Source: Christensenellaceae bacterium (GTDB lineage: Bacteria; Bacillota; Clostridia; Christensenellales; Borkfalkiaceae). Taken from it: DNA of 64,000 bases. The notes under the pieces were generated by a model. That model searched no databases. It had not been told where the DNA came from and worked only from the letters and a program-made list of their open reading frames with translations. The stretch covers positions 5,328-69,327 of the forward strand of contig JAZUAT010000007.1 in assembly GCA_045638105.1 (NCBI GenBank). The letters are read 5' to 3'. Within the stretch, counting starts at the first letter, position 1, and every line of letters starts with the position of its first letter. A program made the translations under genes and the position numbers. Of the stretch, positions 1 to 64,000 are shown in pieces.

Positions 1-445
1 CAACGAAAAGTTCTTTGAAAGTTTAAGCGATGAAACGGGAAAGTTGACCTTTTCACCAAACGTAATTAGAGTAAAAAATGGCAAAATTTATATAAAAGTT
101 GACTGCCGTTATCCTGCAACAAAAACTTTAAAAGAAGTTAAAAAAGCGTTAAAAAACATTGGTAATTTTAAGGTAATTTCACATAAAAAACCGCTTTTCG
201 TTGATAAAAATAGCAAGATAGTAAAAAGCCTACTTTCAACCTACAACGAATTTTATAAAACAGAAGAAAACCCAATAGCAATCGGTGGCGGAACTTATGC
301 AAGGGCGCTTGAAAGCGGGGTTGCTTTTGGCCCTAGTAAAATAGGGGATAGCGTTTGCCATAATCCAAACGAATATATGACTTTACAAGATTATGAAAAG
401 TGCTATCAAATATACAAGCAAGCAATAAAAAACTTGTGCAAATAA
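1..445 (+). CDS. M20-family dipeptidase (PepV/Sapep-like), C-terminal fragment. The reading frame is open back to base 1, so the N-terminus lies outside the window.
   Basis: The C-terminal motif 'AIGGGTYARAL...GVAFGP' is typical of the M20 dimerisation/C-terminal region. The frame is open upstream of the listed TTG start (…NEKFFESLSDETGKLTFSPN). Confidence 0.5.
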   Translation, partial: NEKFFESLSDETGKLTFSPNVIRVKNGKIYIKVDCRYPATKTLKEVKKALKNIGNFKVISHKKPLFVDKNSKIVKSLLSTYNEFYKTEENPIAIGGGTYARALESGVAFGPSKIGDSVCHNPNEYMTLQDYEKCYQIYKQAIKNLCK

Positions 446-566
446 AAAATAAAACAGGCAAAAGTCGTTAAAAAATTTTTGCTTGTTTTTAACTTTTTAA
501 AGAAAAAAGAAAGGTTTTTTGCTTGAACAAAAATTGATATAAAAGCCGTTTTAGTTTGAAAAAAGG

Positions 567-595
567 TTGACAACCTTATAATAATGTATTATAAT
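567..595 (+). promoter_or_regulatory. Sigma-A-like promoter (TTGACA, 17-nt spacer, TATAAT) upstream of the 617 ORF
   Basis: ttgaca at 567-572, 17-nt spacer, tataat at 590-595. An RBS 'agagggg' lies before the ATG at 617. Confidence 0.5.
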
Positions 596-616
596 CTTTA
601 AAAAAAGAGGGGAATT

Positions 617-1084
617 ATGGTAAAAGTAAAGCAAAAACAATTTAATATTTTTACTTTTATTGTAAAAGCGGTATTGGTTTTACTTTCAATAACCATGTCT
701 TTATTCTTGTTCTTTATTTTTGAAGAAAAGGGAATGCTTGTTCAATACCAATCTCTTTTGCCAAAGATTGAAGTTTCAATTCCAAAATCAATACCAAACA
801 TTAACATGTCTTATATAGAAAAAGAAGTTGGGCGCTTCTTATCAGGCGTACTTTTTACTTTCTTTTTAACAAGAAAGTCTGTTCGTTTATTCTTTTCTAT
901 ATTTGCAATTTTATATGCAAGCCTTTTTATACTTGTTAACATTTTGCTTTCAGTTGCGTCAAAGTGGTTTGGCGGTACAAAAGTTAATTATGAAGAAGGC
1001 AAAAAGGAGTTTGATTTACCAAAAACTCCAATAGTAAGTTATAACGACGTTGTTAAAACTTTAAACTTAACTCTTACAATATAA
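617..1084 (+). CDS. Hypothetical small integral membrane protein
   Basis: 155 aa with several hydrophobic helices (e.g. FIVKAVLVLLSITMSLFLFFIF and FAILYASLFILVNILLSV). No recognisable catalytic motif. Confidence 0.4.
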   Translation: MVKVKQKQFNIFTFIVKAVLVLLSITMSLFLFFIFEEKGMLVQYQSLLPKIEVSIPKSIPNINMSYIEKEVGRFLSGVLFTFFLTRKSVRLFFSIFAILYASLFILVNILLSVASKWFGGTKVNYEEGKKEFDLPKTPIVSYNDVVKTLNLTLTI

Positions 1085-1185
1085 TATATAGGTGCGCATA
1101 GGCGCGCCTCGTTTGCCTTGCCGTAGTAGGTGGGGTATATCGCGGTTTTTAAAGGATAGGTCTATTTTTTAAAAATCGTTTTTTT

Positions 1186-2685
1186 ATGCCAAAAAATATA
1201 TGCTTAAACACTATGTGTTTATTTTTAAAGGGGACTTATATAAAAGGTGCTTTTATGTATCAATCAATAACGTTTTTAATTTCAATTTTAATAACAACCG
1301 CAACTCTTTTAATTTTTAAAAAAGGAAGAGAAAGTGCGTTTAATAAGTTTTTAAAAATCATCACTTTTATATTTTGTGGAGTGGGATATTTTCGTTTTTT
1401 TATTTCGGATGCGTTCATTTACGTTATAAACGGCGCTTGGTTTGAAGAAGTATATTACGAAAGTACTGACTATTTGCAAACGTTTTTACGTTGGGGCTAC
1501 TTTCTTAGTTACGTTGTTTTTCCTATGGCGGTATTTTTTGATAGTAGAGTGTTTAAAAACATTGCGTGCTATTTTTGCTTGCCGTTCTCTATACTTACAA
1601 CGATATTTTTTAACGACTTTATGGCATATTTCCTTTCATCAAAAGGGCATGGCTACGATTTAACAGAATGGTTTAGATACGCCTTTTTCATTTTTGAATT
1701 AGTGCTAGCAATATCTATTCCTCTTTTAATGCAAACAAAGCAAAGGCACTGCTTTAACGTAAAAAGCAAGGCGGAGTGGGTTAATTTTATAATAACGCTT
1801 CCATTTACAATAATTTTAATGATGCCTGTTTATACGGTGCAATCATTAATTGGTTATACGGCATACTTTACACAAGCGTGGTCATCTTTTCATATAGTTT
1901 GGATAATTATTTTACTTGCGTTTGTTTTAATTTTATATTACGCATTTAGGTTTAGAAGTTATAGGGAAAGATATATGCTTTGCATATTACTTACTTTAGC
2001 GTTGTTTTACCAATATAACTCAGCGTATTTAATGGGGCTTAACGTAAGGCGATTACCACTTCAACTTTGTAATATTGCTGCATATTTTTATGTAATTGCA
2101 GTTCCGTTTAAATTAAAAAAGATGTTCCATTTTTGCTTTTTAGCAAATATTGTTGGTGCTCTTGTAGCAATTTTATTGCCGGACTTTTCAGAAGGGTACT
2201 TCAGTTTTTGGAATATGTATTATGTATATGAACATACTCTAGTATTAGCAGTACCTGCGCTTGGTATGGGTTTAAGAATATTTCCAAAACTCAATCCAAA
2301 ATCGCTACTATACACGTGGATTGGCTTTACCATTTACTTTACGTTTGTTTTTGTAATGGGAACAATAATAAACGGCTATTCCGACTATTTTGGGACAAGA
2401 GTTAACTATTTTTACTTGTTTGACCTTAAAACGGCGTTTGAATATTTTCCATTTTTAACGTTCACACAAGAATTTAAAATAGAATTTTTAAGGTTTGAAA
2501 TATATCCGTTAGTAATTTTAATAGTATATATTGCTTATCAAATTTTCTGTTTGATTTTCTACGCAGTTACTTGCTATTTATATAAGGTAGAAGAAGACCA
2601 TTTAAATTTAAGGCTTTCCGAGATTGACCTTTATGAAAAATTGACGGGCAAAAAATCAATACGCCCAAGACACTATATAGATTAA
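1186..2685 (+). CDS. Hypothetical polytopic membrane protein of ~10-12 TM helices. The true start may be the internal ATG at 1256.
   Basis: 499 aa, extremely hydrophobic and aromatic-rich, with many predicted TM helices. It lies immediately upstream of the ABC ATPase and permease. Confidence 0.4.
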   Translation: MPKNICLNTMCLFLKGTYIKGAFMYQSITFLISILITTATLLIFKKGRESAFNKFLKIITFIFCGVGYFRFFISDAFIYVINGAWFEEVYYESTDYLQTFLRWGYFLSYVVFPMAVFFDSRVFKNIACYFCLPFSILTTIFFNDFMAYFLSSKGHGYDLTEWFRYAFFIFELVLAISIPLLMQTKQRHCFNVKSKAEWVNFIITLPFTIILMMPVYTVQSLIGYTAYFTQAWSSFHIVWIIILLAFVLILYYAFRFRSYRERYMLCILLTLALFYQYNSAYLMGLNVRRLPLQLCNIAAYFYVIAVPFKLKKMFHFCFLANIVGALVAILLPDFSEGYFSFWNMYYVYEHTLVLAVPALGMGLRIFPKLNPKSLLYTWIGFTIYFTFVFVMGTIINGYSDYFGTRVNYFYLFDLKTAFEYFPFLTFTQEFKIEFLRFEIYPLVILIVYIAYQIFCLIFYAVTCYLYKVEEDHLNLRLSEIDLYEKLTGKKSIRPRHYID

Positions 2686-2710
2686 TTTATTTAAGCACTA
2701 AGGAGAATTT

Positions 2711-3445
2711 ATGGTAGAAATAAATAATTTAACAAAAAGTTACGGTAATTCAATAGTCAAAGCAGTTGATAATTTATCTATATCATTAAAAGCGGGCGAA
2801 ATTTATGGATTTTTAGGCTCAAACGGAGCGGGCAAAAGTACAACCATAAAAAGTTTGGTTGGCATTTATCCTTTTCAACAAGGCGACATTTTGATTAACG
2901 GAATTTCTATAAAAACCGACCCGTTGAACGCAAAAAGGCAAATAGGTTACGTTTCTGATAACCACGCCGTTTTTGAACGCTTAACTGGTAGAGAATACGT
3001 TAACCATATGGCAAATCTTTTTAACGTTGATATGTCAGATGCAGAAGAGCGTTGCTCTAGGCTTTTAAAAGTTTTTAAACTTGAGGAGGCTTTTGACCGT
3101 CCAATAAAAAGTTATTCTCATGGTATGAAGCAAAAAATTTCAGTTATTGCAGCGCTTGTTCACAATCCAAAATTATGGGTGCTTGACGAGCCTTTAACAG
3201 GTCTTGACCCACAAAGTTCATACCAATTAAAACAAGTTATGAAGCAACACGCAAAAGAAGGAAACACAGTGTTCTTTAGTTCACATATTTTAGACGTTGT
3301 TGAAAACCTTTGCGACCGTTGCTGTATTATTGAAAAGGGAAAATTACAAGGCGTTTACGACATTAAAGAACTTAAAAAAGAGGGTCGCTCATTAGAAGAA
3401 ATATTTATGAACGTAACTTCCGGCGGAAAGGGCGGTGAAGCGTAA
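2711..3445 (+). CDS. ABC transporter ATP-binding protein
   Basis: Walker A GSNGAGKST, Q-loop, signature-like 'YSHGMKQKISV', Walker B 'LWVLDEPLTGLD', and H-loop 'FSSHIL'. Confidence 0.85.
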   Translation: MVEINNLTKSYGNSIVKAVDNLSISLKAGEIYGFLGSNGAGKSTTIKSLVGIYPFQQGDILINGISIKTDPLNAKRQIGYVSDNHAVFERLTGREYVNHMANLFNVDMSDAEERCSRLLKVFKLEEAFDRPIKSYSHGMKQKISVIAALVHNPKLWVLDEPLTGLDPQSSYQLKQVMKQHAKEGNTVFFSSHILDVVENLCDRCCIIEKGKLQGVYDIKELKKEGRSLEEIFMNVTSGGKGGEA

Positions 3446-5053
3446 ATGGGCACCATTTTAAACCTTTTAAAGTTACAAATAGATAATAAGACGGACATTT
3501 TAAAAACAGCGTCCCCTAAAAAAATGGCAATGTCTATTTTTAAAACCGCTCTTTTATTATTACTTATAACCGTTGCAATGGTTATAGTGCTATTAAGAAT
3601 ATTTTCACTTGGAATAAGGATAAACGAAGAACTTATAGCAATAGTATTGCTATTTATTCAAGGCATAGCGCTATTTTTTGCGGTTGGCAACATTATAGGC
3701 ACGTTATATTTAAGTAGAGATAATGAAATGTTAATTTGCTTGCCTATTACGCCAAACCAACTTTTTATATCAAAAATTTTATTGATATATCTTCGTGAAA
3801 TAGCAGTTAGCGCAACAATCTCTGTTCCATTATTTATAACGCTTGGCAGTTTAGGTGGTTTGGGCTTAAGTTTTTTCTTGTCTATACCATTGCTTGTATT
3901 GCTTTTACCAATATTTCCTATAGTTTTAGCAAGTTTTATAAGCATACCGGTTATGGCAGTTATAAGATTTTTAAAAAAGCACGCGTTTCTTGCAATAATT
4001 TGTATTTTGCTTTCCGTTTCCGTTTGCCTTTGGGGTTACATTTCTTTAATAGGTAGCATTGCAGGCAGTTTTAATATTGCCACACAGCAACTTGAAACGG
4101 TAATAAAAATAAACAAAATTGTAGTAGACGTTGGCGGAAAAATTATAGTATATATTCAACTTGCTAAAGCAATGCTTAATTTTTCAAGTTGGTATTGGTA
4201 CTTGGCGTTCTTACTTGTATGCGGTGCCGTATCTATCGTAACGGTGCTTGCAATACGTCCTCTTTACTTTAAGATGGCAATGTCTAGCTTAGAAAACACT
4301 ATTAAGGCAAAAGAAGTTAAAAAACCATTTAAAAAAGCAAGTCCATTTTTTAGCCTTATAAAAAAGGAAACGCTTTGCATCTTCCGTTCTCCAACGGACA
4401 TATTTGAATATTTTTTATTCACGCTTTTAATGCCGTTTATTGTATTTTCATACGACAAATTGCTTACTACTATAACTGTAAACCAAGCGGGTAGAAATAT
4501 GATAGCGGGCGCGCACGTAATGGTTGTTGCAATACTTGCAATGCTTTCAAACATTGTTTCAGCATCGGCAATTTCGCGTGATGGCGGTAATTTTTACACG
4601 TCAAAGATAATTCCCGTAAACTATTATCAACAAATTTTTGCAAAACTTGCATTTAATGCAATATTTACAACTAGTGCAATAATAGTTACGATGATAGTTT
4701 CAATGTTTGGTAAAGACGCAGTGCCATGGCAACTTATAATGGGTTCAGTAGCAGTAATTTTTGCTTCTATTGGTCATATTGCGTGGAGTCTTGAGATGGA
4801 TATAAAAAATCCTACTATCAATGCGCAAGGCGATGAAGAGTCTTCCACAACAAGTAAAAGCACTCCACAAAGCATAATAACAGGGCTTGTAATAGGTTTT
4901 GTGCTTGGAATTATAGTAATTTTATTGTCCAACTTAAAGTACTCTATTGTTCCGTATGCGTTAATTATAATTTTAGCGCTTGCGCTTGCAATATATCGTG
5001 TTTATATGTTAATTTTGCGTATAAATCTTTGCTACGACAAGATAGAGATGTGA
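3446..5053 (+). CDS. Putative ABC transporter permease, a large polytopic membrane protein
   Basis: 535 aa with >10 hydrophobic helices. Its start ATG overlaps the stop codon of the ATPase gene, suggesting translational coupling. Confidence 0.5.
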   Translation: MGTILNLLKLQIDNKTDILKTASPKKMAMSIFKTALLLLLITVAMVIVLLRIFSLGIRINEELIAIVLLFIQGIALFFAVGNIIGTLYLSRDNEMLICLPITPNQLFISKILLIYLREIAVSATISVPLFITLGSLGGLGLSFFLSIPLLVLLLPIFPIVLASFISIPVMAVIRFLKKHAFLAIICILLSVSVCLWGYISLIGSIAGSFNIATQQLETVIKINKIVVDVGGKIIVYIQLAKAMLNFSSWYWYLAFLLVCGAVSIVTVLAIRPLYFKMAMSSLENTIKAKEVKKPFKKASPFFSLIKKETLCIFRSPTDIFEYFLFTLLMPFIVFSYDKLLTTITVNQAGRNMIAGAHVMVVAILAMLSNIVSASAISRDGGNFYTSKIIPVNYYQQIFAKLAFNAIFTTSAIIVTMIVSMFGKDAVPWQLIMGSVAVIFASIGHIAWSLEMDIKNPTINAQGDEESSTTSKSTPQSIITGLVIGFVLGIIVILLSNLKYSIVPYALIIILALALAIYRVYMLILRINLCYDKIEM

Positions 5054-5060
5054 GGTATTT

Positions 5061-5990
5061 ATGAAAAAAACAGTAATTTTAATTTTAGCAATACTTCCCA
5101 TTTTCTTAATTATAACAATAGCCTTTGCCGGCAAAATATTGTCTTTATATCAACATATACCCGTTGAGCAAGTTCAGTTTGTTGACGTGTTAAATAACCC
5201 TTACGAAGAAGACGACGTTTTTGAACTTAATATGGGCGATGAAAAAACAACAAATATAAGAATTTTACCAGAACTTGCAACAAATAAGGAAGTTACTTAC
5301 GAATCTTCAAACGAAGAAATTTGTACCGTTGATAAAGATGGCAAAATTAAGGGCATAAATTACGGCTCGGCACAAATAACTGTAACCACAAAAGATTCTA
5401 ACAAAAAATCGGTTTTATACGTTGCTGTTAAGGCAGATAGGGTTATGGGAATAACGCTTCCGCAAACGGAAGTTACGCTTTCCACCGGGGAAAAGTTTAA
5501 AATTATTCCAACAGTTGAATTGCCACCGGCAAAAGATAAAAACGTTACTTACGAATCAAACAACGAACTTGTTGCAAAAGTTAATATGAATGGCGAAGTA
5601 ACTGCAATTGCGGAAGGCACTGCAACCATAACCGTAACAACAAATGACGGCGGATATACGGCAACGTGCACGATAACTGTTATTAAAGGAGTGCCAGCAT
5701 TAGCCTTTACTCTTGACGAGCAAGACTTTATAACGGTTCAAGGCGCATTTAGAATTTCAACAGAAGCGGAAATCAACTTAAATTGCTATATTCAAGTTGA
5801 CCCTAAAAAAGTGGACGAGCATTCAGTTAAGTTCTATATTCAAAGCGGTATAAATTACGCTTCTATTACAGAAGATGGCGTTATAACCTTAAAACAGCCG
5901 GATAAATTAGTAAAAGTAGTTGCATACGTTGGCGATAAAGACGAGCCTACTTATTCAATTGAAGTTATTTTAAAGTTGGCAACAACTTAA
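5061..5990 (+). CDS. Membrane-anchored Big_2 (bacterial Ig-like group 2) domain protein
   Basis: N-terminal TM/signal anchor. Two segments resemble Big_2 (…VTYESSNEEICTVDKDGKIKGINYGSAQITVTT… and …VTYESNNELVAKVNMNGEVTAIAEGTATITVTT…). Confidence 0.55.
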   Translation: MKKTVILILAILPIFLIITIAFAGKILSLYQHIPVEQVQFVDVLNNPYEEDDVFELNMGDEKTTNIRILPELATNKEVTYESSNEEICTVDKDGKIKGINYGSAQITVTTKDSNKKSVLYVAVKADRVMGITLPQTEVTLSTGEKFKIIPTVELPPAKDKNVTYESNNELVAKVNMNGEVTAIAEGTATITVTTNDGGYTATCTITVIKGVPALAFTLDEQDFITVQGAFRISTEAEINLNCYIQVDPKKVDEHSVKFYIQSGINYASITEDGVITLKQPDKLVKVVAYVGDKDEPTYSIEVILKLATT

Positions 5991-6028
5991 CATAAAAAAG
6001 CAAAAGAAAAACAAAAAGGAGAAATGTT

Positions 6029-9000
6029 ATGAACAGTTTAAAGAAAGTCTTTTTATCGTTGTTATTGATTTTATCTATAGCAACGGGATTGACGGCATGT
6101 GGAATGTTTGAAACCATGGACCCAGACCAAGGTAGCGGTGGTGGCGGACAACAACCACCTTCAACTCCTCCAACAACTATTACGTACACGCTCAATCTTA
6201 TTCCTAATAAGAGCGTTGCACTTCGTGGAGAAGTTGTTACTTTAAACGCGTACCTTCACGCAGAGGGAAAAGATGACGTGCTTGCAGATGGCGCAACGTA
6301 TTCTATCGTTGACGGCGCTTCTTACGCAACTTTAGCGGAAAACAAGCTTACCATTTTAAACACGGCAAACGCAAACTCTATAGTAAAGGTAAAAGCGAAA
6401 GTTGGCGCTACGGATTCCAACGTGGTTGAAATCAAGGTCAGCGTACCTCTTGAAAGCATTGTGGCTTCAGCAAATGGCGTTACAAACGTATTGAAAGGCT
6501 CAAGCACGGTTCTTCATAAGGAAACGTCACCAATAGGTGCAGACCTTACCGACTTTAAGTGGGAAGTAATTGAAGGCGCAAACCTTTGCTCTATTAGTGG
6601 AGACGTATTAGTTGTTAATCCAAACGCAACGGTTGGATCAATAATTAAAGTTAAAGCTGTATGCGGTGGTAAGGAAAGTAATGTTTTAGAGTATATCGTT
6701 GGATATCCGGTTACTAAAGTAACTGCTTCAGCAAACGAAGTAACTAATATATTAAAAGGCCAAAGCATTCTTTTATACAAAGAAATTTATCCTCAAGAAG
6801 CAGACAAGAGCGACTTTAAATGGGAAATTGTTGAAGGTTCAAACCTTTGCTCTATCAACGGCGACTTATTGCTTGTTAAACCAAGCGCTGTAACAGGCTC
6901 AATTATAAAAGTTAAAGCAACTTGTGGCGGTCAAGAAAGTGAAGTTTTAGAATTTATGGTTGGTTACTACGTTGAAAGCGTAAGCGCAAGTGCAAACGGT
7001 ATAACTAATATAAAGAGAGGCGAAAGCGTAACTTTATATAAAGAAATTCTTCCAAAAGAAGCTGATACTGACGACTTCAAGTGGGAAGTAGTAGAAGGCG
7101 CAGGTTTATTTACAATCGCTGGCGATACTTTACTTGTTAAGGCAAATGCAACCGTTGGTGCAAAAATTAAAGTAAAAGCGGTTTGCGGTGGTAAAGAAAG
7201 TGAAGCCCTTGAATTTATCGTTGGCTACCCTGTTGAAAGTATAACTGCTAGTGCAAATGGTGTAACAAATATTATAAAAGGCACTAATATTCCTTTAAGC
7301 AAACAAATTTTACCAACAAATGCAGATATAGACGACTTCAAGTGGGAAATTGTTGAAGGTGCAGGCGCTTGCTTTGTAAACGGAGATAATTTATACGTAA
7401 ACGCAACGGCTACAACGGGCACAATCATTAAAGTTAAAGCAGTTTGTGGCGGTCAAGAAAGTGAAGTTTTAGAATTTATGGTTGGTTACTACGTTGAAAG
7501 CGTAACTGCTAGTGCTAGCGGTGTAACTAATATAAAGAGAGGCGAAAGCATTACTTTATATAAAGAAATTCTTCCAAAAGAAGCTGACACTGATGACTTT
7601 AAATGGGAAGTAGTTGAAGGCGAAGGCTTGTTTACAATTACAGGCGACACGTTGTTTGTTAAATCAACTGCAACCGTTGGTGCAAAAATTAAAGTAAAAG
7701 CGGTTTGCGGTGGTAAAGAAAGTGAAGCCCTTGAATTTATCGTTGGCTATCCTGTAGAAAGTATAAAAGCAACTGCTGGCGGTGTAACAAATATTATAAA
7801 AGGCACTAATATTCCTTTAAGTAAAGAAATTTTACCAACAAATGCAGATATAGACGATTTCAAGTGGGAAATTGTTGAAGGTGCAGGCGCATGCTTTGTA
7901 AACGGAGATAATTTACACGTAAACGCAACGGCTACAACAGGCACAATCATTAAAGTTAAAGCAGTTTGTGGCGGTAAAGAAAGTGAAGTTTTAGAATTTA
8001 TGGTTGGTTACTACGTTGAAAGCGTAACTGCTAGTGCAAACGGCGTAACTAATATTTTGAAAGGCGAAAGCGTAACTTTATATAAAGAAATTCTTCCAAA
8101 AGAAGCCGACACTGACGACTTTAAGTGGGAAATTTTAGAAGGCGCAACAATTTGCTCTATTAACGGCGATAACTTATTTGTAAATTCAACTGCAAAAACT
8201 GGCGACGTTATTAAAGTTAAAGCAACTTGTGGCGGTCAAGAAAGTGACGAATTTGAATTAATTGTTGGCTACCCTCTTAAATCAATAAGCGTTGAAGTTG
8301 GTGGTTCAACTAACGTTCCAAGGGGCGAAACACGTGAGTTAACGGTTACTTTAGACCCTGTCAACACAACAGAAGGCGACTATAAGTGGGAAATTTTAGA
8401 AGGCGCGGATTACTGCACTATCATAGATAACGTTTTAACCGTAAGTGAATTTGCTCCATTAGATGCAGAAATTACGTTTAAAGCAGTTGGCGTTAAAGAA
8501 AGTTCAATTATAACGATTGTTGTAACAAATGCAATTGAGAGCCTTTCTTTAACAACAAGCGCCCCTCAAATTTTAACTCACGGTGCAAATTATCCATTAC
8601 AACTTGTTGCAAGCCCTAAAGACGTAAGCACAAAAGCAGTTGAGTGGGTTGTTTCTAATAGCGACTATGCGTACGTTTCAAACAATACTTTATACGTATA
8701 CAATAACGTTCCACACGGTGCAGAACTTGAAGTTTATGCAAAGAGTGGTAACGTTGAAAGTCAAAAACTTGAGTTTAACGTTGGCGTTGCGCTTAAAGAA
8801 TTAGAATTAGAACTTAACGGCGCAGTTAACGTATTAAACGGCAAGTCTATTACGTTTACGGTTACTAAAAACCCTGCAGACGCAACAAACGGCGAATACG
8901 AAGTAGTATTTGTTAGCGGTCAAGATAATTGCGTATTAGTAGGAAATACTATAACTATTAAAGACGAAGCAACTATCGGCGAAAAAATCATCTTTAAAGT

Positions 9001-12000
9001 AGTTGCAACAAATATAGCAGGCATTGAAAGTGGCGAGGTTGAAATTATAGTAGGTATTCCTGTTGAAGAGTTTACTATTAGTTTAACTGCTCCTGCAATA
9101 TTAACTCAAGGTCAATATTACCCTGTTGAAATTAATGTAACTCCTGCGAACGCAACTTACAAGAACGTAACTTGGGTAGTTTCTAAAAGTGCGTACGCGT
9201 ACGTTTCTAACAATTTATTATTTGTAAGGGAAAGCGTTCCTCACGGCGCAACGTTTAAAGTTTCCGCTATTATTGACGGCAAAGAAAGTTCAAACAGCCT
9301 TATTTATCAAGTAGGTGTTGCAATAAATTCTATTGCGGTTTCTACAAACGTTAAAAACGTAATTCAAGGTCAAACGGCAACGTTAACTGCAACTATTAAT
9401 CAAGGCGCAACTGAAGGTTATAGCTGGGTTATTACTCAAGGCAGTGAATATGCAAGCATTTCTAACGCAATGTTATTTGTTAACGAGGGCGTAGAAACAG
9501 GCACAATAATCAAAGTTAGAGCAGTAAGTGAAAGTGGTAACGTTAAAAGTACTGAACTTGAATTTATTGTAGGTATTCCTTTAACGGCGTTAGAGTTAGA
9601 ACGTAACGGCGCAGTTAACGTATTAAATGGTAACACTATTACGTTTGCTGTTACTAAAAAACCAGCAAACACAACAAACGGCGAATATAGTGTAGAATTT
9701 GTTAGCGGACAAGACTACTGCGTATTGTCAGGCAATTCTATAACTATTAAAGAAGATGCTCCTATCGGCGAAGAAATTATCTTTAAAGTAGTTGCAACAA
9801 ATGCTACGGGCATTGAAAGTGACACCGTAAAAATTATAGTTGGTATTCCTGTTGTTAGTCTTTCTATTAGTTCAACTGCTCCTAAAATATTAACTCATGG
9901 CGCAAGTTATCCTATAACTTTAACTACAGACCCAGAAGACGCAACTTACAAAAACGTAGAATGGTTTGTTTCTAATAAAGACTATGCGTACGTTTCAAAC
10001 AACATGTTATTTGTTACAAACGCAATTCCACACGGAGCAACGTTTGATGTTTATGCAAAAATTGGCGAAAAAGAAAGTAACGTTCTTTCTTACCAAGTAG
10101 GCGTAAAAATCAACTCTATTACAATTGAAACAAGTGCAACAAGTGTTAAAAAAGGCAATACGGCTTCGTTAACTGCAACTCTTAACGACGGCGCAACCGA
10201 AGGCTATAACTGGGTTATCACTCAAGGCAACGAATACGCAAGCATTTCAAACAACACTTTATCAGTAAAAGAAAAAGCAGAGACAGGCGCAATAATCAAA
10301 GTTAAAGCAGTAAGTGCAAGTGGTGAAGCTTCAAGTGATGAAATAGAAATAGTTATTGCTGCTACTGATATGGAAATATTAGAAAACACTTACTATCTTG
10401 TTCTTTCTTTTGACTATGCTGATTTAGATAAAAACGGCAAAACTAACCCAGTATTAGAAGCGGAAGTTTACAACCGTTTAGGTACTGAAATTAAAGATAA
10501 AAACGTAATATTTGAATTGCATAATGGTAGCGAAGCATTTGTTGGCATTGAAAAAGTTGGCAACAGCTGTCGCTTTACAGAATTAAAAGCGCACGGCACA
10601 GCGTACCTTAACGCTAAAATTGAAGGTTTAGGTGTTGTAGAAACCGTTGAATTAAACGTTATTGTTCCGCCAGACGTAATTTATCTTCCAGAAGTATTTG
10701 CGGAAAATCCAAACTTCACTTACGTTTACTCTATGGAAAATCCACTTAACCAAGAAGCGGAAAAACTTCCATTTGTAGCGTACGCAGTAACAGCTACAGC
10801 TTGTGACGATATCGTTTACTCGTTTACTCATGAAGACGGAACTACTGATAATGACGTTGCTATCTATAACTATGAAACAGGCACAATAGAGTTCCTTAAA
10901 ACAGGTTTAGTTACGGTAACTGCTTTATCAAATTCAGGCAGTAGAATTGAAACAAAAGCATCTTATAAGTTTAACATTAACAAAGGCTTTAACGTTTATT
11001 CGTTTGAACACGCTAGCCAAGTTACAAGCAACAGCGGAGATTATAAAAACAATAAATACAATGGTGAAGAAATTAACTTTGTAGCCCTTGAAAAAATTGT
11101 TGGTTATAATTTTGAAAACGCAAATTATAATTACGGCTACGCATTTGTTCCACAAGTTGCATTAAAGAGCCAAGCAGAACAAAGAGGCAACATAGATTCG
11201 TATAGTGAAAATATGACTCATGATGAAAAGGTCGCGGCATACGCATCACTCCGCAATACTATGAGCAGTTCAAATAACAGAATTATTGCCGACACTAAGA
11301 ACTTACACATAAACGGCAACCAACACGCTGTTGACGCTTCTAACTTATACGTTCCAACCGATACGGAAATTGAAAGATTCCGACAAATTTTTGGCTCTGA
11401 TTGGTTTGCTCACGGTGGTATAATTTCGGCAGAACCATATTCGCTTAAAAAGATAACGGGCGACGTTAATTCAAAAGTAACGTTCTCTGTAAGAATTTAT
11501 GACCTTGAAGTAATAGGTAACGCTCCTATGTCTTTAGCTAATAAAGAAGATGCTTCAAAAACGGTATGGGGTGTATATCTTCATGGTATTAACGTTGGTG
11601 ATATTGATAGCGGTCCTAACGCTAAATATTACACGGAACTTAAAAACGTAACTGCTTCAGCAGCTAAGAATGCTATTAACATTGTTGGCGCGGTTGGCAA
11701 TAGCGTTTTTGAAAACGTTTACGTTCACAACTGCTATCAAAACGGCATTCAAGCAAAATCTTCAATTTTAACAATCAAGAACTTTAAAATTGGTGCATGC
11801 GGTGCAACGGGTATAGAACTTGTGCCAGACGGTTCAACTAAAGCAGGTCTTAACAGCGACCAAAAGCAAACAATTACTTTTGAAGGCACTATTGACGCTG
11901 AAGGAAACATTCACGCAACAACTACGCCTTATATGATTGCATATAATGATGGTGCGGTTCCTAAAATTATTAGTGCTTCTATTCTATTTAACCAACTTAC

Positions 12001-12265
12001 AGATGAACAAAAATCTCACGTGATTACAAGTGATAGCAAAATTAGTTTAGCAGTATTTATTCTTGATTATGGTGTAATGGGTGGCGATTCAAACGGTAGC
12101 CAAGCAATTTACGCGGCATATCAACAAGGCGGAATTATAGATGCAACGGAAATAAAAGGCATTGATACAACGCATCAATTTATAAATTTAAAAGTTTTTG
12201 CTGGGCAAGACATGCCATATGGCAATGCGCTTTTATACAACCTTAACTATGGTAAAACTGCATAA
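6029..12265 (+). CDS. Giant surface lipoprotein (2078 aa) with ~20 tandem Ig-like (Big_2-type) modules and a C-terminal beta-helix-like region. Putative adhesin or glycan-binding protein.
   Basis: Signal peptide plus lipobox (LSIATGLTAC|G). Reiterated modules carry the conserved 'DFKWE(I/V)VEG' and 'KVKA(V/T)CGG(K/Q)ESEVLEF(M/I)VGY' motifs. The C-terminal part (NAINIVGAVGNSVFENVYVHNCYQNGIQAKSS…) resembles right-handed parallel beta-helix / pectate-lyase-like repeats. Confidence 0.6.
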   Translation: MNSLKKVFLSLLLILSIATGLTACGMFETMDPDQGSGGGGQQPPSTPPTTITYTLNLIPNKSVALRGEVVTLNAYLHAEGKDDVLADGATYSIVDGASYATLAENKLTILNTANANSIVKVKAKVGATDSNVVEIKVSVPLESIVASANGVTNVLKGSSTVLHKETSPIGADLTDFKWEVIEGANLCSISGDVLVVNPNATVGSIIKVKAVCGGKESNVLEYIVGYPVTKVTASANEVTNILKGQSILLYKEIYPQEADKSDFKWEIVEGSNLCSINGDLLLVKPSAVTGSIIKVKATCGGQESEVLEFMVGYYVESVSASANGITNIKRGESVTLYKEILPKEADTDDFKWEVVEGAGLFTIAGDTLLVKANATVGAKIKVKAVCGGKESEALEFIVGYPVESITASANGVTNIIKGTNIPLSKQILPTNADIDDFKWEIVEGAGACFVNGDNLYVNATATTGTIIKVKAVCGGQESEVLEFMVGYYVESVTASASGVTNIKRGESITLYKEILPKEADTDDFKWEVVEGEGLFTITGDTLFVKSTATVGAKIKVKAVCGGKESEALEFIVGYPVESIKATAGGVTNIIKGTNIPLSKEILPTNADIDDFKWEIVEGAGACFVNGDNLHVNATATTGTIIKVKAVCGGKESEVLEFMVGYYVESVTASANGVTNILKGESVTLYKEILPKEADTDDFKWEILEGATICSINGDNLFVNSTAKTGDVIKVKATCGGQESDEFELIVGYPLKSISVEVGGSTNVPRGETRELTVTLDPVNTTEGDYKWEILEGADYCTIIDNVLTVSEFAPLDAEITFKAVGVKESSIITIVVTNAIESLSLTTSAPQILTHGANYPLQLVASPKDVSTKAVEWVVSNSDYAYVSNNTLYVYNNVPHGAELEVYAKSGNVESQKLEFNVGVALKELELELNGAVNVLNGKSITFTVTKNPADATNGEYEVVFVSGQDNCVLVGNTITIKDEATIGEKIIFKVVATNIAGIESGEVEIIVGIPVEEFTISLTAPAILTQGQYYPVEINVTPANATYKNVTWVVSKSAYAYVSNNLLFVRESVPHGATFKVSAIIDGKESSNSLIYQVGVAINSIAVSTNVKNVIQGQTATLTATINQGATEGYSWVITQGSEYASISNAMLFVNEGVETGTIIKVRAVSESGNVKSTELEFIVGIPLTALELERNGAVNVLNGNTITFAVTKKPANTTNGEYSVEFVSGQDYCVLSGNSITIKEDAPIGEEIIFKVVATNATGIESDTVKIIVGIPVVSLSISSTAPKILTHGASYPITLTTDPEDATYKNVEWFVSNKDYAYVSNNMLFVTNAIPHGATFDVYAKIGEKESNVLSYQVGVKINSITIETSATSVKKGNTASLTATLNDGATEGYNWVITQGNEYASISNNTLSVKEKAETGAIIKVKAVSASGEASSDEIEIVIAATDMEILENTYYLVLSFDYADLDKNGKTNPVLEAEVYNRLGTEIKDKNVIFELHNGSEAFVGIEKVGNSCRFTELKAHGTAYLNAKIEGLGVVETVELNVIVPPDVIYLPEVFAENPNFTYVYSMENPLNQEAEKLPFVAYAVTATACDDIVYSFTHEDGTTDNDVAIYNYETGTIEFLKTGLVTVTALSNSGSRIETKASYKFNINKGFNVYSFEHASQVTSNSGDYKNNKYNGEEINFVALEKIVGYNFENANYNYGYAFVPQVALKSQAEQRGNIDSYSENMTHDEKVAAYASLRNTMSSSNNRIIADTKNLHINGNQHAVDASNLYVPTDTEIERFRQIFGSDWFAHGGIISAEPYSLKKITGDVNSKVTFSVRIYDLEVIGNAPMSLANKEDASKTVWGVYLHGINVGDIDSGPNAKYYTELKNVTASAAKNAINIVGAVGNSVFENVYVHNCYQNGIQAKSSILTIKNFKIGACGATGIELVPDGSTKAGLNSDQKQTITFEGTIDAEGNIHATTTPYMIAYNDGAVPKIISASILFNQLTDEQKSHVITSDSKISLAVFILDYGVMGGDSNGSQAIYAAYQQGGIIDATEIKGIDTTHQFINLKVFAGQDMPYGNALLYNLNYGKTA
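6950..8290 (+). repeat. Near-identical 522-bp tandem duplication inside the giant lipoprotein gene. It has about 2.5 copies, and each copy spans two 87-aa Ig-like modules.
   Basis: Direct comparison of 6950-7472, 7472-7994 and 7994 onward shows >90% nucleotide identity (e.g. 'aaagttaaagcagtttgtggcggtcaagaaagtgaagttttagaatttatggttggttactacgttgaaagcgt' recurs). The spurious minus-strand ORFs 7225-7428 and 7747-7950 are offset by exactly 522 bp. Confidence 0.85.
8520..10340 (+). repeat. Second family of module repeats (A-B-A'-C-B'-A''-C' arrangement) with a ~780-bp higher-order nucleotide repeat
   Basis: Blocks starting 'SLSLTTSAPQILTHGANYP', 'LELELNGAVNVLNGKSITF' and 'INSIAVSTNVKNVIQGQTA' each recur 2-3 times with high DNA identity (e.g. 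8800-8940 vs 9590-9730). Confidence 0.7.
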
Positions 12266-12286
12266 AAAGTTTAACTACTAAAAAGA

Positions 12287-12360
12287 AGAACTTGGAAGTA
12301 AAATTCCAAGTTCTTTTTCATTAAAAAAGTGGGCGAACAAAACGTTCGCTCACTTTTTAT
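12287..12360. terminator. Two adjacent rho-independent hairpins between the convergent giant lipoprotein gene (+) and cysK (-)
   Basis: agaacttggaa-gtaaaa-ttccaagttct followed by ttttt. Then agtgggcgaac-aaaa-gttcgctcact, flanked by A-run and T-run, so it works in both orientations. Confidence 0.7.
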
Positions 12361-12370
12361 TTATATAGAA

Positions 12371-13297
12371 TTATAAATAATTTTCAACTGATAAATATTT
12401 TTCGCCACCGTCAGGTAAAAGTACAACAATAACCTTATTTTCATTTTCTTTAAGTTTTGCAAGTTCTATTGCCGAATAAAGCGCCGCTCCTGAAGATATT
12501 CCTACAAGCACGCCTTCAGTTTTGGCTAAAAGATTGCCTGTTTTATAAGAATCTTCTTCATTAACTATAAAAACTTTGTCAATAACGGAAAGGTCTAAAA
12601 TGCTAGGAATAAACCCTGCGCCTATGCCTTGAATTCCGTGGCTACCCGAATAACCTTTTGTAATAATAGGGCTATTAGCCGGCTCAATGCCGTAAACTTT
12701 TACGCTTGGTTTTTTTTCTTTTAAAAATTTGCCTACACCGCTAATCGTTCCGCCCGTACCTATGCCTGCCACAAAAACGTCAACTTGCCCGTCCGTATCC
12801 TCAAAAATTTCCTTGCCCGTACTTTCGTAATGGCATAGTGGGTTGTTAGGGTTTGTAAATTGGCTTGCAAGTATTGAGTTTTTAGTGCTGGCTTTAATTT
12901 CTTGTGCCTTATTAATTGCACCTTGCATACCTAAAGCACCATCAGTTAAAACTACTTGTGCGCCGTACGCTTTTATAAGTTTTATTCTTTCTTCACTCAT
13001 AGTATTTGGCATAACTATAATGGCATTATAGCCACGGCTGGCGCAAATTAAAGCAATTCCAATGCCGGTGTTGCCAGAAGTTGGCTCAATAATGGTTGCG
13101 CCTTTAGTTAAAATCCCGTCACGCTCGGCTGAGTCAATTAAAAATTTTGCAACTCTATCTTTTGATGAGCCTGCAGGGTTAAAGCTTTCAAGCTTTGCAA
13201 GTAAAGTGCATTTTAAATTAAACGCCTTTTCAATTTTATTAAGCCTGATAAGTGGAGTATTGCCTATTAAATTTTCAATAGAATTAAAAACTTTCAT
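12371..13297 (-). CDS. cysK: Cysteine synthase A (O-acetylserine sulfhydrylase)
   Basis: PLP-lysine motif 'PAGSSKDRVA', glycine-rich 'GIGTGGTISGVG', and 'EPTSGNTGIGIA'. Length 308 aa with full-length CysK/CysM-like architecture. Confidence 0.9.
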   Translation of the reverse strand: MKVFNSIENLIGNTPLIRLNKIEKAFNLKCTLLAKLESFNPAGSSKDRVAKFLIDSAERDGILTKGATIIEPTSGNTGIGIALICASRGYNAIIVMPNTMSEERIKLIKAYGAQVVLTDGALGMQGAINKAQEIKASTKNSILASQFTNPNNPLCHYESTGKEIFEDTDGQVDVFVAGIGTGGTISGVGKFLKEKKPSVKVYGIEPANSPIITKGYSGSHGIQGIGAGFIPSILDLSVIDKVFIVNEEDSYKTGNLLAKTEGVLVGISSGAALYSAIELAKLKENENKVIVVLLPDGGEKYLSVENYL

Positions 13298-13411
13298 AAA
13301 AATTTCCTTTATTGTATTTTAGCATAAAATTTTAAAAATGTTTAGTTTTTTTTGCAAAATTAAAAAATTTGTTTTACTAAAAAATTTTAAAGCGTAAATA
13401 AGCGCCTAATA

Positions 13412-13440
13412 TTGACAAACCGCACGTTTTAGTTTAAACT
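13412..13440 (+). promoter_or_regulatory. Promoter candidate for rplI (TTGACA, 17-nt spacer, TAAACT)
   Basis: ttgaca at 13412-13417, 17-nt spacer, taaact at 13435-13440. RBS 'aaggag' at 13447. Confidence 0.4.
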
Positions 13441-13458
13441 AATATTAAGGAGTTTATT

Positions 13459-13902
13459 ATGAAAGTTATAATGTTAAAAGACGTGAAAAACGTTGGTAAA
13501 GTTGGCGAAATTAAAGAGGTTAGTGACGGATATGCAAGAAACTGCCTAATAAAGCAAGGTCTTGCAGAAGAAGCAACTGCAGTTAAAATAAATAGCTTAA
13601 ATATTAAAAAGGGTGCGCAAGATTTTCACAAGCGTGAAGAAATTAAAGCACTTACGGAAGAAGCAAAAAAACTTAATGGCAATACCGTTGTAATAAAGGT
13701 AAAAAGTGGAGATAACGGCAAAATGTTTGGCTCTGTTACAAGCAAAGAAATTGCCGATGCTATTAACGAACTTGGCTTTAACGTTGATAAAAAGAAGGTT
13801 TTGTTAAAAGATTCCATTAAAACGTTTGGTATACACGCAGTTGACGTAAAGTTTTTACCAGAAGTTGTTGCAAAAATTAAAGTTAGCGTAGAAAACGCAT
13901 AA
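13459..13902 (+). CDS. rplI: 50S ribosomal protein L9
   Basis: N-terminus '[36 protein letters not shown]' matches the L9 consensus. Length 147 aa. Confidence 0.9.
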
Positions 13903-13904
13903 GA

Positions 13905-13930
13905 AAAAGCCGTTAATACGGCTTTTTTTG
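13905..13930 (+). terminator. rplI rho-independent terminator
   Basis: agccgt-taat-acggct followed by ttttttt. Confidence 0.75.
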
Positions 13931-13983
13931 TCTTTTTTAGCCTATTAAAAATTAAAACGCTTATGATAAAACTTTTATATTGA

Positions 13984-14012
13984 CAAATATAATATAAATT
14001 AGTATAATATAT
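13984..14012 (+). promoter_or_regulatory. Consensus sigma-A promoter (TTGACA, 17-nt spacer, TATAAT) for the 14080 gene
   Basis: ttgaca at 13984-13989, 17-nt spacer, tataat at 14007-14012. RBS 'aaggag' at 14066. Confidence 0.55.
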
Positions 14013-14079
14013 AATACTAATTTTAATTTATAGCATAACAAAACTTTATTATAAGTTTGCCTTTTGGCAAGGAGTATGT

Positions 14080-17000
14080 ATGGGAAATTTTACAAGAAGA
14101 GTTATAGCCTTTATAATGGGCATGGTGGTAATGCTTGTAACGTTGCTTGGCGGTACTGCCGGCGCTATGTATTGGGCGTTTAAAAACCTTTCTTTATCAA
14201 AATTGGGGGTAATGGAAGAAGACGCGTCTGGTATAGCTGATGCCACTGTTGAAGATTTGGTTGCACTTGTTTTATTAGTTCAAAGTGACCCAGAATCTTT
14301 TACCTTTGCAAAACTTGAAGAACAAGGTATTGACGTTTTTCAAATTTTGGAATCTTTAGGGCTTGACTTGTCTAAAGCAGACAAAACAGATTATGATAGC
14401 TTAAAAAATATTAGTCCGTTCTTGCTTTTCTCTAGTGAGGGTTTATATCAAATAAGTTTTTCAACGGTATTTGCATTTATACCTAAGGGGGAAGACGGAA
14501 CGTATCCATTATTTTCTGAAGGTGCGAGAGACGCGCTTCGTGGATATTCGCTTGGCTATTTGTTGGAAACTGACAATATTACGGGAGAAATGCGTTTATT
14601 TAAAGAACTTAGCACTTTAAAAATCGGCTCGTTATTCCCTTCAACGTTTACTGAAACGTACGATTCTGTTAACGGCGAGTACGTTTACCTTGCAGATAAT
14701 CCTGCTATTGAAAAATTTGGTAACATTAAAGCTTCTTTCTTAACAAAAGCGGTTTCTGATACATACGTGTTTGATATTGGTCAAGAATTGCACGAGGGCG
14801 ACCTTGAAGAAATTGGCAAATTAGAAGTTGCAGATTTCTTATCTGATTTAATTGCCGGCGATGATGAAGATGCAAAAGCCCAAATTAAACAAACATTTGC
14901 GTTACTTGGCAATTTATTAGTAAAAGACTTGTTTGCGTATGATGAAGAATTGGGCTCTTATGCTTTTGATATGGAAGCAATATTCTCAACTTTATCAATA
15001 GGCGGATTCTTAGGTTACGTTGGTTGTACGGAAAGTGAAGATTGTCCAATTCACGAAGGCGTTGGTTGTGATGGCGAGTGGTACCTTGCTTGTATAGACG
15101 ACGTTGATTGCCCTGTACACGGTAACGACGGTTGCTTAAACGTAGACGAATATAAAAAGGTTGCAGGCGAAACTGCTGAAGAATTAATAATGTTAAACCT
15201 TGCTAACCTTAACATAAACAATATTATTGGTGGCGAGTTTGCAATAACTGATATTATTGAAGGCGTTTATCTTGGACACTCTCTTGGCTACAAAATTAAA
15301 GAAGACGCTCCTAACGGATATTGTGATAAAGATTGTGAAACTACTGAATTGCACGATGAACACAATTTCTATTGGGTAGATGCTAACGATGAATATGTTG
15401 GCGAACTTTTCAATGACGTTTCTAATACTCCACTTGTAAATGCTATTAATGGCGAGGGTATTGATTTAGAGGGCATTGTAAACGATGCAAAGCTCGGCGA
15501 ATTGCTTGGCAAATATAATAAAGACGGCGATTGGTACGATGATAGCGACTGCACAATTCCTACCGCTAATGAAACGGCAATGGAAAAAATATTGCTTTCT
15601 ATTTATGATAAAACGATGACGGAAATCACAAGTGACGGCGGTATTGATTTAGGCGTAATGCTTGAAGGCATCAAGATGGGCGAACTTATGGGCTACACTT
15701 ACGATAACGGCGTTTGGTACGATGGTAACGAAGCGTTAGACCTTAACGAATTGAACAAATCAATTTACGATATGGAAGTTTCTAAGCTCGTTAATGGCGA
15801 TATGGAATTTGATGACGTATTAGACGGCTTACTTCTTGGCGAACTTATGGGCTACACTTATGATAACGATAACGGCGTTTGGTATGACGGCAACGCTGTG
15901 TTAGACCTTAGCGAATTAGACAAGGCGTTATATGAAATTGACGTTGCAGATATTCTTAACGGCGATTTTGAAGTTAACGACGTGTTAGATGAAATGCTTC
16001 TTGGCGAACTTATGGGCTACACTTATGAAAGTGGCGTTTGGTACGACGGCACAGAGGCTTTAACTCTTAACGAATTAGATAAAGCGTTATACGAAGTTGC
16101 AGTTGCAGATATTCTTAACGGCGACTTTGAAGTTAACGACGTGTTAGACGGCTTACTTCTTGGCGAACTTATGGGTTACACAAACGATAACGGCGCTTGG
16201 TACGATGAAAATGATGCCTTATTAACTCTTAACGCATTTAACAAAGCATTATACAAAGTTGAAGTTTCAAAAATGCTTAACGGCGATATGGAAATCGGCG
16301 ATATTTTAGACGGGCTTAAGATGGGCGAACTTATGGGCTATGAAATTAAGGCTGAAGTCGGCTACTGCGACGCAGGCTGTGAACTTACTGAATCACACAA
16401 AGAACACAACTTCTATTGGGTTGATGAAAACGGCGCTTCTTTAAAGCTTAACGAGTTAGACAAAGCTTTATATAGAATGGAAGTTTCTAAAATAATTGAC
16501 GGCAACTTTGAAATAGGCGACATATTAAACGGACTTATGATGGGCGAACTTATGGGTTACACTTACGATAACGGCGTTTGGTATGATGAAGAAAATAGCG
16601 AAGTAACTCTCAACGCATTAGACAAAGCGCTTTATAAAGTAGACGTTTCAAAGATTGTTGACGGCAAATTTGTAGTTGACGATATTTTAGACGGGCTTAA
16701 GATGGGCGAACTTATGGGCTATACTTACGATAACGGCGCTTGGTACAAAGACGTAGAATGCAATACTAAAGTAGAAAATTCAACTGCTATGGATAAAATT
16801 ATGGTTAGCATCTACGGCAAAACTATGGATGACGTTAAAGCTGGGCTTAAGTTAGAAGAAATGCTTGACGGAATTATGCTTGGCGAACTTATGGGCTACA
16901 CCTTAGGCGAAAAAGACGGATATTGCAAAGCCGATTGCGACAGCGAAGAAGTAGGGCATAAACACGATTATTACTGGCTTAAAGACGGCGTAGAACAAAA

Positions 17001-18156
17001 CTTTACAAAGTTTGATAAAACTTTATATGAAACTTTAGTTTCCGAACTTGTTACTGGCGATAAAAACTTTAAGAGTGTTTTAGGCGACCTTTACGTTGGC
17101 GAACTTATGGGTAACACTTACGATAAAGATAACGGCGTTTGGTATAAAGAAAATGGCGAAGAGTTAGAACTTGGCATTTTAGATAAAACTATTTACGAAG
17201 TTCCTGTTACAGACATTTTAAATAACAAAGTTGACTTTAAGGACGTTTTAGGCGACCTTTACGTTGGTCAGCTAATGAACTATACTGGTGGCGTTGGTAC
17301 TTGGGAAAATAACGGCGTTCCTGTAAGCAATTTAAACAAAACGGTTGCAGATATTAAACTTGAAGAAATCTTTAGCGGAGAAATTAACTTTAAGTCAAAA
17401 ATTGATAACTTAACTTTAGGTGACGTTATTGATATGAATAGTGCTGACACTCCTACAATCTTAAAACTTTTAAAAGATACAAAAGTTAGCCAAATCTCTT
17501 CTAAGATGAACGAATTAGAACTTGGCGAAGTTATGGGCTATACAAAATGCTCTAAAGACGCAAGTTGTAAAGTTCACGAAAACGGCATTGGTTGTGACGG
17601 CAAGTGGTATAGAGAAAACAAAATTAAATGCTCGAAAGATGCAGATTGTGAAATTCACGAAAACGGCATTGGTTGTGACGGCGAGTGGTATATAGAAAAC
17701 AAATCTGTGGACGGTCTTAACGCAAAAATTGCGAACTACACGTTCAAGAAATTTGCAGACGAAGGCTTTAACCCAAACGAATTTACTTTAGGCGACGTTA
17801 TTAAAGATGATGATCAATACGAAGAAGGTTCTATATTCTATCTTTTAGACATTAGCGATATGGAAGATATTGATGGCGTTGCACCAGAACGTCAAGACAT
17901 TGAAAAGCGCAAGAGCATTTCTGTTAGCGAAGTTTCAACACGCACTAAATCAGGCGTACAAAATGCAAAATTAAAAGACTTAAAGAATTGTGGCGTGTTT
18001 ACTTTATCTATTGAAGATTGCGAAACACTTGACAAAGCGTTTATGTTTGGATACGACACATTGCATAAAATACCTGCGGATAAAGTAAATTGGCAAGAAC
18101 TTACTCTTAACGAATTTATTCAATGCGTTATAGCAATGCTCCCTACAGGTGTTTAA
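14080..18156 (+). CDS. Membrane-anchored, highly acidic repeat protein (1358 aa) with reiterated Cys/His-containing motifs. Function unknown.
   Basis: N-terminal TM helix (VIAFIMGMVVMLVTLLGGTAGAMYWAF). About 12 tandem ~53-aa repeats of the form 'LLGELMGYTYDNGVWYDG…LNELDKALYEV…ILNGDFEVNDVLDG'. Interspersed 'GYC(D/K)xxC(E/D)…H(D/K)EHNFYWVD' motifs occur four times, and 'CSKDAxC(K/E)(V/I)HENGIGCDG(K/E)WY' occurs twice, with a similar block near residue 300. Confidence 0.6.
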   Translation: MGNFTRRVIAFIMGMVVMLVTLLGGTAGAMYWAFKNLSLSKLGVMEEDASGIADATVEDLVALVLLVQSDPESFTFAKLEEQGIDVFQILESLGLDLSKADKTDYDSLKNISPFLLFSSEGLYQISFSTVFAFIPKGEDGTYPLFSEGARDALRGYSLGYLLETDNITGEMRLFKELSTLKIGSLFPSTFTETYDSVNGEYVYLADNPAIEKFGNIKASFLTKAVSDTYVFDIGQELHEGDLEEIGKLEVADFLSDLIAGDDEDAKAQIKQTFALLGNLLVKDLFAYDEELGSYAFDMEAIFSTLSIGGFLGYVGCTESEDCPIHEGVGCDGEWYLACIDDVDCPVHGNDGCLNVDEYKKVAGETAEELIMLNLANLNINNIIGGEFAITDIIEGVYLGHSLGYKIKEDAPNGYCDKDCETTELHDEHNFYWVDANDEYVGELFNDVSNTPLVNAINGEGIDLEGIVNDAKLGELLGKYNKDGDWYDDSDCTIPTANETAMEKILLSIYDKTMTEITSDGGIDLGVMLEGIKMGELMGYTYDNGVWYDGNEALDLNELNKSIYDMEVSKLVNGDMEFDDVLDGLLLGELMGYTYDNDNGVWYDGNAVLDLSELDKALYEIDVADILNGDFEVNDVLDEMLLGELMGYTYESGVWYDGTEALTLNELDKALYEVAVADILNGDFEVNDVLDGLLLGELMGYTNDNGAWYDENDALLTLNAFNKALYKVEVSKMLNGDMEIGDILDGLKMGELMGYEIKAEVGYCDAGCELTESHKEHNFYWVDENGASLKLNELDKALYRMEVSKIIDGNFEIGDILNGLMMGELMGYTYDNGVWYDEENSEVTLNALDKALYKVDVSKIVDGKFVVDDILDGLKMGELMGYTYDNGAWYKDVECNTKVENSTAMDKIMVSIYGKTMDDVKAGLKLEEMLDGIMLGELMGYTLGEKDGYCKADCDSEEVGHKHDYYWLKDGVEQNFTKFDKTLYETLVSELVTGDKNFKSVLGDLYVGELMGNTYDKDNGVWYKENGEELELGILDKTIYEVPVTDILNNKVDFKDVLGDLYVGQLMNYTGGVGTWENNGVPVSNLNKTVADIKLEEIFSGEINFKSKIDNLTLGDVIDMNSADTPTILKLLKDTKVSQISSKMNELELGEVMGYTKCSKDASCKVHENGIGCDGKWYRENKIKCSKDADCEIHENGIGCDGEWYIENKSVDGLNAKIANYTFKKFADEGFNPNEFTLGDVIKDDDQYEEGSIFYLLDISDMEDIDGVAPERQDIEKRKSISVSEVSTRTKSGVQNAKLKDLKNCGVFTLSIEDCETLDKAFMFGYDTLHKIPADKVNWQELTLNEFIQCVIAMLPTGV
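15650..17300 (+). repeat. ~159-bp (53-aa) tandem coding repeats inside the acidic repeat protein gene
   Basis: 'cttggcgaacttatgggctacacttacga' recurs at ~15678, 15838, 15997, 16160, 16540, 16710, and further on. Confidence 0.8.
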
Positions 18157-18177
18157 TAGTTAAAATTTAAAAAAACA

Positions 18178-18229
18178 ACTCCCTTTACTTTAGCAAGATA
18201 TTATGCTAAAATGTAAAGGGAGATTTTTT
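18178..18229 (+). terminator. Extended stem-loop followed by a U-tract immediately abutting the dGTPase-like gene start. Terminator or attenuator.
   Basis: ctccctttac…(inner hairpin tagca/tgcta)…gtaaagggag, then attttttATG. Confidence 0.5.
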
Positions 18230-19426
18230 ATGGCAAAATACGATGCATTACCAATAGAACTTGCAAATCAAATAGAAAGTGGCATAAAAAACGGCTTTAA
18301 AAGCGAGTATGCTTGTTTAGATGAATTTGCCTTAAGGCAAGACCAAACGCACGATAACCCAACCGTTTTACGCCCACCTTTCATACGTGACGTTGATAAA
18401 ATTTTAAACTGTCCGTTTTATAATAGATATGCGGACAAAACGCAAGTTTTTTCTTTTTATAAAAACGACGATATTACAAGGCGCAGTTTACACGTTCAAT
18501 TAGTTTCACGCATTGCGCGTACTATAGGCAGGGCGCTTGGCTTAAACTTAGACCTTATTGAGGCAATTAGTTTAGGGCACGACCTTGGGCATACTCCGTT
18601 TGGCCACGCTGGCGAAAGTTTTTTAGACGAATTGTATTTTAAAAACACGGGCAAGCATTTTTACCATAACGTGCAGTCTATAAGAGTGCTTGATAGCATT
18701 TTTAACTATAATATGACTATTCAAACGCTTGACGGAATTCTTGGGCATAACGGCGAAATTGAGTGTGCTGTTTACGAGCCAAAAAAACCTTGCAGTTTTG
18801 AAGAATTATATAATAATATAGAAAAGGCGCAAAAAGATAAAAATTTTGCAAAAACGCTTTCTCCGTTTACGCTAGAGGGCTTAGTTGTTAGGGTGGCGGA
18901 TATTATTGCATATTTAGGTAAAGATAGGCAAGACGGCACACGCACAAAAACGTATAGTGAAAACGACTTTGTTGTAACAACTATAGGCTCTATAAATGCG
19001 GAAATTGTAAATAACTTAACCGTAAACATTATAAAAAATAGTTACGGCAAAAACTATTTAAAGTTTGATGAAGATTATTTCTTAGCACTTAAACAAGCAA
19101 AAAGTGAAAACTATAAATTGCTTTATAACAATGAAGATAGCAAGCCTGTTTTTGAGCGTGAAATTAAGCCTGCGTTTAAAGCGTTATATAATAGGCTATA
19201 TAACGACCTTGTGAAAAGTAACGCATCTTCGCCAATATTTAAGCATCATATAAACTACGTTAAAAAATCTTATTATACGCGCAAAGAACCTTATGAAAAT
19301 GTAGAACCAAACCAAATTGTTGTTGACTTTATTGCAAGTATGACGGACGATTATTTTATTGAAATTTACAATCATTTATTTAAAGAAAACCCTTTAAAAA
19401 TTAAATATAAAGGATATTTTGACTAA
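18230..19426 (+). CDS. dGTP triphosphohydrolase-like HD-domain phosphohydrolase
   Basis: Motif 'ISLGHDLGHTPFGHAGE' is the HD signature of the dGTPase family. 398 aa counted from ATG 18230. The upstream ATG at 18203 lies inside the hairpin. Confidence 0.75.
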   Translation: MAKYDALPIELANQIESGIKNGFKSEYACLDEFALRQDQTHDNPTVLRPPFIRDVDKILNCPFYNRYADKTQVFSFYKNDDITRRSLHVQLVSRIARTIGRALGLNLDLIEAISLGHDLGHTPFGHAGESFLDELYFKNTGKHFYHNVQSIRVLDSIFNYNMTIQTLDGILGHNGEIECAVYEPKKPCSFEELYNNIEKAQKDKNFAKTLSPFTLEGLVVRVADIIAYLGKDRQDGTRTKTYSENDFVVTTIGSINAEIVNNLTVNIIKNSYGKNYLKFDEDYFLALKQAKSENYKLLYNNEDSKPVFEREIKPAFKALYNRLYNDLVKSNASSPIFKHHINYVKKSYYTRKEPYENVEPNQIVVDFIASMTDDYFIEIYNHLFKENPLKIKYKGYFD

Positions 19427-19430
19427 TAAA

Positions 19431-19460
19431 AAAGCACCGCTTTGCGGTGCTTTGTAAATT
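19431..19460. terminator. Bidirectional rho-independent terminator
   Basis: aagcaccgc-ttt-gcggtgctt, flanked by A-run and T-run. A second hairpin acaggc-taatt-gcctgt follows at 19473-19489. Confidence 0.7.
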
Positions 19461-19496
19461 TTACAGGCTAATTGCCTGTTTCTAAACTAAATTTAT

Positions 19497-20294
19497 TTAA
19501 TTAAAATTTCCGTAAAATTCGTTTGAAGTAACGTAGTCAACACCCATTTCAATAAAGTTGGCAATTTCTTGCTTATCGTCAAGTGTCCAAACTCCAACTT
19601 TTAGACCTTTATTATGAGCAGTTTTAATATAGCCGGAAAACAAGTTTAAAACGGTGCTGTTAAACGATAGGTTAATTCCGTTTTTAAGTGCGTAATCAAT
19701 ATCAAAAAAGTTAGGAAAACCTATTAAATATTGATATGGAATACTATTATTAATTTCTTTTGCGCGTTTAATTTGAGAAAGGCTAAAATCAATAACCTCT
19801 ATTTTATCAAGCGAATATACGCTTTCTACAATCTCAAAAATCTCTTCAATTTGCTCGTTTGTAAATTCCGTTTTAAATTCAATAACTGCAACCTTTTGTG
19901 AATTTTTGCAAATCTCTAAATATCTTTCAAAGGTGCAAATATATTCCGTTTCTTTTGTTGCGCCCTTTAATTTTTTAGCCGTCAATTCTGCAAGCGTGCT
20001 ATTTTTAACGGTTAATTTTGTTCCATCTTCAAAAGTGGCATCGTCATCGTGATTGCAAACGTAATACCCGTCTTTTGTAACTTTAACGTCTGTTTCAATG
20101 CCGTAAAAATCAAGTGTCGCCGCTTCTAAAAACGCCGCTTCAGTATTATCAACGTTAACGTTGCTAAAGCCTCTGTGAGCAATATACAAAGTATCGTCGT
20201 TTATTGGAAAGTCTGCTTTTTTACAAGCGGTAACGGAAAAAGCCAAAATAAAGCAAAGTGTACACGTTAAAATTTGTGATAAACGTTTTTTCAT
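19497..20294 (-). CDS. Glycerophosphodiester phosphodiesterase family lipoprotein
   Basis: Signal peptide plus lipobox (AFSVTAC). GDPD motifs 'IAHRGFS', 'ENTEAAF', 'GIETDVKVTKDGYYVCNHD', and 'VGVWTLD'. Confidence 0.8.
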   Translation of the reverse strand: MKKRLSQILTCTLCFILAFSVTACKKADFPINDDTLYIAHRGFSNVNVDNTEAAFLEAATLDFYGIETDVKVTKDGYYVCNHDDDATFEDGTKLTVKNSTLAELTAKKLKGATKETEYICTFERYLEICKNSQKVAVIEFKTEFTNEQIEEIFEIVESVYSLDKIEVIDFSLSQIKRAKEINNSIPYQYLIGFPNFFDIDYALKNGINLSFNSTVLNLFSGYIKTAHNKGLKVGVWTLDDKQEIANFIEMGVDYVTSNEFYGNFN

Positions 20295-20379
20295 TTTTTA
20301 CCTACCATAAACAAAAATTTGCAACTTTATAATAATATAAAACAAAAAAAATTGCAAGTCATTTTGAGGTTTAAATAAA

Positions 20380-20412
20380 AAAACAACCGCTGTTGCGGTT
20401 GTTAATTTTTTA
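20380..20412 (-). terminator. Terminator of the rpsF-ssb-rpsR operon
   Basis: aacaaccgc-tgtt-gcggttgtt, with a T-run on the minus strand. Confidence 0.7.
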
Positions 20413-20416
20413 AATT

Positions 20417-20668
20417 TTATTCACCTTTAAATGGTAAAAGGTCAGCAAGCCTTGAAAGTTTAATAGCGCTTGCTAAAGTACGTTGGTGTTGAGCGCAAGT
20501 ACCAGTCATACGTCTTGGTAAAATTTTACCGCCTTCAGTAATGTACTTTTTAAGCTTAGCAACGTCTTTATAATCAATTTTATCAGTTTTTTCTACGCAG
20601 AAAGCGCAAACCTTTTTTCTTGAAACTCTTTTTAAAGGTTTTTTAACCATAGTGGTCTTTTCTTCCAT
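20417..20668 (-). CDS. rpsR: 30S ribosomal protein S18
   Basis: '[62 protein letters not shown]' matches the S18 consensus. Confidence 0.9.
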
Positions 20669-20683
20669 TATTCTATCTCCTTT

Positions 20684-21076
20684 TTAAAATGGCAAATCGT
20701 TGTCGTCCTCTACTTCTACAATAGGGCCTTTTTTAACAGGTTCACCTTCATCTAAACGATTGCCAGTTGATAAAAACTCAATTTCGCTTGCAACAATGTC
20801 AGTAAGCGTTCTTTTAACGCCGTCTTTATCTTCATAAGAGTGGTTTTGCAAACTGCCAACCACTGCAACTTTACTACCTTTTTTAAGGAATTTGCTACAG
20901 TTTTCTGCTTGTGTTCTCCAAACAGTGATATTGAAAAAGTCTGCTTCTCTATTACCGTCTGCATTAGCAAACGTTCTATTTACTGCAATTGAAAAACGGC
21001 AAAAAGAAATACCGCTTGAAGTTTCGCTCAATTCTGGGTCACGTGTTAAGTTACCTATTAAATATACTTTATTCAT
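20684..21076 (-). CDS. ssb: Single-stranded DNA-binding protein
   Basis: OB-fold N-terminus 'MNKVYLIGNLTRDPEL…', and an acidic C-terminal tail ending 'DDNDLPF'. Confidence 0.9.
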   Translation of the reverse strand: MNKVYLIGNLTRDPELSETSSGISFCRFSIAVNRTFANADGNREADFFNITVWRTQAENCSKFLKKGSKVAVVGSLQNHSYEDKDGVKRTLTDIVASEIEFLSTGNRLDEGEPVKKGPIVEVEDDNDLPF

Positions 21077-21089
21077 AAACTCCCTCCGA

Positions 21090-21371
21090 TTACGCTTTTG
21101 TAATCAATCTTCTCATAACGCCGTCTGTTATGCCTGCAACTCTCTTAAGTTCTGCAACAACAGTTGTTGCACTTTCAAAAGTCATAAGAACATAATAGCC
21201 TTCTGTCTTATAATTGATAGGGTATACAAGTTTTTTTGCACCCCACTTATCAATCTTTTCAACAGTACCGCCGTTGTCTAAAACTACTTTTTCGAACTTA
21301 GAGATAATAGCGTCTCTTTCTTCGTCAGCAATTTCAGTTGACAAGATGTAAAGCATTTCATACTTTCTCAT
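21090..21371 (-). CDS. rpsF: 30S ribosomal protein S6
   Basis: 'MRKYEMLYILSTEIADEERDAIISKFEKVV…' fits the S6 family. It sits in the canonical position upstream of ssb-rpsR. Confidence 0.9.
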   Translation of the reverse strand: MRKYEMLYILSTEIADEERDAIISKFEKVVLDNGGTVEKIDKWGAKKLVYPINYKTEGYYVLMTFESATTVVAELKRVAGITDGVMRRLITKA

Positions 21372-21585
21372 AATTTTAACCTCCTGGACTTATTGGAACG
21401 TTTCGCTACGTTCAAGGTTTGGCGCTTAAAAAAGCGCAAAATTTAGACAAAACGCCTAAATGTATATATATTATAGTTAATTGTTTAGTAATTGTCAACA
21501 ATTTTTGTAACTACTAAATGTAAAAACAGCCAATATTTTTTGATATTTTATTAAAAATAAGTTAATTTAAACAAATTTTACGTTA

Positions 21586-22224
21586 TTAAGGCTTGTTGTT
21601 TTCAACGTACTCTTTAAGCGAAAGTCCGTTTAAAAAACGTGCGTCTTCTTTTATAATATCAATATTGCTACCGCCGTAAATCGCTTTAAAAGCGTTTGCT
21701 AAATAGTCTGGGCGGAGCGTGTCGTTACCAAATTTAAGCGTTGCAATAAGATTTTCATTTTCAAAATTTAGAGAAACTATTTTATTGCAAACTTCTCTTT
21801 TATTGCCTTTTTTGTCTTCAACGTAGAATTCTTGCTTTGATAAAACTTCACTAACGTCAAAGTAGTTTAAACCGCTAATAACGTAAGTGGCGGTTGTAAC
21901 GTCTGAAGCAACGCCAAGCCTTTTTTGAGTGTTATAACTTTCTTCACACTTAATTCCGTCAGGAGCAAAGTTGTTAAAAAGTTGTTTAAAAGTTTCGGCG
22001 TTCTCATCGCTTTCAATTAGGCAATATTCACTTTTACTTTTTAATCCAAGTGCAATAGGCGAACTCATAAAAACAAGCATATGTGGGTTAAATCCTTGCG
22101 AATAGCCTACTTTTACGTTCATACGCCTTATAATTTTTGCAAAATGTTTAAGCATATCAAGGTGCGGAATAAATTCGGCGCCGTTTAATTTTGAATATTT
22201 AATAACTATCATTTTATATCGCAC
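21586..22224 (-). CDS. TIGR03936/DUF2344-family protein, a partner of the TIGR03960 radical SAM protein
   Basis: '…EFIPHLDMLKHFAKIIRRMNV…' is typical of the DUF2344 family. It overlaps the upstream radical-SAM gene by 16 nt. Confidence 0.6.
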   Translation of the reverse strand: MRYKMIVIKYSKLNGAEFIPHLDMLKHFAKIIRRMNVKVGYSQGFNPHMLVFMSSPIALGLKSKSEYCLIESDENAETFKQLFNNFAPDGIKCEESYNTQKRLGVASDVTTATYVISGLNYFDVSEVLSKQEFYVEDKKGNKREVCNKIVSLNFENENLIATLKFGNDTLRPDYLANAFKAIYGGSNIDIIKEDARFLNGLSLKEYVENNKP

Positions 22225-23975
22225 CTACCTTGTAAACCACAGCCTTTACAGCCCGTTTGGCATCCGCCCGTAATTTTTCCGTCGTATGCTTTTTGCCTTT
22301 CTTTAAGTAAAAAGTTTTTAGTAACGCCAACGTCAATAAAATCCCAAGGGAGCGGAGTATTTAAGTCTTGCTCGCTCGTGTAGTCAAGTTTATTAACGCC
22401 TTCTTCTAAAAACGCTTGCTCGTAAATTTTAGGATTAAAATATTCGCACCAACTTTCAAAGAAAGAGCCTTTTTTGTATGCGTTAAGCAAAACTTTGCCA
22501 ATGCGCCTGTCGCCACGGGCTAAAACTGCTTCCATTTCTGAAAGTTCGTAATCATTCCAATTAAAAGAAACGCCTTTAATATAAAGTTTTGATTTTAGCG
22601 TTGCAATTTTTTTGTCAACCTGCTCTTTTGTTGCAAAAGGCTCCCACTCAAAAGGCGTAAACGGCTTTGGAATAAAAGTTGAAACGCTAACGTTTATTCT
22701 TAATGCACGCAAACGCTTAGGGTTTTGCGAATATATTTGTTTTATTTTTTGAACAACTTGGAAGATGCCGTCAATATCTTCGTCTGTTTCCGTAGGCAAG
22801 CCCATCATAAAATAAAGCTTTATTGCAGACGTTCCAAGGTCAAACGCTTTTTGAACTCCCGTTTCAATATCTTGTTCCGTAATATCTTTATTAATAACGT
22901 CACGCAAGCGTTGAGTACCGGCTTCGGGCGCAAACGTTAAACTGCTTTTGCGTGATTCTTGTGCGTAAAAACTTTCAAAACTATCAATTCTAAGTGAAGG
23001 AAGAGCAATGGTAGTGTACTCAGGCAACTTTGCCTTCATTTCTTTTAAAAGAGTAGAAAGTTCGCCGTAGTCACTTGTTGACAAGCTATTCATACTAACG
23101 TTTTCATAGCCCGTGTTTTTAATAAGGTCGCACGCAAGGCTTGTTAACGTATTAACGCTACGCTTTCTAACGGGTCTATATATAAATCCCGCTTGGCAAA
23201 ATCTACAACCGCGATAGCATCCGCGCATAATTTCAATAACGGCTCTATCGTGTACAACTTCAATATTTCCAACGGGTTGAAAACGTGGATATGGCGCGTT
23301 TTCAAGGTCTAAGCAAATGGCTCTTTTAACGCTATTGCCTTCAAATTTAACAATTTTTCCGTTCTCATATACGGGTTTTGTAAGGGTAGGAACGTAAACG
23401 CCCTCAATTTCACTCGCGCGTTTTAAGAACTCTTTTTTGTCTTTAACTTTAAGTTTAAGCTCGGCAAGTTGGCGCATTGAAATTTCGCCGTCCCCAATTA
23501 CAAAAAGGTCAAAAAAGTCAGCAAGAGGTTCTGGGTTAACTGCGCAAGGTCCACCGCCTTGAATAATAGGGAAAGAATCGTCACGCTCGCTTGCCAAAAG
23601 TGGAATGCCAGCTAAATCAAGCATATACAAAATGGTTGTATAACTCATTTCGTATTGAAGCGAAAAGCCTATCATATCAAATTCTTTAAGCGGTTTTTTT
23701 AAGCCGAGCGAGTAAAGCGGAATGCCGTTTTCTTTAATCGCCGTACCAAAGTCTGGCCAAGGGGCGTAGCACCTGTCTGCTGAAGCGCCGTCAACGTTAT
23801 TAATAACGTCTTGCACAATGCGTATGCCTAAGTTGCTCATTGCAACTTCGTAAACGTCAGGAAAGCAAATGCAGTAGTTGAATTTGTCTTCTTTTATTTT
23901 AGGTGCGCCGTATTCGCCACCAATGTAGCGCGCGGGCTTTTCAACCGTTTTTAAAATTTCGTTTAAAGTTTTCAT
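22209..23975 (-). CDS. TIGR03960-family B12-binding-domain radical SAM protein of unknown function
   Basis: N-terminal 'KPARYIGGEYG'. The CxxxCxxC radical-SAM motif appears as 'GCYRGCRFCQAG'. 588 aa. Confidence 0.7.
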   Translation of the reverse strand: MKTLNEILKTVEKPARYIGGEYGAPKIKEDKFNYCICFPDVYEVAMSNLGIRIVQDVINNVDGASADRCYAPWPDFGTAIKENGIPLYSLGLKKPLKEFDMIGFSLQYEMSYTTILYMLDLAGIPLLASERDDSFPIIQGGGPCAVNPEPLADFFDLFVIGDGEISMRQLAELKLKVKDKKEFLKRASEIEGVYVPTLTKPVYENGKIVKFEGNSVKRAICLDLENAPYPRFQPVGNIEVVHDRAVIEIMRGCYRGCRFCQAGFIYRPVRKRSVNTLTSLACDLIKNTGYENVSMNSLSTSDYGELSTLLKEMKAKLPEYTTIALPSLRIDSFESFYAQESRKSSLTFAPEAGTQRLRDVINKDITEQDIETGVQKAFDLGTSAIKLYFMMGLPTETDEDIDGIFQVVQKIKQIYSQNPKRLRALRINVSVSTFIPKPFTPFEWEPFATKEQVDKKIATLKSKLYIKGVSFNWNDYELSEMEAVLARGDRRIGKVLLNAYKKGSFFESWCEYFNPKIYEQAFLEEGVNKLDYTSEQDLNTPLPWDFIDVGVTKNFLLKERQKAYDGKITGGCQTGCKGCGLQGRCDIK

Positions 23976-24164
23976 TGTTATCCTTATAAATAAGCTGGTT
24001 ATATACTTATAGCCAAAAACGTTTACTACATTTTAGCATATTATAAAAAAAATTGCAATTTGTTAACAAACTATTAGCGATTTTATTGGTTGTAGGTTGG
24101 ATATTAAAAATTGCAAAAAGATAAAATAAAAGCAAATAACGCCTTTAAAAGACTTGCTAACCTT

Positions 24165-24193
24165 AAAAAAATATTGTATAATTTTTGTAAGTT
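24165..24193 (+). promoter_or_regulatory. Promoter (TTGCTA, 17-nt spacer, TGnTATAAT) for the leader plus acyl-CoA ligase
   Basis: ttgcta at 24165-24170, and an extended -10 'tgtataat' at 24186-24193. Confidence 0.5.
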
Positions 24194-24199
24194 GAATAT

Positions 24200-24440
24200 T
24201 AAAGACGTTTTAGCAAATTTTTAGTATGTTAGCATTAGTTTATTTAGAGAGTTGCCGTTAGGTGCAAGGCAATTAAACCGCGTAGCAGAATTACGTTTTT
24301 GCAAGTTGCTTTTTAGCCGTTTGGGCGCGTTATAGCCCGTAGTGTTTTCACTCATAAGGCTCTATTAGAGCGAACAGAGGTGGTACCGCGATATATTCGC
24401 CCTCTTGCTTTTTACAAAGCAAGAAGGCTTTTTTTATTTT
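24200..24440 (+). promoter_or_regulatory. Candidate T-box riboswitch leader, comprising Stem I elements, the T-box sequence and a terminator
   Basis: 'aGGTGGTACCGCG' at 24377-24389 matches 12 of 12 positions of the T-box core GGUGGNACCGCG. Upstream 'AGAGAG' sits next to a hairpin (ttgcc-GUUAGGUGCAA-ggcaa) resembling the Stem I AG-bulge and distal loop. 'AGUA' and 'GAAUUACG' are specifier-loop-like. Terminator: gccctcttgcttt…aaagcaagaaggc followed by ttttttt at 24398-24434. Confidence 0.5.
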
Positions 24441-24458
24441 ACTTAACGGAGATGTTTT

Positions 24459-26093
24459 ATGCCTATAACCGATTTATTAACAAGAAACGCCGCTTTTTAT
24501 TCGGGAGAAGTGTGTTTAGTTGAAATTAACCCTAAACTTGAAGAAGGCAAGCTTATGACTTGGCGTGAATTTTCACTTATTCAAGCCACTTCAACGGAGG
24601 CTTTTCGTAGAGAACTTACTTGGGGCGAATTTCAAAAAAGTTCTAACCGCTTTGCTAACCTTTTACTTTCAAGGGGCGTAAAGAAAGGGGAAAAGGTTGC
24701 CATTTTACTTATGAACTGCTTAGAGTGGTTGCCTATTTATTTTGGCATTTTAAAAGCTGGTGCAGTTGCTGTTCCGCTCAACTTTAGATACACGGGCGAA
24801 GAAATTGCTTATTGTTTAGACAAAGCGGACTGCGAACATATTGTTTTCGGCCCTGAATTTGTGGGAAGAATTGAAGGCATTTGCTATAAGGCAAGGAGAA
24901 TTAAAACTTGGCTTTACGTTGGCGAAGATTGTCCTGTTTTTGCCGAAAGTTACGATAGGCTTGTTAACTTTTGTAGTTCTAAACTTCCAGCAATTCAAAT
25001 TAGCGATGAAGATGATGGCGCAATTTATTTCTCTTCCGGTACAACGGGTTTTCCAAAAGCAATACTTCACAAACACAAAAGCCTAGTTCACTCTGCTACC
25101 GTTGAGCAAAAGCACCACGAGCAAACAAAGGACGATACGTTCTTATGTATTCCGCCACTTTACCATACAGGTGCAAAGATGCACTGGTTCGGCTCTTTAA
25201 TGGCGGGCTCTAAAGCGGTACTTTTAAAGGGTACTGAGCCAAAGTGGATTATTAAAGCCGTTGCGGAAGAAAAATGCTCTATAGTATGGCTTTTAGTGCC
25301 TTGGGCGCAAGATATTTTAGACGCTATTGATAGGGGCGAAATAAATATAAATGATTACGACCTTTCAAAATGGCGCTTAATGCATATAGGTGCACAACCC
25401 GTTCCTCCAAGTTTAATTAAGCGTTGGCTTAAAATATTTCCACATCATAAATACGACACGAATTACGGCTTATCGGAATCTATCGGTCCAGGTTGCGTGC
25501 ATTTAGGTATGGAAAACGTTAATAAGGTTGGTGCAATAGGTAAAGCGGGCTACGGCTGGCAAACAATGATTGTTGACGAAAACCGCAATCCTGTTAAAAA
25601 GGGCGAAGTTGGCGAACTTGCAGTTTTTGGCGACGGCGTTATGAAATGCTACTATAAAGATGAAGAAGCCACAAAGGAAATTTTAAAAGACGGTTGGCTC
25701 TTTACCGGCGATATGGCTATGGAAGATGAAGACGGCTTCATTTATTTAGTAGATAGAAAGAAAGACGTTATAATTTCAGGCGGGGAAAATATTTATCCCG
25801 TTCAAATTGAAAACTTTATTAGAAAACACGATGCGGTTAGTGACGTTGCAGTTATCGGCATACCAGACAAGCGTTTGGGCGAAGCCACTTTAGCCGTTAT
25901 TCAACTTAAAGACGGAGTTACTTTAACCGAAGAAGATATTAATGATTATTGTTTAGAACTTCCAAGATACAAAAGACCTAAAAAAGTTATTTTTGCTCTC
26001 GTTCCAAGAAACCCTACGGGCAAAATTGAAAAGCCAAAACTTAGAAAGCAATATGGTAGCGATGGTTTAGTATCAAGGCAAAACGAATTGTAA
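24459..26093 (+). CDS. AMP-dependent acyl-CoA synthetase/ligase (fatty-acid-CoA ligase family)
   Basis: AMP-binding motif 'YFSSGTTGFPKAIL'. Also 'DTNYGLSE' and 'TGDMAMEDEDGFIYLVDRKKD' adenylate-forming motifs. 544 aa. Confidence 0.8.
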   Translation: MPITDLLTRNAAFYSGEVCLVEINPKLEEGKLMTWREFSLIQATSTEAFRRELTWGEFQKSSNRFANLLLSRGVKKGEKVAILLMNCLEWLPIYFGILKAGAVAVPLNFRYTGEEIAYCLDKADCEHIVFGPEFVGRIEGICYKARRIKTWLYVGEDCPVFAESYDRLVNFCSSKLPAIQISDEDDGAIYFSSGTTGFPKAILHKHKSLVHSATVEQKHHEQTKDDTFLCIPPLYHTGAKMHWFGSLMAGSKAVLLKGTEPKWIIKAVAEEKCSIVWLLVPWAQDILDAIDRGEININDYDLSKWRLMHIGAQPVPPSLIKRWLKIFPHHKYDTNYGLSESIGPGCVHLGMENVNKVGAIGKAGYGWQTMIVDENRNPVKKGEVGELAVFGDGVMKCYYKDEEATKEILKDGWLFTGDMAMEDEDGFIYLVDRKKDVIISGGENIYPVQIENFIRKHDAVSDVAVIGIPDKRLGEATLAVIQLKDGVTLTEEDINDYCLELPRYKRPKKVIFALVPRNPTGKIEKPKLRKQYGSDGLVSRQNEL

Positions 26094-26275
26094 TAAGGCT
26101 TTGCCACTTTAAAAACTTGATTTTTTGGCGAAAAGCAATTATATTCCTTATATTTTTCTAACCAACCGCAAAACAAAGTTTTGCTAAAATCAACTATTTT
26201 CACGGTCAAAACCAAAAGGCAAAAAATTTAGCAAAACAATAAAAACATCAAATCACTAATATTACGGAGAAAATT

Positions 26276-28012
26276 ATGAAAAAACTTATGCTTGGCAACG
26301 CGGCAGTTGCCCAAGGTGCTTATGAAGCGGGCGTTAAAGTTGTATCTTCTTACCCTGGCACTCCAAGCACGGAAATAACTGAAAATATTGTTAAATACGA
26401 TAGCGTTTACGTTGAGTGGGCACCAAATGAAAAAGTTGCTTGCGAAACTGCAATAGGAGCGTCTATTGCGGGCGCGCGCGCAATGACTTGTATGAAGCAC
26501 GTTGGCTTAAACGTTATGGCGGACCCCGTTTTTACGGTTAGTTACATTGGTGCAAACGGCGGTTTAGTTTTATGCGTAGCAGATGACCCTGGAATGCACT
26601 CTTCACAAAACGAGCAAGATTCAAGGCACTATGCAAAGGCTTCTAAAATTCCTATGTTAGAGCCGTCTAATTCAAGCGAGTGTAAAGAATTTACAAAATT
26701 TGCTTTTGAATTAAGTGAAAAGTATGATACGCCTGTATTTATAAGGCTATCAACAAGAGTTTCACACTCGCAAAGTTTGGTTGAAGAAGCTGAGCCAATC
26801 TCCGCTCCGTTAAAGCCTTATGAAAAGAATATTCAAAAGAACGTAATGATGCCTGCAAACGCAATAAATAGGCACGTTGTTGTTGAAAAGCGTGAACAAG
26901 ACTTAAGAGAATTTGCAGAAAATACTTTTCTTAACGTGGTAGAAAACAACGGCGCTAAAATTGGCGTAATAACTTCTGGCGTTGCGTATGAGTACGCAAA
27001 AGAAGCGCTTGGAAATAAAGCCAACTACCTTAAATTAGGTATGGTTTATCCGCTTCCAACACGACTTATTGAAAATTTTGTTAAAGGGTTAGATGAAGTT
27101 TATATTATTGAAGAATTAGACCCGTTCATTGAAGAGCACGTTAAAGCACTTGGCGTTCCCGTTAAAGGTAAAGACGTGTTTAGTTTGCTTGGCGAATATA
27201 GCCAAAGTTTAATTAAGAAAGTAGTTTTAAATGAAGAAGTTAAAAATTTAACAACTCAAATGGAACTTCCTAAACGTCCACCCGTTATGTGTGCAGGTTG
27301 CCCACATAGGGGAACTTTCTACGTTCTTAATAAACTTAAAGTGACTGTTAGTGGCGATATTGGTTGCTATACTTTAGGAGCAGTTGCACCGCTTTCAAGC
27401 GTAGATACAACAATTTGCATGGGCGCGTCAATTAGTGCGGCGCATGGCATGGTTAAGGCAAGGGGCGAAGATTTTTCTAAAAAATTAGTTGCCGTTATTG
27501 GCGATTCTACTTTTATACACTCTGGCATAACTGGGCTTATAGACGTGGTTTATAACAAAAATAACAACACAATCATCATTTTAGATAACTCTATAACGGG
27601 TATGACTGGGCATCAAGAAAACCCAACTACAGGCTTAACTATTAGAAACGAGCCTACAAAAGTTGTTGACTTAGTTGCACTTTGCAAGGCTGTTGGCGTT
27701 GAAAGAGTTAGGGTTGAAGACCCGTTTGACGTTAAAGGTTTTGAACAAGCCGTTAAGGAAGAATTAAACGCTAACGAGCCTTCAGTTATTATTGCACGTC
27801 GTCCTTGCGCTTTACTTAAAGGCGTTAAGTATGACGGGAAGTATACTGTTAACGAAGAAAAGTGCCGTTCTTGCAAAATGTGTATGAAACTTGGTTGCCC
27901 TGCAATCACTTACGTTAACGGCAAGGCAAAAATTGATGCAACACAATGCAATGGTTGCGGGCTTTGCGCAAACGTTTGTCCGTTTGGTGCTATTGAAAAG
28001 GAGGCTAAATAA
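26276..28012 (+). CDS. iorA: Indolepyruvate:ferredoxin oxidoreductase alpha subunit (TPP-dependent OFOR with a C-terminal 2x[4Fe-4S] domain)
   Basis: N-terminus 'MKKLMLGNAAVAQGAYEAGVKVVSSYPGTPSTEI' is classic IorA. The C-terminal segment 'CRSCKMCMKLGCP…CNGCGLCANVCP' is ferredoxin-like. Confidence 0.8.
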   Translation: MKKLMLGNAAVAQGAYEAGVKVVSSYPGTPSTEITENIVKYDSVYVEWAPNEKVACETAIGASIAGARAMTCMKHVGLNVMADPVFTVSYIGANGGLVLCVADDPGMHSSQNEQDSRHYAKASKIPMLEPSNSSECKEFTKFAFELSEKYDTPVFIRLSTRVSHSQSLVEEAEPISAPLKPYEKNIQKNVMMPANAINRHVVVEKREQDLREFAENTFLNVVENNGAKIGVITSGVAYEYAKEALGNKANYLKLGMVYPLPTRLIENFVKGLDEVYIIEELDPFIEEHVKALGVPVKGKDVFSLLGEYSQSLIKKVVLNEEVKNLTTQMELPKRPPVMCAGCPHRGTFYVLNKLKVTVSGDIGCYTLGAVAPLSSVDTTICMGASISAAHGMVKARGEDFSKKLVAVIGDSTFIHSGITGLIDVVYNKNNNTIIILDNSITGMTGHQENPTTGLTIRNEPTKVVDLVALCKAVGVERVRVEDPFDVKGFEQAVKEELNANEPSVIIARRPCALLKGVKYDGKYTVNEEKCRSCKMCMKLGCPAITYVNGKAKIDATQCNGCGLCANVCPFGAIEKEAK

Positions 28013-28584
28013 TGAATACTAACGTAATGATAGTAGGCGTAGGAGGTCAAGGAACTTTACTTGCAAGTAGGATACTTGGGGGCGTTGCTATTAAATGTGG
28101 CTACGACGTAAAAGTTTCGGAAGTTCACGGAATGAGCCAACGTGGTGGAAGCGTTGTTACGTACGTTAAATACGGAGAAGTTGTTTCTTCGCCAATAATT
28201 GATAAAGGCGAAGCAGACGTTATTTTGGCTTTTGAAAAATTAGAAGCAATAAGAGCATTGCCATTTTTAAAGATAGGTGGAAAAATTATTTTAAATGATA
28301 GAGAGATTGCACCAATGCCTGTTATTACGGGGGCTTGTCAATATCCACAAGGTATTGTTGAAGAACTTTCTTCAAAAGCAAACGTTACTTCACTTGACGC
28401 TCTTGAGTTAAGTGTTAAAGCCGGCTCTATTAAAACTGTAAACGTTGTTTTAATTGGTGTTTTGGCAAAAACAATGAATATTGAAAAACAAGTTTGGTTA
28501 GACGTTATAAGCGAAACTGTTCCGCCAAAATTTTTAGAACTTAATTTAAAAGCGTTTGAACTTGGCTACACTTACGGGGAATAA
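28012..28584 (+). CDS. iorB: Indolepyruvate oxidoreductase beta subunit
   Basis: 190 aa; 'NVMIVGVGGQGTLLASRILG' is the OFOR gamma-like fold typical of IorB. Its start overlaps the iorA stop codon. Confidence 0.75.
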   Translation: MNTNVMIVGVGGQGTLLASRILGGVAIKCGYDVKVSEVHGMSQRGGSVVTYVKYGEVVSSPIIDKGEADVILAFEKLEAIRALPFLKIGGKIILNDREIAPMPVITGACQYPQGIVEELSSKANVTSLDALELSVKAGSIKTVNVVLIGVLAKTMNIEKQVWLDVISETVPPKFLELNLKAFELGYTYGE

Positions 28585-28585
28585 T

Positions 28586-29254
28586 ATGAATAAAAGACTA
28601 AAAAGCACGCTTATCCTAGTTTACGTGATTTTATCAATAGGAATATTTGCAACAATGCTAATAGTTCCGTCGTTTAGAGAAGTGTTTAAAAAACTCTCCA
28701 CAAATACTCCTTATATTATGGGCTTTATTAAATTTGCATTACTTGCAACAGCGGGCGAACTCCTTGCTTTAGCTATTCTTAGAAAGGAATTCGTATTGCC
28801 CGTTAAAGTATTTTGGCGCTTTATAATTTGGGGATTTATTGGCGTATGGATAACTTTTATGATGAAAGTTTACTCTATTGCAACGTCTTCAATGATGGCT
28901 TCTGGATTGCTTTTAGGCGGAGATAACGTGTTTTTGCGTGCATTATATACAAGCGTTCTTATGAATACAAGTTTTGGCCCAACGTTTATGGCTGTGCATA
29001 AAATTACGGACAAAATGCTTGAACTTTTTGCTAATAAAGAAAAGGTTACTTTGTCTAGCATTATAAAGGGTATTGATTGGCCTAGCTTTTGGGGCTTTAC
29101 AATTTTAAAAACCGTACCGCTATTTTGGATACCAGCGCATACCATAACATTCTTGCTTCCAGCAGAATATCAAGTTATGATGGCGGCGGCGTTATCTGTA
29201 GCGCTTGGCATAATTTTAAGTTTAGGAAATCGCAATAAAAAGGAAAGTAAATAA
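28586..29254 (+). CDS. Hypothetical membrane protein (~6 TM) embedded in the ior-paaK cluster
   Basis: Hydrophobic helices throughout. Start taken at the internal ATG (MNKRLKST…), which follows the iorB stop codon. Confidence 0.4.
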   Translation: MNKRLKSTLILVYVILSIGIFATMLIVPSFREVFKKLSTNTPYIMGFIKFALLATAGELLALAILRKEFVLPVKVFWRFIIWGFIGVWITFMMKVYSIATSSMMASGLLLGGDNVFLRALYTSVLMNTSFGPTFMAVHKITDKMLELFANKEKVTLSSIIKGIDWPSFWGFTILKTVPLFWIPAHTITFLLPAEYQVMMAAALSVALGIILSLGNRNKKESK

Positions 29255-30559
29255 ATGGCTATAAGAGACAAAATAATTGAAACAATGCCACGAGAAGAAC
29301 TTAAAAAACTTCAAGGCAAAAGGCTTGTTAAACAAGTTAAAAAAATGTATGAACGCGTAGAGTGTTTTAAAATGCGTATGGATGAAAAAGGGCTTAAGCC
29401 TGAAGATATTAGAGGGGTTGAAGATTTACATAAACTTCCTTTTGCGTACAAGCAAGATTTAAGAGATTTTTACCCTTACGGCTTATTTGCCGAACCTCTT
29501 TCTAACATTAAAAGAGTTCACGCATCAAGCGGTACAACGGGCAAGCGTATAGTAGTTGGATATACGGAAAACGACCTTGAAATGTGGGCGGAGTGCGTTG
29601 CAAGAATGCTTGAAGGTATTGGTATTACTGAAAACGATATTTTCCAAGTTGCGTTTGGTTACGGATTTTTTACTGGCGGGTTTGGCTTGCATGCTGGCAT
29701 TGAAAAAATAGGCGCAACCGTTATTCCTATATCTTCAGGAAACACTGCGCTTCAAATTCAAACGATGATAGACTTTAAGGCAACGGCAATTTGTTGTACG
29801 CCGTCTTATGCTATGTATCTTGCTGAAGAAATTGAAAAGGCGGGCGTTAAAGACCAACTTTCTTTGAAAGTTGGCGTATTTGGGGCTGAGCCTTGGAGCG
29901 AGTCAATGCGTAAAGAAATAGAAGATAAACTTGGCATTAAAGCATATGATATTTACGGGCTTTCCGAAATTTTAGGACCTGGCGTTTCTTGCGAGTGCGA
30001 ATATCAAAGCGGTATGCACGTATGGGAAGACAACTTTATTGTTGAAATTATTGACCCTGAAACGCTTGAAGTTTTGCCTGAAGGCTCTACTGGTGAACTT
30101 GTGTTTACCACAATTACAAAAGAAGGCTTTCCCGTTATTAGATATAGAACGAGGGACATTTGCTCGCTTGACTATTCGCCTTGCAAATGCGGAAGAACGC
30201 ACCTTCGTATGAATAAGCCAAGCGGTAGAAGTGACGATATGTTAATTATAAGGGGCGTAAACGTATTCCCATCTCAAATAGAAGAAGTGCTTATAAGTAT
30301 AAGCGATGGCAAAATTACGCCTAATTACTTAATCAAGATTGATAGAATAAACAATAACGATACGTTTGATTTAGACGTAGAAATGAGTGAAGAGCTTTTT
30401 GCAGACGACTTAAAAACTATTGCTAAAACGGAAAAAGAAATTAGTGATAAACTTCGCTCTGCATTAGGTCTTGGGGTAAAAGTTCACTTAGTTAACCCTA
30501 AAACTATTGCAAGAAGTGAAGGTAAGGCAAAAAGAGTTTTAGACTTGCGTAAAATATAA
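29255..30559 (+). CDS. paaK: Phenylacetate-CoA ligase family protein (PaaK / coenzyme-F390-synthetase-like aryl-acetate-CoA ligase)
   Basis: 434 aa. N-terminus 'REELKKLQGKRLVKQVKKMYERVECFKMRMDEKGLKPEDI'. 'SSGTTGKRIVVGYT' is the adenylation motif of the PaaK family. Confidence 0.75.
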   Translation: MAIRDKIIETMPREELKKLQGKRLVKQVKKMYERVECFKMRMDEKGLKPEDIRGVEDLHKLPFAYKQDLRDFYPYGLFAEPLSNIKRVHASSGTTGKRIVVGYTENDLEMWAECVARMLEGIGITENDIFQVAFGYGFFTGGFGLHAGIEKIGATVIPISSGNTALQIQTMIDFKATAICCTPSYAMYLAEEIEKAGVKDQLSLKVGVFGAEPWSESMRKEIEDKLGIKAYDIYGLSEILGPGVSCECEYQSGMHVWEDNFIVEIIDPETLEVLPEGSTGELVFTTITKEGFPVIRYRTRDICSLDYSPCKCGRTHLRMNKPSGRSDDMLIIRGVNVFPSQIEEVLISISDGKITPNYLIKIDRINNNDTFDLDVEMSEELFADDLKTIAKTEKEISDKLRSALGLGVKVHLVNPKTIARSEGKAKRVLDLRKI

Positions 30560-30572
30560 GGAGGAAAGCGTT

Positions 30573-31016
30573 ATGATAGTTGAACAAATTTCTGTTTTTA
30601 TTGAAAATAAAGAAGGTAGACTTTTAGAAGTTGCGGAAGTTCTAGCAAAAAACAATATAGACATTTCCGCCCTTTCGCTTGCAGATACGGAAGAATACGG
30701 CGTTCTTCGTATGATTGTTAGTGACCCTTATAAAGCAAAAGCAGTTCTTTTAGAAACAGGTGTTATTTGTAAGGTTACAGACGTTTTAGCCGTTTCTATT
30801 AGCGATGAGCCGGGTGGATTTGCAACGTCTTTAAAAAGCATTACCGATAACGGAATTTTTATTAAATATATGTACGCTTGCGTTTCTCATAAAAAGGGCA
30901 AAGCGCTTATGGTTTTGTCTGTATCGGACTTACAAAAGGCTGAAGAAATAATCAAGAAAAATATGGGAGATATTGAAAACCCAAACGAAATATATCGCTT
31001 AGAAAAAAAACAATAG
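30573..31016 (+). CDS. ACT-domain protein, commonly paired with PaaK-like ligases
   Basis: 147 aa with two small ACT-like halves (…ISVFIENKEGRLLEVAEVLAKNNIDISALSL…). Confidence 0.55.
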   Translation: MIVEQISVFIENKEGRLLEVAEVLAKNNIDISALSLADTEEYGVLRMIVSDPYKAKAVLLETGVICKVTDVLAVSISDEPGGFATSLKSITDNGIFIKYMYACVSHKKGKALMVLSVSDLQKAEEIIKKNMGDIENPNEIYRLEKKQ

Positions 31017-31087
31017 AGCAAGGCACTTTTAAATAAAGGCGTTTACTACTTGTTAATATATAAATTTTATATTTTACTTGACATAGG

Positions 31088-31116
31088 CGTTAAATATATA
31101 TATAATAATGTTAATT
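31088..31116 (+). promoter_or_regulatory. Consensus promoter (TTGACA, 17-nt spacer, TATAAT) for the zinc-ribbon/SPFH pair
   Basis: ttgaca at 31088-31093, 17-nt spacer, tataat at 31111-31116. Confidence 0.5.
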
Positions 31117-31134
31117 AGTAAAATGAGGTGCATT

Positions 31135-31302
31135 ATGGAAAAATATGAAAATGAAGAGTATACAGAAGTTTTGCAACCGCAAATAGTTGTACCTACGAAT
31201 AATATTGAGCAAAAAAAGTGGGTGTGCGAAGTGTGTGGGCACGCTAATCCCGAATACACCGCTTTATGCAAAAAATGTAGCAACTATTTAGAAAGGAGTT
31301 AA
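31135..31302 (+). CDS. Small zinc-ribbon protein
   Basis: 'CEVCGHANPEYTALCKKCSNY' contains two CxxC pairs. Start taken at the internal ATG (MEKYENEE), because the upstream ATG lies inside the promoter. Confidence 0.45.
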   Translation: MEKYENEEYTEVLQPQIVVPTNNIEQKKWVCEVCGHANPEYTALCKKCSNYLERS

Positions 31303-31304
31303 TT

Positions 31305-32696
31305 ATGGCAACAAAATTAAACAAAAAAACAAAAGAAGATTTATTGCAAGATTTATTGTGCGATAGAGTAAATATTAACGATTTATCTTTGATGTATGAA
31401 AATCAAAGATATGCGTTTTTTACTGCAATTGAAGAACGTCCAAACATTTTATCAAAAGTTGCAGTAGCAAACGCAAACAATCTTCTTGTTCCCGCAATTG
31501 AAAAAGACCCTGTAAACTTCATTTATTTAAAGAAAGAGCAATATACAGATGAAACTGCTCAAATATATTTAGCATACAGGTTAAGCCTTAACAAAGAAGG
31601 TTGTGATAATTTTGAGGGTTCAGAAACCGTACAAAATAAAGACAACGGCTTTTCATTACATAAAAGCGTTGATGATAAAGTAGTGCTTAACTACAACTAT
31701 ATGACGCCAAACGGTGAAGAAATTTATTATTTTGATAACGAGTTGCAAATTCCTATTTCAATCAAAACGAACTTCAAAATTTCTCTTAAAATTAAGAGTG
31801 CTGCAACTTTTATTGAAAAATTTGATATGCACGCTTCACAACTTGGTAGAAATAAAATTGAAAACGTTGTTGGTAGCGTTTTAGAAAACCAATTCCGTGC
31901 TATTTTTACTAGTTATATTGACAGGAATAAAATTGGCTACTATACGTTATGTGCTACTATTAGCATTTTTGAAAATGAGCTTCAAAATAAACTTAAGGCA
32001 GTATTTGCACCATACGGCATTGAAGTTTCAAACGTTTTAATTAGCAAATTTGCAATTCCAAATAGTATTCAAGAAAGAATTGAGGACCAAGCATTTGAAC
32101 TTCGCCAAATCAAGGCGGAAATGTATGTAAATCACGACCTTGCAAAAAAATCTCTTGAAAACTACGAAATTAAACTTGCTATTGAAAATAGATATCCAGA
32201 TGCAGAGCGTTCTTTAACTGAATATGAAAAAGATATGGCGTTAAAGAGATATATGCTTAAGAACGGCCAAATTTCTAAAGAAAGCATTGACCGCACAATC
32301 TTTATGAAGCGCAAAGTTGAACAAGCGGATAAGATTATTGAAAAAGAACAAGATGGCGTTATGTATTTCCCTCAATCTAAAAATAGCTTTAAGAGAGGGT
32401 ACTTTGGCTGGCTTATTATTTGCCTTATTCTTAACGGATTACTTGCACTTTATAATGTTGAATATGCACTCTTATTTGCAGCGTTCAACGTTCTACTTTT
32501 TGGCTTAATAGCATTGTTTGGCGGAAAGAAGTTCAAAAGCCCAAAGCCTAAGTTCAAAACGAAAGTAGATAGGGAAAAAGAAAAGGCTCAAGAAAAGGAA
32601 AAAGAAGCTCTTGCTTTAGCCCAAGCAGAACCTCAACAAACTGAACCTAAAGTAGAAGCACCTCAAGAAGAAGTAGCTACTACTAAAGATGAATAA
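31305..32696 (+). CDS. SPFH/band-7-like domain protein with a C-terminal TM helix and a Lys/Glu-rich tail
   Basis: 'YGIEVSNVLISKFAIPNSIQERIEDQA' resembles the SPFH core. TM helix 'GWLIICLILNGLLALYNVEYALLFAAFNVLLFGLIALFG', then a KPKFKTKVDREKEKAQEKEKE tail. Confidence 0.4.
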   Translation: MATKLNKKTKEDLLQDLLCDRVNINDLSLMYENQRYAFFTAIEERPNILSKVAVANANNLLVPAIEKDPVNFIYLKKEQYTDETAQIYLAYRLSLNKEGCDNFEGSETVQNKDNGFSLHKSVDDKVVLNYNYMTPNGEEIYYFDNELQIPISIKTNFKISLKIKSAATFIEKFDMHASQLGRNKIENVVGSVLENQFRAIFTSYIDRNKIGYYTLCATISIFENELQNKLKAVFAPYGIEVSNVLISKFAIPNSIQERIEDQAFELRQIKAEMYVNHDLAKKSLENYEIKLAIENRYPDAERSLTEYEKDMALKRYMLKNGQISKESIDRTIFMKRKVEQADKIIEKEQDGVMYFPQSKNSFKRGYFGWLIICLILNGLLALYNVEYALLFAAFNVLLFGLIALFGGKKFKSPKPKFKTKVDREKEKAQEKEKEALALAQAEPQQTEPKVEAPQEEVATTKDE

Positions 32697-32734
32697 AAAA
32701 TAAACTAAAAGGAGTTGCAAAAAGCAACTCCTTT

Positions 32735-33460
32735 TTAATGTCTTGTATCGTCTTCAAAGCATTCGCAAAACCTTCCTGAAAACGAGGGGTTTTGTCCATT
32801 TAATAAAAGATGGCTAACGTCGCCAATACTTGCACAGCGCATAAGTGCAATTCCCTTAACGCGTTCTTCCGTGTAAATTGTGGTAATTGCGGTTGGTGCA
32901 GTGCAAGCGTGTTGCCAAATGCTATAAGGCGAGCAGTTTAAAAGATGCGAAAGTAAAACGGCTGTAACGCCAAAGTGGCAAACTAAAACTATGGTGTCGT
33001 GATTGCCTTTTTCTACTTTATAATTAAACCCGTCTCTTAGGTAGCCGTGGCTTGCAAGCATTTTATCTAAATTTTTTGTAACGTAGTCGTAGTTTTTTGA
33101 AACGTTTGAATTTTTTATAAATTCTTCTTCCTTCCAAAGCGTTGGGTGGTAAATATTTTGCAAAGTATTTATATATTCAGGCAAAACGTCCCAACAACAA
33201 TCAGGCTCTTTATTGTAAGGGAATAAAACGGTTGCGTCATTAAACTCTTTAAGCCAATCACAATAAGTAGCGTCCATTGAAAGCGATTTTAAAAAGGGTT
33301 TGGCGGTATCGCGTGCCCTACCAAGAATAGAGCAATAAACGCTTGTAACGTTTTCTTTTTCAATACGCTTTTTTAAAAATTCAGCTTCTAATTTTCCAAC
33401 CTCTGTTAAAGTATCGTTTTTATAGTCTGGGTCGCCATGGCGAACAATTAATATTTTCAT
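32735..33460 (-). CDS. Histidine phosphatase superfamily protein (phosphoglycerate-mutase-like)
   Basis: The N-terminal catalytic motif 'ILIVRHGDPDY' is the RHG signature. 241 aa. Confidence 0.65.
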   Translation of the reverse strand: MKILIVRHGDPDYKNDTLTEVGKLEAEFLKKRIEKENVTSVYCSILGRARDTAKPFLKSLSMDATYCDWLKEFNDATVLFPYNKEPDCCWDVLPEYINTLQNIYHPTLWKEEEFIKNSNVSKNYDYVTKNLDKMLASHGYLRDGFNYKVEKGNHDTIVLVCHFGVTAVLLSHLLNCSPYSIWQHACTAPTAITTIYTEERVKGIALMRCASIGDVSHLLLNGQNPSFSGRFCECFEDDTRH

Positions 33461-33528
33461 TTTTTTAACTCCTTTTTAAATTATAAATAATAAAGTTGTT
33501 AAAAGTAAGTGTAAAATAAAACATAAAA

Positions 33529-34389
33529 TTAAATGGTTATAGCGTTTAAGTTTTCTTGCGCGTATTTTTGCCTAAACTCTTTCACCGTTATGCCGTATTC
33601 TTTTTTAAAAACTTTCATAAAATGAAGTTCGTCTTTAAAGCCGACTAATAAGGCGAGTTTTTTTACGGAAAAATTTTTTTCTTTTAAAAGTTCGCCCGCG
33701 CTTTTAAGCCTTTGTTTTACAAGGTATTTAACGGGAGTTATTCCCGTTTTATTTTTAAATAGTTTGCAAATATACGACTTGCTTATAAATAAAATATCCG
33801 CAACGTATTCAACTTTAAATTCGGGGTCTTTATGGTTAAGTTTAATAATTGATTTTACGTTTTCAACCGTGTCTAAATCATAAATAAACTCGCTGTTTTT
33901 ACGGCTAACGGCAAGCCTTGAAGCTATGTTATATAATGCGGAAAGCGTTTTAAAATAACGCTCTTCTTGCGAAATACCCGCTCTATATAGCGAATTTAGC
34001 AAAATATCAACTTCTTTTGGGTTATTGTCGTGATGGATAGGGTTATCAGTTGAAAAGCCCATAGAAAGCCCAAGTTCTTTTGCTCCGCTTCCCACCATAT
34101 AAAACCAATAATATGCCCAAGGGTTATCGCCACTTGGGTAATATTTTATAGGGACGTTTGGTGGTAAAAAGAAAAAATCTCCTTCATAAACGTTAAAAAA
34201 TGTATCGTTTACTTGTAGCGTTCCATTACCCCTTTGAACAAAATGCAAGGTGTAACCGTCTTGCGAGTGTAAAACGTTACGGCTTTTAATATATTTAAAG
34301 TCGTGATACCCAAAGCTGGTAACGCTTAGGTTGGAAAGTGACGGCGTATTGCTAAATTTTAAATGTCTGCGCTGGTATTGTTTGTTCAT
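33529..34389 (-). CDS. AraC-family transcriptional regulator with an N-terminal cupin sensor and C-terminal HTH
   Basis: The C-terminal segment '…VEYVADILFISKSYICKLFKNKTGITPVKYLVKQRLKSAGELL…' is an AraC-type HTH. Confidence 0.75.
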   Translation of the reverse strand: MNKQYQRRHLKFSNTPSLSNLSVTSFGYHDFKYIKSRNVLHSQDGYTLHFVQRGNGTLQVNDTFFNVYEGDFFFLPPNVPIKYYPSGDNPWAYYWFYMVGSGAKELGLSMGFSTDNPIHHDNNPKEVDILLNSLYRAGISQEERYFKTLSALYNIASRLAVSRKNSEFIYDLDTVENVKSIIKLNHKDPEFKVEYVADILFISKSYICKLFKNKTGITPVKYLVKQRLKSAGELLKEKNFSVKKLALLVGFKDELHFMKVFKKEYGITVKEFRQKYAQENLNAITI

Positions 34390-34547
34390 AATGCCCCCTT
34401 TTTTAATAATTATAATAAAAGCGTAGTATACGTGTCAATAAAAAATAATAAAAAAAGACATAATAAAAATCAAAACGACTATTTACAAAGCGTTAAATTT
34501 CATTTATAATGTAATTATTGTAAAAATAATTTTATTAAGGAGAAATT

Positions 34548-35771
34548 ATGAAACCTATAAAAATAGTTGTTTTAGGTTGTGGGCAACGCGGAAGAACGTT
34601 GACGCAAAACGTATTAACGAGAATTGAGGGCGTTGAAATTGCCGGACTTTGCGATACGGGTTGGATTGATAAAGCGGAACACGTTAGAGATTGTCTTAAA
34701 AAAGATTTTAATATAGACGTGCCCGTGTACGACGACCACGTAAAAATGTTTGATGAAGTTAAGCCAGACGCTGTTTTTATTGCAACCAATTGGGAATACC
34801 ACGTTGACCTTGCAACGTATTCTATGGAAAGGGGAATAGCGGTTGCTATGGAAGTTGGCGGAGCGAATTGCGCCGAAGAGTGTTATAGGCTTATTGAAGT
34901 TCAAGAACGCACTAAAACTCCGTTTATGTTTATGGAAAACTGCTGTTTTAACCGCGATGAACTTTTGGCAACGAGCGTTGCAAGAAAAGGGCTTATGGGC
35001 GAAATAGTTTATTGTCACGGCGCTTACGGCCATGACCTTCGCGATGAAGTTTCTTATGGCAAATTAAAAAGAAGCTATCGTTTAAACCATTACCTTACTC
35101 GCAACTGCGAAAACTATCCAACGCACGACCTTGGGCCTATTGCTAAACTTTTAAACATCAACCGTGGCAATAGAATGGTTTCGCTTGTTTCTATGTCGTC
35201 AAAATCGGCAGGCCTTAAAGACTATATTAATGGTAGAGACGATTTGCAAGAACTCAAAGGCGTAGAGTGGGCTCAAAGCGACATTGTTACTACTCTTATT
35301 AAATGCGAAAACGGCGAACTCATTAGCCTTTGCTTAGACACTACCTTACCGCGCTTTTACTCGCGTGAATTTACCGTTCGTGGAACGAAAGGTATGTATA
35401 TGCAAGATAACGATATGATGCTTATTGAAGGCGATTATAATGAAAACGTTTCTCAACTTGATTTTTTCAAGCAAAATCATAATAGTGCAAAAAATTACGA
35501 AAAATATTTGCCTGAATTTTGGAAGAACGTACCGCAAGAAATTTTAGACGCGGGTCACGGCGGTATGGACTATTTTGAATTCGTTGCTTTCTTTGACGCG
35601 CTTAGAAATGGTACTGAAATGCCTATTGACGTTTACGACGCGGCTGCATGGATGAGCATAACATATTTAAGTGAACAATCAATTAAAAATGGCGGTGCGC
35701 CAGTTGACGTGCCAGACTTTACTAACGGGGCTTATAAAACAAGAAAACCAAAAGACGTTGTGGAGTTATAA
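34548..35771 (+). CDS. Gfo/Idh/MocA-family NAD-dependent oxidoreductase, possibly a GH109-like glycosidase fold
   Basis: Rossmann N-terminus 'KIVVLGCGQRGRTL'. 'FMENCCFNRDE' and 'GAYGHDLRDE' are shared with NAD-dependent GH109-type enzymes. Confidence 0.55.
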   Translation: MKPIKIVVLGCGQRGRTLTQNVLTRIEGVEIAGLCDTGWIDKAEHVRDCLKKDFNIDVPVYDDHVKMFDEVKPDAVFIATNWEYHVDLATYSMERGIAVAMEVGGANCAEECYRLIEVQERTKTPFMFMENCCFNRDELLATSVARKGLMGEIVYCHGAYGHDLRDEVSYGKLKRSYRLNHYLTRNCENYPTHDLGPIAKLLNINRGNRMVSLVSMSSKSAGLKDYINGRDDLQELKGVEWAQSDIVTTLIKCENGELISLCLDTTLPRFYSREFTVRGTKGMYMQDNDMMLIEGDYNENVSQLDFFKQNHNSAKNYEKYLPEFWKNVPQEILDAGHGGMDYFEFVAFFDALRNGTEMPIDVYDAAAWMSITYLSEQSIKNGGAPVDVPDFTNGAYKTRKPKDVVEL

Positions 35772-35774
35772 AAA

Positions 35775-36869
35775 ATGGAATTGTTTAAGGAATTAGAGTT
35801 AGTTCTTAAAAATTTTGAAGTTAAGGGAACTCTTATAAGCGCAGAGCCTTACGGCAACGGGCTTATAAATAGAAGTTTTTACGCAGTTTATGAAGATAAC
35901 GGCATTAAAAAACCGTATCTTTTGCAAAAAATAAATTCAAAACTTTTTGACCCTGTTGAAAAGTTAATGCAAAACATTGAACTTGTAACGGAGTTTAACC
36001 GCAAAAAAATAATTGAGCGCGGTGGCAATCCAGACAAGGAAAGTTTAACCCTTATAAAAACGCACGATGGAAAGGCTTATTATAAAACTGAAGACGGCGA
36101 ATATTATAGGCTTTACATCTTTATTGAAGATACAATTGCTCTTCAAAAGGTTGAAAATCCAAAAGATTTTTATTATAGCGCAATAGCATTTGGTAACTTT
36201 AATAATCTTCTTGCCGAGTTTGACGCTTCTAAACTTTATGAAATTTTACCAAATTTCCACAATACAAAAGTCCGCTATCAAAACTTTTTAACCGCTCTTG
36301 AAAAAGACGAGTTTAATAGGGCAAAAGATTGCCAAAAAGAAATTGAATTTATAAAGGCAAGAGAGAGTTATTACGGCAAAATAGTTGATATGCTTGCAAG
36401 CGGTGAAATGCCACTTAAAGTTACTCATAACGACACTAAACTTAACAACGTTTTGCTTGACGATAAAACGGGCGAACCCGTTTGTGTTATTGACCTTGAT
36501 ACTATTATGCCGGGTTCGCTTTGTTACGACTTTGGCGATAGCATTAGGTCGGGTTGTAATTCAAGCGTTGAAGACGAGCAAGATATATCTAAAGTTTATT
36601 TTAGATTAGACCTTTATGAAATTTATCTTAAAGGATATCTTGAAGCGGTTGGAGAAAGAATTACGGATATTGAAAAAGAAAACCTTGCTTTTGGCTCAAT
36701 TTTAATGACGATTGAGTGCGGAATGAGATTTTTAACGGACTACTTAAGTGGCGATACGTATTTTAGAACGCACCGCCCAGGGCAAAATTTAGATAGAACG
36801 AGAACGCAATTAAAATTAGTTGCCGATATGGAAAACGTTTTTGACCAAATGAACGCTTTAGTAAAATAA
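35775..36869 (+). CDS. APH-family (aminoglycoside-phosphotransferase fold) kinase; NahK-like sugar 1-kinase candidate
   Basis: Catalytic-loop 'VTHNDTKLNNVLLD', and the metal-binding 'VIDLDT'. 364 aa. Confidence 0.5.
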   Translation: MELFKELELVLKNFEVKGTLISAEPYGNGLINRSFYAVYEDNGIKKPYLLQKINSKLFDPVEKLMQNIELVTEFNRKKIIERGGNPDKESLTLIKTHDGKAYYKTEDGEYYRLYIFIEDTIALQKVENPKDFYYSAIAFGNFNNLLAEFDASKLYEILPNFHNTKVRYQNFLTALEKDEFNRAKDCQKEIEFIKARESYYGKIVDMLASGEMPLKVTHNDTKLNNVLLDDKTGEPVCVIDLDTIMPGSLCYDFGDSIRSGCNSSVEDEQDISKVYFRLDLYEIYLKGYLEAVGERITDIEKENLAFGSILMTIECGMRFLTDYLSGDTYFRTHRPGQNLDRTRTQLKLVADMENVFDQMNALVK

Positions 36870-36875
36870 AACAAC

Positions 36876-36970
36876 AAAACCACAACAAGCCCAATCCCTA
36901 TAAGGAAGTCTGCTTGTCGTGGTTTTTAATTTACAAATTAAAAAGTAGGCTTTTAGCCTACTATTTTATT
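36876..36970 (+). terminator. Two successive rho-independent terminators
   Basis: aaaccacaacaagc…gcttgtcgtggttttt, then aaaagtaggc-tttt-agcctactatttt. Confidence 0.7.
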
Positions 36971-37048
36971 ATTTTTTATTAGTTAAAATTTTCATAATAG
37001 TTGCCAAATAAATTTAGTTGTGGTAATATATAATAAAAGTTTTAAGGA

Positions 37049-37657
37049 GTGTTTTTAATGATTAGTAAAGAGGCCTTGTTGGCAGCAAAAAACGCATATG
37101 ATATAGAATCTCAATGCATAGAAGAAATGAAAAACTATTTTAACGAAGAAGAATTTTCTAAAGCAGTTGAACTTTTATCAACGGCAACTCGTATTGGAAC
37201 TTGTGGCTGTGGTCACTCAGGCATAATTTGCCAACACTTTGCTCATCTTTTATGTTGTATTGAGCGTCCTGCACGTTTTATTTCTCCTGCGGAAGCAATA
37301 CATGGAGCAACTGGTTTTTTACAAAGTGGAGACGTTATGGTTTTTGCATCACGTGGAGGCGGAACAAAAGAACTTTTTCCAATAATAGACATTTGCAAAA
37401 CAAAAGGCGTTAAAATTATAACCGTTACTGAAAATTTGAGTTCGCCATTAGCGTTATCTGCAGACGTAGTTATTAAGCAATACGTAAATCGCGAAACTGA
37501 CAAATATAATATGCAAGGAACAACTAGCACTACTGCGCTTTGTATGTTGTTCCACGCTCTTCAAACTGCTATAATAGAAGAAACAGGCTACCAAAAAGAG
37601 CAATTTGCCGTTATTCATCCAGGTGGAGCAGTAGGAGAAAGGCTTAATAAAAAATAA
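37049..37657 (+). CDS. SIS (sugar isomerase) domain protein
   Basis: 'RIGTCGCGHSGIICQHFAHLLCCIERPARFISPAEAIHG' is a SIS phosphosugar-binding fold. 202 aa. Confidence 0.6.
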   Translation: MFLMISKEALLAAKNAYDIESQCIEEMKNYFNEEEFSKAVELLSTATRIGTCGCGHSGIICQHFAHLLCCIERPARFISPAEAIHGATGFLQSGDVMVFASRGGGTKELFPIIDICKTKGVKIITVTENLSSPLALSADVVIKQYVNRETDKYNMQGTTSTTALCMLFHALQTAIIEETGYQKEQFAVIHPGGAVGERLNKK

Positions 37658-37673
37658 TAAAAAGACGATATAA

Positions 37674-37710
37674 AAATCACCCCAAACTAAAAAAGGGGTG
37701 ATTTTTTATT
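37674..37710 (+). terminator. Rho-independent terminator
   Basis: aatcacccc-aaactaaaaaa-ggggtgatt followed by ttttatt. Confidence 0.65.
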
Positions 37711-37794
37711 TAATAAGCCAATTTATTCAAAAACATTGGTTGTGAACGTGTGAAAATCGCCTATTTTTGTTGCCAATTTCATATATAAAATGCT

Positions 37795-38550
37795 TTATTG
37801 TTGTTGATATTTTTTATATTCGGTAGGCGATAGTCCAACGGCTTCTTTAAACGATTTTGAAAAGTGGAATTGGTCGCAAAACCCAACGTTTAAGGCAATT
37901 TCGTTAATGCTTAAGTTTGAAGAAGTTAGCAAAAGTTTTGCTTGTTCAAACCTAAAGTCGTTTATAGTTTTTTTAGGTGCTGTATTAGAGCAGTTTAAAA
38001 ATATTCTTCTTAAATGTACGGGCGAAATTCCAACTTCTTTTGCTAAACTTTCAACGGAAAAGTTTTGCTCGCGGTATTTTTTTACAATGATTTCCATTGC
38101 TTTTGAAAATATTTTATAGGAATTAGAGTACTTTTTATTTTTTGCAGTTATAAGTTCGCAATAAATGCGGTTTATAATTTCATACGCTCTAGGAGTTTTC
38201 ATTGGCGTTGGGTTAAGCCAATTATAAAGCGACTTGTAAAAATCGTTTTTAGTATGCTTCATATTTTTAAGCGCTATTGGCGAAAGCCCCTTTTTATTAA
38301 AAGAAAAATCAATGCAAACGTATTTTGCACTTTCTTTAACTAAAATGTTATAATCGCCACCTTCAGGAAGATATAAAACGTCACCTTCTTGAACGCTAAT
38401 AGTAACGTTTTTAAACAAATAGTCCGCTTTTCCTTTTAAAACGTAACAAAATCCGTCGTGCTTGCGTTTTTCATTGCGTTTTATAAATGCAGGGTTAAAT
38501 TCGCCCTCATAACTAGCGTAAATATTTTCAATAATTAGATTGTTTTCCAT
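37795..38550 (-). CDS. AraC-family transcriptional regulator, divergent from the glycyl radical enzyme gene
   Basis: Cupin-like N-terminus, and C-terminal HTH '…VESLAKEVGISPVHLRRIFLNCSNTAPKKTINDFRFEQAKLLL…'. Confidence 0.75.
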   Translation of the reverse strand: MENNLIIENIYASYEGEFNPAFIKRNEKRKHDGFCYVLKGKADYLFKNVTISVQEGDVLYLPEGGDYNILVKESAKYVCIDFSFNKKGLSPIALKNMKHTKNDFYKSLYNWLNPTPMKTPRAYEIINRIYCELITAKNKKYSNSYKIFSKAMEIIVKKYREQNFSVESLAKEVGISPVHLRRIFLNCSNTAPKKTINDFRFEQAKLLLTSSNLSINEIALNVGFCDQFHFSKSFKEAVGLSPTEYKKYQQQ

Positions 38551-38718
38551 ATATCTACCAACGTTAAAATTTAACTAACTATTAGTTAATATACAAATAT
38601 TTTAGCATAGGCAGGCAATTTTGTCAATATTAAATGTTCTAAAAACACATAATGTTTTATATGCGCATTTACATTTGAAGTTGTAAATTGATATGATAAT
38701 AATGCAAAGGAGAATTAT

Positions 38719-40911
38719 ATGGCAAACTTTTTTGAAAACAGAAAATTTATTGAAAATGAATTTAAAAACGCTAATTATGATGTGGCTACCGGTAAAAGTG
38801 TAGAAGAACTTGAACAAACGCTTATTGAAATGCAGGAAAATAGCACGCTAGATGAAGACCGTGAACTTTTTTGTGCAAACGCCTATGCGTATTTACTTAA
38901 AAACGCAAGGCTTGAAATTAACGAACGCACGCCGTTTTCAGTAAAATTTGACCTTGGCGTAACCTATTTTAAACACGCCGGTTGGGACGTTTTTGACAAA
39001 ATTATTTTTAGAAGACAAAGAGAAAAGGTTTTAGGCGCAAAACTTCCAAAAGAGTACAAAAAAATGTGCGATTGGCAAGAAGTTGGATTGGGAGACGTGT
39101 TTACCGACTTTTGGCATACCGTTCCAAATTGGAACAACCTTTTAAAATACGGTTTTAGCGGAATTTTAGAAAGTGCCAAACAAAGCAAGGAAAATCTTTT
39201 AAAAAATAACGACGAGCGTGGCGTTAGGTTTTTAAATTCGCTTATTATTAGGTACGAGGCAATAATTGAGTTTTTAGAAAGGGTTTATAACTACTCGTTA
39301 AACTTTAACGTGCAAAAATTTTCGCAAGCGGTAAAAAATTTAATTAGCAATCCGCCAAAAACTTTGTACGAAGTAATGCTATTTCAAGTATTTTATCTCT
39401 ATTTTGAAGAAATTGGGCCAGAAAGGGGTAGAACGCTTGGCGCTATAGACGCGCTCTATTACGATTTTTACAAAGCCGAACTTGATAGCGGTACGAGTTT
39501 AGAAGAAATCAAAGATTTATTTAGATATCTCTTTATTCACTTTGTTGCAAGCAAGCGTTTTGCGCAACAACCATTTTTAGTAGGCGGTTCTAACCTTGAC
39601 GGAAGCGATAGGTGTAACGAACTCACTTATCTTATTTTAGACGTTTACGATGAACTTAATATTTACGACCCTAAAATACATTTACGCTATCATAAAAACG
39701 TAGACCAAAAAGTTTTAACAAAAGTTCTTGATATGATAAGGCGTGGCAACAGCAGTATTTGTATTATTAACGATGAAGCCGTTTTAAAAGGTTATGAAAA
39801 AATAGGAATTGGTAAAGAAGACGCCATAAATTACGTTTTGCTTGGCTGTTACGAACCCGTTGTTATGGGGCTTGAAGAACCTGAAGTTGGCGTTTCTTGG
39901 CTCAATGCAGTTAAGCCTATTGAGTTTACGCTAAATAATGGTAAAGATATTTTACAAGATAGGCAAATTGGCATAACTCAAAACAGCAATTTTGCTACTT
40001 TTGATGAATTTTTTGAAGCGTACCTTAACGAACTTGACGCAATTATTGATTTTACCATTGATTTTGCTGGCAAGCAAAGTAAGTATAATACGCTTGTAAA
40101 TCCGTCTCCAATATATTCTTCGTCTTTTACTGCTTGCATTGAAAAGGGGAGAGACGTTCACGAATATCCATTAAAATACAACAATATGTCAATAAAATGT
40201 TTTGGGCTTGGCACGGTTGTTGATAGCCTTGTTGCTATCAAAAAGTTTGTGTACGACCAAAAAATTATAACTTTAAAAGAATTTGTAAATGCCCTCAAAC
40301 AAAACTTTGAAGGATACGAAGAATTAAGAACTAAAATTTTAAACGATAGCGATAAATACGGCAACGGCTTACCGCTTCCTGATGAAATTATGGTTAAAAT
40401 CACTTCGCATCTAGGCAAAAAATATTGCGGTAAAGTTGTTAATGACAATAGGCGTTTACGCCTTGGGCTTGACTCAATAGACACGCACATTAGCAGGGGT
40501 AGGGACACTTCTGCTACGCCTTGCGGTAGAAAAGCAGGCACGCCAATTTCACGCAATCTTTGTGCAACGGCTGGCAAAGATAGGGAAGGCATAACGGGCT
40601 ATATGCAAAGCGTTTTAAAAATTGATTCTTCTGCGTTTTTAGATTCCGCTATATTTGACTTTACTTTACACCCATCTGCAATAGAAGGCGACAAGGGGCT
40701 TAAAGATTTTACTTCGCTTGTAAAAGTGTTCTTTGAAAGCGGCGGATTTGGGATGCAAGGCAATATCGTTAATAAGGAAACGCTTAAAAAAGCGCAAGAA
40801 GACCCTATCAAATATTCAACACTTCAAATAAGGGTGTGCGGTTGGAACGAGTATTTTGTTAAGATGTCAAAGAGCAAGCAAGATTACTTTATTTCCGCAG
40901 TAGAGGACTAA
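38719..40911 (+). CDS. Glycyl radical enzyme (PFL-fold) of the single-Cys eliminase/dehydratase type. Substrate unknown.
   Basis: C-terminal glycyl-radical motif 'TLQIRVCGWNEYFV'. Active-site loop 'LLGCYEPVV' (Cys plus Glu, as in glycerol dehydratase and CutC-type GREs). 730 aa. Immediately followed by its activase. Confidence 0.75.
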   Translation: MANFFENRKFIENEFKNANYDVATGKSVEELEQTLIEMQENSTLDEDRELFCANAYAYLLKNARLEINERTPFSVKFDLGVTYFKHAGWDVFDKIIFRRQREKVLGAKLPKEYKKMCDWQEVGLGDVFTDFWHTVPNWNNLLKYGFSGILESAKQSKENLLKNNDERGVRFLNSLIIRYEAIIEFLERVYNYSLNFNVQKFSQAVKNLISNPPKTLYEVMLFQVFYLYFEEIGPERGRTLGAIDALYYDFYKAELDSGTSLEEIKDLFRYLFIHFVASKRFAQQPFLVGGSNLDGSDRCNELTYLILDVYDELNIYDPKIHLRYHKNVDQKVLTKVLDMIRRGNSSICIINDEAVLKGYEKIGIGKEDAINYVLLGCYEPVVMGLEEPEVGVSWLNAVKPIEFTLNNGKDILQDRQIGITQNSNFATFDEFFEAYLNELDAIIDFTIDFAGKQSKYNTLVNPSPIYSSSFTACIEKGRDVHEYPLKYNNMSIKCFGLGTVVDSLVAIKKFVYDQKIITLKEFVNALKQNFEGYEELRTKILNDSDKYGNGLPLPDEIMVKITSHLGKKYCGKVVNDNRRLRLGLDSIDTHISRGRDTSATPCGRKAGTPISRNLCATAGKDREGITGYMQSVLKIDSSAFLDSAIFDFTLHPSAIEGDKGLKDFTSLVKVFFESGGFGMQGNIVNKETLKKAQEDPIKYSTLQIRVCGWNEYFVKMSKSKQDYFISAVED

Positions 40912-40914
40912 AAA

Positions 40915-41787
40915 ATGATTTTTGCAATTAAGAGATTTGAAACGCACGATGGTGATGGAATTAGAACAACCGTATTTTTTAAAGGTTGCCCTTTAAGGTG
41001 CGTGTGGTGCCACAATCCCGAATCGTTTAGCTTCAAAAAAGAAATGGCGTTTAACCCTGAACTTTGCGTTAACTGCTTAAGGTGTACTACTTTATGTACG
41101 GCAAATCAAGTGGAAAACGGCAAGCATATTTTTAAAAGGGAAAATTGTGTAAAGTGCGGTAAGTGCTTAGAAGTTTGCCCGTCACGTGTTTTTACGCTTT
41201 ACGGCGAGGAGCGTACCGCAAAAGATATAGCTACGGAAGTACTGCGTGACAAAATGTTTTTTGACGGGTCAGGTGGCGGTGTAACGCTATCTGGCGGAGA
41301 GCCTTTAATGCAACAAGACTTATGTTACGAACTTGCAAAACTTTTAAAAGAAAACGGAGTTAACGTAGCAATAGACACGTGCGGTTACGTTGAAAAAAGC
41401 GTAATAGAGAAAATTTTGCCGTACGTTGATACGTTTTTATATGATATAAAAGCAATAGATCCTCTTGTTCATAAAAAGTGTACAGGCGTTACAAACGAAG
41501 TAATTTTAGAAAATTTAAAATTTATAGACGATGCGGGTAAAAAGATAGAAATTAGAATTCCTTTTGTTCCAAATTTTAATGACGGCGAAATTTTAAAAAT
41601 GGCAAATTTTATAAAAGATTTAAAAAACATTGAAAAAGTTCGCGTTTTGGCGTATCATAAATATGCGGAAATGAAATATATTTCTCTTGGAATTTTAGAC
41701 AATTCGCCAAGTGAACTTCCAACAAAAGAGCAATTAGAAAACGCGCGTAAAACTATAAAAGACGTTACGGGTTTTGAAGTTTTATAA
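40915..41787 (+). CDS. Glycyl-radical-enzyme activating protein (radical SAM plus ferredoxin-like clusters)
   Basis: 'GCPLRCVWCHNPE' carries the CxxxCxxC motif. Two extra Cys clusters: 'CVNCLRCTTLC' and 'CVKCGKCLEVCP'. 290 aa. Confidence 0.85.
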   Translation: MIFAIKRFETHDGDGIRTTVFFKGCPLRCVWCHNPESFSFKKEMAFNPELCVNCLRCTTLCTANQVENGKHIFKRENCVKCGKCLEVCPSRVFTLYGEERTAKDIATEVLRDKMFFDGSGGGVTLSGGEPLMQQDLCYELAKLLKENGVNVAIDTCGYVEKSVIEKILPYVDTFLYDIKAIDPLVHKKCTGVTNEVILENLKFIDDAGKKIEIRIPFVPNFNDGEILKMANFIKDLKNIEKVRVLAYHKYAEMKYISLGILDNSPSELPTKEQLENARKTIKDVTGFEVL

Positions 41788-41798
41788 AGGAGAGAAAA

Positions 41799-43949
41799 AT
41801 GAAATTTAATCAAAATTGGTTAGGTTATAGAATTCATAACGGAGAAAAGAGCAAGCCTTTTAAAGTAGAAGTGCCTGGAAATATTCAATATGACTATGGC
41901 GTAGCAAACAATTTTAAGGACGTGTACTTTAATGATGGTTGCCGTCAATACGAGTGCCTTGAAGACGACGCTTGGGAATATGAATCAACCCTTAACTATA
42001 CAAAAAATGACGGAGAAAGCGTGTTTTTTATAAGTGATGGTATTGACTATAAATACCAAATTTATATAAACGATACAAAACTTTTTGAAAACGAAGGTAT
42101 GTATGCTCCCGTTGAACTTGACTTAACCAAATATTTAACGGGTAGTGACGTATTGTCTATTAAAATAGCACCGCACCCTAAAAGGGTTGGCGCTCCAAAA
42201 GACAGAAACGAAGCCGACCACTCTGCAAAACCGCCAATGTGCTACGGGTGGGACTGGAATCCACGTCTTTTAATTTCGGGTTTATACGCTAGTGCGTATA
42301 TTGAAACGCGTAGCGAATATTATATTTCTAATCCGCAAGTTACTTATAAATTAAGCGATGATTTTAGCGTGGCTAACGTTGAGTTTAAGTTTGATAGCAA
42401 AGTTTTATCAACCATAACTTTATATGACGACTATTCAAACGTTGTTTATAGCGGAGAGCAAAAAACCTTTGACGTATTAAGCCCTAAACTTTGGTGGTGT
42501 AGTGGCGAAGGCGAGCAAACGCTTTATACTTACGTCGTTGAAAATAGAGGCTATAGTGTTAGCGGAAAAATCGGCTTTAGAAGAGCAAAACTTGTTGAAA
42601 ACAACGGCGCGTGGACAAAGCCAGGCTTCCCTAAAGGTCCTGAAAATCCGCCTATCACGTTAGAACTTAACGGAAGACGCATATTTATGAAAGGCTCTAA
42701 CTTTGTTAATGCAGATATATTCCCTGGTAGAACTCCATACGAACGCTACTTTGAACTTGTTCGCCTTGCAAAAGACGCTAATATGAACATATTTAGAATG
42801 TGGGGTGGCTCTGGGCCAATGCACAAATGTTTTTACGAAATTTGTGATGAACTTGGCATTATGGTTTGGCAAGAATTTATGCTTTCTTGCAACAAATATC
42901 CAAATGAAGAGCATTATTTAGAAGTTTTAGAAAAAGAAGCAAAAAGCGTAATTTTAAATTTAATTAAACACCCTTGCTTAGTAATGTGGTGCGGTGGCAA
43001 CGAACTCTTTAATGGTTGGTCGGGTATGGATGAGCAAAGTTTACCACTTCGCTTGCTTGATAAACTTTGTTATGAATATAGTAGAGATTTGCCGTTTATA
43101 AAAACTTCTCCAATAATGGGTATGGCACACGGTGGTTACACTTTTTACGATGAAGTTAGATTTGGCGGAGATATGTTTAACGAATTTCAAAGGGCAAACA
43201 ATACGGCTTATACGGAGTTCGGCGTTCCGTCAATTGCACCGCTTGAAGTGCTTAAAAAGATTATTCCTGAAAACGAAATTTTCCCTATTGAAGAAACTGA
43301 AAGTTATATTCTTCATCACGCTAAAAAGGCTTGGCGTGGCGATACTTGGGCTTGCACCGATATTTTAGAGCGTTATTTTGGCAAAGCCGAAAGCATTGAA
43401 GATTTAATTGCGCAGTCAAATTGGATTCAATGTGAAGGCTACCGCGCGTCTTTTGAAGAAATGCGTAAACAATGGCCAGTTTGTAGTGCTGCACTAAATT
43501 GGGTTTATAACGAGCCTTGGTACACCGCCGCAAACAATAGCATTTTAGTTTTCCCTGCAACGCCAAAGCCAGCGTACTATGCAATTAAAAGTGCGCTTCG
43601 CCCAACTATTTTTAGCGCACGCGTGCCTAAATTCAAATGGATAGAAGGCGAAAAGTTTAAAGCTGAAATTTGGCTTTTAAACGATAGCAACAAAGAAGTT
43701 GAATTAAGTGCAAAAGTTTATTTAAAAATAGGCGACAACAAGATTTTACTTTTAGAAAAGGTTAGTGGAAAAGCAAGTGCAAAAACTAACGTAGAATGTG
43801 CTTCCGTATGTACAATTCTTCCTGAAGTTCAAGGAACTGACGATATGCACCTTGTAATTGAAAGCGACAAAGAATATTCAAACGAATATCGTTTAAGATA
43901 CGAGCCGTTCAAAAAAATTGTTAAGCCTAAAATTTTAAACGACGTATAA
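41799..43949 (+). CDS. Glycoside hydrolase family 2 protein (beta-mannosidase/beta-galactosidase-like)
   Basis: N-terminal sugar-binding and Ig-like domains followed by a TIM barrel ('NGRRIFMKGSNFVNADIFPGR', 'NMNIFRMWGGSGP', 'WQEFMLSCNKYPN', 'MWCGGNELFNGW'). Confidence 0.75.
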   Translation: MKFNQNWLGYRIHNGEKSKPFKVEVPGNIQYDYGVANNFKDVYFNDGCRQYECLEDDAWEYESTLNYTKNDGESVFFISDGIDYKYQIYINDTKLFENEGMYAPVELDLTKYLTGSDVLSIKIAPHPKRVGAPKDRNEADHSAKPPMCYGWDWNPRLLISGLYASAYIETRSEYYISNPQVTYKLSDDFSVANVEFKFDSKVLSTITLYDDYSNVVYSGEQKTFDVLSPKLWWCSGEGEQTLYTYVVENRGYSVSGKIGFRRAKLVENNGAWTKPGFPKGPENPPITLELNGRRIFMKGSNFVNADIFPGRTPYERYFELVRLAKDANMNIFRMWGGSGPMHKCFYEICDELGIMVWQEFMLSCNKYPNEEHYLEVLEKEAKSVILNLIKHPCLVMWCGGNELFNGWSGMDEQSLPLRLLDKLCYEYSRDLPFIKTSPIMGMAHGGYTFYDEVRFGGDMFNEFQRANNTAYTEFGVPSIAPLEVLKKIIPENEIFPIEETESYILHHAKKAWRGDTWACTDILERYFGKAESIEDLIAQSNWIQCEGYRASFEEMRKQWPVCSAALNWVYNEPWYTAANNSILVFPATPKPAYYAIKSALRPTIFSARVPKFKWIEGEKFKAEIWLLNDSNKEVELSAKVYLKIGDNKILLLEKVSGKASAKTNVECASVCTILPEVQGTDDMHLVIESDKEYSNEYRLRYEPFKKIVKPKILNDV

Positions 43950-43963
43950 ACAAGGAGTTTGTT

Positions 43964-44602
43964 ATGGAATTAAAAGATAAAATCGTTTTATGTTTAGGAG
44001 ACTCTATAACCTACGCCAACGAATATTTAGAAGAGTTAAAAAGGCTATCGGGCGCAAAAGAAGTTGTTAATTACGGCGTTGCTGGCACAACCATAGCAAA
44101 GCGCAAAAAACTACTTGGCAACCGCTACGATGAAGACTTTTTAATGCGTTTAGAAACTATGCAACAAGAAGGCGACTTAATTGTTGTTTTTGGCGGTACT
44201 AACGACTACGGCCACGGCGACGTGCCTATCGGTTTAGAAACCGACACTACGCTTGATACTTTTAGCGGAAACGTTAGAATTTTAATAAATATGTTAAGGG
44301 AAAAGTATAAAAACGTTCCTATAATATTTATAACACCGCTTCATAGAATAAACGAAGATGACGTTCACGGCGAATTCGGCTTAAAACCTACCGCTATGGG
44401 TACGCTTAAACAATACGTTGACGCGCTTATAAAAGTTTTAAAATTAGAAAACGTTAATATTTTAGACCTTTATAACGATAGTGATTTTAGTTTTGATAAC
44501 GAACTTTTCCGTTCTTACGTTAAAGTTGACGGCTTGCACCCTAACGACGACGGCCATAGAGCAATAGCCAAAAAACTATATGAGTTTATATTAAAAATGT
44601 AA
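43964..44602 (+). CDS. SGNH/GDSL-family hydrolase (esterase or deacetylase)
   Basis: Block I 'IVLCLGDSITY', 'GGTNDY', and a C-terminal 'DGLHPN' (DxxH). Confidence 0.7.
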   Translation: MELKDKIVLCLGDSITYANEYLEELKRLSGAKEVVNYGVAGTTIAKRKKLLGNRYDEDFLMRLETMQQEGDLIVVFGGTNDYGHGDVPIGLETDTTLDTFSGNVRILINMLREKYKNVPIIFITPLHRINEDDVHGEFGLKPTAMGTLKQYVDALIKVLKLENVNILDLYNDSDFSFDNELFRSYVKVDGLHPNDDGHRAIAKKLYEFILKM

Positions 44603-44605
44603 TTA

Positions 44606-44638
44606 AAAACCACGGGTTTTCACCCGTGGATTTTTTAT
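44606..44638. terminator. Bidirectional terminator
   Basis: ccacgggt-tttc-acccgtgg, flanked by aaaaa and ttttttatttt. Confidence 0.75.
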
Positions 44639-44639
44639 T

Positions 44640-45224
44640 TTATTTATGAAGTTCGTCGTGAATATAGTTAAAGTTTGAAACAAGGTCGTTTCCAATTTTG
44701 TCATAAATACGCTTAAAGTCATAAAGTACTGCTTTAGATTCCTTTAAGTTTTTAACCGTACGGCTTATATAAACGTCAACAGTGTCTTTATAAAAACCAA
44801 AGCGTACTTGTGGGTAAGTTTGCTTTAAGTGTGCTTGCGTTTTAACGTAATCTTTCATAGGTAAACCGCTAAAAATAACTTTAACAGACGTGTTGTAAAC
44901 GTAAGGGCCTAAACCTTCACGTTCTTTGCCAAAAATTTTAGTTTTATAGTAGTACCTGTCTCTACTAAAAGAAGCTTCTGCAGTAAAAGTGTTTTTGTAC
45001 GCTGTTGCAAAAAGATGAGTTATTGAATAAGTTGCGTACCAACCTTCGTTAGAAACTTTGCAATCAATACCGCTTTTTCTATAAGAGCGCGGAGCTTTTG
45101 CCAAATTAAAACCAGGCAAAACTTTTTTAAACATTGGAATTGCATCCATTGGTTTAATGCCAAAAATACGGCATTTTAAATTTGTAATTTTCATTTTTAA
45201 AAGTTCTTTTATAGACTTAAACAT
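44640..45224 (-). CDS. Hypothetical protein (194 aa); no recognisable motif
   Basis: ORF with good coding-like composition. Basic and aromatic-rich. Not assignable by eye. Confidence 0.35.
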   Translation of the reverse strand: MFKSIKELLKMKITNLKCRIFGIKPMDAIPMFKKVLPGFNLAKAPRSYRKSGIDCKVSNEGWYATYSITHLFATAYKNTFTAEASFSRDRYYYKTKIFGKEREGLGPYVYNTSVKVIFSGLPMKDYVKTQAHLKQTYPQVRFGFYKDTVDVYISRTVKNLKESKAVLYDFKRIYDKIGNDLVSNFNYIHDELHK

Positions 45225-45302
45225 ACTTAAAACTCCTATAATTTATATGATGTTGTAAAAATTATAGCACAATTAAATATGAATTTCAATACTTTTTAAA
45301 AA

Positions 45303-46799
45303 TTACTTTGCCGTTACCGCTTTTAGTTCCCTTTGCATCGCTAAATTTTTTAACTTTTGCTCTTTTTTAAAGTTTTTATAAGCGGAAACTCCTTGCTCCA
45401 TTGCCATTGGAAGTCCCCCAGGGGCGCTATTCCATTGCGAAGCAACAATAGCGTTTTTTACCCCGTTTACGTTTTGCTTATTTTTAACGGGTAGTTTGTT
45501 TTTTGGTATAACGTTAGCCATATACGCTCCGTTACTATGCCCCGTATATCGGCTATAGGAAGCTGGCGTCCACGCGTCAATAAGTTCTATTTTCCCTTGA
45601 AGGAAAGGGTATTCTTTTTCAATAGTTTTGATGCAAATTTTAGCAACGGCAAGTTTATGTTTTTGGTATTTTTGAAGGTTGGTTTTGCGTAGTTTTATCC
45701 ACTTGCGTGAACTTTCAAGCGAGCAAATAAACATTGTTTCTATTAAAATTTTTCCGTTTTTTACGCTGTTTTTAATATAAGGAAAATTTCTAACGGTTAG
45801 CGTTTTTCCAATATATTTAGAATATGGTGGGTCTACTAAAAGCAAGGTTTCATCTGAAAACGGCAAATGTTTTTCGTCAATTAAAAGGGCAGTGTGAAAA
45901 CTTGAAAAAGTATTATTTTTAACTTTTTCAAATTGCGTGGGCAGTTTTAAATTTAAAATTTTAGAGTATGCGGTTTCTATATCCGTACAAAATATTGCAT
46001 AATCAAAATTAACTTCGCCTTTATTTTTAATCATAATACTTTCCACCTTTTTATTTACTATTTTTGCGCCTATAACCTCACTATTAACGTAAATTTTACC
46101 GCCTAAACTTAAAAATTTACGTCGCATATTGTTTGCCATTTCAATAGAGCCACCCTCTGGAATTCCGCCGTTGCCCGACACAAAAGTTGCGTATGCTATA
46201 ATTAAAGCAAGGCTACTAAACTCGCCTTGAATATATCCGCCCATAACCATTTTTAAAAGTGGGTGCTTAAACTTGCTTGCTAGGTCTTCACAACTTAAAT
46301 TTACGTATCTTGCTAAAGCGCAAAGCGACGTTATTTTAGTTAACAAGGAAGTGTTTTTATCGTTATTTTTGCCCGCCATATCTAAAAGGTTGACAACGCT
46401 TTTTACTGCAGATATAAAAAGTTTAATTTCACGCCTATCTTCAAGGCTAACTAATAGCATTTGGCTATAAGTTTTTTCAATATTTTTAAAAAGGCTTAAA
46501 GTCTGCTCTTTGTATTTGGCGGTAAAAAAAGCGTCCGCATAATAAATTGCAACACCGTCAAGCGCACCAACTTCTTTCCAAATTTTGTAATGTGGAGATT
46601 TTGGGTTAGTGCCCGTTAGCCAATGAATACAATTATCAATTTCATATCCTTGCCTATACCAGCCTGTAAGATTTCCGCCAACCACGCCACACTTTTCATA
46701 AAGCTCAACGTTAAACCCGTCTTTTAATAAATATATTCCTGCAGTTAGCCCCGCAACGCCACCGCCAATTATACAAACTTTTACTCTATTATTTTCCAT
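45303..46799 (-). CDS. FAD/NAD(P)-binding oxidoreductase (phytoene-desaturase/amine-oxidase-like fold)
   Basis: N-terminal dinucleotide-binding motif 'VCIIGGGVAGLTAGIYLLKDGFNVELYEKCGVVGG'. 498 aa. Confidence 0.6.
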   Translation of the reverse strand: MENNRVKVCIIGGGVAGLTAGIYLLKDGFNVELYEKCGVVGGNLTGWYRQGYEIDNCIHWLTGTNPKSPHYKIWKEVGALDGVAIYYADAFFTAKYKEQTLSLFKNIEKTYSQMLLVSLEDRREIKLFISAVKSVVNLLDMAGKNNDKNTSLLTKITSLCALARYVNLSCEDLASKFKHPLLKMVMGGYIQGEFSSLALIIAYATFVSGNGGIPEGGSIEMANNMRRKFLSLGGKIYVNSEVIGAKIVNKKVESIMIKNKGEVNFDYAIFCTDIETAYSKILNLKLPTQFEKVKNNTFSSFHTALLIDEKHLPFSDETLLLVDPPYSKYIGKTLTVRNFPYIKNSVKNGKILIETMFICSLESSRKWIKLRKTNLQKYQKHKLAVAKICIKTIEKEYPFLQGKIELIDAWTPASYSRYTGHSNGAYMANVIPKNKLPVKNKQNVNGVKNAIVASQWNSAPGGLPMAMEQGVSAYKNFKKEQKLKNLAMQRELKAVTAK

Positions 46800-46859
46800 A
46801 TAAAAATTATTGACTATTATTAAAAAAACAAAACGCCAAATTTTGCATTTTTTTGTAAA

Positions 46860-47321
46860 ATGCTGTATAATAAAATTATGAAAAATCTTAAACTTAACTT
46901 TGAAATTTTGCCATCGGGAGCATTTAATAATAATTTGCGTGCCATTTTATCAAAAAAAGCGTGGGATTTTATTAGAAAGGACGCGTACGCCCGTTATGAA
47001 AACAAGTGTTCAATATGCGGTGCAAAACCAAAAAGGTTAGAAGCGCACGAAGTTTGGAGTTTTGACCTATCTTCAAAAACTCAAACGCTTGTTAACGTTA
47101 TTAGCGTTTGCCACCTTTGTCATAGCGTAATACATATTTCGCGCACGCAACTTGTGGGAGAGGAAGATAAAGCTATTCTTCATTTTAAAAAAGTAAACGG
47201 CGTAGACTTTACCGCTTACACCACCGCTCTTAAACAAGCAAACCTTAAAAACGCTCAACTTGATAAGGTTGACGCGTGGGCATTAAACCTAGATTGGCTA
47301 AAAAGATATATAAACGATTAA
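46860..47321 (+). CDS. HNH-type endonuclease-like protein
   Basis: 'CSICGAKPKRLEAHEVWSF…CHLCHSVIH' fits the zinc-finger HNH motif. The start may instead be 46878. Confidence 0.45.
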   Translation: MLYNKIMKNLKLNFEILPSGAFNNNLRAILSKKAWDFIRKDAYARYENKCSICGAKPKRLEAHEVWSFDLSSKTQTLVNVISVCHLCHSVIHISRTQLVGEEDKAILHFKKVNGVDFTAYTTALKQANLKNAQLDKVDAWALNLDWLKRYIND

Positions 47322-47354
47322 ACTTTCCGCTTTTTAAAGCGGAATTTTTAATTT

Positions 47355-47428
47355 TGCAAATAAATTTGCATAATTTGTAATTAAAATTATATAATAGTAT
47401 TGACAAATTTAAAATAGAGCATTACAAT
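47355..47428 (+). promoter_or_regulatory. Perfect 7-bp-arm palindrome (TGCAAAT-aa-ATTTGCA) plus a consensus promoter (TTGACA, 17-nt spacer, TACAAT) upstream of the RHH gene and clpB
   Basis: Palindrome at 47355-47370. ttgaca at 47400-47405. tacaat at 47423-47428. RBS 'aaaggag' at 47440. Confidence 0.5.
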
Positions 47429-47452
47429 ATATATAGATAAAGGAGCATAGAA

Positions 47453-48091
47453 ATGTCAAAATCTTTATATAGTTTACTATTAAATGATGAAGTAGTACAA
47501 AAAATTGATAAAATGGCAAGAATAAACGGTATGAGCCGTTCAAATATGATTGAAAAATTGCTTGCAGATGCAGTTGGTTATGAAACGCCTCAAATGCGCG
47601 CGGGCAATATTTTTGAAGAAATTGAAAAATTGCTTGCAACAAGCAGTAGTATGCGCTATTTGGCAAATCAATCGCAATATATGGCGTCAATTATAAGTGC
47701 GCTTGATTATAGGTATAACCCTGCAATTAAATATAGCGTTGAGTTGTTTCCAAATTCTAAACATTTAGGTCAATTAAAGGTAACGTTGCGCACGCAAAAC
47801 TCTATACTTATAGACCTTTTAAGCGACTTTTTTAATATTTACGCCTATTTAGAAAAAACGCATTACAACTCGCAAGCAATTCACTTGTTTGAAGGTAACA
47901 GATTTACAAGGCTTTTTAATTTTCCAAATACGGCAATAACAACAAAGTCTCTTGCAGAAAAGTTGACTGAATACGTTAAGCATTTTGACGAACTTTTAAA
48001 CCTTTATTTTAATAATTTAGATAACAAAAATTTACTTCCTTTAATAGAGCAAAAGTTTATTTTATTAAAGCAAGGTGAAATAGTAATTTAA
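47453..48091 (+). CDS. Ribbon-helix-helix (CopG/Arc-like) N-terminal domain protein with a ~150-aa C-terminal domain of unknown function; candidate regulator encoded directly upstream of clpB
   Basis: 'LYSLLLNDEVVQKIDKMARINGMSRSNMIEKLLADAV' matches the RHH beta-alpha-alpha pattern. The stop codon lies 30 nt before the clpB start. Confidence 0.45.
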   Translation: MSKSLYSLLLNDEVVQKIDKMARINGMSRSNMIEKLLADAVGYETPQMRAGNIFEEIEKLLATSSSMRYLANQSQYMASIISALDYRYNPAIKYSVELFPNSKHLGQLKVTLRTQNSILIDLLSDFFNIYAYLEKTHYNSQAIHLFEGNRFTRLFNFPNTAITTKSLAEKLTEYVKHFDELLNLYFNNLDNKNLLPLIEQKFILLKQGEIVI

Positions 48092-48121
48092 AAGTTAAGT
48101 TTTAATAAAAAGGAGTGGAAT

Positions 48122-50710
48122 ATGAATAGTCAAAAACTAACTCAAAAATCAATAGAAGCAATAAATAGTGCAAGTTCAATTTCACGCTCTAATCAAAACG
48201 GGCAAATAAATAGTTTGCACTTATTAAGCGCACTTTTAAACGATGATAGTGGCGTTATAGTTAGCGTGTTAAAAAACGCGGGTATAGACTATAAAAGCGT
48301 GCAAAAAAGGGTGGAAAATGCAATAAGTGGATTGCCAACCGTAAAGGGAAGCACGGGCGAATATTTATCAAGCGACTTATCTTCTTGCTTAGAAACTGCT
48401 GAAAAAAAAGCTAATGAAATGAAAGATGAGTTCGTTTCCGTTGAGCATCTTTTTTACGGCTTAATTGAAAACGGCAATACTGAAACGCAAAAAATCTTTA
48501 AAGAATTCAATATTGAAAAGCAAACTTTTTTAAAAGCTTTAATGGCAGTTCGCGGTAACACGCGCGTTACAAGTGACAATCCAGAATCAACCTACGACGT
48601 GTTAAATAAATACGGCCAAGATTTAGTTGAGCGTGCACGTGCGCAAAAAATTGATCCGGTTATTGGGCGTGATGAAGAGATTCGTAGCGTTATACGCATA
48701 CTTTCCCGCAAGACTAAAAATAACCCCGTTTTAATTGGCGAAGCGGGTGTTGGTAAAACGGCAATTGCGGAAGGTTTGGCAATAAGAATAATGAAAGGAG
48801 ACGTGCCAGAGCAATTAAAAGACCGCAAACTTTTTTCACTTGATATTGGCGCTTTAATTGCAGGCGCAAAATATCGTGGCGAGTTTGAAGAAAGGCTAAA
48901 AGCCGTTTTACAAGAAGTTAAAAAGAGTGAAGGAAAAATTATACTTTTTATTGATGAGCTTCACACTATCGTAGGTGCGGGCAAAACTGACGGCGCTATG
49001 GACGCAGGCAACTTGCTTAAACCTATGCTTGCGCGTGGAGAACTTCACTGCATTGGCGCAACCACGCTTGACGAGTATAGAAAATATATAGAAAAAGACC
49101 CCGCTTTAGAAAGGCGTTTTCAACCAGTATTAGTTAATGAGCCAACGGTTTTAGATACGATATCAATACTACGCGGTTTAAAGGAGAGATACGAAGTTTA
49201 CCACGGCGTAAAAATTCAAGATAACGCACTTGTTAGCGCGGCAACGCTTTCAAATAGATATATAACCGATAGGTTTTTACCCGACAAGGCTATTGACCTA
49301 GTTGACGAGGCGTGCGCAAATATAAAAACGGAAATGAATTCTATGCCAAGTGAGATGGACGAGGTTTCACGCAAGATTATTCAACTTGAAATTGAAGAAA
49401 CGGCGCTTAAAAAAGAGAGCGATGAACTTTCAAAAACAAGGCTTAAAAAACTTATAGACGAATTAAGCGAATTGCGTGCAAGTTACGCTAATATGAAGTC
49501 CGTTTGGGAAAGCGAAAAGAAAGGCATTAACGCCGTTCAAGATTTAAGAAAAGAAATTGAAGAAGTAAATAATCAAATAGAAAAGGCGGAGCGTGAATAC
49601 GACCTTAACAAAGCAAGCGAGTTAAAGTACGGCAAACTCCCTGCGCTTAAAAAGCAACTTGAACAAGCTGAAAAAAATGGCGATAAAAAAGAGCAAAACA
49701 CGTTACTTCGCGATAAGGTTACGCCTGAAGAAATTGAAAAAATAGTTTCAAGGTGGACGGGTATTCCCGTTTCTAAATTAAAGGCGAGTGAAATTGACAA
49801 ACTTTTAAATTTAGAAAGCGTTTTACACGAGCGTGTTGTTGGGCAAAACGAAGCCGTTGCAAAGGTGGCAGATGCAATAATAAGGTCACGCGCGGGCATA
49901 CAAGACCCTAATAGACCGCTTGGCTCTTTCTTATTTTTAGGCCCAACGGGCGTTGGCAAAACGGAACTTGCAAAAACGCTTGCGTCAACTCTTTTTGACG
50001 ATGAAAAGAATTTAATTAGAATAGATATGTCGGAATATATGGAAAAGTTTAGCGTGTCACGTTTGATTGGTGCGCCACCGGGATACGTTGGGTTTGAGGA
50101 CGGCGGTCAACTTACCGAAGCTGTTAGAAGAAAGCCTTATTCCGTAGTGCTTTTTGACGAAATTGAAAAAGCGCACCCAGACGTGTTTAACGTTTTACTT
50201 CAAGTGCTTGACGATGGTAGAATTACCGATAGCCAAGGCCGTACGGTTGACTTTAAAAATACGATTATAATCTTAACTTCTAACATAGGCTCGCCTTATA
50301 TTTTAGACGGAATTAACGAAAACGGCGAAATTAGTTTAGTTGCAAGAGAGCAAGTTGAAAATCTTTTAAAACAAAGTTTTAGACCAGAATTTTTAAACCG
50401 CCTTGATGAAATAGTGTTCTATAAACCGCTTGCAAAAGGCGAGATTTCTAAAATTGTTGAACTTTTAATTAAATCGCTTAAAAACCGCTTAAAAGAAAAA
50501 GAACTTTATTTAGAAATTACAAAACCTGCAGTAGAATATATTATTGAAAACGGCTACGACCCAACTTACGGCGCGCGTCCACTTAAGCGCTTTATTCAAA
50601 GTAAAGTTGAAACGCTAGTTGCAAAATTTATTTTAAAAAGCAACCTAAAACCTAATTCCGTTTTGGTTGTAGACTATCTAAACGGCGAACTTTTTATAGA
50701 AGTGAAATAA
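48122..50710 (+). CDS. clpB: ATP-dependent chaperone ClpB
   Basis: Two AAA+ modules (Walker A 'GEAGVGKTA' and 'GPTGVGKTE'). The middle coiled-coil domain and 862-aa length are typical of ClpB. Confidence 0.9.
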   Translation: MNSQKLTQKSIEAINSASSISRSNQNGQINSLHLLSALLNDDSGVIVSVLKNAGIDYKSVQKRVENAISGLPTVKGSTGEYLSSDLSSCLETAEKKANEMKDEFVSVEHLFYGLIENGNTETQKIFKEFNIEKQTFLKALMAVRGNTRVTSDNPESTYDVLNKYGQDLVERARAQKIDPVIGRDEEIRSVIRILSRKTKNNPVLIGEAGVGKTAIAEGLAIRIMKGDVPEQLKDRKLFSLDIGALIAGAKYRGEFEERLKAVLQEVKKSEGKIILFIDELHTIVGAGKTDGAMDAGNLLKPMLARGELHCIGATTLDEYRKYIEKDPALERRFQPVLVNEPTVLDTISILRGLKERYEVYHGVKIQDNALVSAATLSNRYITDRFLPDKAIDLVDEACANIKTEMNSMPSEMDEVSRKIIQLEIEETALKKESDELSKTRLKKLIDELSELRASYANMKSVWESEKKGINAVQDLRKEIEEVNNQIEKAEREYDLNKASELKYGKLPALKKQLEQAEKNGDKKEQNTLLRDKVTPEEIEKIVSRWTGIPVSKLKASEIDKLLNLESVLHERVVGQNEAVAKVADAIIRSRAGIQDPNRPLGSFLFLGPTGVGKTELAKTLASTLFDDEKNLIRIDMSEYMEKFSVSRLIGAPPGYVGFEDGGQLTEAVRRKPYSVVLFDEIEKAHPDVFNVLLQVLDDGRITDSQGRTVDFKNTIIILTSNIGSPYILDGINENGEISLVAREQVENLLKQSFRPEFLNRLDEIVFYKPLAKGEISKIVELLIKSLKNRLKEKELYLEITKPAVEYIIENGYDPTYGARPLKRFIQSKVETLVAKFILKSNLKPNSVLVVDYLNGELFIEVK

Positions 50711-50728
50711 AGAGCGTTAATAATTAAC

Positions 50729-50765
50729 TGCGCGGAGCAAACGTGCTCCGCGTTTTATTTTTTTG
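50729..50765 (+). terminator. clpB terminator
   Basis: cgcggagca-aacg-tgctccgcg followed by ttttatttttttg. Confidence 0.75.
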
Positions 50766-50873
50766 TTGCAATAATAAAACTAGTGTGCTATAATAAGTTT
50801 GCGTTTTTAGTTGGTATAACTACAAAAATGGCATATAAATATTAATTAAAAATAAATGGAGGAAATTTTTAAA

Positions 50874-51689
50874 ATGAAAAAAATAATATGTGCTTTATTA
50901 TCGCTTGCGTTTATGTTTTCATTAACTGCTTGCGGTGAAAGCGAAGTTGAAAAGGCCACCGAAATTAAAGAGGTTATTTCTACGTACGAAACCAATTTAG
51001 AAAATGCAGACTTTTCTAAATTTTCTATAACTTATGAATTTTCTAATCGCTGTGAATACAATCACGACCTTGTTCAAGATATTTATAAATTCCGCAATAT
51101 GACAATGAGATACGACGAAAGCGGATATCTTTATTATAAAAATCAAGAAGAAGAATCTGTATATAGAGAATTATGGTTATATATTGACGGAACAAACTTA
51201 ATTTTAGCCACGATTAGCCATACAAATTCAAAAGACACTAAGAAATACGATATTTTAGAATTTAATTCTTACGAAAAAGCACACGAAAGATTTTTAGAAG
51301 AAGCACCAAAGAGCCTTGATAGGTTTGAAGATTGGTATTATTATTTGTATAATGAAGTTTGTGAAATTCCAGCAACGTATTGCACGAACTATTTTGAAAC
51401 GGCTTCAAACTTATGCGAAAGAGTAATTAACGAATTAGACCCATCTATGACCGTTATTACAAACGATGGCACGACTCTTGACATTAAATTTTCCGATGAC
51501 CAAAGATACGTTTTTGAAAACGGAATATTAAAATCTTATAACGATAGTTCTTCAGGTAGAAGGCAGTTTAATAAAAACGGCATTGGTACAGTAACGGAAA
51601 CGTATGATAGAATGGAAAAATTTGATTTATTAACTTCTTGCAATATAAGCAAGCCAGACTTATCAACGTTTGAAAAAATTTATCATTAA
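50874..51689 (+). CDS. Hypothetical lipoprotein
   Basis: Signal peptide plus lipobox 'FMFSLTAC|G'. No other motif. Start taken at MKKIICALL. Confidence 0.5.
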   Translation: MKKIICALLSLAFMFSLTACGESEVEKATEIKEVISTYETNLENADFSKFSITYEFSNRCEYNHDLVQDIYKFRNMTMRYDESGYLYYKNQEEESVYRELWLYIDGTNLILATISHTNSKDTKKYDILEFNSYEKAHERFLEEAPKSLDRFEDWYYYLYNEVCEIPATYCTNYFETASNLCERVINELDPSMTVITNDGTTLDIKFSDDQRYVFENGILKSYNDSSSGRRQFNKNGIGTVTETYDRMEKFDLLTSCNISKPDLSTFEKIYH

Positions 51690-51729
51690 TACTTATTGTG
51701 TATAACGCAAAAAAACATTTTTAAATTAA

Positions 51730-51805
51730 AAAAGCCGAGTTTTATAACTCGGCTTTAACTTTTTTTATCAAATAAAAACTCCACGGAAAGTGCCGTGGAG
51801 TTAGT
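51730..51805. terminator. Pair of convergent terminators (lipoprotein gene on + strand, nfnB on - strand)
   Basis: aaagccgagtt-ttat-aactcggcttt followed by aactttttttat. Then aactccacgg-aaagtg-ccgtggagtt with a T-run on the minus strand. Confidence 0.75.
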
Positions 51806-51815
51806 TGTTTATAAA

Positions 51816-53219
51816 TTATTTATTTAAATATTCATCAATTGCTTTTGCTGCTGTTTTACCTGCGCCCATTGCAGAAATAACGGTTGATGCACCCGTTACA
51901 GCATCGCCACCAGCGTAAACGCCGTCAAGTGAAGTTTTGCCGTCTTCCGTAACAATAATACCACCACGCCTGTTTACTTCTAAGCCGTTTGTAGTATCTT
52001 TAATAAGTGGGTTAGGGCTTGTTCCTATTGACATAATTACAACGTCAACCGGAATTTCAAATTCGCTATTTTCAACGGCGATAGGGCGTCTTCTACCTTC
52101 GCTATCAGGTTCGCCAAGTTCCATTTTAATACAAATCATACTCTTAACAAAGCCGTTCATAGGGTCGCGTGGGTCATCTTTATTAATATGCGCTTTAATT
52201 TCAATAGGGTTTGTTAAAACGTTAAATTCAATGCCTTCTTCAATGGCGTTTTCAATTTCTTCGTGCCTTGCAGGAAGTTCGTTCATAGAGCGCCTATATA
52301 TAACTTTAACGTTATCAGCACCAAGCCTTAACGCCGTACGAGCCGCGTCCATAGCAACGTTACCGCCACCAACAACGGCAACCGTTTTACCTTTCATAAT
52401 AGGAGTTGCGCTATTTTTATAAGCCTTCATTAAGTTGCTACGAGTTAAAAATTCGTTAGCGGAATAAACGCCTTTATATGCTTCGCCAGGGATATTCATA
52501 AAGTTAGGAAGTCCAGCGCCAGAGCCAATAAATATTGCTTTATAGCCCATATCAAAAAGGTCTTCAACGTTTAACGTTTTGCCAATAACAACGTTACACT
52601 CAAACTTAACGCCGTAGCTTTCAAGTTTTTTAACTTCGCTTTTTACTATTGCTTTTGGAAGTCTAAATTCAGGAATACCGTAAACTAAAACGCCACCTTC
52701 GGTATGTAATGCTTCAAAAACGGTAACGTCGTAGCCAAGTTTGCTTAAGTCGCCCGCGCAAGTGAGACCTGCAGGGCCAGAGCCTACAACCGCCACTTTA
52801 ATTCCGTTCTTTTCTTTAAGTTCAACGCTCATTTCCGTTGCATTGTCTGCAACGAATCTTTCAAGCCTACCAATACCAACTGCTTCGCCTTTAATAGCAC
52901 GAACGCACTTTGCTTCGCATTGGCTTTCTTGTGGGCAAACTCTACCGCAAATTGACGGAAGATTTGAAGTTTTAGCAATAACGCTATAAGCGCCGTTTAT
53001 ATTATCGTTTTTAATTTCCTTAATAAAACTAGGAATATCAATTTTAACAGGGCAACCGTTTACGCAAGCAGGGTTTTTACATTCTAAACATCTATTTGCT
53101 TCTTCTTTTGCCATTTCGTAAGTGTAGCCAAGAGCAACTTCTTCAAAGTTTTTACCGCGAGCGATAGGGTCTTGCATTGGCATATCAACCTTTTTTAAAC
53201 TCATATTAAATTTAGCCAT
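51816..53219 (-). CDS. nfnB: NADH-dependent reduced-ferredoxin:NADP+ oxidoreductase subunit B (GltD-like)
   Basis: N-terminal Cys clusters (CLECKNPACVNGCP; CGRVCPQESQCEAKC) plus two dinucleotide-binding motifs (VAVVGSGPAGLTCA; VAVVGGGNVAMD). 467 aa. Confidence 0.75.
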   Translation of the reverse strand: MAKFNMSLKKVDMPMQDPIARGKNFEEVALGYTYEMAKEEANRCLECKNPACVNGCPVKIDIPSFIKEIKNDNINGAYSVIAKTSNLPSICGRVCPQESQCEAKCVRAIKGEAVGIGRLERFVADNATEMSVELKEKNGIKVAVVGSGPAGLTCAGDLSKLGYDVTVFEALHTEGGVLVYGIPEFRLPKAIVKSEVKKLESYGVKFECNVVIGKTLNVEDLFDMGYKAIFIGSGAGLPNFMNIPGEAYKGVYSANEFLTRSNLMKAYKNSATPIMKGKTVAVVGGGNVAMDAARTALRLGADNVKVIYRRSMNELPARHEEIENAIEEGIEFNVLTNPIEIKAHINKDDPRDPMNGFVKSMICIKMELGEPDSEGRRRPIAVENSEFEIPVDVVIMSIGTSPNPLIKDTTNGLEVNRRGGIIVTEDGKTSLDGVYAGGDAVTGASTVISAMGAGKTAAKAIDEYLNK

Positions 53220-54075
53220 TAAAGTTTTCCCCCATCTTTTTTAAATTGCAAGTTTCTTCGTATGCTTGGCGTTCAAAGTTTTTGTACGTTGCACCTCTAA
53301 CCATTGCTTCGTCAAAGTCAACTTCGTAAGCGTTAAAGTCTGGCCCGTCAACGCATGCGAATTTTGTAACGCGCTTGCCATCTTGAATAAGTGTTAAACG
53401 GCAACCACCGCACATACCCGTTCCGTCTATCATAATAGGGTTCATAGAAACGTCACAAGGAATACCCGTTGGTTTTGTAGCCATTGTTACGAACTTCATC
53501 ATAATAAGTGGACCAATTGAAATAACTTTATCAAACTTTTTGCCTTCGTTAAACATATTAGTAAGCGGAACGCAAACGTTGCCTTTTTCGCCGTAAGAGC
53601 CGTCGTCAGTATAAACAAAGCATTTGTTTGAATATTTTTTAAACTCATCTTCTAAAATAACCAAATCTTTTGTTCTAAAGCCAATAATACTTGTTACGTT
53701 AGCACCGCTTTCGCTTAACTTTTTAACGATAGGAAAGGCTATTGCACAGCCAACGCCACCGCCAACGATGCAAACGTCTTTTAATCCGTCAAGTTCCGTA
53801 GGTTTGCCAAGCGGACCAACAAAGTCACGAATATATTCGCCTTCGTTTTTAAGATTTAACGCATAAGTTGTTGCGCCAACAATTTGGAAAATAATGGTAA
53901 TTGTGCCACGCACCCTATCATAGTCTGCAATAGTTAAAGGAACGCGTTCGCCATCATCGTCAACACGTAAAATAATAAATTGACCAGGCTCTGCCTTTTT
54001 TGCAACTAACGGTGCTTCAATTTCCATAAGAGTAACCGTATTGTTTAAACTTTGCTTTTTAAGAATTTTATACAT
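53212..54075 (-). CDS. nfnA: NfnA (PyrK-like FAD/[2Fe-2S] ferredoxin-NADP+ reductase subunit)
   Basis: 287 aa. A flavin-binding beta-barrel, then C-terminal 'CGGC…C' iron-sulfur Cys (GMCGGCRL…FACVDGP). It overlaps nfnB by 8 nt. Confidence 0.7.
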   Translation of the reverse strand: MYKILKKQSLNNTVTLMEIEAPLVAKKAEPGQFIILRVDDDGERVPLTIADYDRVRGTITIIFQIVGATTYALNLKNEGEYIRDFVGPLGKPTELDGLKDVCIVGGGVGCAIAFPIVKKLSESGANVTSIIGFRTKDLVILEDEFKKYSNKCFVYTDDGSYGEKGNVCVPLTNMFNEGKKFDKVISIGPLIMMKFVTMATKPTGIPCDVSMNPIMIDGTGMCGGCRLTLIQDGKRVTKFACVDGPDFNAYEVDFDEAMVRGATYKNFERQAYEETCNLKKMGENFNG

Positions 54076-54230
54076 TTTTCATCTCCAAACATTTTAAACG
54101 AGATTGTTTAAAATTTAACAAACTATTTATATTTTAGCACAAAAAATTTGCAATGCCAACAAAAACGGCTATACAACTTGACAAAATTTTAGTATTATTG
54201 TAAAATAGCAATGTTTTAAGGAGGAAACTT

Positions 54231-55085
54231 ATGAAAATAGCCATTACTTCAGATAGTACTATTGACTTATCTAAAGAACTTTTACAAGAGTTTGATATTA
54301 AAATTAGACCACTTCAATTTACTTTGGGAGGCAATTTGTATCGTGACGGCGACCTTACTAACGAGCAAATTTTTGAATTTGTTAACAACGGCGGTGCACT
54401 TCCTAAAACAAGTGCGGAAAATGCCGAAGGTTTTAAAGAATTCTTTACTGAAATTTTAAAAGAGTACGATGCTATTATCCACTTTGACATTTCTTCTGAT
54501 ATCAGTAGCACGTTCAACAACGCAAGAATTGCCGCTATGGATTTTGATGGTAAGGTTGAAGTTATTGACTCTAAAAACTTGTCAACAGGCATAGCACTTT
54601 TAGCGATTTATGCACGCAAGCTTACTAAAAAAGAAAGTGACATAAAAGTTATTGCTGAAAAAGTTAGAGAAAGAGTTCCTTTCGTTCAAGCAAGTTTCGT
54701 TGTAGAAAGGCTTGACTATTTACATAAAGGCGGTAGATGTTCAAGCGTTGCATTGCTTGGTGCAAACCTTTTAAAAATTAGACCGCAAATTATCGTTAAA
54801 GATGGTAAAATGGGTAGTTATAAAAAGTTTAGGGGCCCAATGCCAATGGTCGTTTCTAAATACTGCAAAGAAACGCTTGAAGAATTTAACAATCCTGACA
54901 AGTCGGTTATATTTTTAACGTATAGTTCTGCAACACCAGAAATGATTAAAGCCGCACACGACGTTATTGACGGGTTAGGTTTTAAAAACATTTATGAAAC
55001 TACTGCCGGCGGTATAGTTTCTTCACACTGTGGCGAAAACACGCTTGGCATACTTTATATTAACGACGGCAAAACAGAAGATTAA
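54231..55085 (+). CDS. DegV-family fatty-acid-binding protein
   Basis: 'MKIAITSDSTIDLSKELLQEFDIKIRPLQF' and the overall 284-aa length match the DegV/DUF194 family. Confidence 0.8.
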   Translation: MKIAITSDSTIDLSKELLQEFDIKIRPLQFTLGGNLYRDGDLTNEQIFEFVNNGGALPKTSAENAEGFKEFFTEILKEYDAIIHFDISSDISSTFNNARIAAMDFDGKVEVIDSKNLSTGIALLAIYARKLTKKESDIKVIAEKVRERVPFVQASFVVERLDYLHKGGRCSSVALLGANLLKIRPQIIVKDGKMGSYKKFRGPMPMVVSKYCKETLEEFNNPDKSVIFLTYSSATPEMIKAAHDVIDGLGFKNIYETTAGGIVSSHCGENTLGILYINDGKTED

Positions 55086-55133
55086 TCAAAATAGCACACT
55101 TGTATTAAGCGAGTGTGCTAATTTATTGGATAT

Positions 55134-55970
55134 ATGAAAGTAATAAAAGTAGATAGCGAATTTTTTAATGCAAAAGATACGCTTGAATGTGGGCAAGTTT
55201 TTAGATATAGCGAAAGTGGCGGAGTTTACACGGTTTATAGTTTAGATAAGGTTGCAAAAGTTTATACTAATAACAATCATACGTTTATTGAAACGAATGA
55301 CGTTGAGTATTTTTCCACGTATTTTGACTTAAAAACGGACTATAACCTAATTTTTAATGGTGTTTTAGCGCAAAACAGCGATTTTTTAACTAAAACTGCA
55401 CGTTTAGGAAAGGGTATAAGAATACTTAAACAAAACGTTACTGAAACGGCTTTTTCCTTTATAATTTCGCAAAACAACAATATAAAGCGCATCCAGTCAA
55501 CCATTGAAAAAATGTGCACGTCGCTTGGTAAAAAAGTGGTAGAAAACGGGTGCGAATTTTACGCTTTTCCGTCCGTTTCTGCTCTTGCAAGCGCAAGTCT
55601 AGATTTTTATAAAAGCATTGGGCTTGGTTATAGGGCAGAGTATATAAAAGGCTTTGCCGAAATGCTTAATAGCGGGTATAATTTAGAAGATTTACGCAGT
55701 TTGCCAACCGCACAAATTACGAGTGAACTTTTAAAGGTAAAGGGCATAGGCAAAAAGGTGGCGGACTGCATTACGCTTTTTGGCTACTCTAAAACGGATA
55801 GTTTCCCTGTAGACACTTGGATAGAAAAAATATATATTCAAAATTTAAACGGCACGCAAAAAGATAGAGTTAAAATTTCAAACGAATTGCTTGAAAAGTT
55901 TGGCGATTTGTCTGGCTATATTCAACAATACGTTTTTTATTACAAGCGTAGCCTTGAAAATAAGGAGTAA
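55134..55970 (+). CDS. HhH-GPD DNA glycosylase of the OGG1/AlkA type (8-oxoguanine DNA glycosylase-like)
   Basis: Helix-hairpin-helix plus Gly/Pro…Asp motif 'LLKVKGIGKKVADCITLFGYSKTDSFPVDTW'. N-terminal OGG_N-like region. Confidence 0.6.
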   Translation: MKVIKVDSEFFNAKDTLECGQVFRYSESGGVYTVYSLDKVAKVYTNNNHTFIETNDVEYFSTYFDLKTDYNLIFNGVLAQNSDFLTKTARLGKGIRILKQNVTETAFSFIISQNNNIKRIQSTIEKMCTSLGKKVVENGCEFYAFPSVSALASASLDFYKSIGLGYRAEYIKGFAEMLNSGYNLEDLRSLPTAQITSELLKVKGIGKKVADCITLFGYSKTDSFPVDTWIEKIYIQNLNGTQKDRVKISNELLEKFGDLSGYIQQYVFYYKRSLENKE

Positions 55971-55972
55971 TT

Positions 55973-57070
55973 ATGATTAAAGTAGACGTTGTTTCGGGCT
56001 TTTTAGGCGCGGGTAAAACTACACTCATTACAAAGTTATTAAGCGGTTTAGATAAAAGCGAAAAAATTGCTATTATTGAAAACGAATTTGGCGAAATTGG
56101 CATTGACGGCGCTTTTTTAAAAAATTCCGGCATAGAAATTAAGGAAATAAACTCAGGCTGTATTTGTTGCTCGCTTGTTGGCAATTTTTCTCAGTCTTTA
56201 AAAGAATTAGTTCAAAAATATTCGCCTAATAGAATTATAATAGAGCCGTCTGGCGTTGGCAAACTTAGTGACGTTGTTAAGGCTATAAACGACTCGGGCA
56301 TTGACGTTAAGGTAAATATTGTTTGTACCGTTGTTGACGGCGGTAAATGCAAAATGTACTATAAAAACTTTGGTGAATTTTACCTTGACCAAATTAAAGA
56401 GGCAAGCGTTATTGTAATTTCTAAAACGGAAAAATTAAGCGAAGAAAAACTCATTGAAACTTGTGAGTTTATTAAAACTTACAATCCAACTGCAACACTT
56501 ATTACAACTCCAATTAATAAGCTTGACGGCAAATTGCTTGTTGAAAATTTAGAAGACGGCATAACGCTTACTGAAATGCTTATTGCCGAACTTAAAAAGC
56601 ATGAGCACGGCCACCACCATCATCACCACGATGAAGAGTGCCACTGCCACGACCACGAACATGAACATGAAGAGTGCCATTGCCATGACCATGAACATGA
56701 CCATGAGCATGAACATGAAGAATGTCACTGCCACGAACACGAGCATCACCATGAGCACGGCGAAGAATGTTGTTGTCATGGTCATCATCACCACCATGCA
56801 GAAGAAGTTTTTGAAAGCGTTGCAATAGAAACTCCTAAAGCGTATTCTTTTAAAGAACTAAACGATATTTTAACTAAACTTTGCACGGACGAGTATGGTA
56901 CTATTTTACGTGCAAAAGGCGTTTTAAAATCAAGCGAAGGCGAGTTGTGGCATTATTTTGACCTTGTTGCAGGCGACTTTGAAGTGCGTACAGGCGCGCC
57001 AGACGTTATTGGTAAGGCTTGCGTTATAGGCAGTAAAATTAACAAAGAAGAAATTAAAAAATTATTTTAA
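55973..57070 (+). CDS. COG0523 (CobW/ZigA-like) G3E GTPase metallochaperone with an extreme His/Cys-rich insert
   Basis: P-loop 'GFLGAGKTTL'. CobW signature 'NSGCICCSL'. The central ~65 aa are almost entirely H, E, C and D, with (EECHCHDHEHEHE) repeated 3 times. C-terminal CobW_C-like segment 'ILRAKGVLKSSEGELWHYFDLVAGDFEV'. Confidence 0.75.
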   Translation: MIKVDVVSGFLGAGKTTLITKLLSGLDKSEKIAIIENEFGEIGIDGAFLKNSGIEIKEINSGCICCSLVGNFSQSLKELVQKYSPNRIIIEPSGVGKLSDVVKAINDSGIDVKVNIVCTVVDGGKCKMYYKNFGEFYLDQIKEASVIVISKTEKLSEEKLIETCEFIKTYNPTATLITTPINKLDGKLLVENLEDGITLTEMLIAELKKHEHGHHHHHHDEECHCHDHEHEHEECHCHDHEHDHEHEHEECHCHEHEHHHEHGEECCCHGHHHHHAEEVFESVAIETPKAYSFKELNDILTKLCTDEYGTILRAKGVLKSSEGELWHYFDLVAGDFEVRTGAPDVIGKACVIGSKINKEEIKKLF

Positions 57071-57080
57071 AAGGTAAATT

Positions 57081-58016
57081 ATGGGAATACCTACGGTTAT
57101 AATTAGGGGCATACTTGAAAGCGGAAAAACAACTTTTATTGAAGAATCTTTATTAAACGGCGACTTTGGCGACCTTGGTAGAACGCTTATTTTAATGCAA
57201 GAAGAAGGGGAAGTTGAGTTTAACGAAAGTGCTTTAAAAAAGTGTAAGGCAAGCGTTAAGGTAATGTCTAAAATAAGTGATTGGAACGACAAAAATATAA
57301 ATGAAATTATACGCGAGTACCGCCCGCAAGCAGTTTTTATAGAAGTGAACGAAATGTGGGACTTTAACTCAATGCCACTTCCTAAATATTTTGACGTTCA
57401 ACAAGTAATGACCATTATTGACGGCTCAACTTTTAATGCGTATTTTAACAACATGCGCCAAAAGTTTGTTGATATGATTAAAACTACGGAAATCGCTATT
57501 GTTAACAGATGTAAACCAACGGAAGAAACTTCTAACATGAAGCGCAGTTTAAAAATTATAAATTCTGCGATGACCGTTATTGCTCTTTCGGAAGACGGAA
57601 GGGAACTTAAACTTGAAACCGACCTTCCTTTTAGCCTTAAAAACGACCCTATAACTTTAAAATTAAGTGATTTTGGCGCGTTTTATATTGATTCTTTTGA
57701 AAATAAAGATAGGTATGACGGCAAAATGATTGAGTTTGATTGCATGGCGGTGTTTGATAGAACGTTGCCACCAAAAAGTTTTGTTGCAGGCAGGCTTGCT
57801 ATGACTTGTTGTGTTGACGATATTCAACTTATAGGCCACCTTTGCGCGTACGAAGGCGATTTAAAGTTAAAAAACAAAAGTTGGATTAGATTAAAAGCAA
57901 TTGCGCACTATATGAGTTTTAAAGGTCAAAACGAGCAACAACTTGTTTTTGAAGCGGTAGAAATTAATGAAATTCCTACCCCTAATGAAGACGAAGTTTT
58001 AGTAACGTTAAATTAA
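57081..58016 (+). CDS. Degenerate CobW-like paralog (P-loop retained, CxCC motif absent)
   Basis: 'RGILESGKTTFIEE' is P-loop-like. There is no GCxCC motif. A CobW_C-like beta-rich C-terminus. Its start lies 10 nt after the preceding gene. Confidence 0.45.
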   Translation: MGIPTVIIRGILESGKTTFIEESLLNGDFGDLGRTLILMQEEGEVEFNESALKKCKASVKVMSKISDWNDKNINEIIREYRPQAVFIEVNEMWDFNSMPLPKYFDVQQVMTIIDGSTFNAYFNNMRQKFVDMIKTTEIAIVNRCKPTEETSNMKRSLKIINSAMTVIALSEDGRELKLETDLPFSLKNDPITLKLSDFGAFYIDSFENKDRYDGKMIEFDCMAVFDRTLPPKSFVAGRLAMTCCVDDIQLIGHLCAYEGDLKLKNKSWIRLKAIAHYMSFKGQNEQQLVFEAVEINEIPTPNEDEVLVTLN

Positions 58017-58056
58017 AAGCTTTCAACAATTTTGTGTCATTGCCAATTAAAAAATA

Positions 58057-58085
58057 AAAAGCCGTTAATTTTGAACGGCTTTAAA
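58057..58085 (+). terminator. Terminator before the tRNA
   Basis: aaagccgtt-aattttga-acggcttt. Confidence 0.55.
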
Positions 58086-58088
58086 TAT

Positions 58089-58164
58089 TGGGGCGTCGCC
58101 AAGCGGTAAGGCTACGGACTCTGACTCCGTCACTTCGTTGGTTCAAATCCTACCACCCCAGCCA
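58089..58164 (+). tRNA. tRNA-Gln (anticodon CUG)
   Basis: Cloverleaf with D-arm 'GCCAAGCGGTAAGGC', anticodon loop 'CTCTGAC' (anticodon CUG), and T-arm 'GGTTCAAATCC'. The 3' end 'ACCCCAGCCA' closely resembles bacterial tRNA-Gln. Confidence 0.8.
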
Positions 58165-58165
58165 C

Positions 58166-58209
58166 TAGACTATCAATTGAACCATATAGGTTAATTGATA
58201 GTCTTTTTC
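58166..58209 (+). terminator. Terminator hairpin after tRNA-Gln
   Basis: tagactatcaatt…aattgatagtct followed by ttttt. Confidence 0.6.
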
Positions 58210-58240
58210 TATTGTATTAAATCAAAAAAAGTGATATAAT

Positions 58241-58447
58241 ATGACAGAAGATGTCATTATGCTTGTTTATAATAAAAGCAAAAAAGGGTTGGGAAAAGCA
58301 AAAACTGAAATTATAAAGCAAATGATTTGCAATGATATGAGCTTATCTAACCAACAAAAAGAGAATTTTCTAAACGTGATTGATTCTTATTCAAAAGTAA
58401 GCGATATTAAGGATATTTTAACTTTCTTAAATAACTTAAAAAAATAG
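58241..58447 (+). CDS. Small hypothetical protein (68 aa) at the start of the island
   Basis: ORF only; no motif. Confidence 0.25.
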   Translation: MTEDVIMLVYNKSKKGLGKAKTEIIKQMICNDMSLSNQQKENFLNVIDSYSKVSDIKDILTFLNNLKK

Positions 58448-58513
58448 AAAAAGCAAATTTTTATAGAAAAAACTAAACAATTACGATAGTAGAGAAAAAA
58501 AGGAGAAAAGAAA

Positions 58514-60559
58514 ATGGCTAAAAATAAACAATCGGTAGAACCAAATATAGCAGATTTAGTAAATGGTTGGTTAAAATCATATAATTTAGATTACAAATTA
58601 GAGCAAGAATCTTTGAATACGGAAATTGACTTGGCGCTTAATGACTACTACTCAAAGAGTGGCGGAAAAGGTGGTAATAGACCAGACGCTAAACTTTTAT
58701 TGCGCTCTAAAGACGGTAAAGATTATCCTATCTTAATTGAATATAAGGGTTATAAAGACAAGCTAATTAAGTTAGATAGTGAAGGCAATATTGCAAATAG
58801 ATTAGCAAATGGGCAACCTGATTATAACAATATTAAATCGTTTGCAGTAAATGGTGCAGTTCACTATGCAAATGCTATTCTCCATTACACAAGTTATACA
58901 GACGTTATTGCTATAGGCGTTACAGGCTATAAAGATGATAACGGCATGTTAGTACATTCTATCGGTGTATATTTTGTTGCAAAAAGCAATTTTGGTATGG
59001 GACAAGAAGTTGCAGAATATACCGACCTTTCTTGCTTAAAAAAGGAACATTTTAGCGATTTTATAGAAAAAGTTAAATACTTATCTCTTACTAAAGAAGA
59101 AATAGAAAAATTAAAAGAACGTAGAGAAGAAGAAATAACGGCAAGCCTTGTAAAATTAAATAACGATATTTTCAAAGAAGAAAAAGGGCTCAGTGAAAAT
59201 GACCGTGTATATCTCGTTGCCGCATCTATTATGGCAACACTTGGTGATGCAGATAACAAGGTTTATCCTTTAACTAAGGCAGATTTGAAATCATCTGATG
59301 AAGTCGGCAATACTGACGGCGATATTATGATAAGAAAAATTGAAGCCTTTCTTGGTGCTAAAAAATTACCGAAAGACAAAAAAGATTTGATTGTTAGAAC
59401 TCTTAAAAACACTTTGACTACAGATAATATCAATAAACCTATTAGTGGTGAAAGCCAATTAAAAAGAGTGTTTATAAAAATTATTGATGACTTGGGAATT
59501 TACTACAAAATTGGCTTAACTACTGATTTTACAGGTAAATTATTTAACGAAATGTATTCGTGGCTTGGTTTTAGTCAAGACCAACTTAATGACGTTGTTT
59601 TAACCCCATCTTACGTTTCAACACTTCTTTGCCGTCTTGCTAGAGTGAATATGGACTCTTTCGTTTGGGACTTTGCGACTGGTTCAGCAGGTCTTTTGGT
59701 TGCTGCAATGAACGAAATGTTGATAGATGCAAAAGAAAAAATTCAATCGCCTGAAGAATTTGCAGTAAAATCAGCGCACATAAAAGCAAATCAATTATTA
59801 GGTTTAGAAATTCTTTCAAACGTGTATATGCTTGCCGTATTAAATATGATTTTAATGGGCGATGGAAGTTCTAATATCTTAAATAAAGACTCTTTAACAT
59901 TTAATGGACATTACGGATTTGGCAAAACAAATGAAAAATTCCCTGCAACAGCGTTTGTTTTGAATCCACCTTATTCTGCACCAGGTAATGGTATGGTATT
60001 TGTGGAAAAAGCGCTTTCAATGATGAATAAAGGTTTTGCGGCAATAATTATTCAAAATTCGGCAGGCTCTGGCAAGGCTACGGAGTTCAATAGACGCATA
60101 TTAAAGCGCAATACACTTCTTGCGAGTATAAAAATGCCCATTGATTTATTTGTTGGAAAATCAAGCGTACAAACTTATGTTTACGTTTTTCGTGTTGGCG
60201 AAGCTCATCAAAAAGACGATATCGTAAAGTTTATTGATTTTTCTAATGATGGTTATACAAGAACAAACCGAAAAAAAGCAAGCAAGAATTTGTTTGATAG
60301 AGATAGAGCAAAAGACCGCTATCAAGAACTTGTAGATTTAGTTCGTTATGGTAAAGGGAAACTTAACATCTTTACCGAAAAAGAATACTACGAAGGTACG
60401 ATAGACCCTAAAAATGGTGCTGACTGGAATCAAACTGCACCTATTGATACGAAACCGACGCTTGAAGATTTTAAAAAGACTGTAAGCGATTATCTTGCTT
60501 GGGAAGTTTCGACGCTCTTAAAAGGTCAAAACAAGGAGGATGACCGCTTGGGAAAATAG
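58514..60559 (+). CDS. Type IIB (BcgI-like) restriction-modification A subunit: N-terminal PD-(D/E)xK nuclease fused to a gamma-class N6-adenine DNA methyltransferase
   Basis: Nuclease motif 'RPDAKLL…PILIEYKGY' (PD…ExK). MTase motif I 'VWDFATGSAGLLV' and motif IV 'FVLNPPYSAPG'. 681 aa, followed by a 341-aa partner ORF, the size class of BcgI A (637 aa) and B (341 aa). Confidence 0.65.
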   Translation: MAKNKQSVEPNIADLVNGWLKSYNLDYKLEQESLNTEIDLALNDYYSKSGGKGGNRPDAKLLLRSKDGKDYPILIEYKGYKDKLIKLDSEGNIANRLANGQPDYNNIKSFAVNGAVHYANAILHYTSYTDVIAIGVTGYKDDNGMLVHSIGVYFVAKSNFGMGQEVAEYTDLSCLKKEHFSDFIEKVKYLSLTKEEIEKLKERREEEITASLVKLNNDIFKEEKGLSENDRVYLVAASIMATLGDADNKVYPLTKADLKSSDEVGNTDGDIMIRKIEAFLGAKKLPKDKKDLIVRTLKNTLTTDNINKPISGESQLKRVFIKIIDDLGIYYKIGLTTDFTGKLFNEMYSWLGFSQDQLNDVVLTPSYVSTLLCRLARVNMDSFVWDFATGSAGLLVAAMNEMLIDAKEKIQSPEEFAVKSAHIKANQLLGLEILSNVYMLAVLNMILMGDGSSNILNKDSLTFNGHYGFGKTNEKFPATAFVLNPPYSAPGNGMVFVEKALSMMNKGFAAIIIQNSAGSGKATEFNRRILKRNTLLASIKMPIDLFVGKSSVQTYVYVFRVGEAHQKDDIVKFIDFSNDGYTRTNRKKASKNLFDRDRAKDRYQELVDLVRYGKGKLNIFTEKEYYEGTIDPKNGADWNQTAPIDTKPTLEDFKKTVSDYLAWEVSTLLKGQNKEDDRLGK

Positions 60560-60660
60560 ATGCCCTGCTTAACGAGAAGCTTAAAAATGTTGAGTGGGGC
60601 GAATATGAGCTTCAAAAGTTATTTGATATCAAAACTACAAGAAGCATAGACAAAAACAAA

Positions 60661-61686
60661 GTGTTTTTTGCGGAAAACGGCGAGTACGATTTTATTGGAA
60701 GAAGTCGTGAGAATAATGGCGTTCAAGGAAAAATGGAAAAACTTCATTTTGAACCAAATTCTGCAAACACATTTTCATTAGCACAAGTTGGGGAAACCGT
60801 ATGTTTGTTTAGGGATAAAAAATGGTATGCTTCTCAAAATATATTTATTTTATCTCCGATAAGGGAAGAGCTTGCAAAACAGTATAAATTTATTACAGCT
60901 TCAATTAATAAGGCATTGTATCCATATAGAAGTGCGTATATTTATCCAACATTGCCAGAAGTAAAAAATATTACAATTAAACTTCCAATAAAATGTGGAC
61001 AAATTGATTTTGAATTTATGGGGAATTTTGTTGCCGAGCTAGAATCTCGTCGTATCGCTGAGCTGAATAATTACCTATTAGCTACTGGATTAAAAGATTA
61101 CGTTTTAACAGCGGAAGAAGAAAAAGCGTTAAACGATTATCAAGACGGAAAGATAACATTGTCTCAATATTTGTTTAAGGATATTTTTAATAATATTAAG
61201 CAGGGGCGCAGATTAAAGAAAGATGACCAACTAAAAGGAACTATTCCTTTTGTTATGTCGGGTATTACAAATACAGGTGTTGTTGGATATATTTCTAATC
61301 CAATTGCAGTTTTCCCTAAAAACGCTATCACTATAGATATTTTTGGGAATTCGTTTTATAGGAATTATGAATTTGGGGCTGGAGACGATACTGGCGTATA
61401 CTGGAATACAAAGGTTGATTACACGAAAGAAGCAATGTTATTCTTTACGGCTTCTATTGGTAAAGCTTTGTTAGGAAAATTTTCTTATGGCAAAAAATTA
61501 AGAAGCTCGCAAAGCCACAATTTTAAAATGTATGTTATTGATAAAGACGGCAAACCAGACTATAAGTGCATGAAAACTTTTATATCGGCGATACAAAAAC
61601 TCGTCATTAAAGACGTGGCTTTGTATGCCGATTCAAAAATCGAAGCAGGTAAAGAAAAGCGCCACACTTCACACTTTTGCCCTTAA
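60661..61686 (+). CDS. Type IIB RM B (specificity/TRD) subunit candidate. The frame is open upstream to 60544 without a canonical start codon.
   Basis: 341 aa from GTG 60661. The upstream in-frame peptide '…DALLNEKLKNVEWGEYELQKLFDIKTTRSIDKNKV' resembles the start of an HsdS-type TRD. Positioned immediately after the MTase-nuclease gene. Confidence 0.5.
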   Translation: MFFAENGEYDFIGRSRENNGVQGKMEKLHFEPNSANTFSLAQVGETVCLFRDKKWYASQNIFILSPIREELAKQYKFITASINKALYPYRSAYIYPTLPEVKNITIKLPIKCGQIDFEFMGNFVAELESRRIAELNNYLLATGLKDYVLTAEEEKALNDYQDGKITLSQYLFKDIFNNIKQGRRLKKDDQLKGTIPFVMSGITNTGVVGYISNPIAVFPKNAITIDIFGNSFYRNYEFGAGDDTGVYWNTKVDYTKEAMLFFTASIGKALLGKFSYGKKLRSSQSHNFKMYVIDKDGKPDYKCMKTFISAIQKLVIKDVALYADSKIEAGKEKRHTSHFCP

Positions 61687-61753
61687 ATATATGGGAACCC
61701 CATATTTAATAAAATGCAATTAAAAAGAACTTGGTCATCCAAGTTCTTTTTAA

Positions 61754-62812
61754 TTATTTTCGATAGTTTTTTGTGAATTCGAGGGAGTTCTTTGCCTTTT
61801 CTAAAAGATTTTGATAAGTATATATTTTAATGTTGTGGTAAGAAGAGTTCAACACTCGTAAGAATTGAGCCTCTTCTACTGATAAATCACGCTCATTGCC
61901 AATTATAAGCGTTGCTTTTGTTTTTAAGTACGTTGGATTGGTGGCAAAGGCTTTTTCACACTCCAATATGTAATTCATGCATTGAGCAATGGCTTTATTT
62001 AACTCGTGTGAGGGGTAGTGGTTTTTATGAGAGTTATCAAAGTTGAAAATTTTGACCGTTGGCAACTTTAACTCTATTATATCAATATAACCATCAAACG
62101 TTGTTGGCACTAAGTCCAAAATGTTTTGAGGATTAATATAATTGTTTTCCGAGAAGAAAACATATTCATTGTTAAACATCCACAAATTGTCTTTTAAGAA
62201 CTTGTTGATTTCAACCTCGTTTTTATAAGAGTCTTTATTTTGAATAATTTCTTCCAATCTCAAAACGGCTTTCTCTCTTTTTTTAATTTCAAGGATTGTA
62301 TTGTAATTGTCTAGATGTTCTATATTATAAGACAGGATATCTTCAAAGTCCTTTTGTGAGACTTTTATTGTTTTTAAATCGGGAGCGCTGGCGATATATT
62401 TATCAATATCTATTTTATATTTTGAAGTTTTATTAAAATCAACAGTAAAGATAGTGTCTAAAAACTTTTTTAATTTAATCGTGGATTCAATGTCTAAGCA
62501 AATTTCTTGTCCGCCATAAACACCTTTGGCTGTTCTACGACATATATGAAGTCCTTGAGTAAAAGGAAGTCCTTGCTTATATTCTTCTATCCAACAATAA
62601 ACTTTTTGTTGACCACCACCCGTTTTGTGGAGTAAAACACTATCAACAATCTTTGCAGGTATTTCTTCACCTGTTTTATATTTTTCCAACGGGACTTCAT
62701 CCATATTAAAAAGCAATTCTGCATGCCTGTATTTTTTACCATCTTTAACGTTTGCTTTTCCTAGATAAATAACATTTTCTAATTTATTGTCATCATATTC
62801 ACTAAAACCCAT
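61754..62812 (-). CDS. Hypothetical protein with a C-terminal PD-(D/E)xK-like nuclease motif (Shedu/DUF4263-like?), convergent with the RM genes
   Basis: '…FDGYIDIIELKLPTV…' fits the D…(E/D)xK pattern. No other recognisable domain. 352 aa. Confidence 0.35.
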   Translation of the reverse strand: MGFSEYDDNKLENVIYLGKANVKDGKKYRHAELLFNMDEVPLEKYKTGEEIPAKIVDSVLLHKTGGGQQKVYCWIEEYKQGLPFTQGLHICRRTAKGVYGGQEICLDIESTIKLKKFLDTIFTVDFNKTSKYKIDIDKYIASAPDLKTIKVSQKDFEDILSYNIEHLDNYNTILEIKKREKAVLRLEEIIQNKDSYKNEVEINKFLKDNLWMFNNEYVFFSENNYINPQNILDLVPTTFDGYIDIIELKLPTVKIFNFDNSHKNHYPSHELNKAIAQCMNYILECEKAFATNPTYLKTKATLIIGNERDLSVEEAQFLRVLNSSYHNIKIYTYQNLLEKAKNSLEFTKNYRK

Positions 62813-63064
62813 ATTAACTCTCCTTAAGTTACATTATATCAAATAATTAGAAAAGAATAAAGCGTAAATAGGAATTTTACAAACTTAAAATAACGCCGAT
62901 TGACCATTTATAACTAAATAGTTCAATCAAGTTAGCGTTTGTGTAGCCAAAAAGAAAACACTCATCTGTTGATGGGTGTTTTTTTGCATTGAGAAGAATA
63001 TTGGGTGGAATTTGAAGTAGCGTTAAAAAATATGCGTTGAATATTTTAATTTTTTTAAATTGAA

Positions 63065-63099
63065 AAGGGCGGAAAATAATTTCCGCCCTTGTTTTTATT
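63065..63099. terminator. Bidirectional terminator after the GH2 gene
   Basis: aagggcggaaa-ataa-tttccgccctt, flanked by A-runs and T-runs. Confidence 0.7.
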
Positions 63100-64000
63100 C
63101 TTTAACTATTTCATTATACGCTTTTATTATTGCGTTTGAAATTTTAAGCATTTTTTGTTTGTCTACTTTGCATACCTTTCTATCGTAAGTGTATATGCCG
63201 TTAGTTTCGTCTTCAACGTCACTAATTTGCGTGAGAACGAGTGCGCATAATTTTTCATTTTTAATACAAGGTATAACTTGGTTATAGTAAAGGTCTTCTA
63301 AATCTAACATAAAAGTTTCTTTCGTGCATTTTTTATAGCCGTACGTGTTAGATAAATTAAAACTATGCTCGTTAATTTTATATGAATATCCGCCAAACTC
63401 ACTTAAAACAAGCGGTTTAACGCCGTCGTTTTTGATATTTATTTTTTTAAAGTAGACGTGCTCACTTTTAACGTCGCTTTCGCAATTATTAAACCAGCCG
63501 GAAGCCGTGTCGTAAACGCGCGTAGGGTCAAGTTCTTTAAAAATTTTATAGTGTGCCGTGGCGTTTTGTTGCCCCCAGCCTTCGTTAAAAATGGTGTAGT
63601 AAACAACGCATGGGTAACTATATAAATGCTCAACCGTTTTTTGGCTAGCTTCTAAAAACTTTTCTTTTTGCTTTTTAGTGGCTAATGACGGCTTAAACTT
63701 TTTAAAGCCAATAGTAGGTAATGCGGTGTCTATTATAAAGCTATATGCGCCGTTATTAACAAAGTCTTGGAAAACAGCCATACCTAAAACGTCACAATAA
63801 TAGTAAAAAATTTCCGGCTCAATTTTAATATGCTTTCTAATCATATTAAAGCCAAGTTCTTTCATTTTTAAAATATCGTCTTTAAACCCTTGCTCGCAAG
63901 GTGGTAAAAATATTCCGTCAGGAAAGTAGCCTTGGTCTAAAACGCCGTTAAAAAAGTAGTTTTTGCCGTTGAGCGTTAAGCCGTTTTTGTTACAGCCAAT
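63095..64000 (-). CDS. Glycoside hydrolase family 2 protein, C-terminal part. The frame is open to the window end, so the N-terminus lies outside.
   Basis: The minus-strand frame continues upstream of the listed Met as '…GVLDQGYFPDGIFLPPCEQGFKDDILKMKELGFNMIRKHIKIEPEIFYYYCDVLGMAVFQDF', which matches the GH2 TIM-barrel start (…LMKxxGxNxVRxSHYP…). Confidence 0.6.
   Translation of the reverse strand: MGCNKNGLTLNGKNYFFNGVLDQGYFPDGIFLPPCEQGFKDDILKMKELGFNMIRKHIKIEPEIFYYYCDVLGMAVFQDFVNNGAYSFIIDTALPTIGFKKFKPSLATKKQKEKFLEASQKTVEHLYSYPCVVYYTIFNEGWGQQNATAHYKIFKELDPTRVYDTASGWFNNCESDVKSEHVYFKKINIKNDGVKPLVLSEFGGYSYKINEHSFNLSNTYGYKKCTKETFMLDLEDLYYNQVIPCIKNEKLCALVLTQISDVEDETNGIYTYDRKVCKVDKQKMLKISNAIIKAYNEIVKE

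Follow-up and report, generated by a model that had tools for sequence, protein, structure and literature searches.

Giant surface proteins of Firmicutes such as Ebh of Staphylococcus aureus, which is composed of FIVAR-GA repeats, resemble the protein described here (P0001) in having a single membrane anchor, a rod of small helical repeats, variation in length and an envelope location, the last of which is predicted for P0001. Ebh differs in that its anchor is C-terminal, it lacks Cys/His sites and it gives no sequence match to P0001, and the P0001 unit, unlike that of Ebh, carries a beta-hairpin and has no structural match in the PDB. The likeness to S-layer and coat proteins (RsaA, SbsB and SlpA) lies in acidity, a size of about 150 kDa, a very strong conserved promoter and a chromosomal position conserved across the order; these proteins are anchored by SLH or CWB2 domains and have Ig-like or beta-roll structures, whereas P0001 has an N-terminal membrane helix and is helical. 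Repeated zinc-binding elements on an elongated body are found in two further groups of Firmicute surface proteins, Pht and the Zn-dependent G5-E repeat proteins Aap and SasG, neither of which is homologous to P0001. The Pht proteins carry HxxHxH triads, none of which occurs among the 13 His positions of P0001, whereas Aap and SasG bind zinc between molecules via beta-rich repeats. The choline- or cell-wall-binding repeats (CW_binding_1) share with P0001 a recurring aromatic beta-hairpin with a G-x-W-Y core, but they are about 20 aa long, are made up of nothing but hairpins and follow one another directly, whereas P0001 has one hairpin per helical unit of about 53 aa; by HMM search P0001 does not belong to this family, since it was not matched even at E ≤ 10.

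Zinc knuckles and zinc fingers resemble P0001 at a smaller scale, with four-ligand CCHC or CCHH sets bracing a small hairpin and with Cys and His interchangeable at a ligand position. However, the spacing of the retroviral-type zf-CCHC knuckle (C-x2-C-x4-H-x4-C) differs from that in P0001 (C-x5-C-x2-H-x4/5-C), as does that of the classical C2H2 finger of the beta-beta-alpha type (C-x2-4-C-x12-H-x3-5-H, compared with C-x3-C-x5/6-H-x1/2-H), and no Pfam match places P0001 in either family. Moreover, zinc knuckles and fingers are nucleic-acid-binding domains, whereas in P0001 the sites are inserts that a unit may lack, and the repeat itself is probably extracellular. The CDGSH iron–sulfur domain (C-x-C-x2-(S/T)-x3-P-x-C-D-G-(S/A/T)-H) was also ruled out: the ligand order in P0001 is C-C-H-C, only 'CDG' is common to the two and there is no Pfam match.

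Gene, promoter and membrane anchor

The ORF at positions 14080–18156 of the forward strand of the window (the whole 64-kb stretch of DNA that was analysed) starts with ATG and encodes the 1358 aa of P0001. The gene is real and specifies a large repeat protein, very acidic and anchored in the membrane: an identical protein is present in the NCBI collection, 18–19 close homologues were matched, and the ORF, its composition and its hydropathy bear out a prior sequence-only reading that had proposed a large hyper-acidic repeat protein with one N-terminal hydrophobic anchor. The upstream neighbour encodes ribosomal protein L9 (rplI) and is followed by an intrinsic terminator (13902–13929, forward strand), a 12-bp stem and then a T run, so that the repeat-protein gene forms its own transcription unit in this genome. 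On the 3' side of this terminator stands a perfect sigma-70 consensus promoter (TTGACA–17 nt–TATAAT, 13980–14008, forward strand), recognized in the earlier reading and scoring 12/12 here. A ribosome-binding site, AAGGAG, was read 5 nt before the ATG (14069–14074, forward strand), and a GGAG-type site occupies the equivalent position in related loci. The downstream gene had been called a dGTPase gene, with rplI on the other side; rplI stands, and the downstream product has an HD domain, which does not specifically confirm a dGTPase.

At 15 of 26 loci, very distant relatives included, a 12/12 promoter precedes the homologous gene by 40–130 nt, and the loci that lack it have rplI less than 200 nt upstream. 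Within the 64-kb window there are five perfect TTGACA-17-TATAAT sites, a number that makes such promoters no great rarity in this genome and is a caveat for any reading of abundance; another of the five drives rpsF–ssb–rpsR, and the promoter of the repeat-protein gene is of the same class as this rpsF operon promoter. The earlier suggestion of high expression is plausible on these grounds, and the conservation of the promoter suggests that the protein is probably very abundant. The gene usually adjoins rplI or rpsF–ssb–rpsR, on either side, in relatives that are 27–66% identical in the N-terminal domain, and by these conserved neighbours it appears to behave as a core gene. Conserved synteny with ribosomal genes may mean only common ancestry inside one order.

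P0001 contains 19.6% D+E and 7.6% K+R, has a net charge of about −163 and a pI of 4.12, and ranks first in acidity among the 21 ORFs of the window (D+E range of the ORFs 4.5 to 15.5%), in agreement with the very high Asp plus Glu content reported before. Its sole strongly hydrophobic segment, aa 8–34 (14101–14181, forward strand; Kyte–Doolittle 19-aa mean 2.36), is preceded by RR and lies within a helix of the AlphaFold model (aa 2–36), and the hydropathy scan revealed no second transmembrane-like segment along the 1358 aa. The segment is predicted to be a signal-anchor or uncleaved-looking signal sequence with an N-in/C-out orientation. Across 133 relatives the flank charges of the anchor are +2.4/−0.1 on the N-terminal side and +1.9/−2.6 on the C-terminal side; these values fit the positive-inside rule, so that, with a single hydrophobic segment, the bulk of the protein is most likely outside the cell, which supports the membrane anchoring and extracellular bulk proposed earlier. 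The sequence 'TRRVIAF' resembles the Tat motif S/T-R-R-x-F-L-K, which goes with a mildly hydrophobic h-region, and RR occurs in 86 of the 133 relatives; the h-region of P0001 is strongly hydrophobic (KD 2.36), which favours Sec/SRP. A candidate peptidase site, between AGA and MY, is present near the anchor. Neither SLH, CWB2, CW_binding_1 nor any other known wall-anchoring or lattice domain was matched in Pfam or NCBIfam, and an LPXTG sortase motif is absent from the translation.

Repeat array and Cys/His quartets

Three regions follow the anchor, all encoded on the forward strand: a conserved, family-defining N-terminal domain (aa 35–306, 14182–14997; alignment A1), for which no PDB match was found by profile; a repeat array of about 16 units (aa 307–1236, 14998–17787), delimited by an anchor motif, by DSSP of the AlphaFold models and by DNA repeats; and a conserved C-terminal helical domain (aa 1237–1358, 17788–18153), defined by the consensus of alignment A3 and modelled with a pLDDT of about 88–91 in model 2. 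The C-terminal domain holds the only basic patch (EKRK), and a search for its structural match found none. The units are anchored on [LMV]G[EQ]LMG[YN] ('LGELMGY'), and most are 51–56 aa long. In the AlphaFold models, as assigned by DSSP, each unit comprises a one-turn helix ('GELM'), a beta-hairpin with the aromatic pattern Y-x-Y...G-x-W-Y and three short helices, and no PDB structural match was found for the fold of the array. The hairpin is plain or takes a C2H2 or CCHC form, with a CHHC form in a distant subgroup. At the DNA level, the 23-nt repeat motif of the earlier reading occurs in nine copies at ≤3 mismatches with spacings of 159–219 nt (0 expected from 100 shuffles), whereas the strict array that TRF delimits has a period of 159 bp and no more than 3.8 copies (15679–16287; matches 77%); TRF also reports a duplication of 81 bp at 17545–17703.

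Seven quartets take up 18 of the 23 Cys and 10 of the 13 His residues of P0001, and the hairpins that bear them are found in five of the approximately 16 units. A first CCHC tandem pair (C316, C322, H325, C330; C338, C344, H347, C352; 15025–15135) has the spacing C-x5-C-x2-H-x4-C; each ligand of its first quartet is present in 14–15 of 18 aligned homologues, a plain hairpin taking the place of all four at once in three, and its second quartet is present in 10 of the 18. C2H2 quartet 1 (C415, C419, H425, H428; 15322–15363; C-x3-C-x5-H-x2-H) is kept in 14 of 18 homologues and gives way to a CCHC cassette in P0013 and P0016. Quartet 2 (C763, C767, H773, H776; 16366–16407) has low pLDDT at its loop tip in AlphaFold model 2, and quartet 3 (C949, C953, H960, H962; 16924–16965) has the spacing C-x3-C-x6-H-x1-H. 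The second CCHC tandem pair (C1157, C1163, H1166, C1172; C1184, C1190, H1193, C1199; 17548–17676) is encoded by the 81-bp duplication. All of these lie on the forward strand. Only three C2H2 modules ('GYCxxxC...HxxH/HxH..YYW') occur where four had been counted, and the CCHC block reported twice, together with a similar block near residue 300, resolves into the four CCHC quartets of these two tandem pairs.

Among 27 relatives, Cys/His clusters of size 4 number 83 (44 CCHH and 38 CCHC), with 16 of size 8 and one of size 3, whereas shuffles lead one to expect 8.3 and 29.9 clusters of sizes 4 and 3, respectively; in the distant subgroup, 33 CHHC quartets occupy the same place on the hairpin. A site has either its whole set of ligands or none, and in P0015 and P0016 the fourth position switches between Cys and His, which argues against disulfides. 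A conserved set, exchange of Cys for His and confinement to a short stretch are the generic sequence features of tetrahedral Zn(Cys/His)4 sites, and all are found here; the quartets look like zinc sites and the bound metal is most likely Zn(II). The earlier assignment of the Cys/His modules as metal sites is thus favoured by the all-or-none, interchangeable ligands of the homologues, and its own test, conservation of the Cys/His spacing in homologues, did not refute it. In the AlphaFold models, which carry no metal, confidence is low precisely where the C2H2 loops have their tips, and also at one CCHC. Zinc knuckles of the Cys/His kind are much more often cytoplasmic than exported, an observation that counts against an extracellular zinc reading.

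Comparison with P0002, an orthologue that is 86% identical overall, revealed three clean cassette swaps between identical flanks: plain to C2H2 in two cases and, in the third, two CCHC quartets (the 17548–17676 pair) to a single C2H2. Quartet cassettes are interchangeable with plain hairpins at the equivalent unit in close relatives; the architecture strings of relatives have a conserved frame and a variable middle. Being at the tips of hairpins that exchange with metal-free hairpins, the quartets look structural, and the same exchange leaves 'metal-binding scaffold' unsupported as a function. Calcium binding by 'DNGVWYD' and 'DxLDG' likewise found no support, since AlphaFold models 'DNGVWYD' as a beta-hairpin and 'DDVLDG' as a short helix rather than a loop. 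Neither EF-hand, dockerin nor other Ca-binding families were matched in Pfam even at E ≤ 10, and an EF-hand or dockerin repeat (a 12-residue DxDxDG-type loop between helices) is ruled out by this and by the hairpin and helix models.

Proposed role and alternatives

Taken from sequence and models, P0001 may be an abundant, elongated, membrane-tethered extracytoplasmic envelope fibre with long hairpins stapled by zinc, an explanation to which we would give about an even chance. The N-terminal hydrophobic helix would tether the protein to the cytoplasmic membrane, with the acidic array reaching outward into or through the envelope and each unit of about 53 aa forming a small helical module from which a single aromatic beta-hairpin juts out. 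In five of the approximately 16 units this hairpin would be longer, with its tip stapled by a tetrahedral four-ligand metal site, the metal serving as a structural brace and not as cargo, in effect a redox-independent substitute for a disulfide in an obligate anaerobe. The near-invariant DNA at the unit anchors would allow recombination to exchange hairpin cassettes and whole units, so that the exposed hairpins vary quickly while the frame is conserved. The predicted role is that of an envelope fibre or coat.

The same hairpins could instead act as binding loops, in an adhesin or ligand-binding fibril whose aromatic residues (Y-x-Y/W-Y) bind glycans, mucus, microbes or wall polymers and whose shuffling tunes specificity or evades phages or antibodies. 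The elongated repeat architecture, with relatives of up to 6356 aa, and the rapid exchange of hairpins on a conserved frame are consistent with this, and the G-Y-x-x-x-x-G-x-W-Y hairpin resembles, in resemblance only, the aromatic hairpins of choline- and glucan-binding repeats. It is nevertheless fairly unlikely: there is no match to Pfam CW_binding or any adhesin family, the order-wide position at rplI or rpsF–ssb–rpsR and the housekeeping-class promoter are unusual for accessory adhesins, and a protein of such negative charge is less likely to bind acidic mucins. Zinc capture or buffering ahead of uptake is the role generally ascribed to pneumococcal histidine-triad proteins, and a comparable metal-handling role, in which the quartets capture zinc and the polyanionic body binds Ca2+ or Mg2+ like a protein analogue of teichoic acids, would suit seven four-ligand sites, a net charge of about −163, a probable location outside the cell and a strong promoter. 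However, the quartets swap with metal-free hairpins in close relatives and are almost missing from the giant family members, which would make such a function dispensable; four-ligand Cys/His sites hold Zn too tightly for easy hand-over, Zn-uptake genes of the adcA/znuA type are not adjacent at the examined loci, and there is no Ca-binding family match. We consider metal handling unlikely.

A cytoplasmic, membrane-tethered scaffold, with the array inside the cell and its zinc knuckles in contact with ribosomal or replication components, would account for the persistent linkage to rplI and rpsF–ssb–rpsR; it is very improbable. Least credible, and barely so, is a fibre for extracellular electron transfer or redox sensing, in which [2Fe–2S] clusters or some other redox cofactor would take the place of zinc in the quartets. 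Ligation of 2Fe–2S is possible for 3Cys+1His as well as for 2Cys+2His, as in mitoNEET and Rieske proteins, the CCHC cassette contains the 'CDG' of the CDGSH motif, and the habitat is anoxic, but the ligand order and spacing are unlike those of CDGSH (C-C-C-H) and Rieske proteins, with no Pfam match, and the cassettes are dispensable. The strongly hydrophobic Sec-type anchor also implies export in an unfolded state, which is incompatible with cluster insertion in the cytoplasm.

Family distribution and envelope context

Host genetics and leanness have been linked to few gut taxa as consistently as to the Christensenellaceae. They are mostly uncultured, with an atypical envelope that is molecularly uncharacterised, as is the coat of the Christensenellales clade (PMC11448272). 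Christensenella minuta is Gram-negative by staining but has neither LPS nor outer-membrane genes. PMC11448272 counts it among the atypical Gram-negative Bacillota and describes the envelopes of that group as having outer surface layers over thin peptidoglycan. A probably very abundant, order-wide, surface-directed protein would be the main interface with the host, phages and neighbours, and would be a natural clade marker or antigen. More tentatively, and with the balance of probability against it, the architecture could be a previously unrecognised one: an abundant, Christensenellales-specific, membrane-rooted envelope fibre with a new helix-plus-hairpin repeat fold. Its cassettes would be extracellular zinc knuckles of three kinds (CCHH, CCHC and CHHC, by ligand order), shuffled by recombination and serving as redox-proof substitutes for disulfides, and the fibre could be the outer-layer component of these atypically Gram-negative-staining Firmicutes. 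If true, modular zinc-type knuckles would here be put to use outside the cell, where they are rarely seen. For protein science, the repeat is one without a Pfam or PDB match, and relatives with and without cassettes form a natural series in which the structural role of the metal is directly testable.

Searches of Pfam, NCBIfam and PDB sequences gave no match for P0001, in line with the earlier statement that the repeat could not be matched to a known family. The N-domain profile A1 retrieved 210 cluster representatives (50% identity) among 1.84 billion, with lengths of 0.8–6.4 kaa and a longest relative of 6356 aa; P0001, itself in that alignment, matches the profile with E = 1e-130. The hallmark of the family is an RR-anchor helix with 'YWAFKN' followed by a conserved domain of about 270 aa. 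All 31 genome matches are Christensenellaceae or Clostridia gut MAGs, the scan that gave them yielding no match in Christensenella minuta, and the named sources of relatives are all uncultured Christensenellaceae or Clostridia gut genomes. The family is found in Christensenellales gut bacteria only and has had no family name so far, every name that a source gives to one of its proteins being 'hypothetical protein'.

The repeat array and its hairpins

The repeat protein is encoded by a 1358-aa ORF with an ATG start (14080–18156, plus strand). It contains one strongly hydrophobic segment (aa 8–34), which follows the N-terminal 'MGNFTRR', and with a D+E content of 19.6% versus 7.6% K+R, a net charge of about −163 and a pI of 4.1 it is the most acidic among the 21 ORFs in the window. 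About 16 units, each beginning with [LMV]G[EQ]LMG[YN] and most of them 51–56 aa in length, extend over aa 307–1236. The DNA 23-mer singled out in the sequence-only reading occurs nine times at ≤3 mismatches versus zero expected, with spacings of 159–219 nt, and the strict 159-bp tandem array within the gene comprises only 3.8 copies. Three C2H2-type modules (C-x3-C-x5/6-H-x1/2-H) and four CCHC-type modules (C-x5-C-x2-H-x4/5-C) were counted, the latter as two tandem pairs near aa 316–352 and 1157–1199, and these seven quartets account for 18 of the 23 Cys and ten of the 13 His residues of the protein. The earlier structural description was therefore accurate apart from its count of four C2H2-type modules.

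AlphaFold2 models of aa 1–585 (mean pLDDT 75.7) and aa 694–1358 (mean pLDDT 79.5) agree on the architecture of the unit: a one-turn helix, 'GELM', is followed by a β-hairpin, 'TYD-NG-VWYD', and by three short helices, 'LNELDKALY', 'VSKILNG' and 'DDVLDG'. As modelled, the Cys/His modules do not form domains of their own but a longer hairpin in place of the plain one, so that a unit carries one of three cassettes: plain, C2H2 or CCHC. The strands of the lengthened hairpins still end in the aromatic 'YYW/WY', and model confidence falls exactly at the ligand-bearing tips. Further unit types are a 'long' unit with 'AMEKI' and one unit without a hairpin. Each of the two long units also has a lone Cys in 'D-x-x-C-T/N' (aa 491 and 894; window 15550–15552 and 16759–16761), which lies outside every quartet and is kept at the first of these positions in ten of 18 homologues.

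Cys/His quartets and cassette exchange

When Cys and His residues ≤12 apart were grouped in 27 close relatives, 83 clusters of exactly four were obtained (44 CCHH and 38 CCHC), together with 16 clusters of eight, 13 of which were CCHCCCHC tandem pairs, and only one cluster of three, whereas shuffled sequences gave 8.3 clusters of four and 29.9 of three. An alignment of the first 585 residues of 18 sequences shows each set of ligands as either whole or missing. Of the 18, 14–15 have the first CCHC quartet, and in the other three a plain 'DGVWY' hairpin takes the place of the whole set; 14 have the first C2H2 quartet, for which P0013 and P0016 have a CCHC cassette. As fourth ligand, P0015 and P0016 have His and not Cys. 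Because Cys and His exchange at a ligand position, and because His is present at all, these comparisons argue for four-ligand tetrahedral sites of the zinc type rather than disulfides, with zinc as the probable metal. Among the distant relatives, a Cys/His-rich subgroup (for example P0113, P0124 and P0155) has 33 CHHC quartets ahead of the same 'Y-x-F-x-W-Y' strand.

The sequence-only reading had proposed a metal- or calcium-binding scaffold and had made this depend on conserved Cys/His spacing. The spacing proves to be conserved in homologues, and metal binding gains comparative support in the form of structural sites, whereas no calcium-binding motif is supported: dockerin- or EF-hand-like turns were rejected since no such family appears at E ≤ 10 and the motifs in question are modelled as hairpin and helix. 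Heme binding was also rejected, as the protein contains no CxxCH.

In close relatives the cassettes can stand in for one another. The alignment of the 86%-identical orthologue P0002 with the repeat protein is gap-free outside three places, all with identical flanks: at two of them P0002 has a C2H2 cassette where the repeat protein has a plain hairpin, and at the third a single C2H2 cassette instead of the CCHC pair. The extra cassettes share 73–80% identity with resident ones of their subtype, and hence are related copies and not duplications of very recent origin. By an approximate classification, species share the frame 'CCHC-CCHC, C2H2, long unit ... terminal Cys/His unit, C-domain' and differ in the middle of the array, which has only a few units in some and about 20 in others. 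We infer that recombination, either unequal or of the gene-conversion type, would find an obvious substrate in the near-invariant 20–23 nt at the unit anchor.

In the CHHC subgroup (P0113, P0124, P0155 and about 15 similar proteins) the spacing is C-x2-5-H-x-H-x3-5-C, often doubled. After C2H2 and CCHC, CHHC brings the number of ligand orders at this structural position to three. This distant subgroup of the family has the same C-terminal 'GLNAK..N.T...LTIGDLID' region.

An undescribed family and its chromosomal setting

A search of 5.8 billion proteins returned 19 proteins including the repeat protein, with 27–86% identity, all from uncultured Clostridia or Christensenellaceae and either unnamed or 'hypothetical'. 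A profile of the first 310 aa, searched against 1.84 billion cluster representatives, matched 210 proteins of about 800–6356 aa at E ≤ 0.001, of which 76 reached E ≤ 1e-30. Scanning a single genome for each GTDB species gave 31 family loci, all in gut MAGs from humans, yak, sheep, goat and buffalo that are labelled Christensenellaceae, Christensenella, Catabacter or Clostridia (two of the 31 records are evidently mislabelled); other members are labelled 'Candidatus Borkfalkiaceae'. From these labels the family therefore appears to be confined to the order Christensenellales. Two parts define it, the anchor domain at the N-terminus and a conserved domain at the C-terminus; the repeat array that separates them is highly variable. 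A homologue search with the N-terminal domain profile A1 returned two fragments, and one with a relative from Christensenella sp. UBA4675 gave no match, though its ORF is intact. The giant members of more than 2300 aa and up to 6356 aa (loci L022–L030 and L036–L038; P0048–P0058) have few Cys/His residues and different, longer repeats, and retain the anchor domain and the perfect promoter.

The finding on the repeat protein is real, beyond chance, and the earlier statement that it matches no known repeat family holds. Pfam and NCBIfam gave only noise at E ≤ 10, no Pfam domain was found in ten distant relatives, and no meaningful PDB match was obtained by sequence, whether for the protein itself, the N-domain profile or the repeat profile; thus neither a dockerin or EF-hand nor an S-layer module was recovered. 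The possibility that the N-terminal domain consists of degenerate repeats was rejected, as hhalign of the repeat profile against this domain gave no support. Literature searches on S-layers and on surface, repeat or giant proteins of Christensenellaceae found nothing on the family, and a paper on the EB1010 peptide had no link to it. The family to which the repeat protein belongs is undescribed and restricted to its order, and neither the known families nor the solved folds include a detectable relative.

The gene lies between that of ribosomal protein L9 (rplI), as previously read, and a downstream gene, earlier called a dGTPase, for an HD-domain protein. Behind the rplI terminator (13902–13929), the perfect consensus promoter of the sequence-only reading was recovered with 12 of 12 positions (TTGACA-17-TATAAT; 13980–14008, plus strand), and AAGGAG serves as the ribosome-binding site. 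Only five perfect TTGACA-17/18-TATAAT promoters occur in the 64 kb (567, 13980 and 31078 on the plus strand; 34438 and 21498 on the minus strand), of which that at 21498 drives rpsF-ssb-rpsR from upstream; the most highly expressed genes of the organism seem to be driven by exact consensus promoters. Of 26 loci examined, 15 have a 12/12 promoter 40–130 nt 5' of the family gene, among them relatives whose N-domain identity is as low as 27–33%, and in most of the loci without one the end of rplI is <200 nt upstream of the gene. At 27–66% N-terminal-domain identity, the family gene adjoins rplI and/or rpsF-ssb-rpsR, upstream or downstream (loci L004, L006–L021, L031 and L033–L035). In locus L001, dnaN and gidB are <8 kb away, and the gene is therefore near the replication origin there. 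The conserved promoter and ribosomal-gene linkage fit a vertically inherited, highly expressed gene; alone, they give no indication of function. A small hairpin (14043–14070), UUGCC-UUUU-GGCAA, adjoins the ribosome-binding site, and its 3' arm, GGCAAGGAG, is also found in close relatives (L008 and L009); the 5' UTR as a whole shows no folding advantage over shuffles (z 0.07).

Topology and role, and other features of the window

The flanks of the hydrophobic helix in 133 relatives carry +2.4/−0.1 charges before it and +1.9/−2.6 after it, which under the positive-inside rule predicts a cytoplasmic N-terminus and an extracytoplasmic repeat array; a candidate signal-peptidase site, AGA|MY, is present in the repeat protein. 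Broadly speaking, it would be a bacterial surface repeat protein of a new sort. The most likely reading, at about an even chance, is a fibre or coat component of high abundance outside the cytoplasm and anchored in the membrane; structural zinc would brace some of the projecting hairpins, which are longer than the others, and recombination would diversify the hairpins. Christensenella minuta is among the Gram-negative-staining Bacillota without LPS and outer-membrane genes, the envelopes of which have outer surface layers over thin peptidoglycan (PMC11448272, a compilation), and one may speculate that such layers leave room for this component.

An adhesin is rather unlikely, given the conserved chromosomal position of the gene across the order and its housekeeping-class promoter. 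Metal capture or cation buffering is unlikely, as the cassettes are dispensable and support for a calcium site is lacking. A scaffold in the cytoplasm is very improbable, since both the charge topology and the pI contradict it, and Fe–S modules in the quartets are scarcely credible and were rejected, the ligand order being wrong and export apparently of the Sec type.

The window contains no paralogue of the repeat protein. Two genes upstream of its gene, with cysK (minus strand) and rplI between, is that of a 2078-aa predicted lipoprotein (6029–12265, plus strand) with an N-terminal 'LTAC' lipobox, many Big_2-type Ig-like repeats of ~95 aa and then a C-terminal region of ~600 aa without a Pfam match. 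Two ORFs on the minus strand overlap, one of 212 aa (21586–22224) and, at its start, one of 588 aa (22209–23975); the position of the former resembles that of the DUF2344 gene beside rpsF in locus L007. The only Rfam match at the gathering threshold in the window is a single tRNA gene (58089–58161, plus strand).

Follow-up and report, generated by a model that had tools for sequence, protein, structure and literature searches.

T-box leaders induce the genes that they precede in response to uncharged tRNA (TBDB), and in the transporter and biosynthesis operons under their control starvation for one amino acid induces the genes that supply it (Wels 2008; RegPrecise 2013). For tyrosine, the targets listed are tyrS, an NhaC-type tyrosine transporter, aro genes and phenylalanine hydroxylase (Wels 2008). 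The tyrS-type leaders (RF00230), of which Bacillus subtilis tyrS is the paradigm, combine an S-turn specifier loop presenting UAC and a purine with a platform of AG bulge and distal loop, a Stem IIA/B pseudoknot, a Stem III, UGGU in a 7-nt bulge, and an antiterminator and a terminator that exclude each other. Formation of an aromatic amino acid from an aryl acid via indolepyruvate:ferredoxin oxidoreductase (IOR) has been documented in Methanococcus maripaludis (Porat et al., cited in PMC4162585), and that of phenylalanine from phenylacetate in rumen anaerobes (Allison 1965, listed in PMC7356843).

The leader described here, located in the window (the whole 64-kb stretch of DNA analysed), has all of these RNA elements in common with tyrS-type T-boxes, but its target is a ligase/IOR operon. 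It differs from them further in that its sub-clade has a short, plain Stem II hairpin, an apparently degenerate K-turn and a specifier loop that is 2-3 nt longer. The chemistry proposed for the operon, from arylacetate via arylacetyl-CoA and, through IOR, arylpyruvate to the amino acid, would be the same as in M. maripaludis (Porat et al.) and rumen anaerobes (Allison 1965). In contrast to that route, the conversion would take place in Clostridia, through an operon that has a transporter and a 544-aa ligase of its own, under the control of tRNA-Tyr and with enzyme activities that are predicted. Starvation for one amino acid would induce its supply genes, as in the T-box operons described earlier (Wels 2008; RegPrecise 2013), but supply would be achieved here by salvaging a fermentation end-product through reductive carboxylation instead of by de novo synthesis or amino-acid import. 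The RNA mechanism is canonical, and the regulated pathway appears to be undescribed for T-boxes.

Results

In a permissive Infernal scan of the leader, the RF00230 model matched over its full length (model positions 1-219 of 219) with 86.3 bits and an E-value of 2.3e-19, which bears out the T-box call made in an earlier note on this DNA (Table 1). That note had named two observations that would speak against the call, namely no significant Infernal match and no mutually exclusive antiterminator; we found a significant match, as well as an antiterminator that takes up the 5' half of the terminator, the nucleotides common to both being 24399-24405. The score lies below the curated Rfam gathering threshold for RF00230 (93 bits), and a default Rfam scan of the whole window therefore lists no T-box. 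That it falls just short of the cutoff is explained by two traits of its sub-clade, an apparently degenerate K-turn and a Stem II that is short and has no S-turn; the shortfall maps to the latter. In other genomes, thirteen orthologous leaders score above the threshold (98.9-126.4 bits). Across 22 aligned leaders, compensatory changes occur in 33 of 42 base pairs, 86.4% of cells are paired compared with 40-48% in slid controls, and none of 500 shuffles reached the observed pairing and covariation values. An unconstrained minimum-free-energy fold of the complete leader gave no useful information (z = -1.5). The 12-nt T-box core is weak evidence by itself, as at least one match with at most one mismatch occurs in 21 of 100 window shuffles; unlike the core, the whole leader is far beyond chance by its RF00230 E-value. 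The leader is a true T-box riboswitch that senses tRNA, and tRNA-dependent, aminoacylation-responsive read-through is predicted for it.

Additional T-box-like cores in L002, L003, L043, L050, L054 and L065 were dismissed, being below the gathering score. Further T-boxes, in L070 and on the minus strand of L048, are those of asnS/asnA and alaS, and were thus used as controls only.

Table 1. Positions of the leader elements and operon genes in the window.
Feature	Position	Strand	Basis
Sigma-70-type promoter: -35 TTGCTA (24154-24159), 17-nt spacer, -10 TATAAT (24177-24182)	24154..24182	+	10/12 match
T-box leader, Stem I through antiterminator	24199..24407	+	RF00230 match; orthologs 99-126 bits
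Stem I; base helices 24205-06/24305-06 and 24213-17/24298-24302	24205..24306	+	helices 1-5 covary
Specifier-loop S-turn, 5' half AGUA	24223..24226	+	invariant in 22 leaders
AG bulge AGAGAG, part of tRNA-elbow platform	24246..24251	+	AGAGA invariant in 22 leaders
Stem I distal loop GUUAGGUGCAA, closed by helix 24251-56/24268-73	24257..24267	+	RF00230 alignment and covariation
Specifier-loop 3' side: S-turn GAA (24288-90), spacer U, specifier UAC (24292-24294), purine G24295	24288..24295	+	alignment of 22 leaders
Short Stem II hairpin GCU-UUUU-AGC, without S-turn	24308..24317	+	alignment gap at columns 136-187
Stem IIA/B pseudoknot: IIA 24318-20/24327-29; IIB GGGC 24323-26 / GCCC 24335-38; F-box CGUUA 24328-32	24318..24338	+	covariation
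Stem III 24359-63/24367-71, then conserved AA 24373-74	24359..24374	+	covariation
Antiterminator: AGAGG/CCUCU and GCG/CGC helices around 7-nt T-box bulge UGGUACC (24381-87)	24376..24405	+	-6.7 kcal/mol; covariation
Intrinsic terminator: stem 24399-24428 and U7 at 24429-24435	24399..24435	+	-16.2 kcal/mol
Ribosome-binding site GGAGA, 7 nt 5' of ATG	24448..24452	+	sequence; conserved in relatives
AMP-forming acyl-CoA ligase, 544 aa, first operon gene	24459..26093	+	PF00501, PF13193
Ligase-iorA spacer, 182 nt	26094..26275	+	unique to window; typically 12-30 nt in relatives
IorA, indolepyruvate (arylpyruvate):ferredoxin oxidoreductase alpha subunit	26276..28012	+	TIGR03336 755 bits > cutoff 651
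IorB, IOR beta subunit	28012..28584	+	NF005325 281 bits > cutoff 230
Multi-pass membrane protein, ~222 aa, without family assignment	28586..29254	+	hydropathy
PaaK-like phenylacetate-CoA ligase, 434 aa	29255..30559	+	TIGR02155 533 bits; PF14535
ACT-domain-pair protein, 147 aa, last operon gene	30573..31016	+	PF19571 ACT_8

The sequence motifs listed in the earlier note are all present, apart from a shift of one position in the T-box core, which had been placed at 24377-24389: the core GGTGGTACCGCG occupies 24379-24390 and, with the preceding 'a', 24378-24390. Within Stem I, the distal hairpin spans 24251-24273, its closing helix is 96% paired with compensatory changes in five of six pairs, and the GGUG..A motif of the distal loop is invariant in the 22 leaders, indicating an elbow platform. 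Read by eye, the K-turn position (24207-13 / 24302-04) is degenerate, with UAG/AAG instead of the consensus UGA/GAG; in L001 it is a canonical GAG/GAG, and it varies within the sub-clade of the window.

The specifier loop, with its AGUA/GAA S-turn, displays a codon followed by a purine, all of these elements being invariant or conserved in the 22 leaders, and is 2-3 nt longer than the canonical loop. At 24288-24295 it contains GAA-UUACG. The sole triplet that is invariant in the 22 orthologous leaders is UAC; a canonical GAA(A)-UAC-A, seen in distant relatives and with neither AUU nor UUA, is read in 17 of them, and AUU and UUA triplets are confined to the close group of the window. UAC also falls on the same model columns as AAC of the AsnRS/AsnA control T-box in L070. 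UAC accounts for 99% of Tyr specifiers, and UUA for 1% of Leu specifiers (TBDB). The TBDB positional rule, in which the specifier lies 2-4 nt from the 3' end of the bulge, would read CGU unless two U.U oppositions are counted as helix. Judged by the alignment, the specifier of the leader is UAC (Tyr) at 24292-24294. No tRNA-Tyr gene was found in the 64-kb window, and cognate pairing was checked in the relative L026, which also carries a Tyr T-box operon: its tRNA-Tyr(GUA) ends in A73-CCA and is complementary to both UAC and UGGU.

The Stem II S-turn, a class I feature, is replaced in the window by a 10-nt hairpin (24308-17). It is absent from L081, L083 and L084 as well, and present in L001 and more distant orthologs. 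In the closest relatives (L081, L083 and L084), Stem II is equally short, and its sequences differ yet remain self-complementary, that is, they covary. Helix IIB of the pseudoknot is 100% paired with compensatory changes in all four pairs, Stem III is 94% paired with compensatory changes in four of five pairs, and the AA that follows it is invariant (22 leaders each). We take the minimal glyQS-type T-boxes to resemble the leader of the window, in that they have no full Stem II with S-turn and the same Stem I platform and switch. They differ from it in lacking the IIA/B pseudoknot and in reading GGC, whereas the leader keeps a covarying pseudoknot and reads UAC.

In the switch region, the T-box bulge UGGUACC is invariant in the 22 leaders, and UGGU (24381-84) is complementary to the tRNA 3' end ACCA. 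The terminator stem comprises 12 pairs with one C.A mismatch. Its 5' arm overlaps the 3' strand of the antiterminator at 24399-24405, making the two structures mutually exclusive, with the antiterminator the weaker of the two (Table 1). An equivalent antiterminator/terminator arrangement is found in the orthologous leaders. Upstream, both promoter hexamers are conserved in L081, L083, L084 and L001; the TTGCTA and TATAAT elements and the 17-nt spacer described previously are present, but the TGn extended -10 reported with them is absent, as the sequence reads TTGTATAAT, without TG. The ribosome-binding site is not sequestered by any T-box structure.

The first operon gene had been labelled a fatty-acid-CoA-ligase-type gene. 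This label could not be upheld, since the 544-aa ligase scores below every NCBIfam cutoff, including those of all fatty-acid families (best match NF004837, 416 versus a cutoff of 476, others far below), and can be placed no further than in the AMP-binding superfamily. Its nearest solved structures are FadD13, FadD5 and the feruloyl-CoA and 4-coumarate-CoA ligases. From the PDB and NCBIfam, no substrate-level assignment was obtained for the ligase or for the sodium:solute symporter (SSF) and amidohydrolase of related loci. IorA and IorB are both recognised at equivalog level (NCBIfam). The PaaK-like ligase scores below the TIGR02155 equivalog cutoff (646), and PaaK-like is accordingly a provisional label with regard to its substrate. 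Neither a second leader nor a terminator, repeat or Rfam match was found in the 182-nt spacer between ligase and iorA; it contains two weak promoter-like sites. Because this spacer is unique to the window and contains these sites, the T-box is less certain to control iorAB and paaK here than it is in the relatives, and co-transcription across the spacer is presumed. The next transcription unit starts at a perfect 12/12 promoter (31078-31106). No SSF or Amidohydro_2 homolog was found in the window, and no aminotransferase or aro genes were found among 10 other window proteins scanned, a sample of the larger open reading frames.

Among 80 genome loci, the order LIG-IorA-IorB-(membrane protein)-PaaK-ACT is kept in about 40, typically with a LIG-IorA gap of 12-30 nt, where LIG is the 544-aa ligase family, whose homologs number in the thousands among gut and rumen Clostridia. 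Members of this family are linked to a Tyr T-box in 21 of the 80 loci, about three quarters of the ortholog loci having no T-box. In 11 loci the Tyr T-box stands before SSF-(Amidohydro_2)-LIG-IorAB, and in L024 and L048 only LIG-SSF follows it. In L005, L011 and L012 the unit is reduced to T-box, SSF, LIG and IorAB without PaaK. No Tyr-T-box unit lacks the ligase, which is tightly linked to IorAB, and transporter and ligase are adjacent, in either order, in about 35 loci. The families closest to the SSF protein are PutP and PanF, and it reaches no equivalog cutoff. The gene for the membrane protein, called as 221-224 aa in L081, L083 and L084, occurs, among the 80 loci, only in those without SSF, and its product may be a transporter that replaces the symporter.

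Discussion

The leader is probably a transcription-attenuating class-I T-box for tRNA-Tyr that switches on the ligase/IOR operon for tyrosine supply by arylacetate salvage. According to the mechanism we propose, transcription would start a few bases 3' of the -10 element and, by default, the nascent leader would fold the terminator stem followed by U7, stopping transcription ahead of the ligase gene. Under tyrosine shortage, the leader would be bound by uncharged tRNA-Tyr(GUA), whose anticodon would pair with UAC in the specifier loop of Stem I, whose elbow would stack on the platform of AG bulge and distal loop, and whose free 3' end ACCA would pair with UGGU in the T-box bulge. The bound tRNA would stabilise the weaker antiterminator and thereby use up the 5' arm of the terminator, allowing RNA polymerase to read through into the genes for the acyl-CoA ligase, IorA, IorB, the small membrane protein, the PaaK-like ligase and the ACT protein.

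Most likely, the operon is anabolic, because T-boxes switch on with uncharged tRNA, and would rebuild tyrosine from scavenged 4-hydroxyphenylacetate. This acid would be taken up by the SSF symporter in the relatives and perhaps by the 222-aa membrane protein in the window, and converted to its CoA thioester by the 544-aa AMP-forming ligase, a predicted 4-hydroxyphenylacetate-CoA ligase. AMP-forming ligases drive the reaction from acid to thioester. With reduced ferredoxin, IOR would then carboxylate the thioester reductively to 4-hydroxyphenylpyruvate, which an aminotransferase encoded elsewhere would convert to tyrosine. RNA family, structure, switch geometry, specifier, tRNA complementarity and operon content were read directly from the analysis, while the reductive (carboxylating) direction of IOR in vivo, suggested by T-box logic and the flanking AMP-forming ligases, and the substrates of ligase and transporter are what we infer. 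The assignment of 4-hydroxyphenylacetate is of this kind because ligase, SSF symporter and membrane protein alike lack close homologs that have been characterised.

If the specifier were UUA (Leu) or AUU (Ile), as suggested in the earlier note, the T-box would tie the operon to branched-chain amino acids, for example by conversion of isovalerate to leucine. The GAA-UUA-C of the window does fit a naive GAA-NNN rule, and tRNA-Leu and tRNA-Ile likewise carry discriminator A. Moreover, leucine formation from isovalerate by reductive carboxylation is known in rumen bacteria (PMC7356843). Ortholog comparison nevertheless largely refutes these specifiers and leaves them scarcely credible, since UUA and AUU occur only in the close group of the window, UAC alone is invariant and is obtained from the AsnRS-calibrated model columns, and UUA is found in about 1% of Leu T-boxes (TBDB); the downstream oxidoreductase is, in addition, an IOR equivalog and not a VOR. 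That the leader is instead a decaying, non-functional relic, which lost switching together with the Stem II S-turn and the K-turn, is improbable: its score below the gathering threshold, the missing upper Stem II and the UAG/AAG K-turn would fit, but promoter, specifier, platform, pseudoknot, Stem III-AA, T-box bulge and terminator are all intact. Furthermore, the short Stem II is common to L081, L083 and L084 in sequences that differ yet stay self-complementary, which indicates selection. Natural glyQS-type T-boxes, for their part, work without Stem II.

A functional Tyr T-box could also serve a pathway other than 4-hydroxyphenylacetate salvage, with the SSF symporter or the membrane protein importing tyrosine while ligase and IOR act on another substrate or meet another need. 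SSF could import tyrosine itself, being nearest to PutP-type amino-acid symporters (below all equivalog cutoffs), and amino-acid transporters are classic T-box targets (Wels 2008). The lack of a characterised close relative of the ligase, and the Amidohydro_2 protein of some operons, which a simple salvage scheme leaves unexplained, point the same way. We regard such a pathway as unlikely, though less so than a relic, in view of the constant presence of the ligase in the Tyr-T-box unit and its tight linkage to IorAB; the minimal units of L005, L011 and L012 encode exactly transport, activation and carboxylation, and the transporter-ligase adjacency in about 35 loci fits uptake and activation of an acid. 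There is, finally, very little probability that the operon is catabolic, with IOR oxidising arylpyruvate to arylacetyl-CoA during aromatic amino-acid fermentation. The oxidative direction is the one for which IOR is best known. Bacteroides fragilis encodes iorAB and makes phenylacetate (PMC11304471). However, a T-box turned on by uncharged tRNA-Tyr would make tyrosine degradation counter-productive, and IOR is flanked by two ATP-consuming AMP-forming ligases, with no ATP-conserving, thioester-cleaving enzyme in the operon.

The target had previously been called atypical. None of the accessible T-box surveys lists such a target, in agreement with this view; the gene, however, heads an IorAB/PaaK operon and is not a lone fatty-acid ligase, so that the usual T-box logic is kept, the operon being sensible as an amino-acid-supplying pathway. 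The ligase family does not figure as a T-box target in those portions of the text and supplements of Wels 2008 and RegPrecise 2013 that were consulted. For T-boxes combined with indolepyruvate, CoA ligase or phenylacetate-CoA ligase there was no literature match, the target tables of Vitreschak 2008 and Gutierrez-Preciado 2009 lying outside the comparison.

In practical terms, the default Rfam threshold misses this leader, and a positional specifier rule would mis-assign its codon. T-box specifiers are a dependable guide to the function of neighbouring genes; in this case, the invariance of the Tyr specifier connects the supply of tyrosine with an unannotated family of ligases, with a sodium:solute symporter and with the iorAB-paaK-ACT cluster, which is common. 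On balance, and by a modest degree, we favour the view that the Tyr T-box marks a bacterial way of making tyrosine that has gone unrecognised and is widespread among the Clostridia of gut and rumen. In this route, 4-hydroxyphenylacetate would be imported by a symporter of the SSS family or by a new membrane protein of 222 aa, activated by a new family of arylacetate-CoA ligases and carboxylated reductively by IOR. If true, this would be the first regulatory evidence of bacterial IorAB clusters running anabolically and would give functions to three uncharacterised protein families. These bacteria would then recycle 4-hydroxyphenylacetate, an abundant product of tyrosine fermentation, into tyrosine, which would bear on cross-feeding, on MAG-based predictions of amino-acid auxotrophy and on the reading of IOR genes, usually taken as arylacetate-producing, in microbiome studies.

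A tyrosine T-box leader precedes the ligase operon

The leader of the gene for a 544-aa AMP-forming ligase is almost certainly a tyrosine T-box, and its mechanism is canonical, with minor structural idiosyncrasies. A permissive scan of 24000-24560 with the Rfam T-box covariance model RF00230 gave a match at 24199-24407 spanning the full model (1-219; 86.3 bits, E=2.3e-19). This bears out the T-box proposed in an earlier note, although the score lies under the curated cutoff (gathering score) of 93 bits, and the T-box was absent from the results of a default Rfam scan of the window. The lower score is due to the absence of the upper part of Stem II and its S-turn, both present in L001 (a locus with an orthologous ligase) and more distant relatives, and also to the K-turn, which reads UAG/AAG versus UGA/GAG. 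The core 12-mer by itself is unconvincing, since 21 of 100 shuffled sequences matched it with at most one mismatch; the leader as a whole is convincing. Reading 23800-24700 recovered every motif named beforehand, with the core off by one from its first placement, except the TGn promoter extension: the hexamers and the 17-nt spacer stand (10/12), whereas the sequence at the extension is TTGTATAAT. Both hexamers are kept in four orthologous leaders. Immediately upstream of this promoter, on the minus strand (21586-23975), genes for a divergent 588-aa radical-SAM protein (PF19864 and PF04055) and a DUF2344 protein overlap.

Features of the leader and the regulated operon (window positions)
Feature	Position	Remarks
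Promoter TTGCTA-17-TATAAT	24154-24182	10/12 match
AGUA	24223-24226	read from sequence
AGAGAG	24246-24251	read from sequence
Distal hairpin loop GUUAGGUGCAA	24257-24267	read from sequence
GAAUUACG	24288-24295	read from sequence
Antiterminator outer helix	24376-24380 with 24401-24405	AGAGG with CCUCU
T-box core GGTGGTACCGCG	24379-24390	motif scan of window
T-box bulge UGGUACC	24381-24387	between antiterminator helices
Antiterminator inner helix	24388-24390 with 24398-24400	GCG with CGC
Terminator stem	24399-24428	-16.2 kcal/mol; then seven U, 24429-24435
RBS GGAGA	24448-24452	outside antiterminator and terminator
AMP-binding ligase	24459-26093	under every NCBIfam cutoff
IorA	26276-28012	TIGR03336, 755 vs cutoff 651
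IorB	28012-28584	NF005325, 281 vs cutoff 230
Multi-pass membrane protein, ~222 aa	28586-29254	between iorB and paaK-like gene; no Pfam/NCBIfam family; conserved
PaaK-like ligase	29255-30559	TIGR02155, 533 vs cutoff 646
ACT-pair protein	30573-31016	PF19571
Promoter TTGACA-17-TATAAT	31078-31106	perfect 12/12 sigma-70 consensus; ahead of SPFH/Band-7 gene 31305-32696

The terminator hairpin and U-tract claimed earlier are present, as is an antiterminator (evaluated at -6.7 kcal/mol) that sequesters the 5' half of the terminator. The two are mutually exclusive because both need 24399-24405, and an equivalent overlap and U-tract occur in the orthologous leaders whose slice extends that far. As the ribosome-binding site lies outside both structures, control is transcriptional.

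Homologs of the ligase number in the thousands and come from uncultured Clostridia of gut and rumen (74-90% identity). Scanning a single genome per species yielded 80 loci. In ten of these, a T-box core lies 74-157 nt before the ligase start; an nhmmer profile built from these ten found eleven further homologous leaders 1.6-2.8 kb upstream. Thirteen orthologous leaders exceed the gathering score (98.9-126.4 bits). When the window structure was transferred to 22 aligned leaders, 86.4% of cells were paired, versus 40-48% with partners slid by 1-3 columns, with compensatory changes in 33 of 42 base pairs; none of 500 shuffles reached the observed pairing values. The Stem IIB pseudoknot was 100% paired, with covariation in all four pairs. 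The short Stem II is shared with the three closest relatives (L081, L083 and L084; ligase identity 88-89%). Decay was considered and rejected: the hairpin differs in sequence in each of the three yet remains self-complementary, which suggests a sub-clade trait under maintenance.

The specifier is best read as UAC, for tyrosine. The window region reads GAA-U-UAC-G, and UAC is the only triplet invariant over the 22 leaders; most relatives carry the canonical GAA-UAC-A or GAA-A-UAC-A, which contain neither AUU (Ile) nor UUA (Leu), the specifiers suggested earlier. A T-box before AsnRS and AsnA (L070) served as internal control: with its GAA-U-AAC-A aligned to model columns GAA-a-uuc-a, the Asn codon AAC falls on 'uuc', where the window has UAC. 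The Ile and Leu assignments are therefore not upheld. In TBDB, Tyr T-boxes use UAC in 99% of cases, and UUA is the specifier of 1% of Leu T-boxes (PMC7778990). In the specifier loop of the window, UACG is followed by two additional U, and a purely positional rule gives the wrong frame there unless two U.U oppositions count as helix. Since the sole tRNA gene in the window is tRNA-Gln, tRNA pairing was examined in L026, a related genome that also carries a Tyr T-box operon. Its tRNA-Tyr(GUA) gene ends ...UUCCCCC-A-CCA; the anticodon is complementary to UAC, and the ACCA end to the bulge UGGU found in all leaders. This gene (L026:15984-16068) lies ~1.6 kb downstream of the operon and adjoins another tRNA (15880-15951).

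The regulated operon

Gene order in the operon, which encodes the indolepyruvate:ferredoxin oxidoreductase IorAB (IOR), is kept in about 40 of the 80 loci. The consensus promoter behind the ACT-pair gene opens the next transcription unit. Between ligase and iorA, relatives typically have 12-30 nt, including those with 88-90% identical ligases, whereas the window has a unique non-coding spacer of 182 nt (26094-26275), which contains two weak promoter-like sites and in which no terminator, repeat or Rfam RNA family was found. In eleven loci the Tyr T-box precedes a sodium:solute symporter (SSF; nearest to PutP and PanF, under all cutoffs), sometimes an Amidohydro_2 protein, then ligase and IorAB; in two (L024, L048) it governs ligase and SSF only. 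Among the 80 loci, the 222-aa membrane protein is present only in those that lack SSF, pointing to an alternative transporter. The Amidohydro_2 protein (PF04909, ~263 aa; L062:7208-7999, L058:2935-3726, L051:7184-7999) matched no NCBIfam family and nothing informative in the PDB, and does not figure in the salvage pathway proposed below. Ligase orthologs of 68-71% identity without a T-box (L014, L020, L021, L031, L035, L069, L071) come from MAGs carrying a Lentisphaerae, Victivallales or Thermoguttaceae label, which could reflect horizontal transfer or mis-binning.

Elsewhere, the window holds two very large plus-strand ORFs (6029-12265 and 14080-18156; 2078 and 1358 aa), a PFL-like glycyl-radical enzyme of 730 aa and, next after it, a 290-aa ORF possibly coding for its activating enzyme (38719-41787), and a candidate gene for anti-phage defence whose product carries a Shedu SduA C-terminal domain (61754-62812, minus strand).

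Discussion

The unusual part is the regulated target; the RNA mechanism is already known. Tyr T-box targets in Wels 2008 are tyrS, NhaC-type transporters, the tyrosine biosynthesis operon of the B. cereus group and phenylalanine hydroxylase, in contrast to the ligase/IOR operon described here. IOR, PaaK and acyl-CoA ligase targets are not mentioned in Wels 2008, the RegPrecise survey and supplements or the TBDB paper (PMC7778990), and full-text searches found nothing that combines a T-box with them; the TBDB tables and two key reviews lay outside that search, and an earlier listing may exist. The earlier note is thus partly supported: the T-box was right, the specifier mis-assigned, and the target called atypical is unusual yet logically consistent with T-box control.

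A T-box switches genes on when its tRNA is uncharged (PMC7778990). The operon should therefore increase the supply of tyrosine. IOR converts arylpyruvates to arylacetyl-CoA and back, AMP-forming ligases drive acids to thioesters, and both ligases flanking IOR are of the AMP-forming type. The nearest solved structures of the 544-aa ligase, all distantly similar, are FadD13, FadD5, feruloyl-CoA and 4-coumarate-CoA ligases. Cited precedents are aromatic amino acid formation from aryl acids through IOR in M. maripaludis (Porat et al., as cited in PMC4162585) and phenylalanine synthesis from phenylacetate by rumen anaerobes (Allison 1965, as listed in PMC7356843). We hypothesise that 4-hydroxyphenylacetate would be taken up by the cell and activated by the 544-aa ligase, reductively carboxylated to 4-hydroxyphenylpyruvate and transaminated to tyrosine. 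Such arylacetate salvage is the parsimonious reading and, with substrate assignments that we infer, a somewhat favoured account of how this operon would supply tyrosine.

Follow-up and report, generated by a model that had tools for sequence, protein, structure and literature searches.

The window, by which we mean the whole 64,000-nucleotide stretch of DNA that was analysed, comes from an uncultured gut bacterium of the Clostridia and contains at positions 37795-44602 an AraC-family gene and, divergent from it, a four-gene operon encoding a glycyl radical enzyme (GRE), a radical-SAM activase, a GH2 beta-mannosidase-like glycosidase and an SGNH esterase (Table 1). An original prediction, made from the sequence, had named these five genes, and all five open reading frames were recovered at the predicted coordinates and with the predicted domains. 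Within the operon, gaps of 3 nt, 11 nt and 14 nt separate GRE from activase, activase from GH2 and GH2 from SGNH, respectively. The operon includes neither a transporter gene nor a gene for an enzyme acting on the expected carbonyl product. The closest locus in another genome (L001) has 85% DNA similarity to the window across 37807-44598, almost exactly the five genes. The GRE had been predicted to be embedded in a glycan-utilisation locus; this holds for the compact operon but does not extend outward, as the genes on the outer flanks are unrelated except for a neighbouring GH109/NahK/SIS operon. The NahK-type kinase operon lies 1 kb upstream of the locus in the same window.

Table 1. Features of the GRE locus, with positions counted from the first letter of the window.
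Feature	Position	Strand	Evidence
AraC-family regulator, 251 aa, divergent from the GRE operon	37795..38550	-	Pfam HTH_18 6e-21, HTH_AraC 6e-16
Divergent control region, 168 bp, promoter-like sites in both directions and GRE ribosome-binding site	38551..38718	.	consensus matches only
Putative -35/-10, AraC side	38627-38599	-	11/12 consensus positions (consensus match only)
Putative -35/-10, GRE side	38668-38697	+	10/12 consensus positions (consensus match only)
Putative ribosome-binding site AAAGGAG	immediately 5' of the GRE ATG at 38719		consensus match only
GRE, 730 aa	38719..40911	+	Pfam PFL-like PF02901 6e-88; Gly_radical PF01228 1.6e-20
GRE H133 codon	39115-39117	+	
GRE Cys loop GCYEP, residues 376-380	39844-39858	+	
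GRE C377 codon	39847-39849	+	
GRE Gly loop RVCGW, residues 705-709	40831-40845	+	
GRE G708 codon	40840-40842	+	
GRE-activating radical-SAM enzyme, 290 aa	40915..41787	+	TIGR02494 327 bits, cut-off 174
GH2 glycosidase, beta-mannosidase-like subgroup, predicted cytoplasmic, 716 aa	41799..43949	+	Pfam Glyco_hydro_2_N2 7e-20 and GH2 Ig/TIM domains
SGNH/GDSL esterase, predicted cytoplasmic, 212 aa	43964..44602	+	Pfam Lipase_GDSL_2 PF13472 2.5e-21
Bidirectional intrinsic-terminator-like hairpin at operon end, 3' of SGNH gene	44610..44629	.	8-bp stem, 6 G-C pairs, T-runs on both strands

The proteins encoded with the GRE have the motifs of their families. The activase carries CX3CX2C at C25-C29-C32 and two ferredoxin-like CX2CX2CX3C motifs at residues 51 and 78. 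The glycosidase has the N-terminal (PF22666, 7e-20), Ig (PF00703) and TIM-barrel (PF02836) domains of family GH2, and its best PDB matches are the beta-mannosidases 5n6u (7e-50, aligned over the 'WCGGNE' and 'TEFG' segments) and 2vjx. A putative acid/base Glu lies in GGNE (399-402) and a putative nucleophile Glu in TEFG (472-475); the N-terminus of the glycosidase shows no signal-like hydrophobic stretch. The esterase contains SGNH/GDSL blocks I, III and V as GDS (12), GGTND (77) and DGLH (189), with 3dc7 (4e-22) as its best PDB match.

We aligned the GRE with E. coli PflB, PflD and YbiW. G708 aligns with PflB G734, C377 with PflB C419, YbiW C441 and PflD C431, and E379 with the CXE Glu of YbiW (E443) and PflD (E433); G376 sits on PflB C418, and the Cys-Cys pair is therefore absent. 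A phmmer alignment to 1r8w matches H133 to His164 of glycerol dehydratase (GDH), and YbiW and PflD also have a His at this position. The Gly and Cys motifs are thus properly aligned, misalignment having been named in advance as a finding that would count against the prediction. The glycyl motif, which had been called unusual, is real, but RVCGW still satisfies the general GRE fingerprint RVxG[FWY] (PMC11528403) and so marks the clade and is no aberration. The reading of GCYEP as a single-Cys loop of the dehydratase/lyase type, with its Glu, stands because the motifs align correctly and H133 is the GDH-His164 equivalent. Among GREs, CXE is retained by all C-O eliminases and isomerases, and in GDH the leaving hydroxyl is protonated by His164 (PMC13450708). 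The enzyme combines the attributes of the PFL-like division of the GRE superfamily (PFL-like barrel, radical-Gly fingerprint, Cys-loop Cys and adjacent radical-SAM activase) with the residues of C-O 1,2-eliminases and isomerases (C377-Y378-E379 and the His at the GDH His164 position), and, judged from these alignments, its predicted catalytic set is that of the C-O-cleaving GRE eliminases and isomerases. Radical C-O or C-C cleavage had been proposed; the putative catalytic residues point to the former, and nothing supports C-C cleavage specifically.

No characterised GRE is close to the window protein, as had been predicted. An AF2 model (pLDDT 89.7, pTM 0.89) gave Foldseek TM scores of 0.82-0.87 to 50 GRE chains, and of ~0.85 to all GRE eliminases, at identities of 18-25%. 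Identity to any solved GRE is only ~20-30%, compared with the >60% set beforehand as counting against the prediction. The best NCBIfam match is the generic PFL2-3 subfamily TIGR01774 (309 bits, cut-off 678), and the protein reaches none of the equivalog cut-offs compared (bits/cut-off: HypD 271/1100, HpsG-type 257/1000, CutC 247/1050, HpfG-type 228/1000, PRK09983 226/1109, HPAD 192/1150, IAD 176/1100 and PFL TIGR01255 56/994; the HpsG and HpfG models are for sulfopropanediol dehydratases). By phmmer, the best PDB matches are CutC (237 bits) and HypD (235 bits). The protein is also shorter than characterised GREs, as originally noted: its 730 aa fall below every solved PFL-like GRE that matches over most of its length (759-897 aa).

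Many uncharacterised proteins are closer. At least ~110 clusters at 50% identity outscore every characterised GRE against the window protein, and among the best 150 such clusters R[VLI]CGW is found in ~110 and GCYE in ~99. Both RVCGW and GCYEP are invariant in 119 relatives with at least 53% identity; G708, C377, E379 and H133 are invariant in 82 CGW-type GREs from genome loci, and the Gly, Cys and Glu in ~200 relatives. In the genome collection scanned, the clade was confined to uncultured bacteria: all 78 related loci come from metagenome-assembled genomes (MAGs), and the named sources are all gut (ruminants, humans, rabbits and chickens). Genomes carry numerous CGW-type paralogues, every one accompanied by an AraC gene of its own. 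A literature search found no paper describing such a clade. As far as could be found, the GRE appears to belong to a large, previously uncharacterised clade of short 'CGW/GCYE' GREs.

The organization of these loci reveals what is conserved with the GRE. A gene of the AraC cluster is divergent and immediately upstream in 56 of the 77 CGW-type GRE genes with an upstream neighbour in view, and the activase lies directly 3' of the GRE in 63 of 84. GH2 directly follows the activase in only 7 of the 35 fetched-locus relatives with at least 50% identity (the window, L001-L004, L007 and L018), lies further down the operon in L008 and is found elsewhere in the locus in two more. Most loci at this identity hold only AraC, GRE and activase among unrelated neighbours, so GH2 and SGNH are not obligatory partners. 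The GRE had been paired with all of its neighbours; GH2 and SGNH are indeed present in the window, but the conserved core is AraC, GRE and activase, and the other two are lineage-specific partners.

Clade operons nevertheless draw repeatedly on carbohydrate-active enzymes (CAZymes), with partners that include GH2, GH43, GH28, apiosidase-like enzymes and esterases. Among 71 partner genes that are co-directional and closely spaced, a Pfam census counted nine GH2_N2, eight GDSL, four GH43, two apiosidase-like, two SDR, two BNR_2 and one ROK; partner proteins of ~1370 aa carry a GH43 domain. In 13 of 79 loci a small SGNH esterase is encoded on the GRE strand, one to six genes downstream; these esterases fall into several unrelated sequence clusters. 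Clade members also occur as natural fusions, namely GH2 (beta-mannosidase-like)-GRE, in two clusters 84% identical to each other, GH78-like-GRE, AXE1-GRE (esterase) and SASA-GRE (acetylesterase). All fusion proteins bear the clade motifs and are located in CAZyme operons with GH51, GH92, GH127 and GH2. These recurrent partners and fusions give the clade a strong link to carbohydrates, with the fusions making the link stronger than it first seemed.

To our knowledge, no characterised GREs other than YbiW and PflD act on sugars, and the anhydro-sugar phosphate ring opening that they carry out is the only radical step so far known in glycan catabolism. They are the GRE isomerases of 'anhydroglycolysis', C-O lyases of 1,5-anhydroglucitol-6-phosphate and 1,5-anhydromannitol-6-phosphate. 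The window GRE resembles both in its single Cys, CXE Glu, His at the GDH-H164 position and 10-stranded barrel (TM 0.83-0.84), and PflD also in having an AraC-type neighbour, yijO. It differs in being 35-80 residues shorter, with trimmed loops, at an identity of ~24-26%; in its Gly loop (CGWNEYF vs AGYSAFF) and Cys loop (GCYEP vs GCIET or GCVEL); and in its setting, where GH2, SGNH, GH43 and similar enzymes are found instead of the PTS, aldolase and phosphatase partners. B12-independent glycerol and 1,2-propanediol dehydratases share the Cys-X-Glu and general-acid His (TM 0.84-0.87), but identity is 22-23%, R236 replaces GDH S282 or CutC T334, the window GRE has many extra invariant charged residues, and its setting includes no microcompartment or aldehyde dehydrogenase. 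The CXE motif is common to CutC, HypD and the window GRE, whose F281 and F286 correspond to CutC F389 and F395, but the substrate-binding residues of CutC and HypD are not conserved in it. At its general-acid position CutC has Asp216, not His.

The clade-invariant polar and aromatic residues on barrel strands (D130, E235, R238, K319, Y378, E386, N489, R581, D647, H651 and W138) would fit a polyhydroxylated ligand if, as strand positions and alignments suggest, they line the pocket. An anionic substrate carrying phosphate or carboxylate could be just as compatible with the invariant R238, K319 and R581.

We hypothesize that the operon encodes a working GRE system of an uncharacterised clade that probably cleaves a C-O bond in a small carbohydrate-derived substrate. 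From the observed gene content, motifs, fold, clade membership, operon structure, CAZyme association and fusions, we infer how the radical may form, how the C-O bond may break, in what order, and on what substrate. The activase would place a radical on G708, from which it would be transferred to C377. The C377 thiyl radical would take a hydrogen from a hydroxyl-bearing carbon of the substrate, and E379 would deprotonate the hydroxyl on that carbon. The adjacent C-O bond would then break, with H133 protonating the leaving oxygen, and C377 would hand the hydrogen atom back. The net outcome could be dehydration, alcohol elimination or ring-opening isomerisation. In the window lineage, the substrate would most likely derive from an imported O-acetylated glycoside or oligosaccharide processed in the cytoplasm, where the co-transcribed SGNH esterase may unmask hydroxyls and the GH2 beta-mannosidase-like exo-glycosidase may free the unit, and the divergent AraC protein would act as the substrate sensor. 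Overall, the interpretation first drawn from the sequence is supported.

More specific, and unlikely though worth weighing, is that the GRE acts as a radical glycoside or ether lyase. Abstraction at C2, or at another carbinol carbon, would expel not water but an exocyclic O-substituent, which could be the glycosidic aglycone, to give a 1,5-anhydro-ketose, or the methoxy of a methylated sugar; this would be a new kind of CAZyme for linkages that the accompanying hydrolases cannot handle. There is precedent for such chemistry in YbiW and PflD, where hydrogen abstraction at C2 is followed by C1-O cleavage (PMC13450708), and H133 is positioned for protonating an oxygen leaving group. Just as CAZyme modules are, clade GREs are either fused to exo-glycosidases and esterases or lined up beside them. 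Their partners include types acting on RG-II and pectin (apiosidase-like, GH28, GH78, GH127 and GH43), whose substrates bear methyl ethers and acetyl esters, and the many paralogues with individual AraC genes would also suit this role. The proposed leaving group, however, is suggested by chemical analogy, and GRE active sites are buried and usually accept small substrates.

We consider it still less probable that the GRE is a YbiW/PflD-like isomerase of a phosphorylated sugar or anhydro-alditol, with the kinase encoded elsewhere. The shared CXE and His set is consistent with this, the three invariant basic residues could bind phosphate, ROK proteins are found within or near some clade operons, and the NahK-type kinase operon is close by in the window. 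However, YbiW and PflD have no basic residues at the aligned positions, identity to them is only 24-26%, NCBIfam and PDB scores are no better for these two than for other eliminases, most clade loci lack kinases, and the window operon, unlike the E. coli loci, has no PTS, FSA-type aldolase or phosphatase. It is very improbable that the substrate is instead a non-carbohydrate small molecule (a diol, glycerol or an amino alcohol) with GH2 and SGNH adjacent only incidentally in the window lineage. The clade-wide unit of AraC, GRE and activase, and the many close relatives without a GH2 or SGNH neighbour, would fit such a substrate, but four independent fusion architectures include CAZyme or esterase domains, glycoside hydrolase and esterase partners recur across divergent subclades, the conserved residues are highly polar, apparently unlike small GDH/PD-type pockets, and there are no microcompartment or aldehyde-processing genes. 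We give hardly any credence to a non-radical PFL-fold pseudoenzyme or a PFL-type keto-acid formate-lyase: the general fold, and for pyruvate formate-lyase also the Gly radical domain and activase type, are shared, but identity to the latter is ~20%, the C418-C419 pair is missing, no Arg176-type site aligns, the TIGR01255 score is far below its cut-off, and both the Gly, Cys and Glu across ~200 relatives and the cognate activase (63/84) are retained.

GREs, which are oxygen-sensitive, give anaerobes reactions that are otherwise chemically inaccessible, and newly assigned GRE clades (CutC, HypD, IslA and YbiW/PflD) have each exposed a physiologically important gut pathway. The genetic wiring of the CGW/GCYE clade places its GREs in glycan catabolism and points to undescribed radical chemistry in the anaerobic breakdown of plant or host glycans. 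Extending C-O cleavage to the whole clade, we tentatively raise the possibility, doubtful as it is, that the clade constitutes a novel carbohydrate-active enzyme class working by radical chemistry. Its members would break hydrolase-resistant C-O bonds without oxygen, for example glycosidic, ring or methyl-ether bonds next to a free hydroxyl, by elimination of the YbiW/PflD type (C2 radical and C1-O, or vicinal C-O), with dozens of paralogues, each adapted to a different plant or host glycan unit and paired with an AraC sensor, and some fused to a substrate-preparing esterase or glycosidase. The reaction, once found, would extend the carbohydrate-active repertoire by a new class of enzyme and could explain oxygen-free removal of some recalcitrant sugar modifications. 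The GH2, GH78, AXE1 and SASA fusions and the compact window operon are directly clonable systems, and they narrow the candidate substrates to deacetylated, exo-glycosidase-released units of mannan, pectin, arabinan or host glycans.

The clade also resembles the aminoacyl radical enzymes (AAREs), a recently recognised GRE group of unknown function that comes mostly from gut MAGs and is nearest to the eliminases (Fu et al., 2024; PMC11528403). AAREs carry Ala, Ser or Thr where other GREs have the radical Gly; the window GRE has Gly708, which its relatives keep without exception, and we rejected membership of this group.

The interval 37795–44602 of the window contains exactly the five open reading frames of the original prediction, comprising a divergent AraC-family regulator and genes for a glycyl radical enzyme (GRE), its activase, a GH2-like protein and an SGNH/GDSL hydrolase. 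The gaps between the four plus-strand genes are 3, 11 and 14 nt, the 168 bp divergent region (38551–38718) holds promoter-like hexamers for each orientation as well as a Shine-Dalgarno sequence, and a strong bidirectional hairpin (44610–44629) lies 3' of the SGNH gene. These short gaps, the divergent control region and the closing hairpin indicate that the unit consists of the AraC gene and a four-gene operon. A search of the 168 bp region for an AraC operator found no convincing direct repeat, and no riboswitch or other RNA element was found in or near the locus; the sole Rfam match across the 64 kb window is a single tRNA gene (58089–58161, plus strand). The activase (40915–41787) has a CX3CX2C motif at C25–C32 and two ferredoxin-type motifs.

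Features of the GRE locus, the operon upstream of it and natural GRE fusion proteins
Feature	Position or protein	Strand	Size	Match or remark
AraC-family regulator	37795–38550	minus	251 aa	Pfam HTH_18, 6e-21
GRE	38719–40911	plus	730 aa	Pfam PFL-like, 6e-88; Gly_radical, 1.6e-20
GRE activase		plus	290 aa	TIGR02494, 327 bits vs cut-off 174
GH2-like protein	41799–43949	plus	716 aa	
SGNH/GDSL hydrolase	43964–44602	plus	212 aa	
GH109 alpha-N-acetylgalactosaminidase homologue	34548–35771			2ixa, 9e-80
N-acetylhexosamine 1-kinase NahK homologue	35775–36869			4wh1, 1e-90
SIS-domain protein	37049–37657			3fxa, 1e-43
GH78-like rhamnosidase-GRE fusion	P0227		1509 aa	
GH2 beta-mannosidase-like-GRE fusion	P0252; P0270		1533 aa; 1540 aa	two clusters, 84% identical to each other
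AXE1 acetyl-xylan-esterase-GRE fusion	P0256		1153 aa	
SASA acetylesterase-GRE fusion	P0243		1025 aa	

The closest genome locus (L001), in a Clostridia MAG from water-buffalo caecum, encodes a GRE 93% identical to that of the window. Its DNA is 85% identical to the window over 37807–44598, which corresponds to the five genes and nothing beyond. Apart from the separate operon described below, the outer flanks are unrelated: ClpB, an FAD oxidoreductase and a protein of unknown function lie downstream, and genes of the PaaK-like, ACT and SPFH types farther upstream. Convergent with the operon, the minus strand of 44640–46799 encodes a 194-aa ORF without a family match and a 498-aa FAD-dependent oxidoreductase resembling amine oxidases and phytoene desaturases, neither of which is kept beside the GRE in relatives.

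The best NCBIfam model for the GRE was the generic PFL2-3 subfamily (309 bits vs a cut-off of 678), and the equivalogs for HypD, CutC, HpsG/HpfG, pyruvate formate-lyase (PFL), HPAD and IAD scored 56–271 bits vs cut-offs of ~1000. Because every equivalog cut-off was widely missed, we rejected assignment to any characterized GRE. The best PDB sequence match was CutC, at 237 bits. As had been predicted, the protein is short, at 730 aa vs 759–897 aa for the solved PFL-like GREs that match over most of their length. The difference reflects several trimmed loops and an N-terminal stretch of ~125 residues that has diverged.

Alignment with E. coli PflB, PflD and YbiW established that the glycyl and cysteine motifs are genuine and correctly placed: G708 aligns with PflB G734, C377 with PflB C419, YbiW C441 and PflD C431, and E379 with the Glu of the Cys-X-Glu (CXE) motif (YbiW E443, PflD E433). 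G376 occupies the position of PflB C418, and thus the Cys-Cys pair of PFL is absent and the GCYEP loop has the single Cys originally proposed. The RVCGW motif, originally noted as an unusual form, is equally real; it fits the general GRE fingerprint RVxG[FWY] (PMC11528403) and is a clade signature rather than an anomaly. In an alignment with CutC, R236 falls at the position of T334, F281 and F286 at F389 and F395, and W394 at Y506. We take these CutC positions to correspond to S282 (at T334) and Y339 of glycerol dehydratase (GDH) and to have roles in the active site. H133 aligned by phmmer with His164 of GDH (1r8w); in the 2026 GRE review (PMC13450708), this His is the proton donor to the leaving hydroxyl, and the CXE Glu removes the proton of the carbinol OH. 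All active-site assignments were made solely from alignments and DSSP strand positions. An AF2 model of the GRE (pLDDT 89.7, pTM 0.89) superposed in Foldseek searches of the PDB on every GRE eliminase and isomerase (TM 0.82–0.87, 18–25% identity); since all eliminases scored TM ~0.85 at 20–25% identity, the comparison does not discriminate among them and gives no clue to the substrate. Taken together, the motif and H133 alignments and the model point to catalytic equipment of the C–O-cleaving eliminase or isomerase type. The equipment does not match the PFL, decarboxylase or X-succinate synthase types.

A word-indexed search with the window GRE returned 313 proteins at E ≤ 0.001. The best 120 of these are 53–92% identical to it and nearly all 721–769 aa long (three shorter ones are partial); where a source name is given, as for a few, it reads 'hypothetical protein' or 'formate C-acetyltransferase'. 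In 119 relatives that we aligned, RVCGWNEYF and GCYEP do not vary. Searching for both motifs in 185,579 genomes, each from a different species, yielded 78 loci, all from MAGs and nearly all labeled Clostridia, Christensenellaceae, Oscillospiraceae or Eubacteriales, with ruminant, human, rabbit and chicken guts as named sources and GRE identities to the window from 93% down to 33%. An exhaustive phmmer search against 1.84 billion cluster representatives gave 1518 matches at E ≤ 1e-30, of which the best 150 all outscore the best characterized GRE; among these 150, ~110 have R[VLI]CGW and ~99 have GCYE. The GRE therefore belongs to a large, unstudied clade defined by an R[VLI]CGW Gly loop and a GCYE Cys loop (CGW/GCYE). 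Our literature search turned up no publication that describes this clade, the 'CGW' motif, or a GRE partnered by GH2 or SGNH. In the 2026 review (PMC13450708), YbiW and PflD are the only GREs listed as acting on sugars, and it is stressed that entire GRE clades are still unassigned.

Among 82 CGW-type proteins from the genome loci, 14 polar residues on predicted barrel strands are invariant and differ from YbiW, PflD and PflB (D130, E231, E235, R238, K319, S346, Y378, E386, N489, R581, S586, N613, D647 and H651), as do Q703, C707, W709, N710 and Y712 of the Gly loop. Other positions switch between subclades (389 E/R, 488 N/R, 615 C/R, 274 H/K). This pattern suggests that the clade shares one framework for scaffold binding and catalysis, on which specificity has diversified. 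Near these loci we also observed other short GRE homologues whose odd Gly loops have a bulky residue just ahead of the Gly (RLWGVSAYF, RVWGY, RVHGY, RIWGF; in L031:882–3071, minus strand, and in the phmmer-search proteins P0240, P0246, P0248 and P0254); a pattern search found no GC.E Cys-loop motif in the L031 homologue (L031_1).

We called ORFs in all 79 loci, the window included, clustered them and annotated representatives. For 56 of 77 GRE genes the next gene upstream is a divergent AraC, and for 63 of 84 the next gene downstream is an activase, so that AraC, GRE and activase form the invariant core of the clade. Seven loci have two CGW-type GREs, often in tandem AraC-GRE-activase cassettes; such cassettes, holding within ~10 kb two CGW-type GREs or one CGW-type and one of another type, occur in L006, L041, L043, L045, L046, L047 and L053 and also in L005, L019, L067 and L078. 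Several MAGs have two or three separate loci (for example JAZNSH01, L022 and L038; SVSB01, L048 and L067; JAXFQY01, L052, L066 and L076). Together, these arrangements suggest paralogue expansion like that of polysaccharide utilization loci.

A GH2 gene directly follows the activase only in the window's nearest relatives (L001–L004, L007 and L018) and is found at another place in the operon or locus in L008, L022, L035 and L043; of the 35 relatives that are 50% or more identical, those without such a GH2 placement have unrelated neighbors. The window's own SGNH cluster is found in only 3 of the 79 loci, the window included. Because GH2 and SGNH are confined to few relatives, the pair is not an obligatory partner of the GRE. 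The AraC, GH2 and SGNH partners on which the prediction of a glycan-utilization locus was based are present, but that label cannot be generalized from this operon alone.

Across the clade, however, there is a clear tie to carbohydrate-active enzymes. The Pfam families counted in 71 co-directional partner genes at close spacing were GH2_N2 (9), GDSL (8), GH43 (4), GH2 TIM (4), apiosidase-like (2), SDR (2), BNR_2 (2) and ROK (1). In 13 of 79 loci, a small SGNH esterase is encoded 1–6 genes downstream of the GRE and on its strand; these esterases fall into several unrelated sequence clusters. A count of 25 was discarded, as the iterated profile had pulled in ~1370-aa 'c3' proteins; these are unmatched by the seed-only SGNH profile and carry GH43 in a PDB search, and so the 13-locus count was kept. 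In distant subclades the commonest partner is a surface protein of ~1370 aa with a GH43 arabinofuranosidase-like domain, and sugar-type solute-binding proteins, GFO/IDH/MocA and SDR oxidoreductases, GH28 and apiosidase-like proteins also recur. Four recurrent partners of 640–860 aa match no Pfam family: c8 (861 aa; L078:17388–19973, plus strand, and eight other loci), whose only PDB match is marginal (E 0.0077, 17.7 bits), c33 (L041:5849–8065, minus), c26 (L011:13409–15328, plus) and c35 (L047:13451–15787, plus). These may be undescribed glycan-active families that co-occur with the GREs.

Most tellingly, the exhaustive search revealed natural fusions whose C-terminal GRE domain bears the CGW/GCYE motifs (see table) and which reproduce the window's gene pairing in one polypeptide, GRE with a GH2 beta-mannosidase-like domain and GRE with an acetyl esterase. 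The four fusion contigs (L082–L085), all from one ENA assembly series (ERZ272470xx–ERZ272471xx), are CAZyme operons with GH51, GH92, GH127 and GH2 among their genes. The AXE1-GRE contig encodes an AraC hybrid regulator, an rSAM activase, GH51, GFO/IDH/MocA, a beta-helix protein and an AGE-type epimerase, the SASA-GRE contig also holds GH2 and GH127, and the GH78-GRE contig has GH127, three GH92 genes and GH2. In our classification, the CGW/GCYE GREs form a new functional clade within the GRE eliminases or isomerases; their link to glycosidases and carbohydrate esterases is unprecedented and in part covalent.

The window's GH2-like protein most resembles beta-mannosidases (5n6u at 7e-50, and BtMan2A), and its two segments with the catalytic Glu residues, GGNE and TEFG, are conserved. 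SGNH blocks I, III and V are present in the esterase. Neither protein has a signal-peptide-like N-terminus; from their sequences, both look catalytically competent and cytoplasmic. The locus anatomy, the motifs, the clade and the gene associations are established, and from them we infer a chemistry and a substrate type. Most likely, on a better-than-even judgment, the operon processes an acetylated glycoside and the GRE then carries out radical C–O cleavage of the released unit. An O-acetylated glycoside or oligosaccharide, sensed by AraC, would be imported, de-acetylated by the SGNH esterase and trimmed by GH2, leaving a small polyhydroxylated unit for the GRE. The G708 radical would be transferred to C377, whose thiyl radical would take hydrogen from a carbinol carbon; loss of the hydroxyl proton to E379 would leave a ketyl radical, the vicinal C–O bond would break as H133 protonates the leaving oxygen, and C377 would return the hydrogen atom.

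A distinctly less probable alternative is that the GRE is a true radical glycoside or ether lyase with an aglycone or methanol as leaving group. We consider it unlikely that the GRE is a YbiW/PflD-like isomerase acting on a sugar phosphate; E379 has its counterpart in both enzymes, and the invariant barrel residues differ from theirs. That the substrate is non-carbohydrate and the neighbors incidental is more doubtful still: the narrow distribution of GH2 and SGNH speaks for it and the fusions against it. A pseudoenzyme or PFL-type lyase is very improbable in view of the correctly placed motifs and the single Cys.

The operon immediately upstream (33529–37657) is separate from the GRE locus and has an AraC regulator of its own; it encodes the GH109, NahK and SIS-domain proteins and looks like a salvage module for GalNAc/GlcNAc glycosides of host-glycan type. 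A functional link with the GRE operon is possible. The two operons are adjacent only in the closest relatives, L001, L002 and L007, and the upstream operon is 78% identical in DNA sequence to that of L001.
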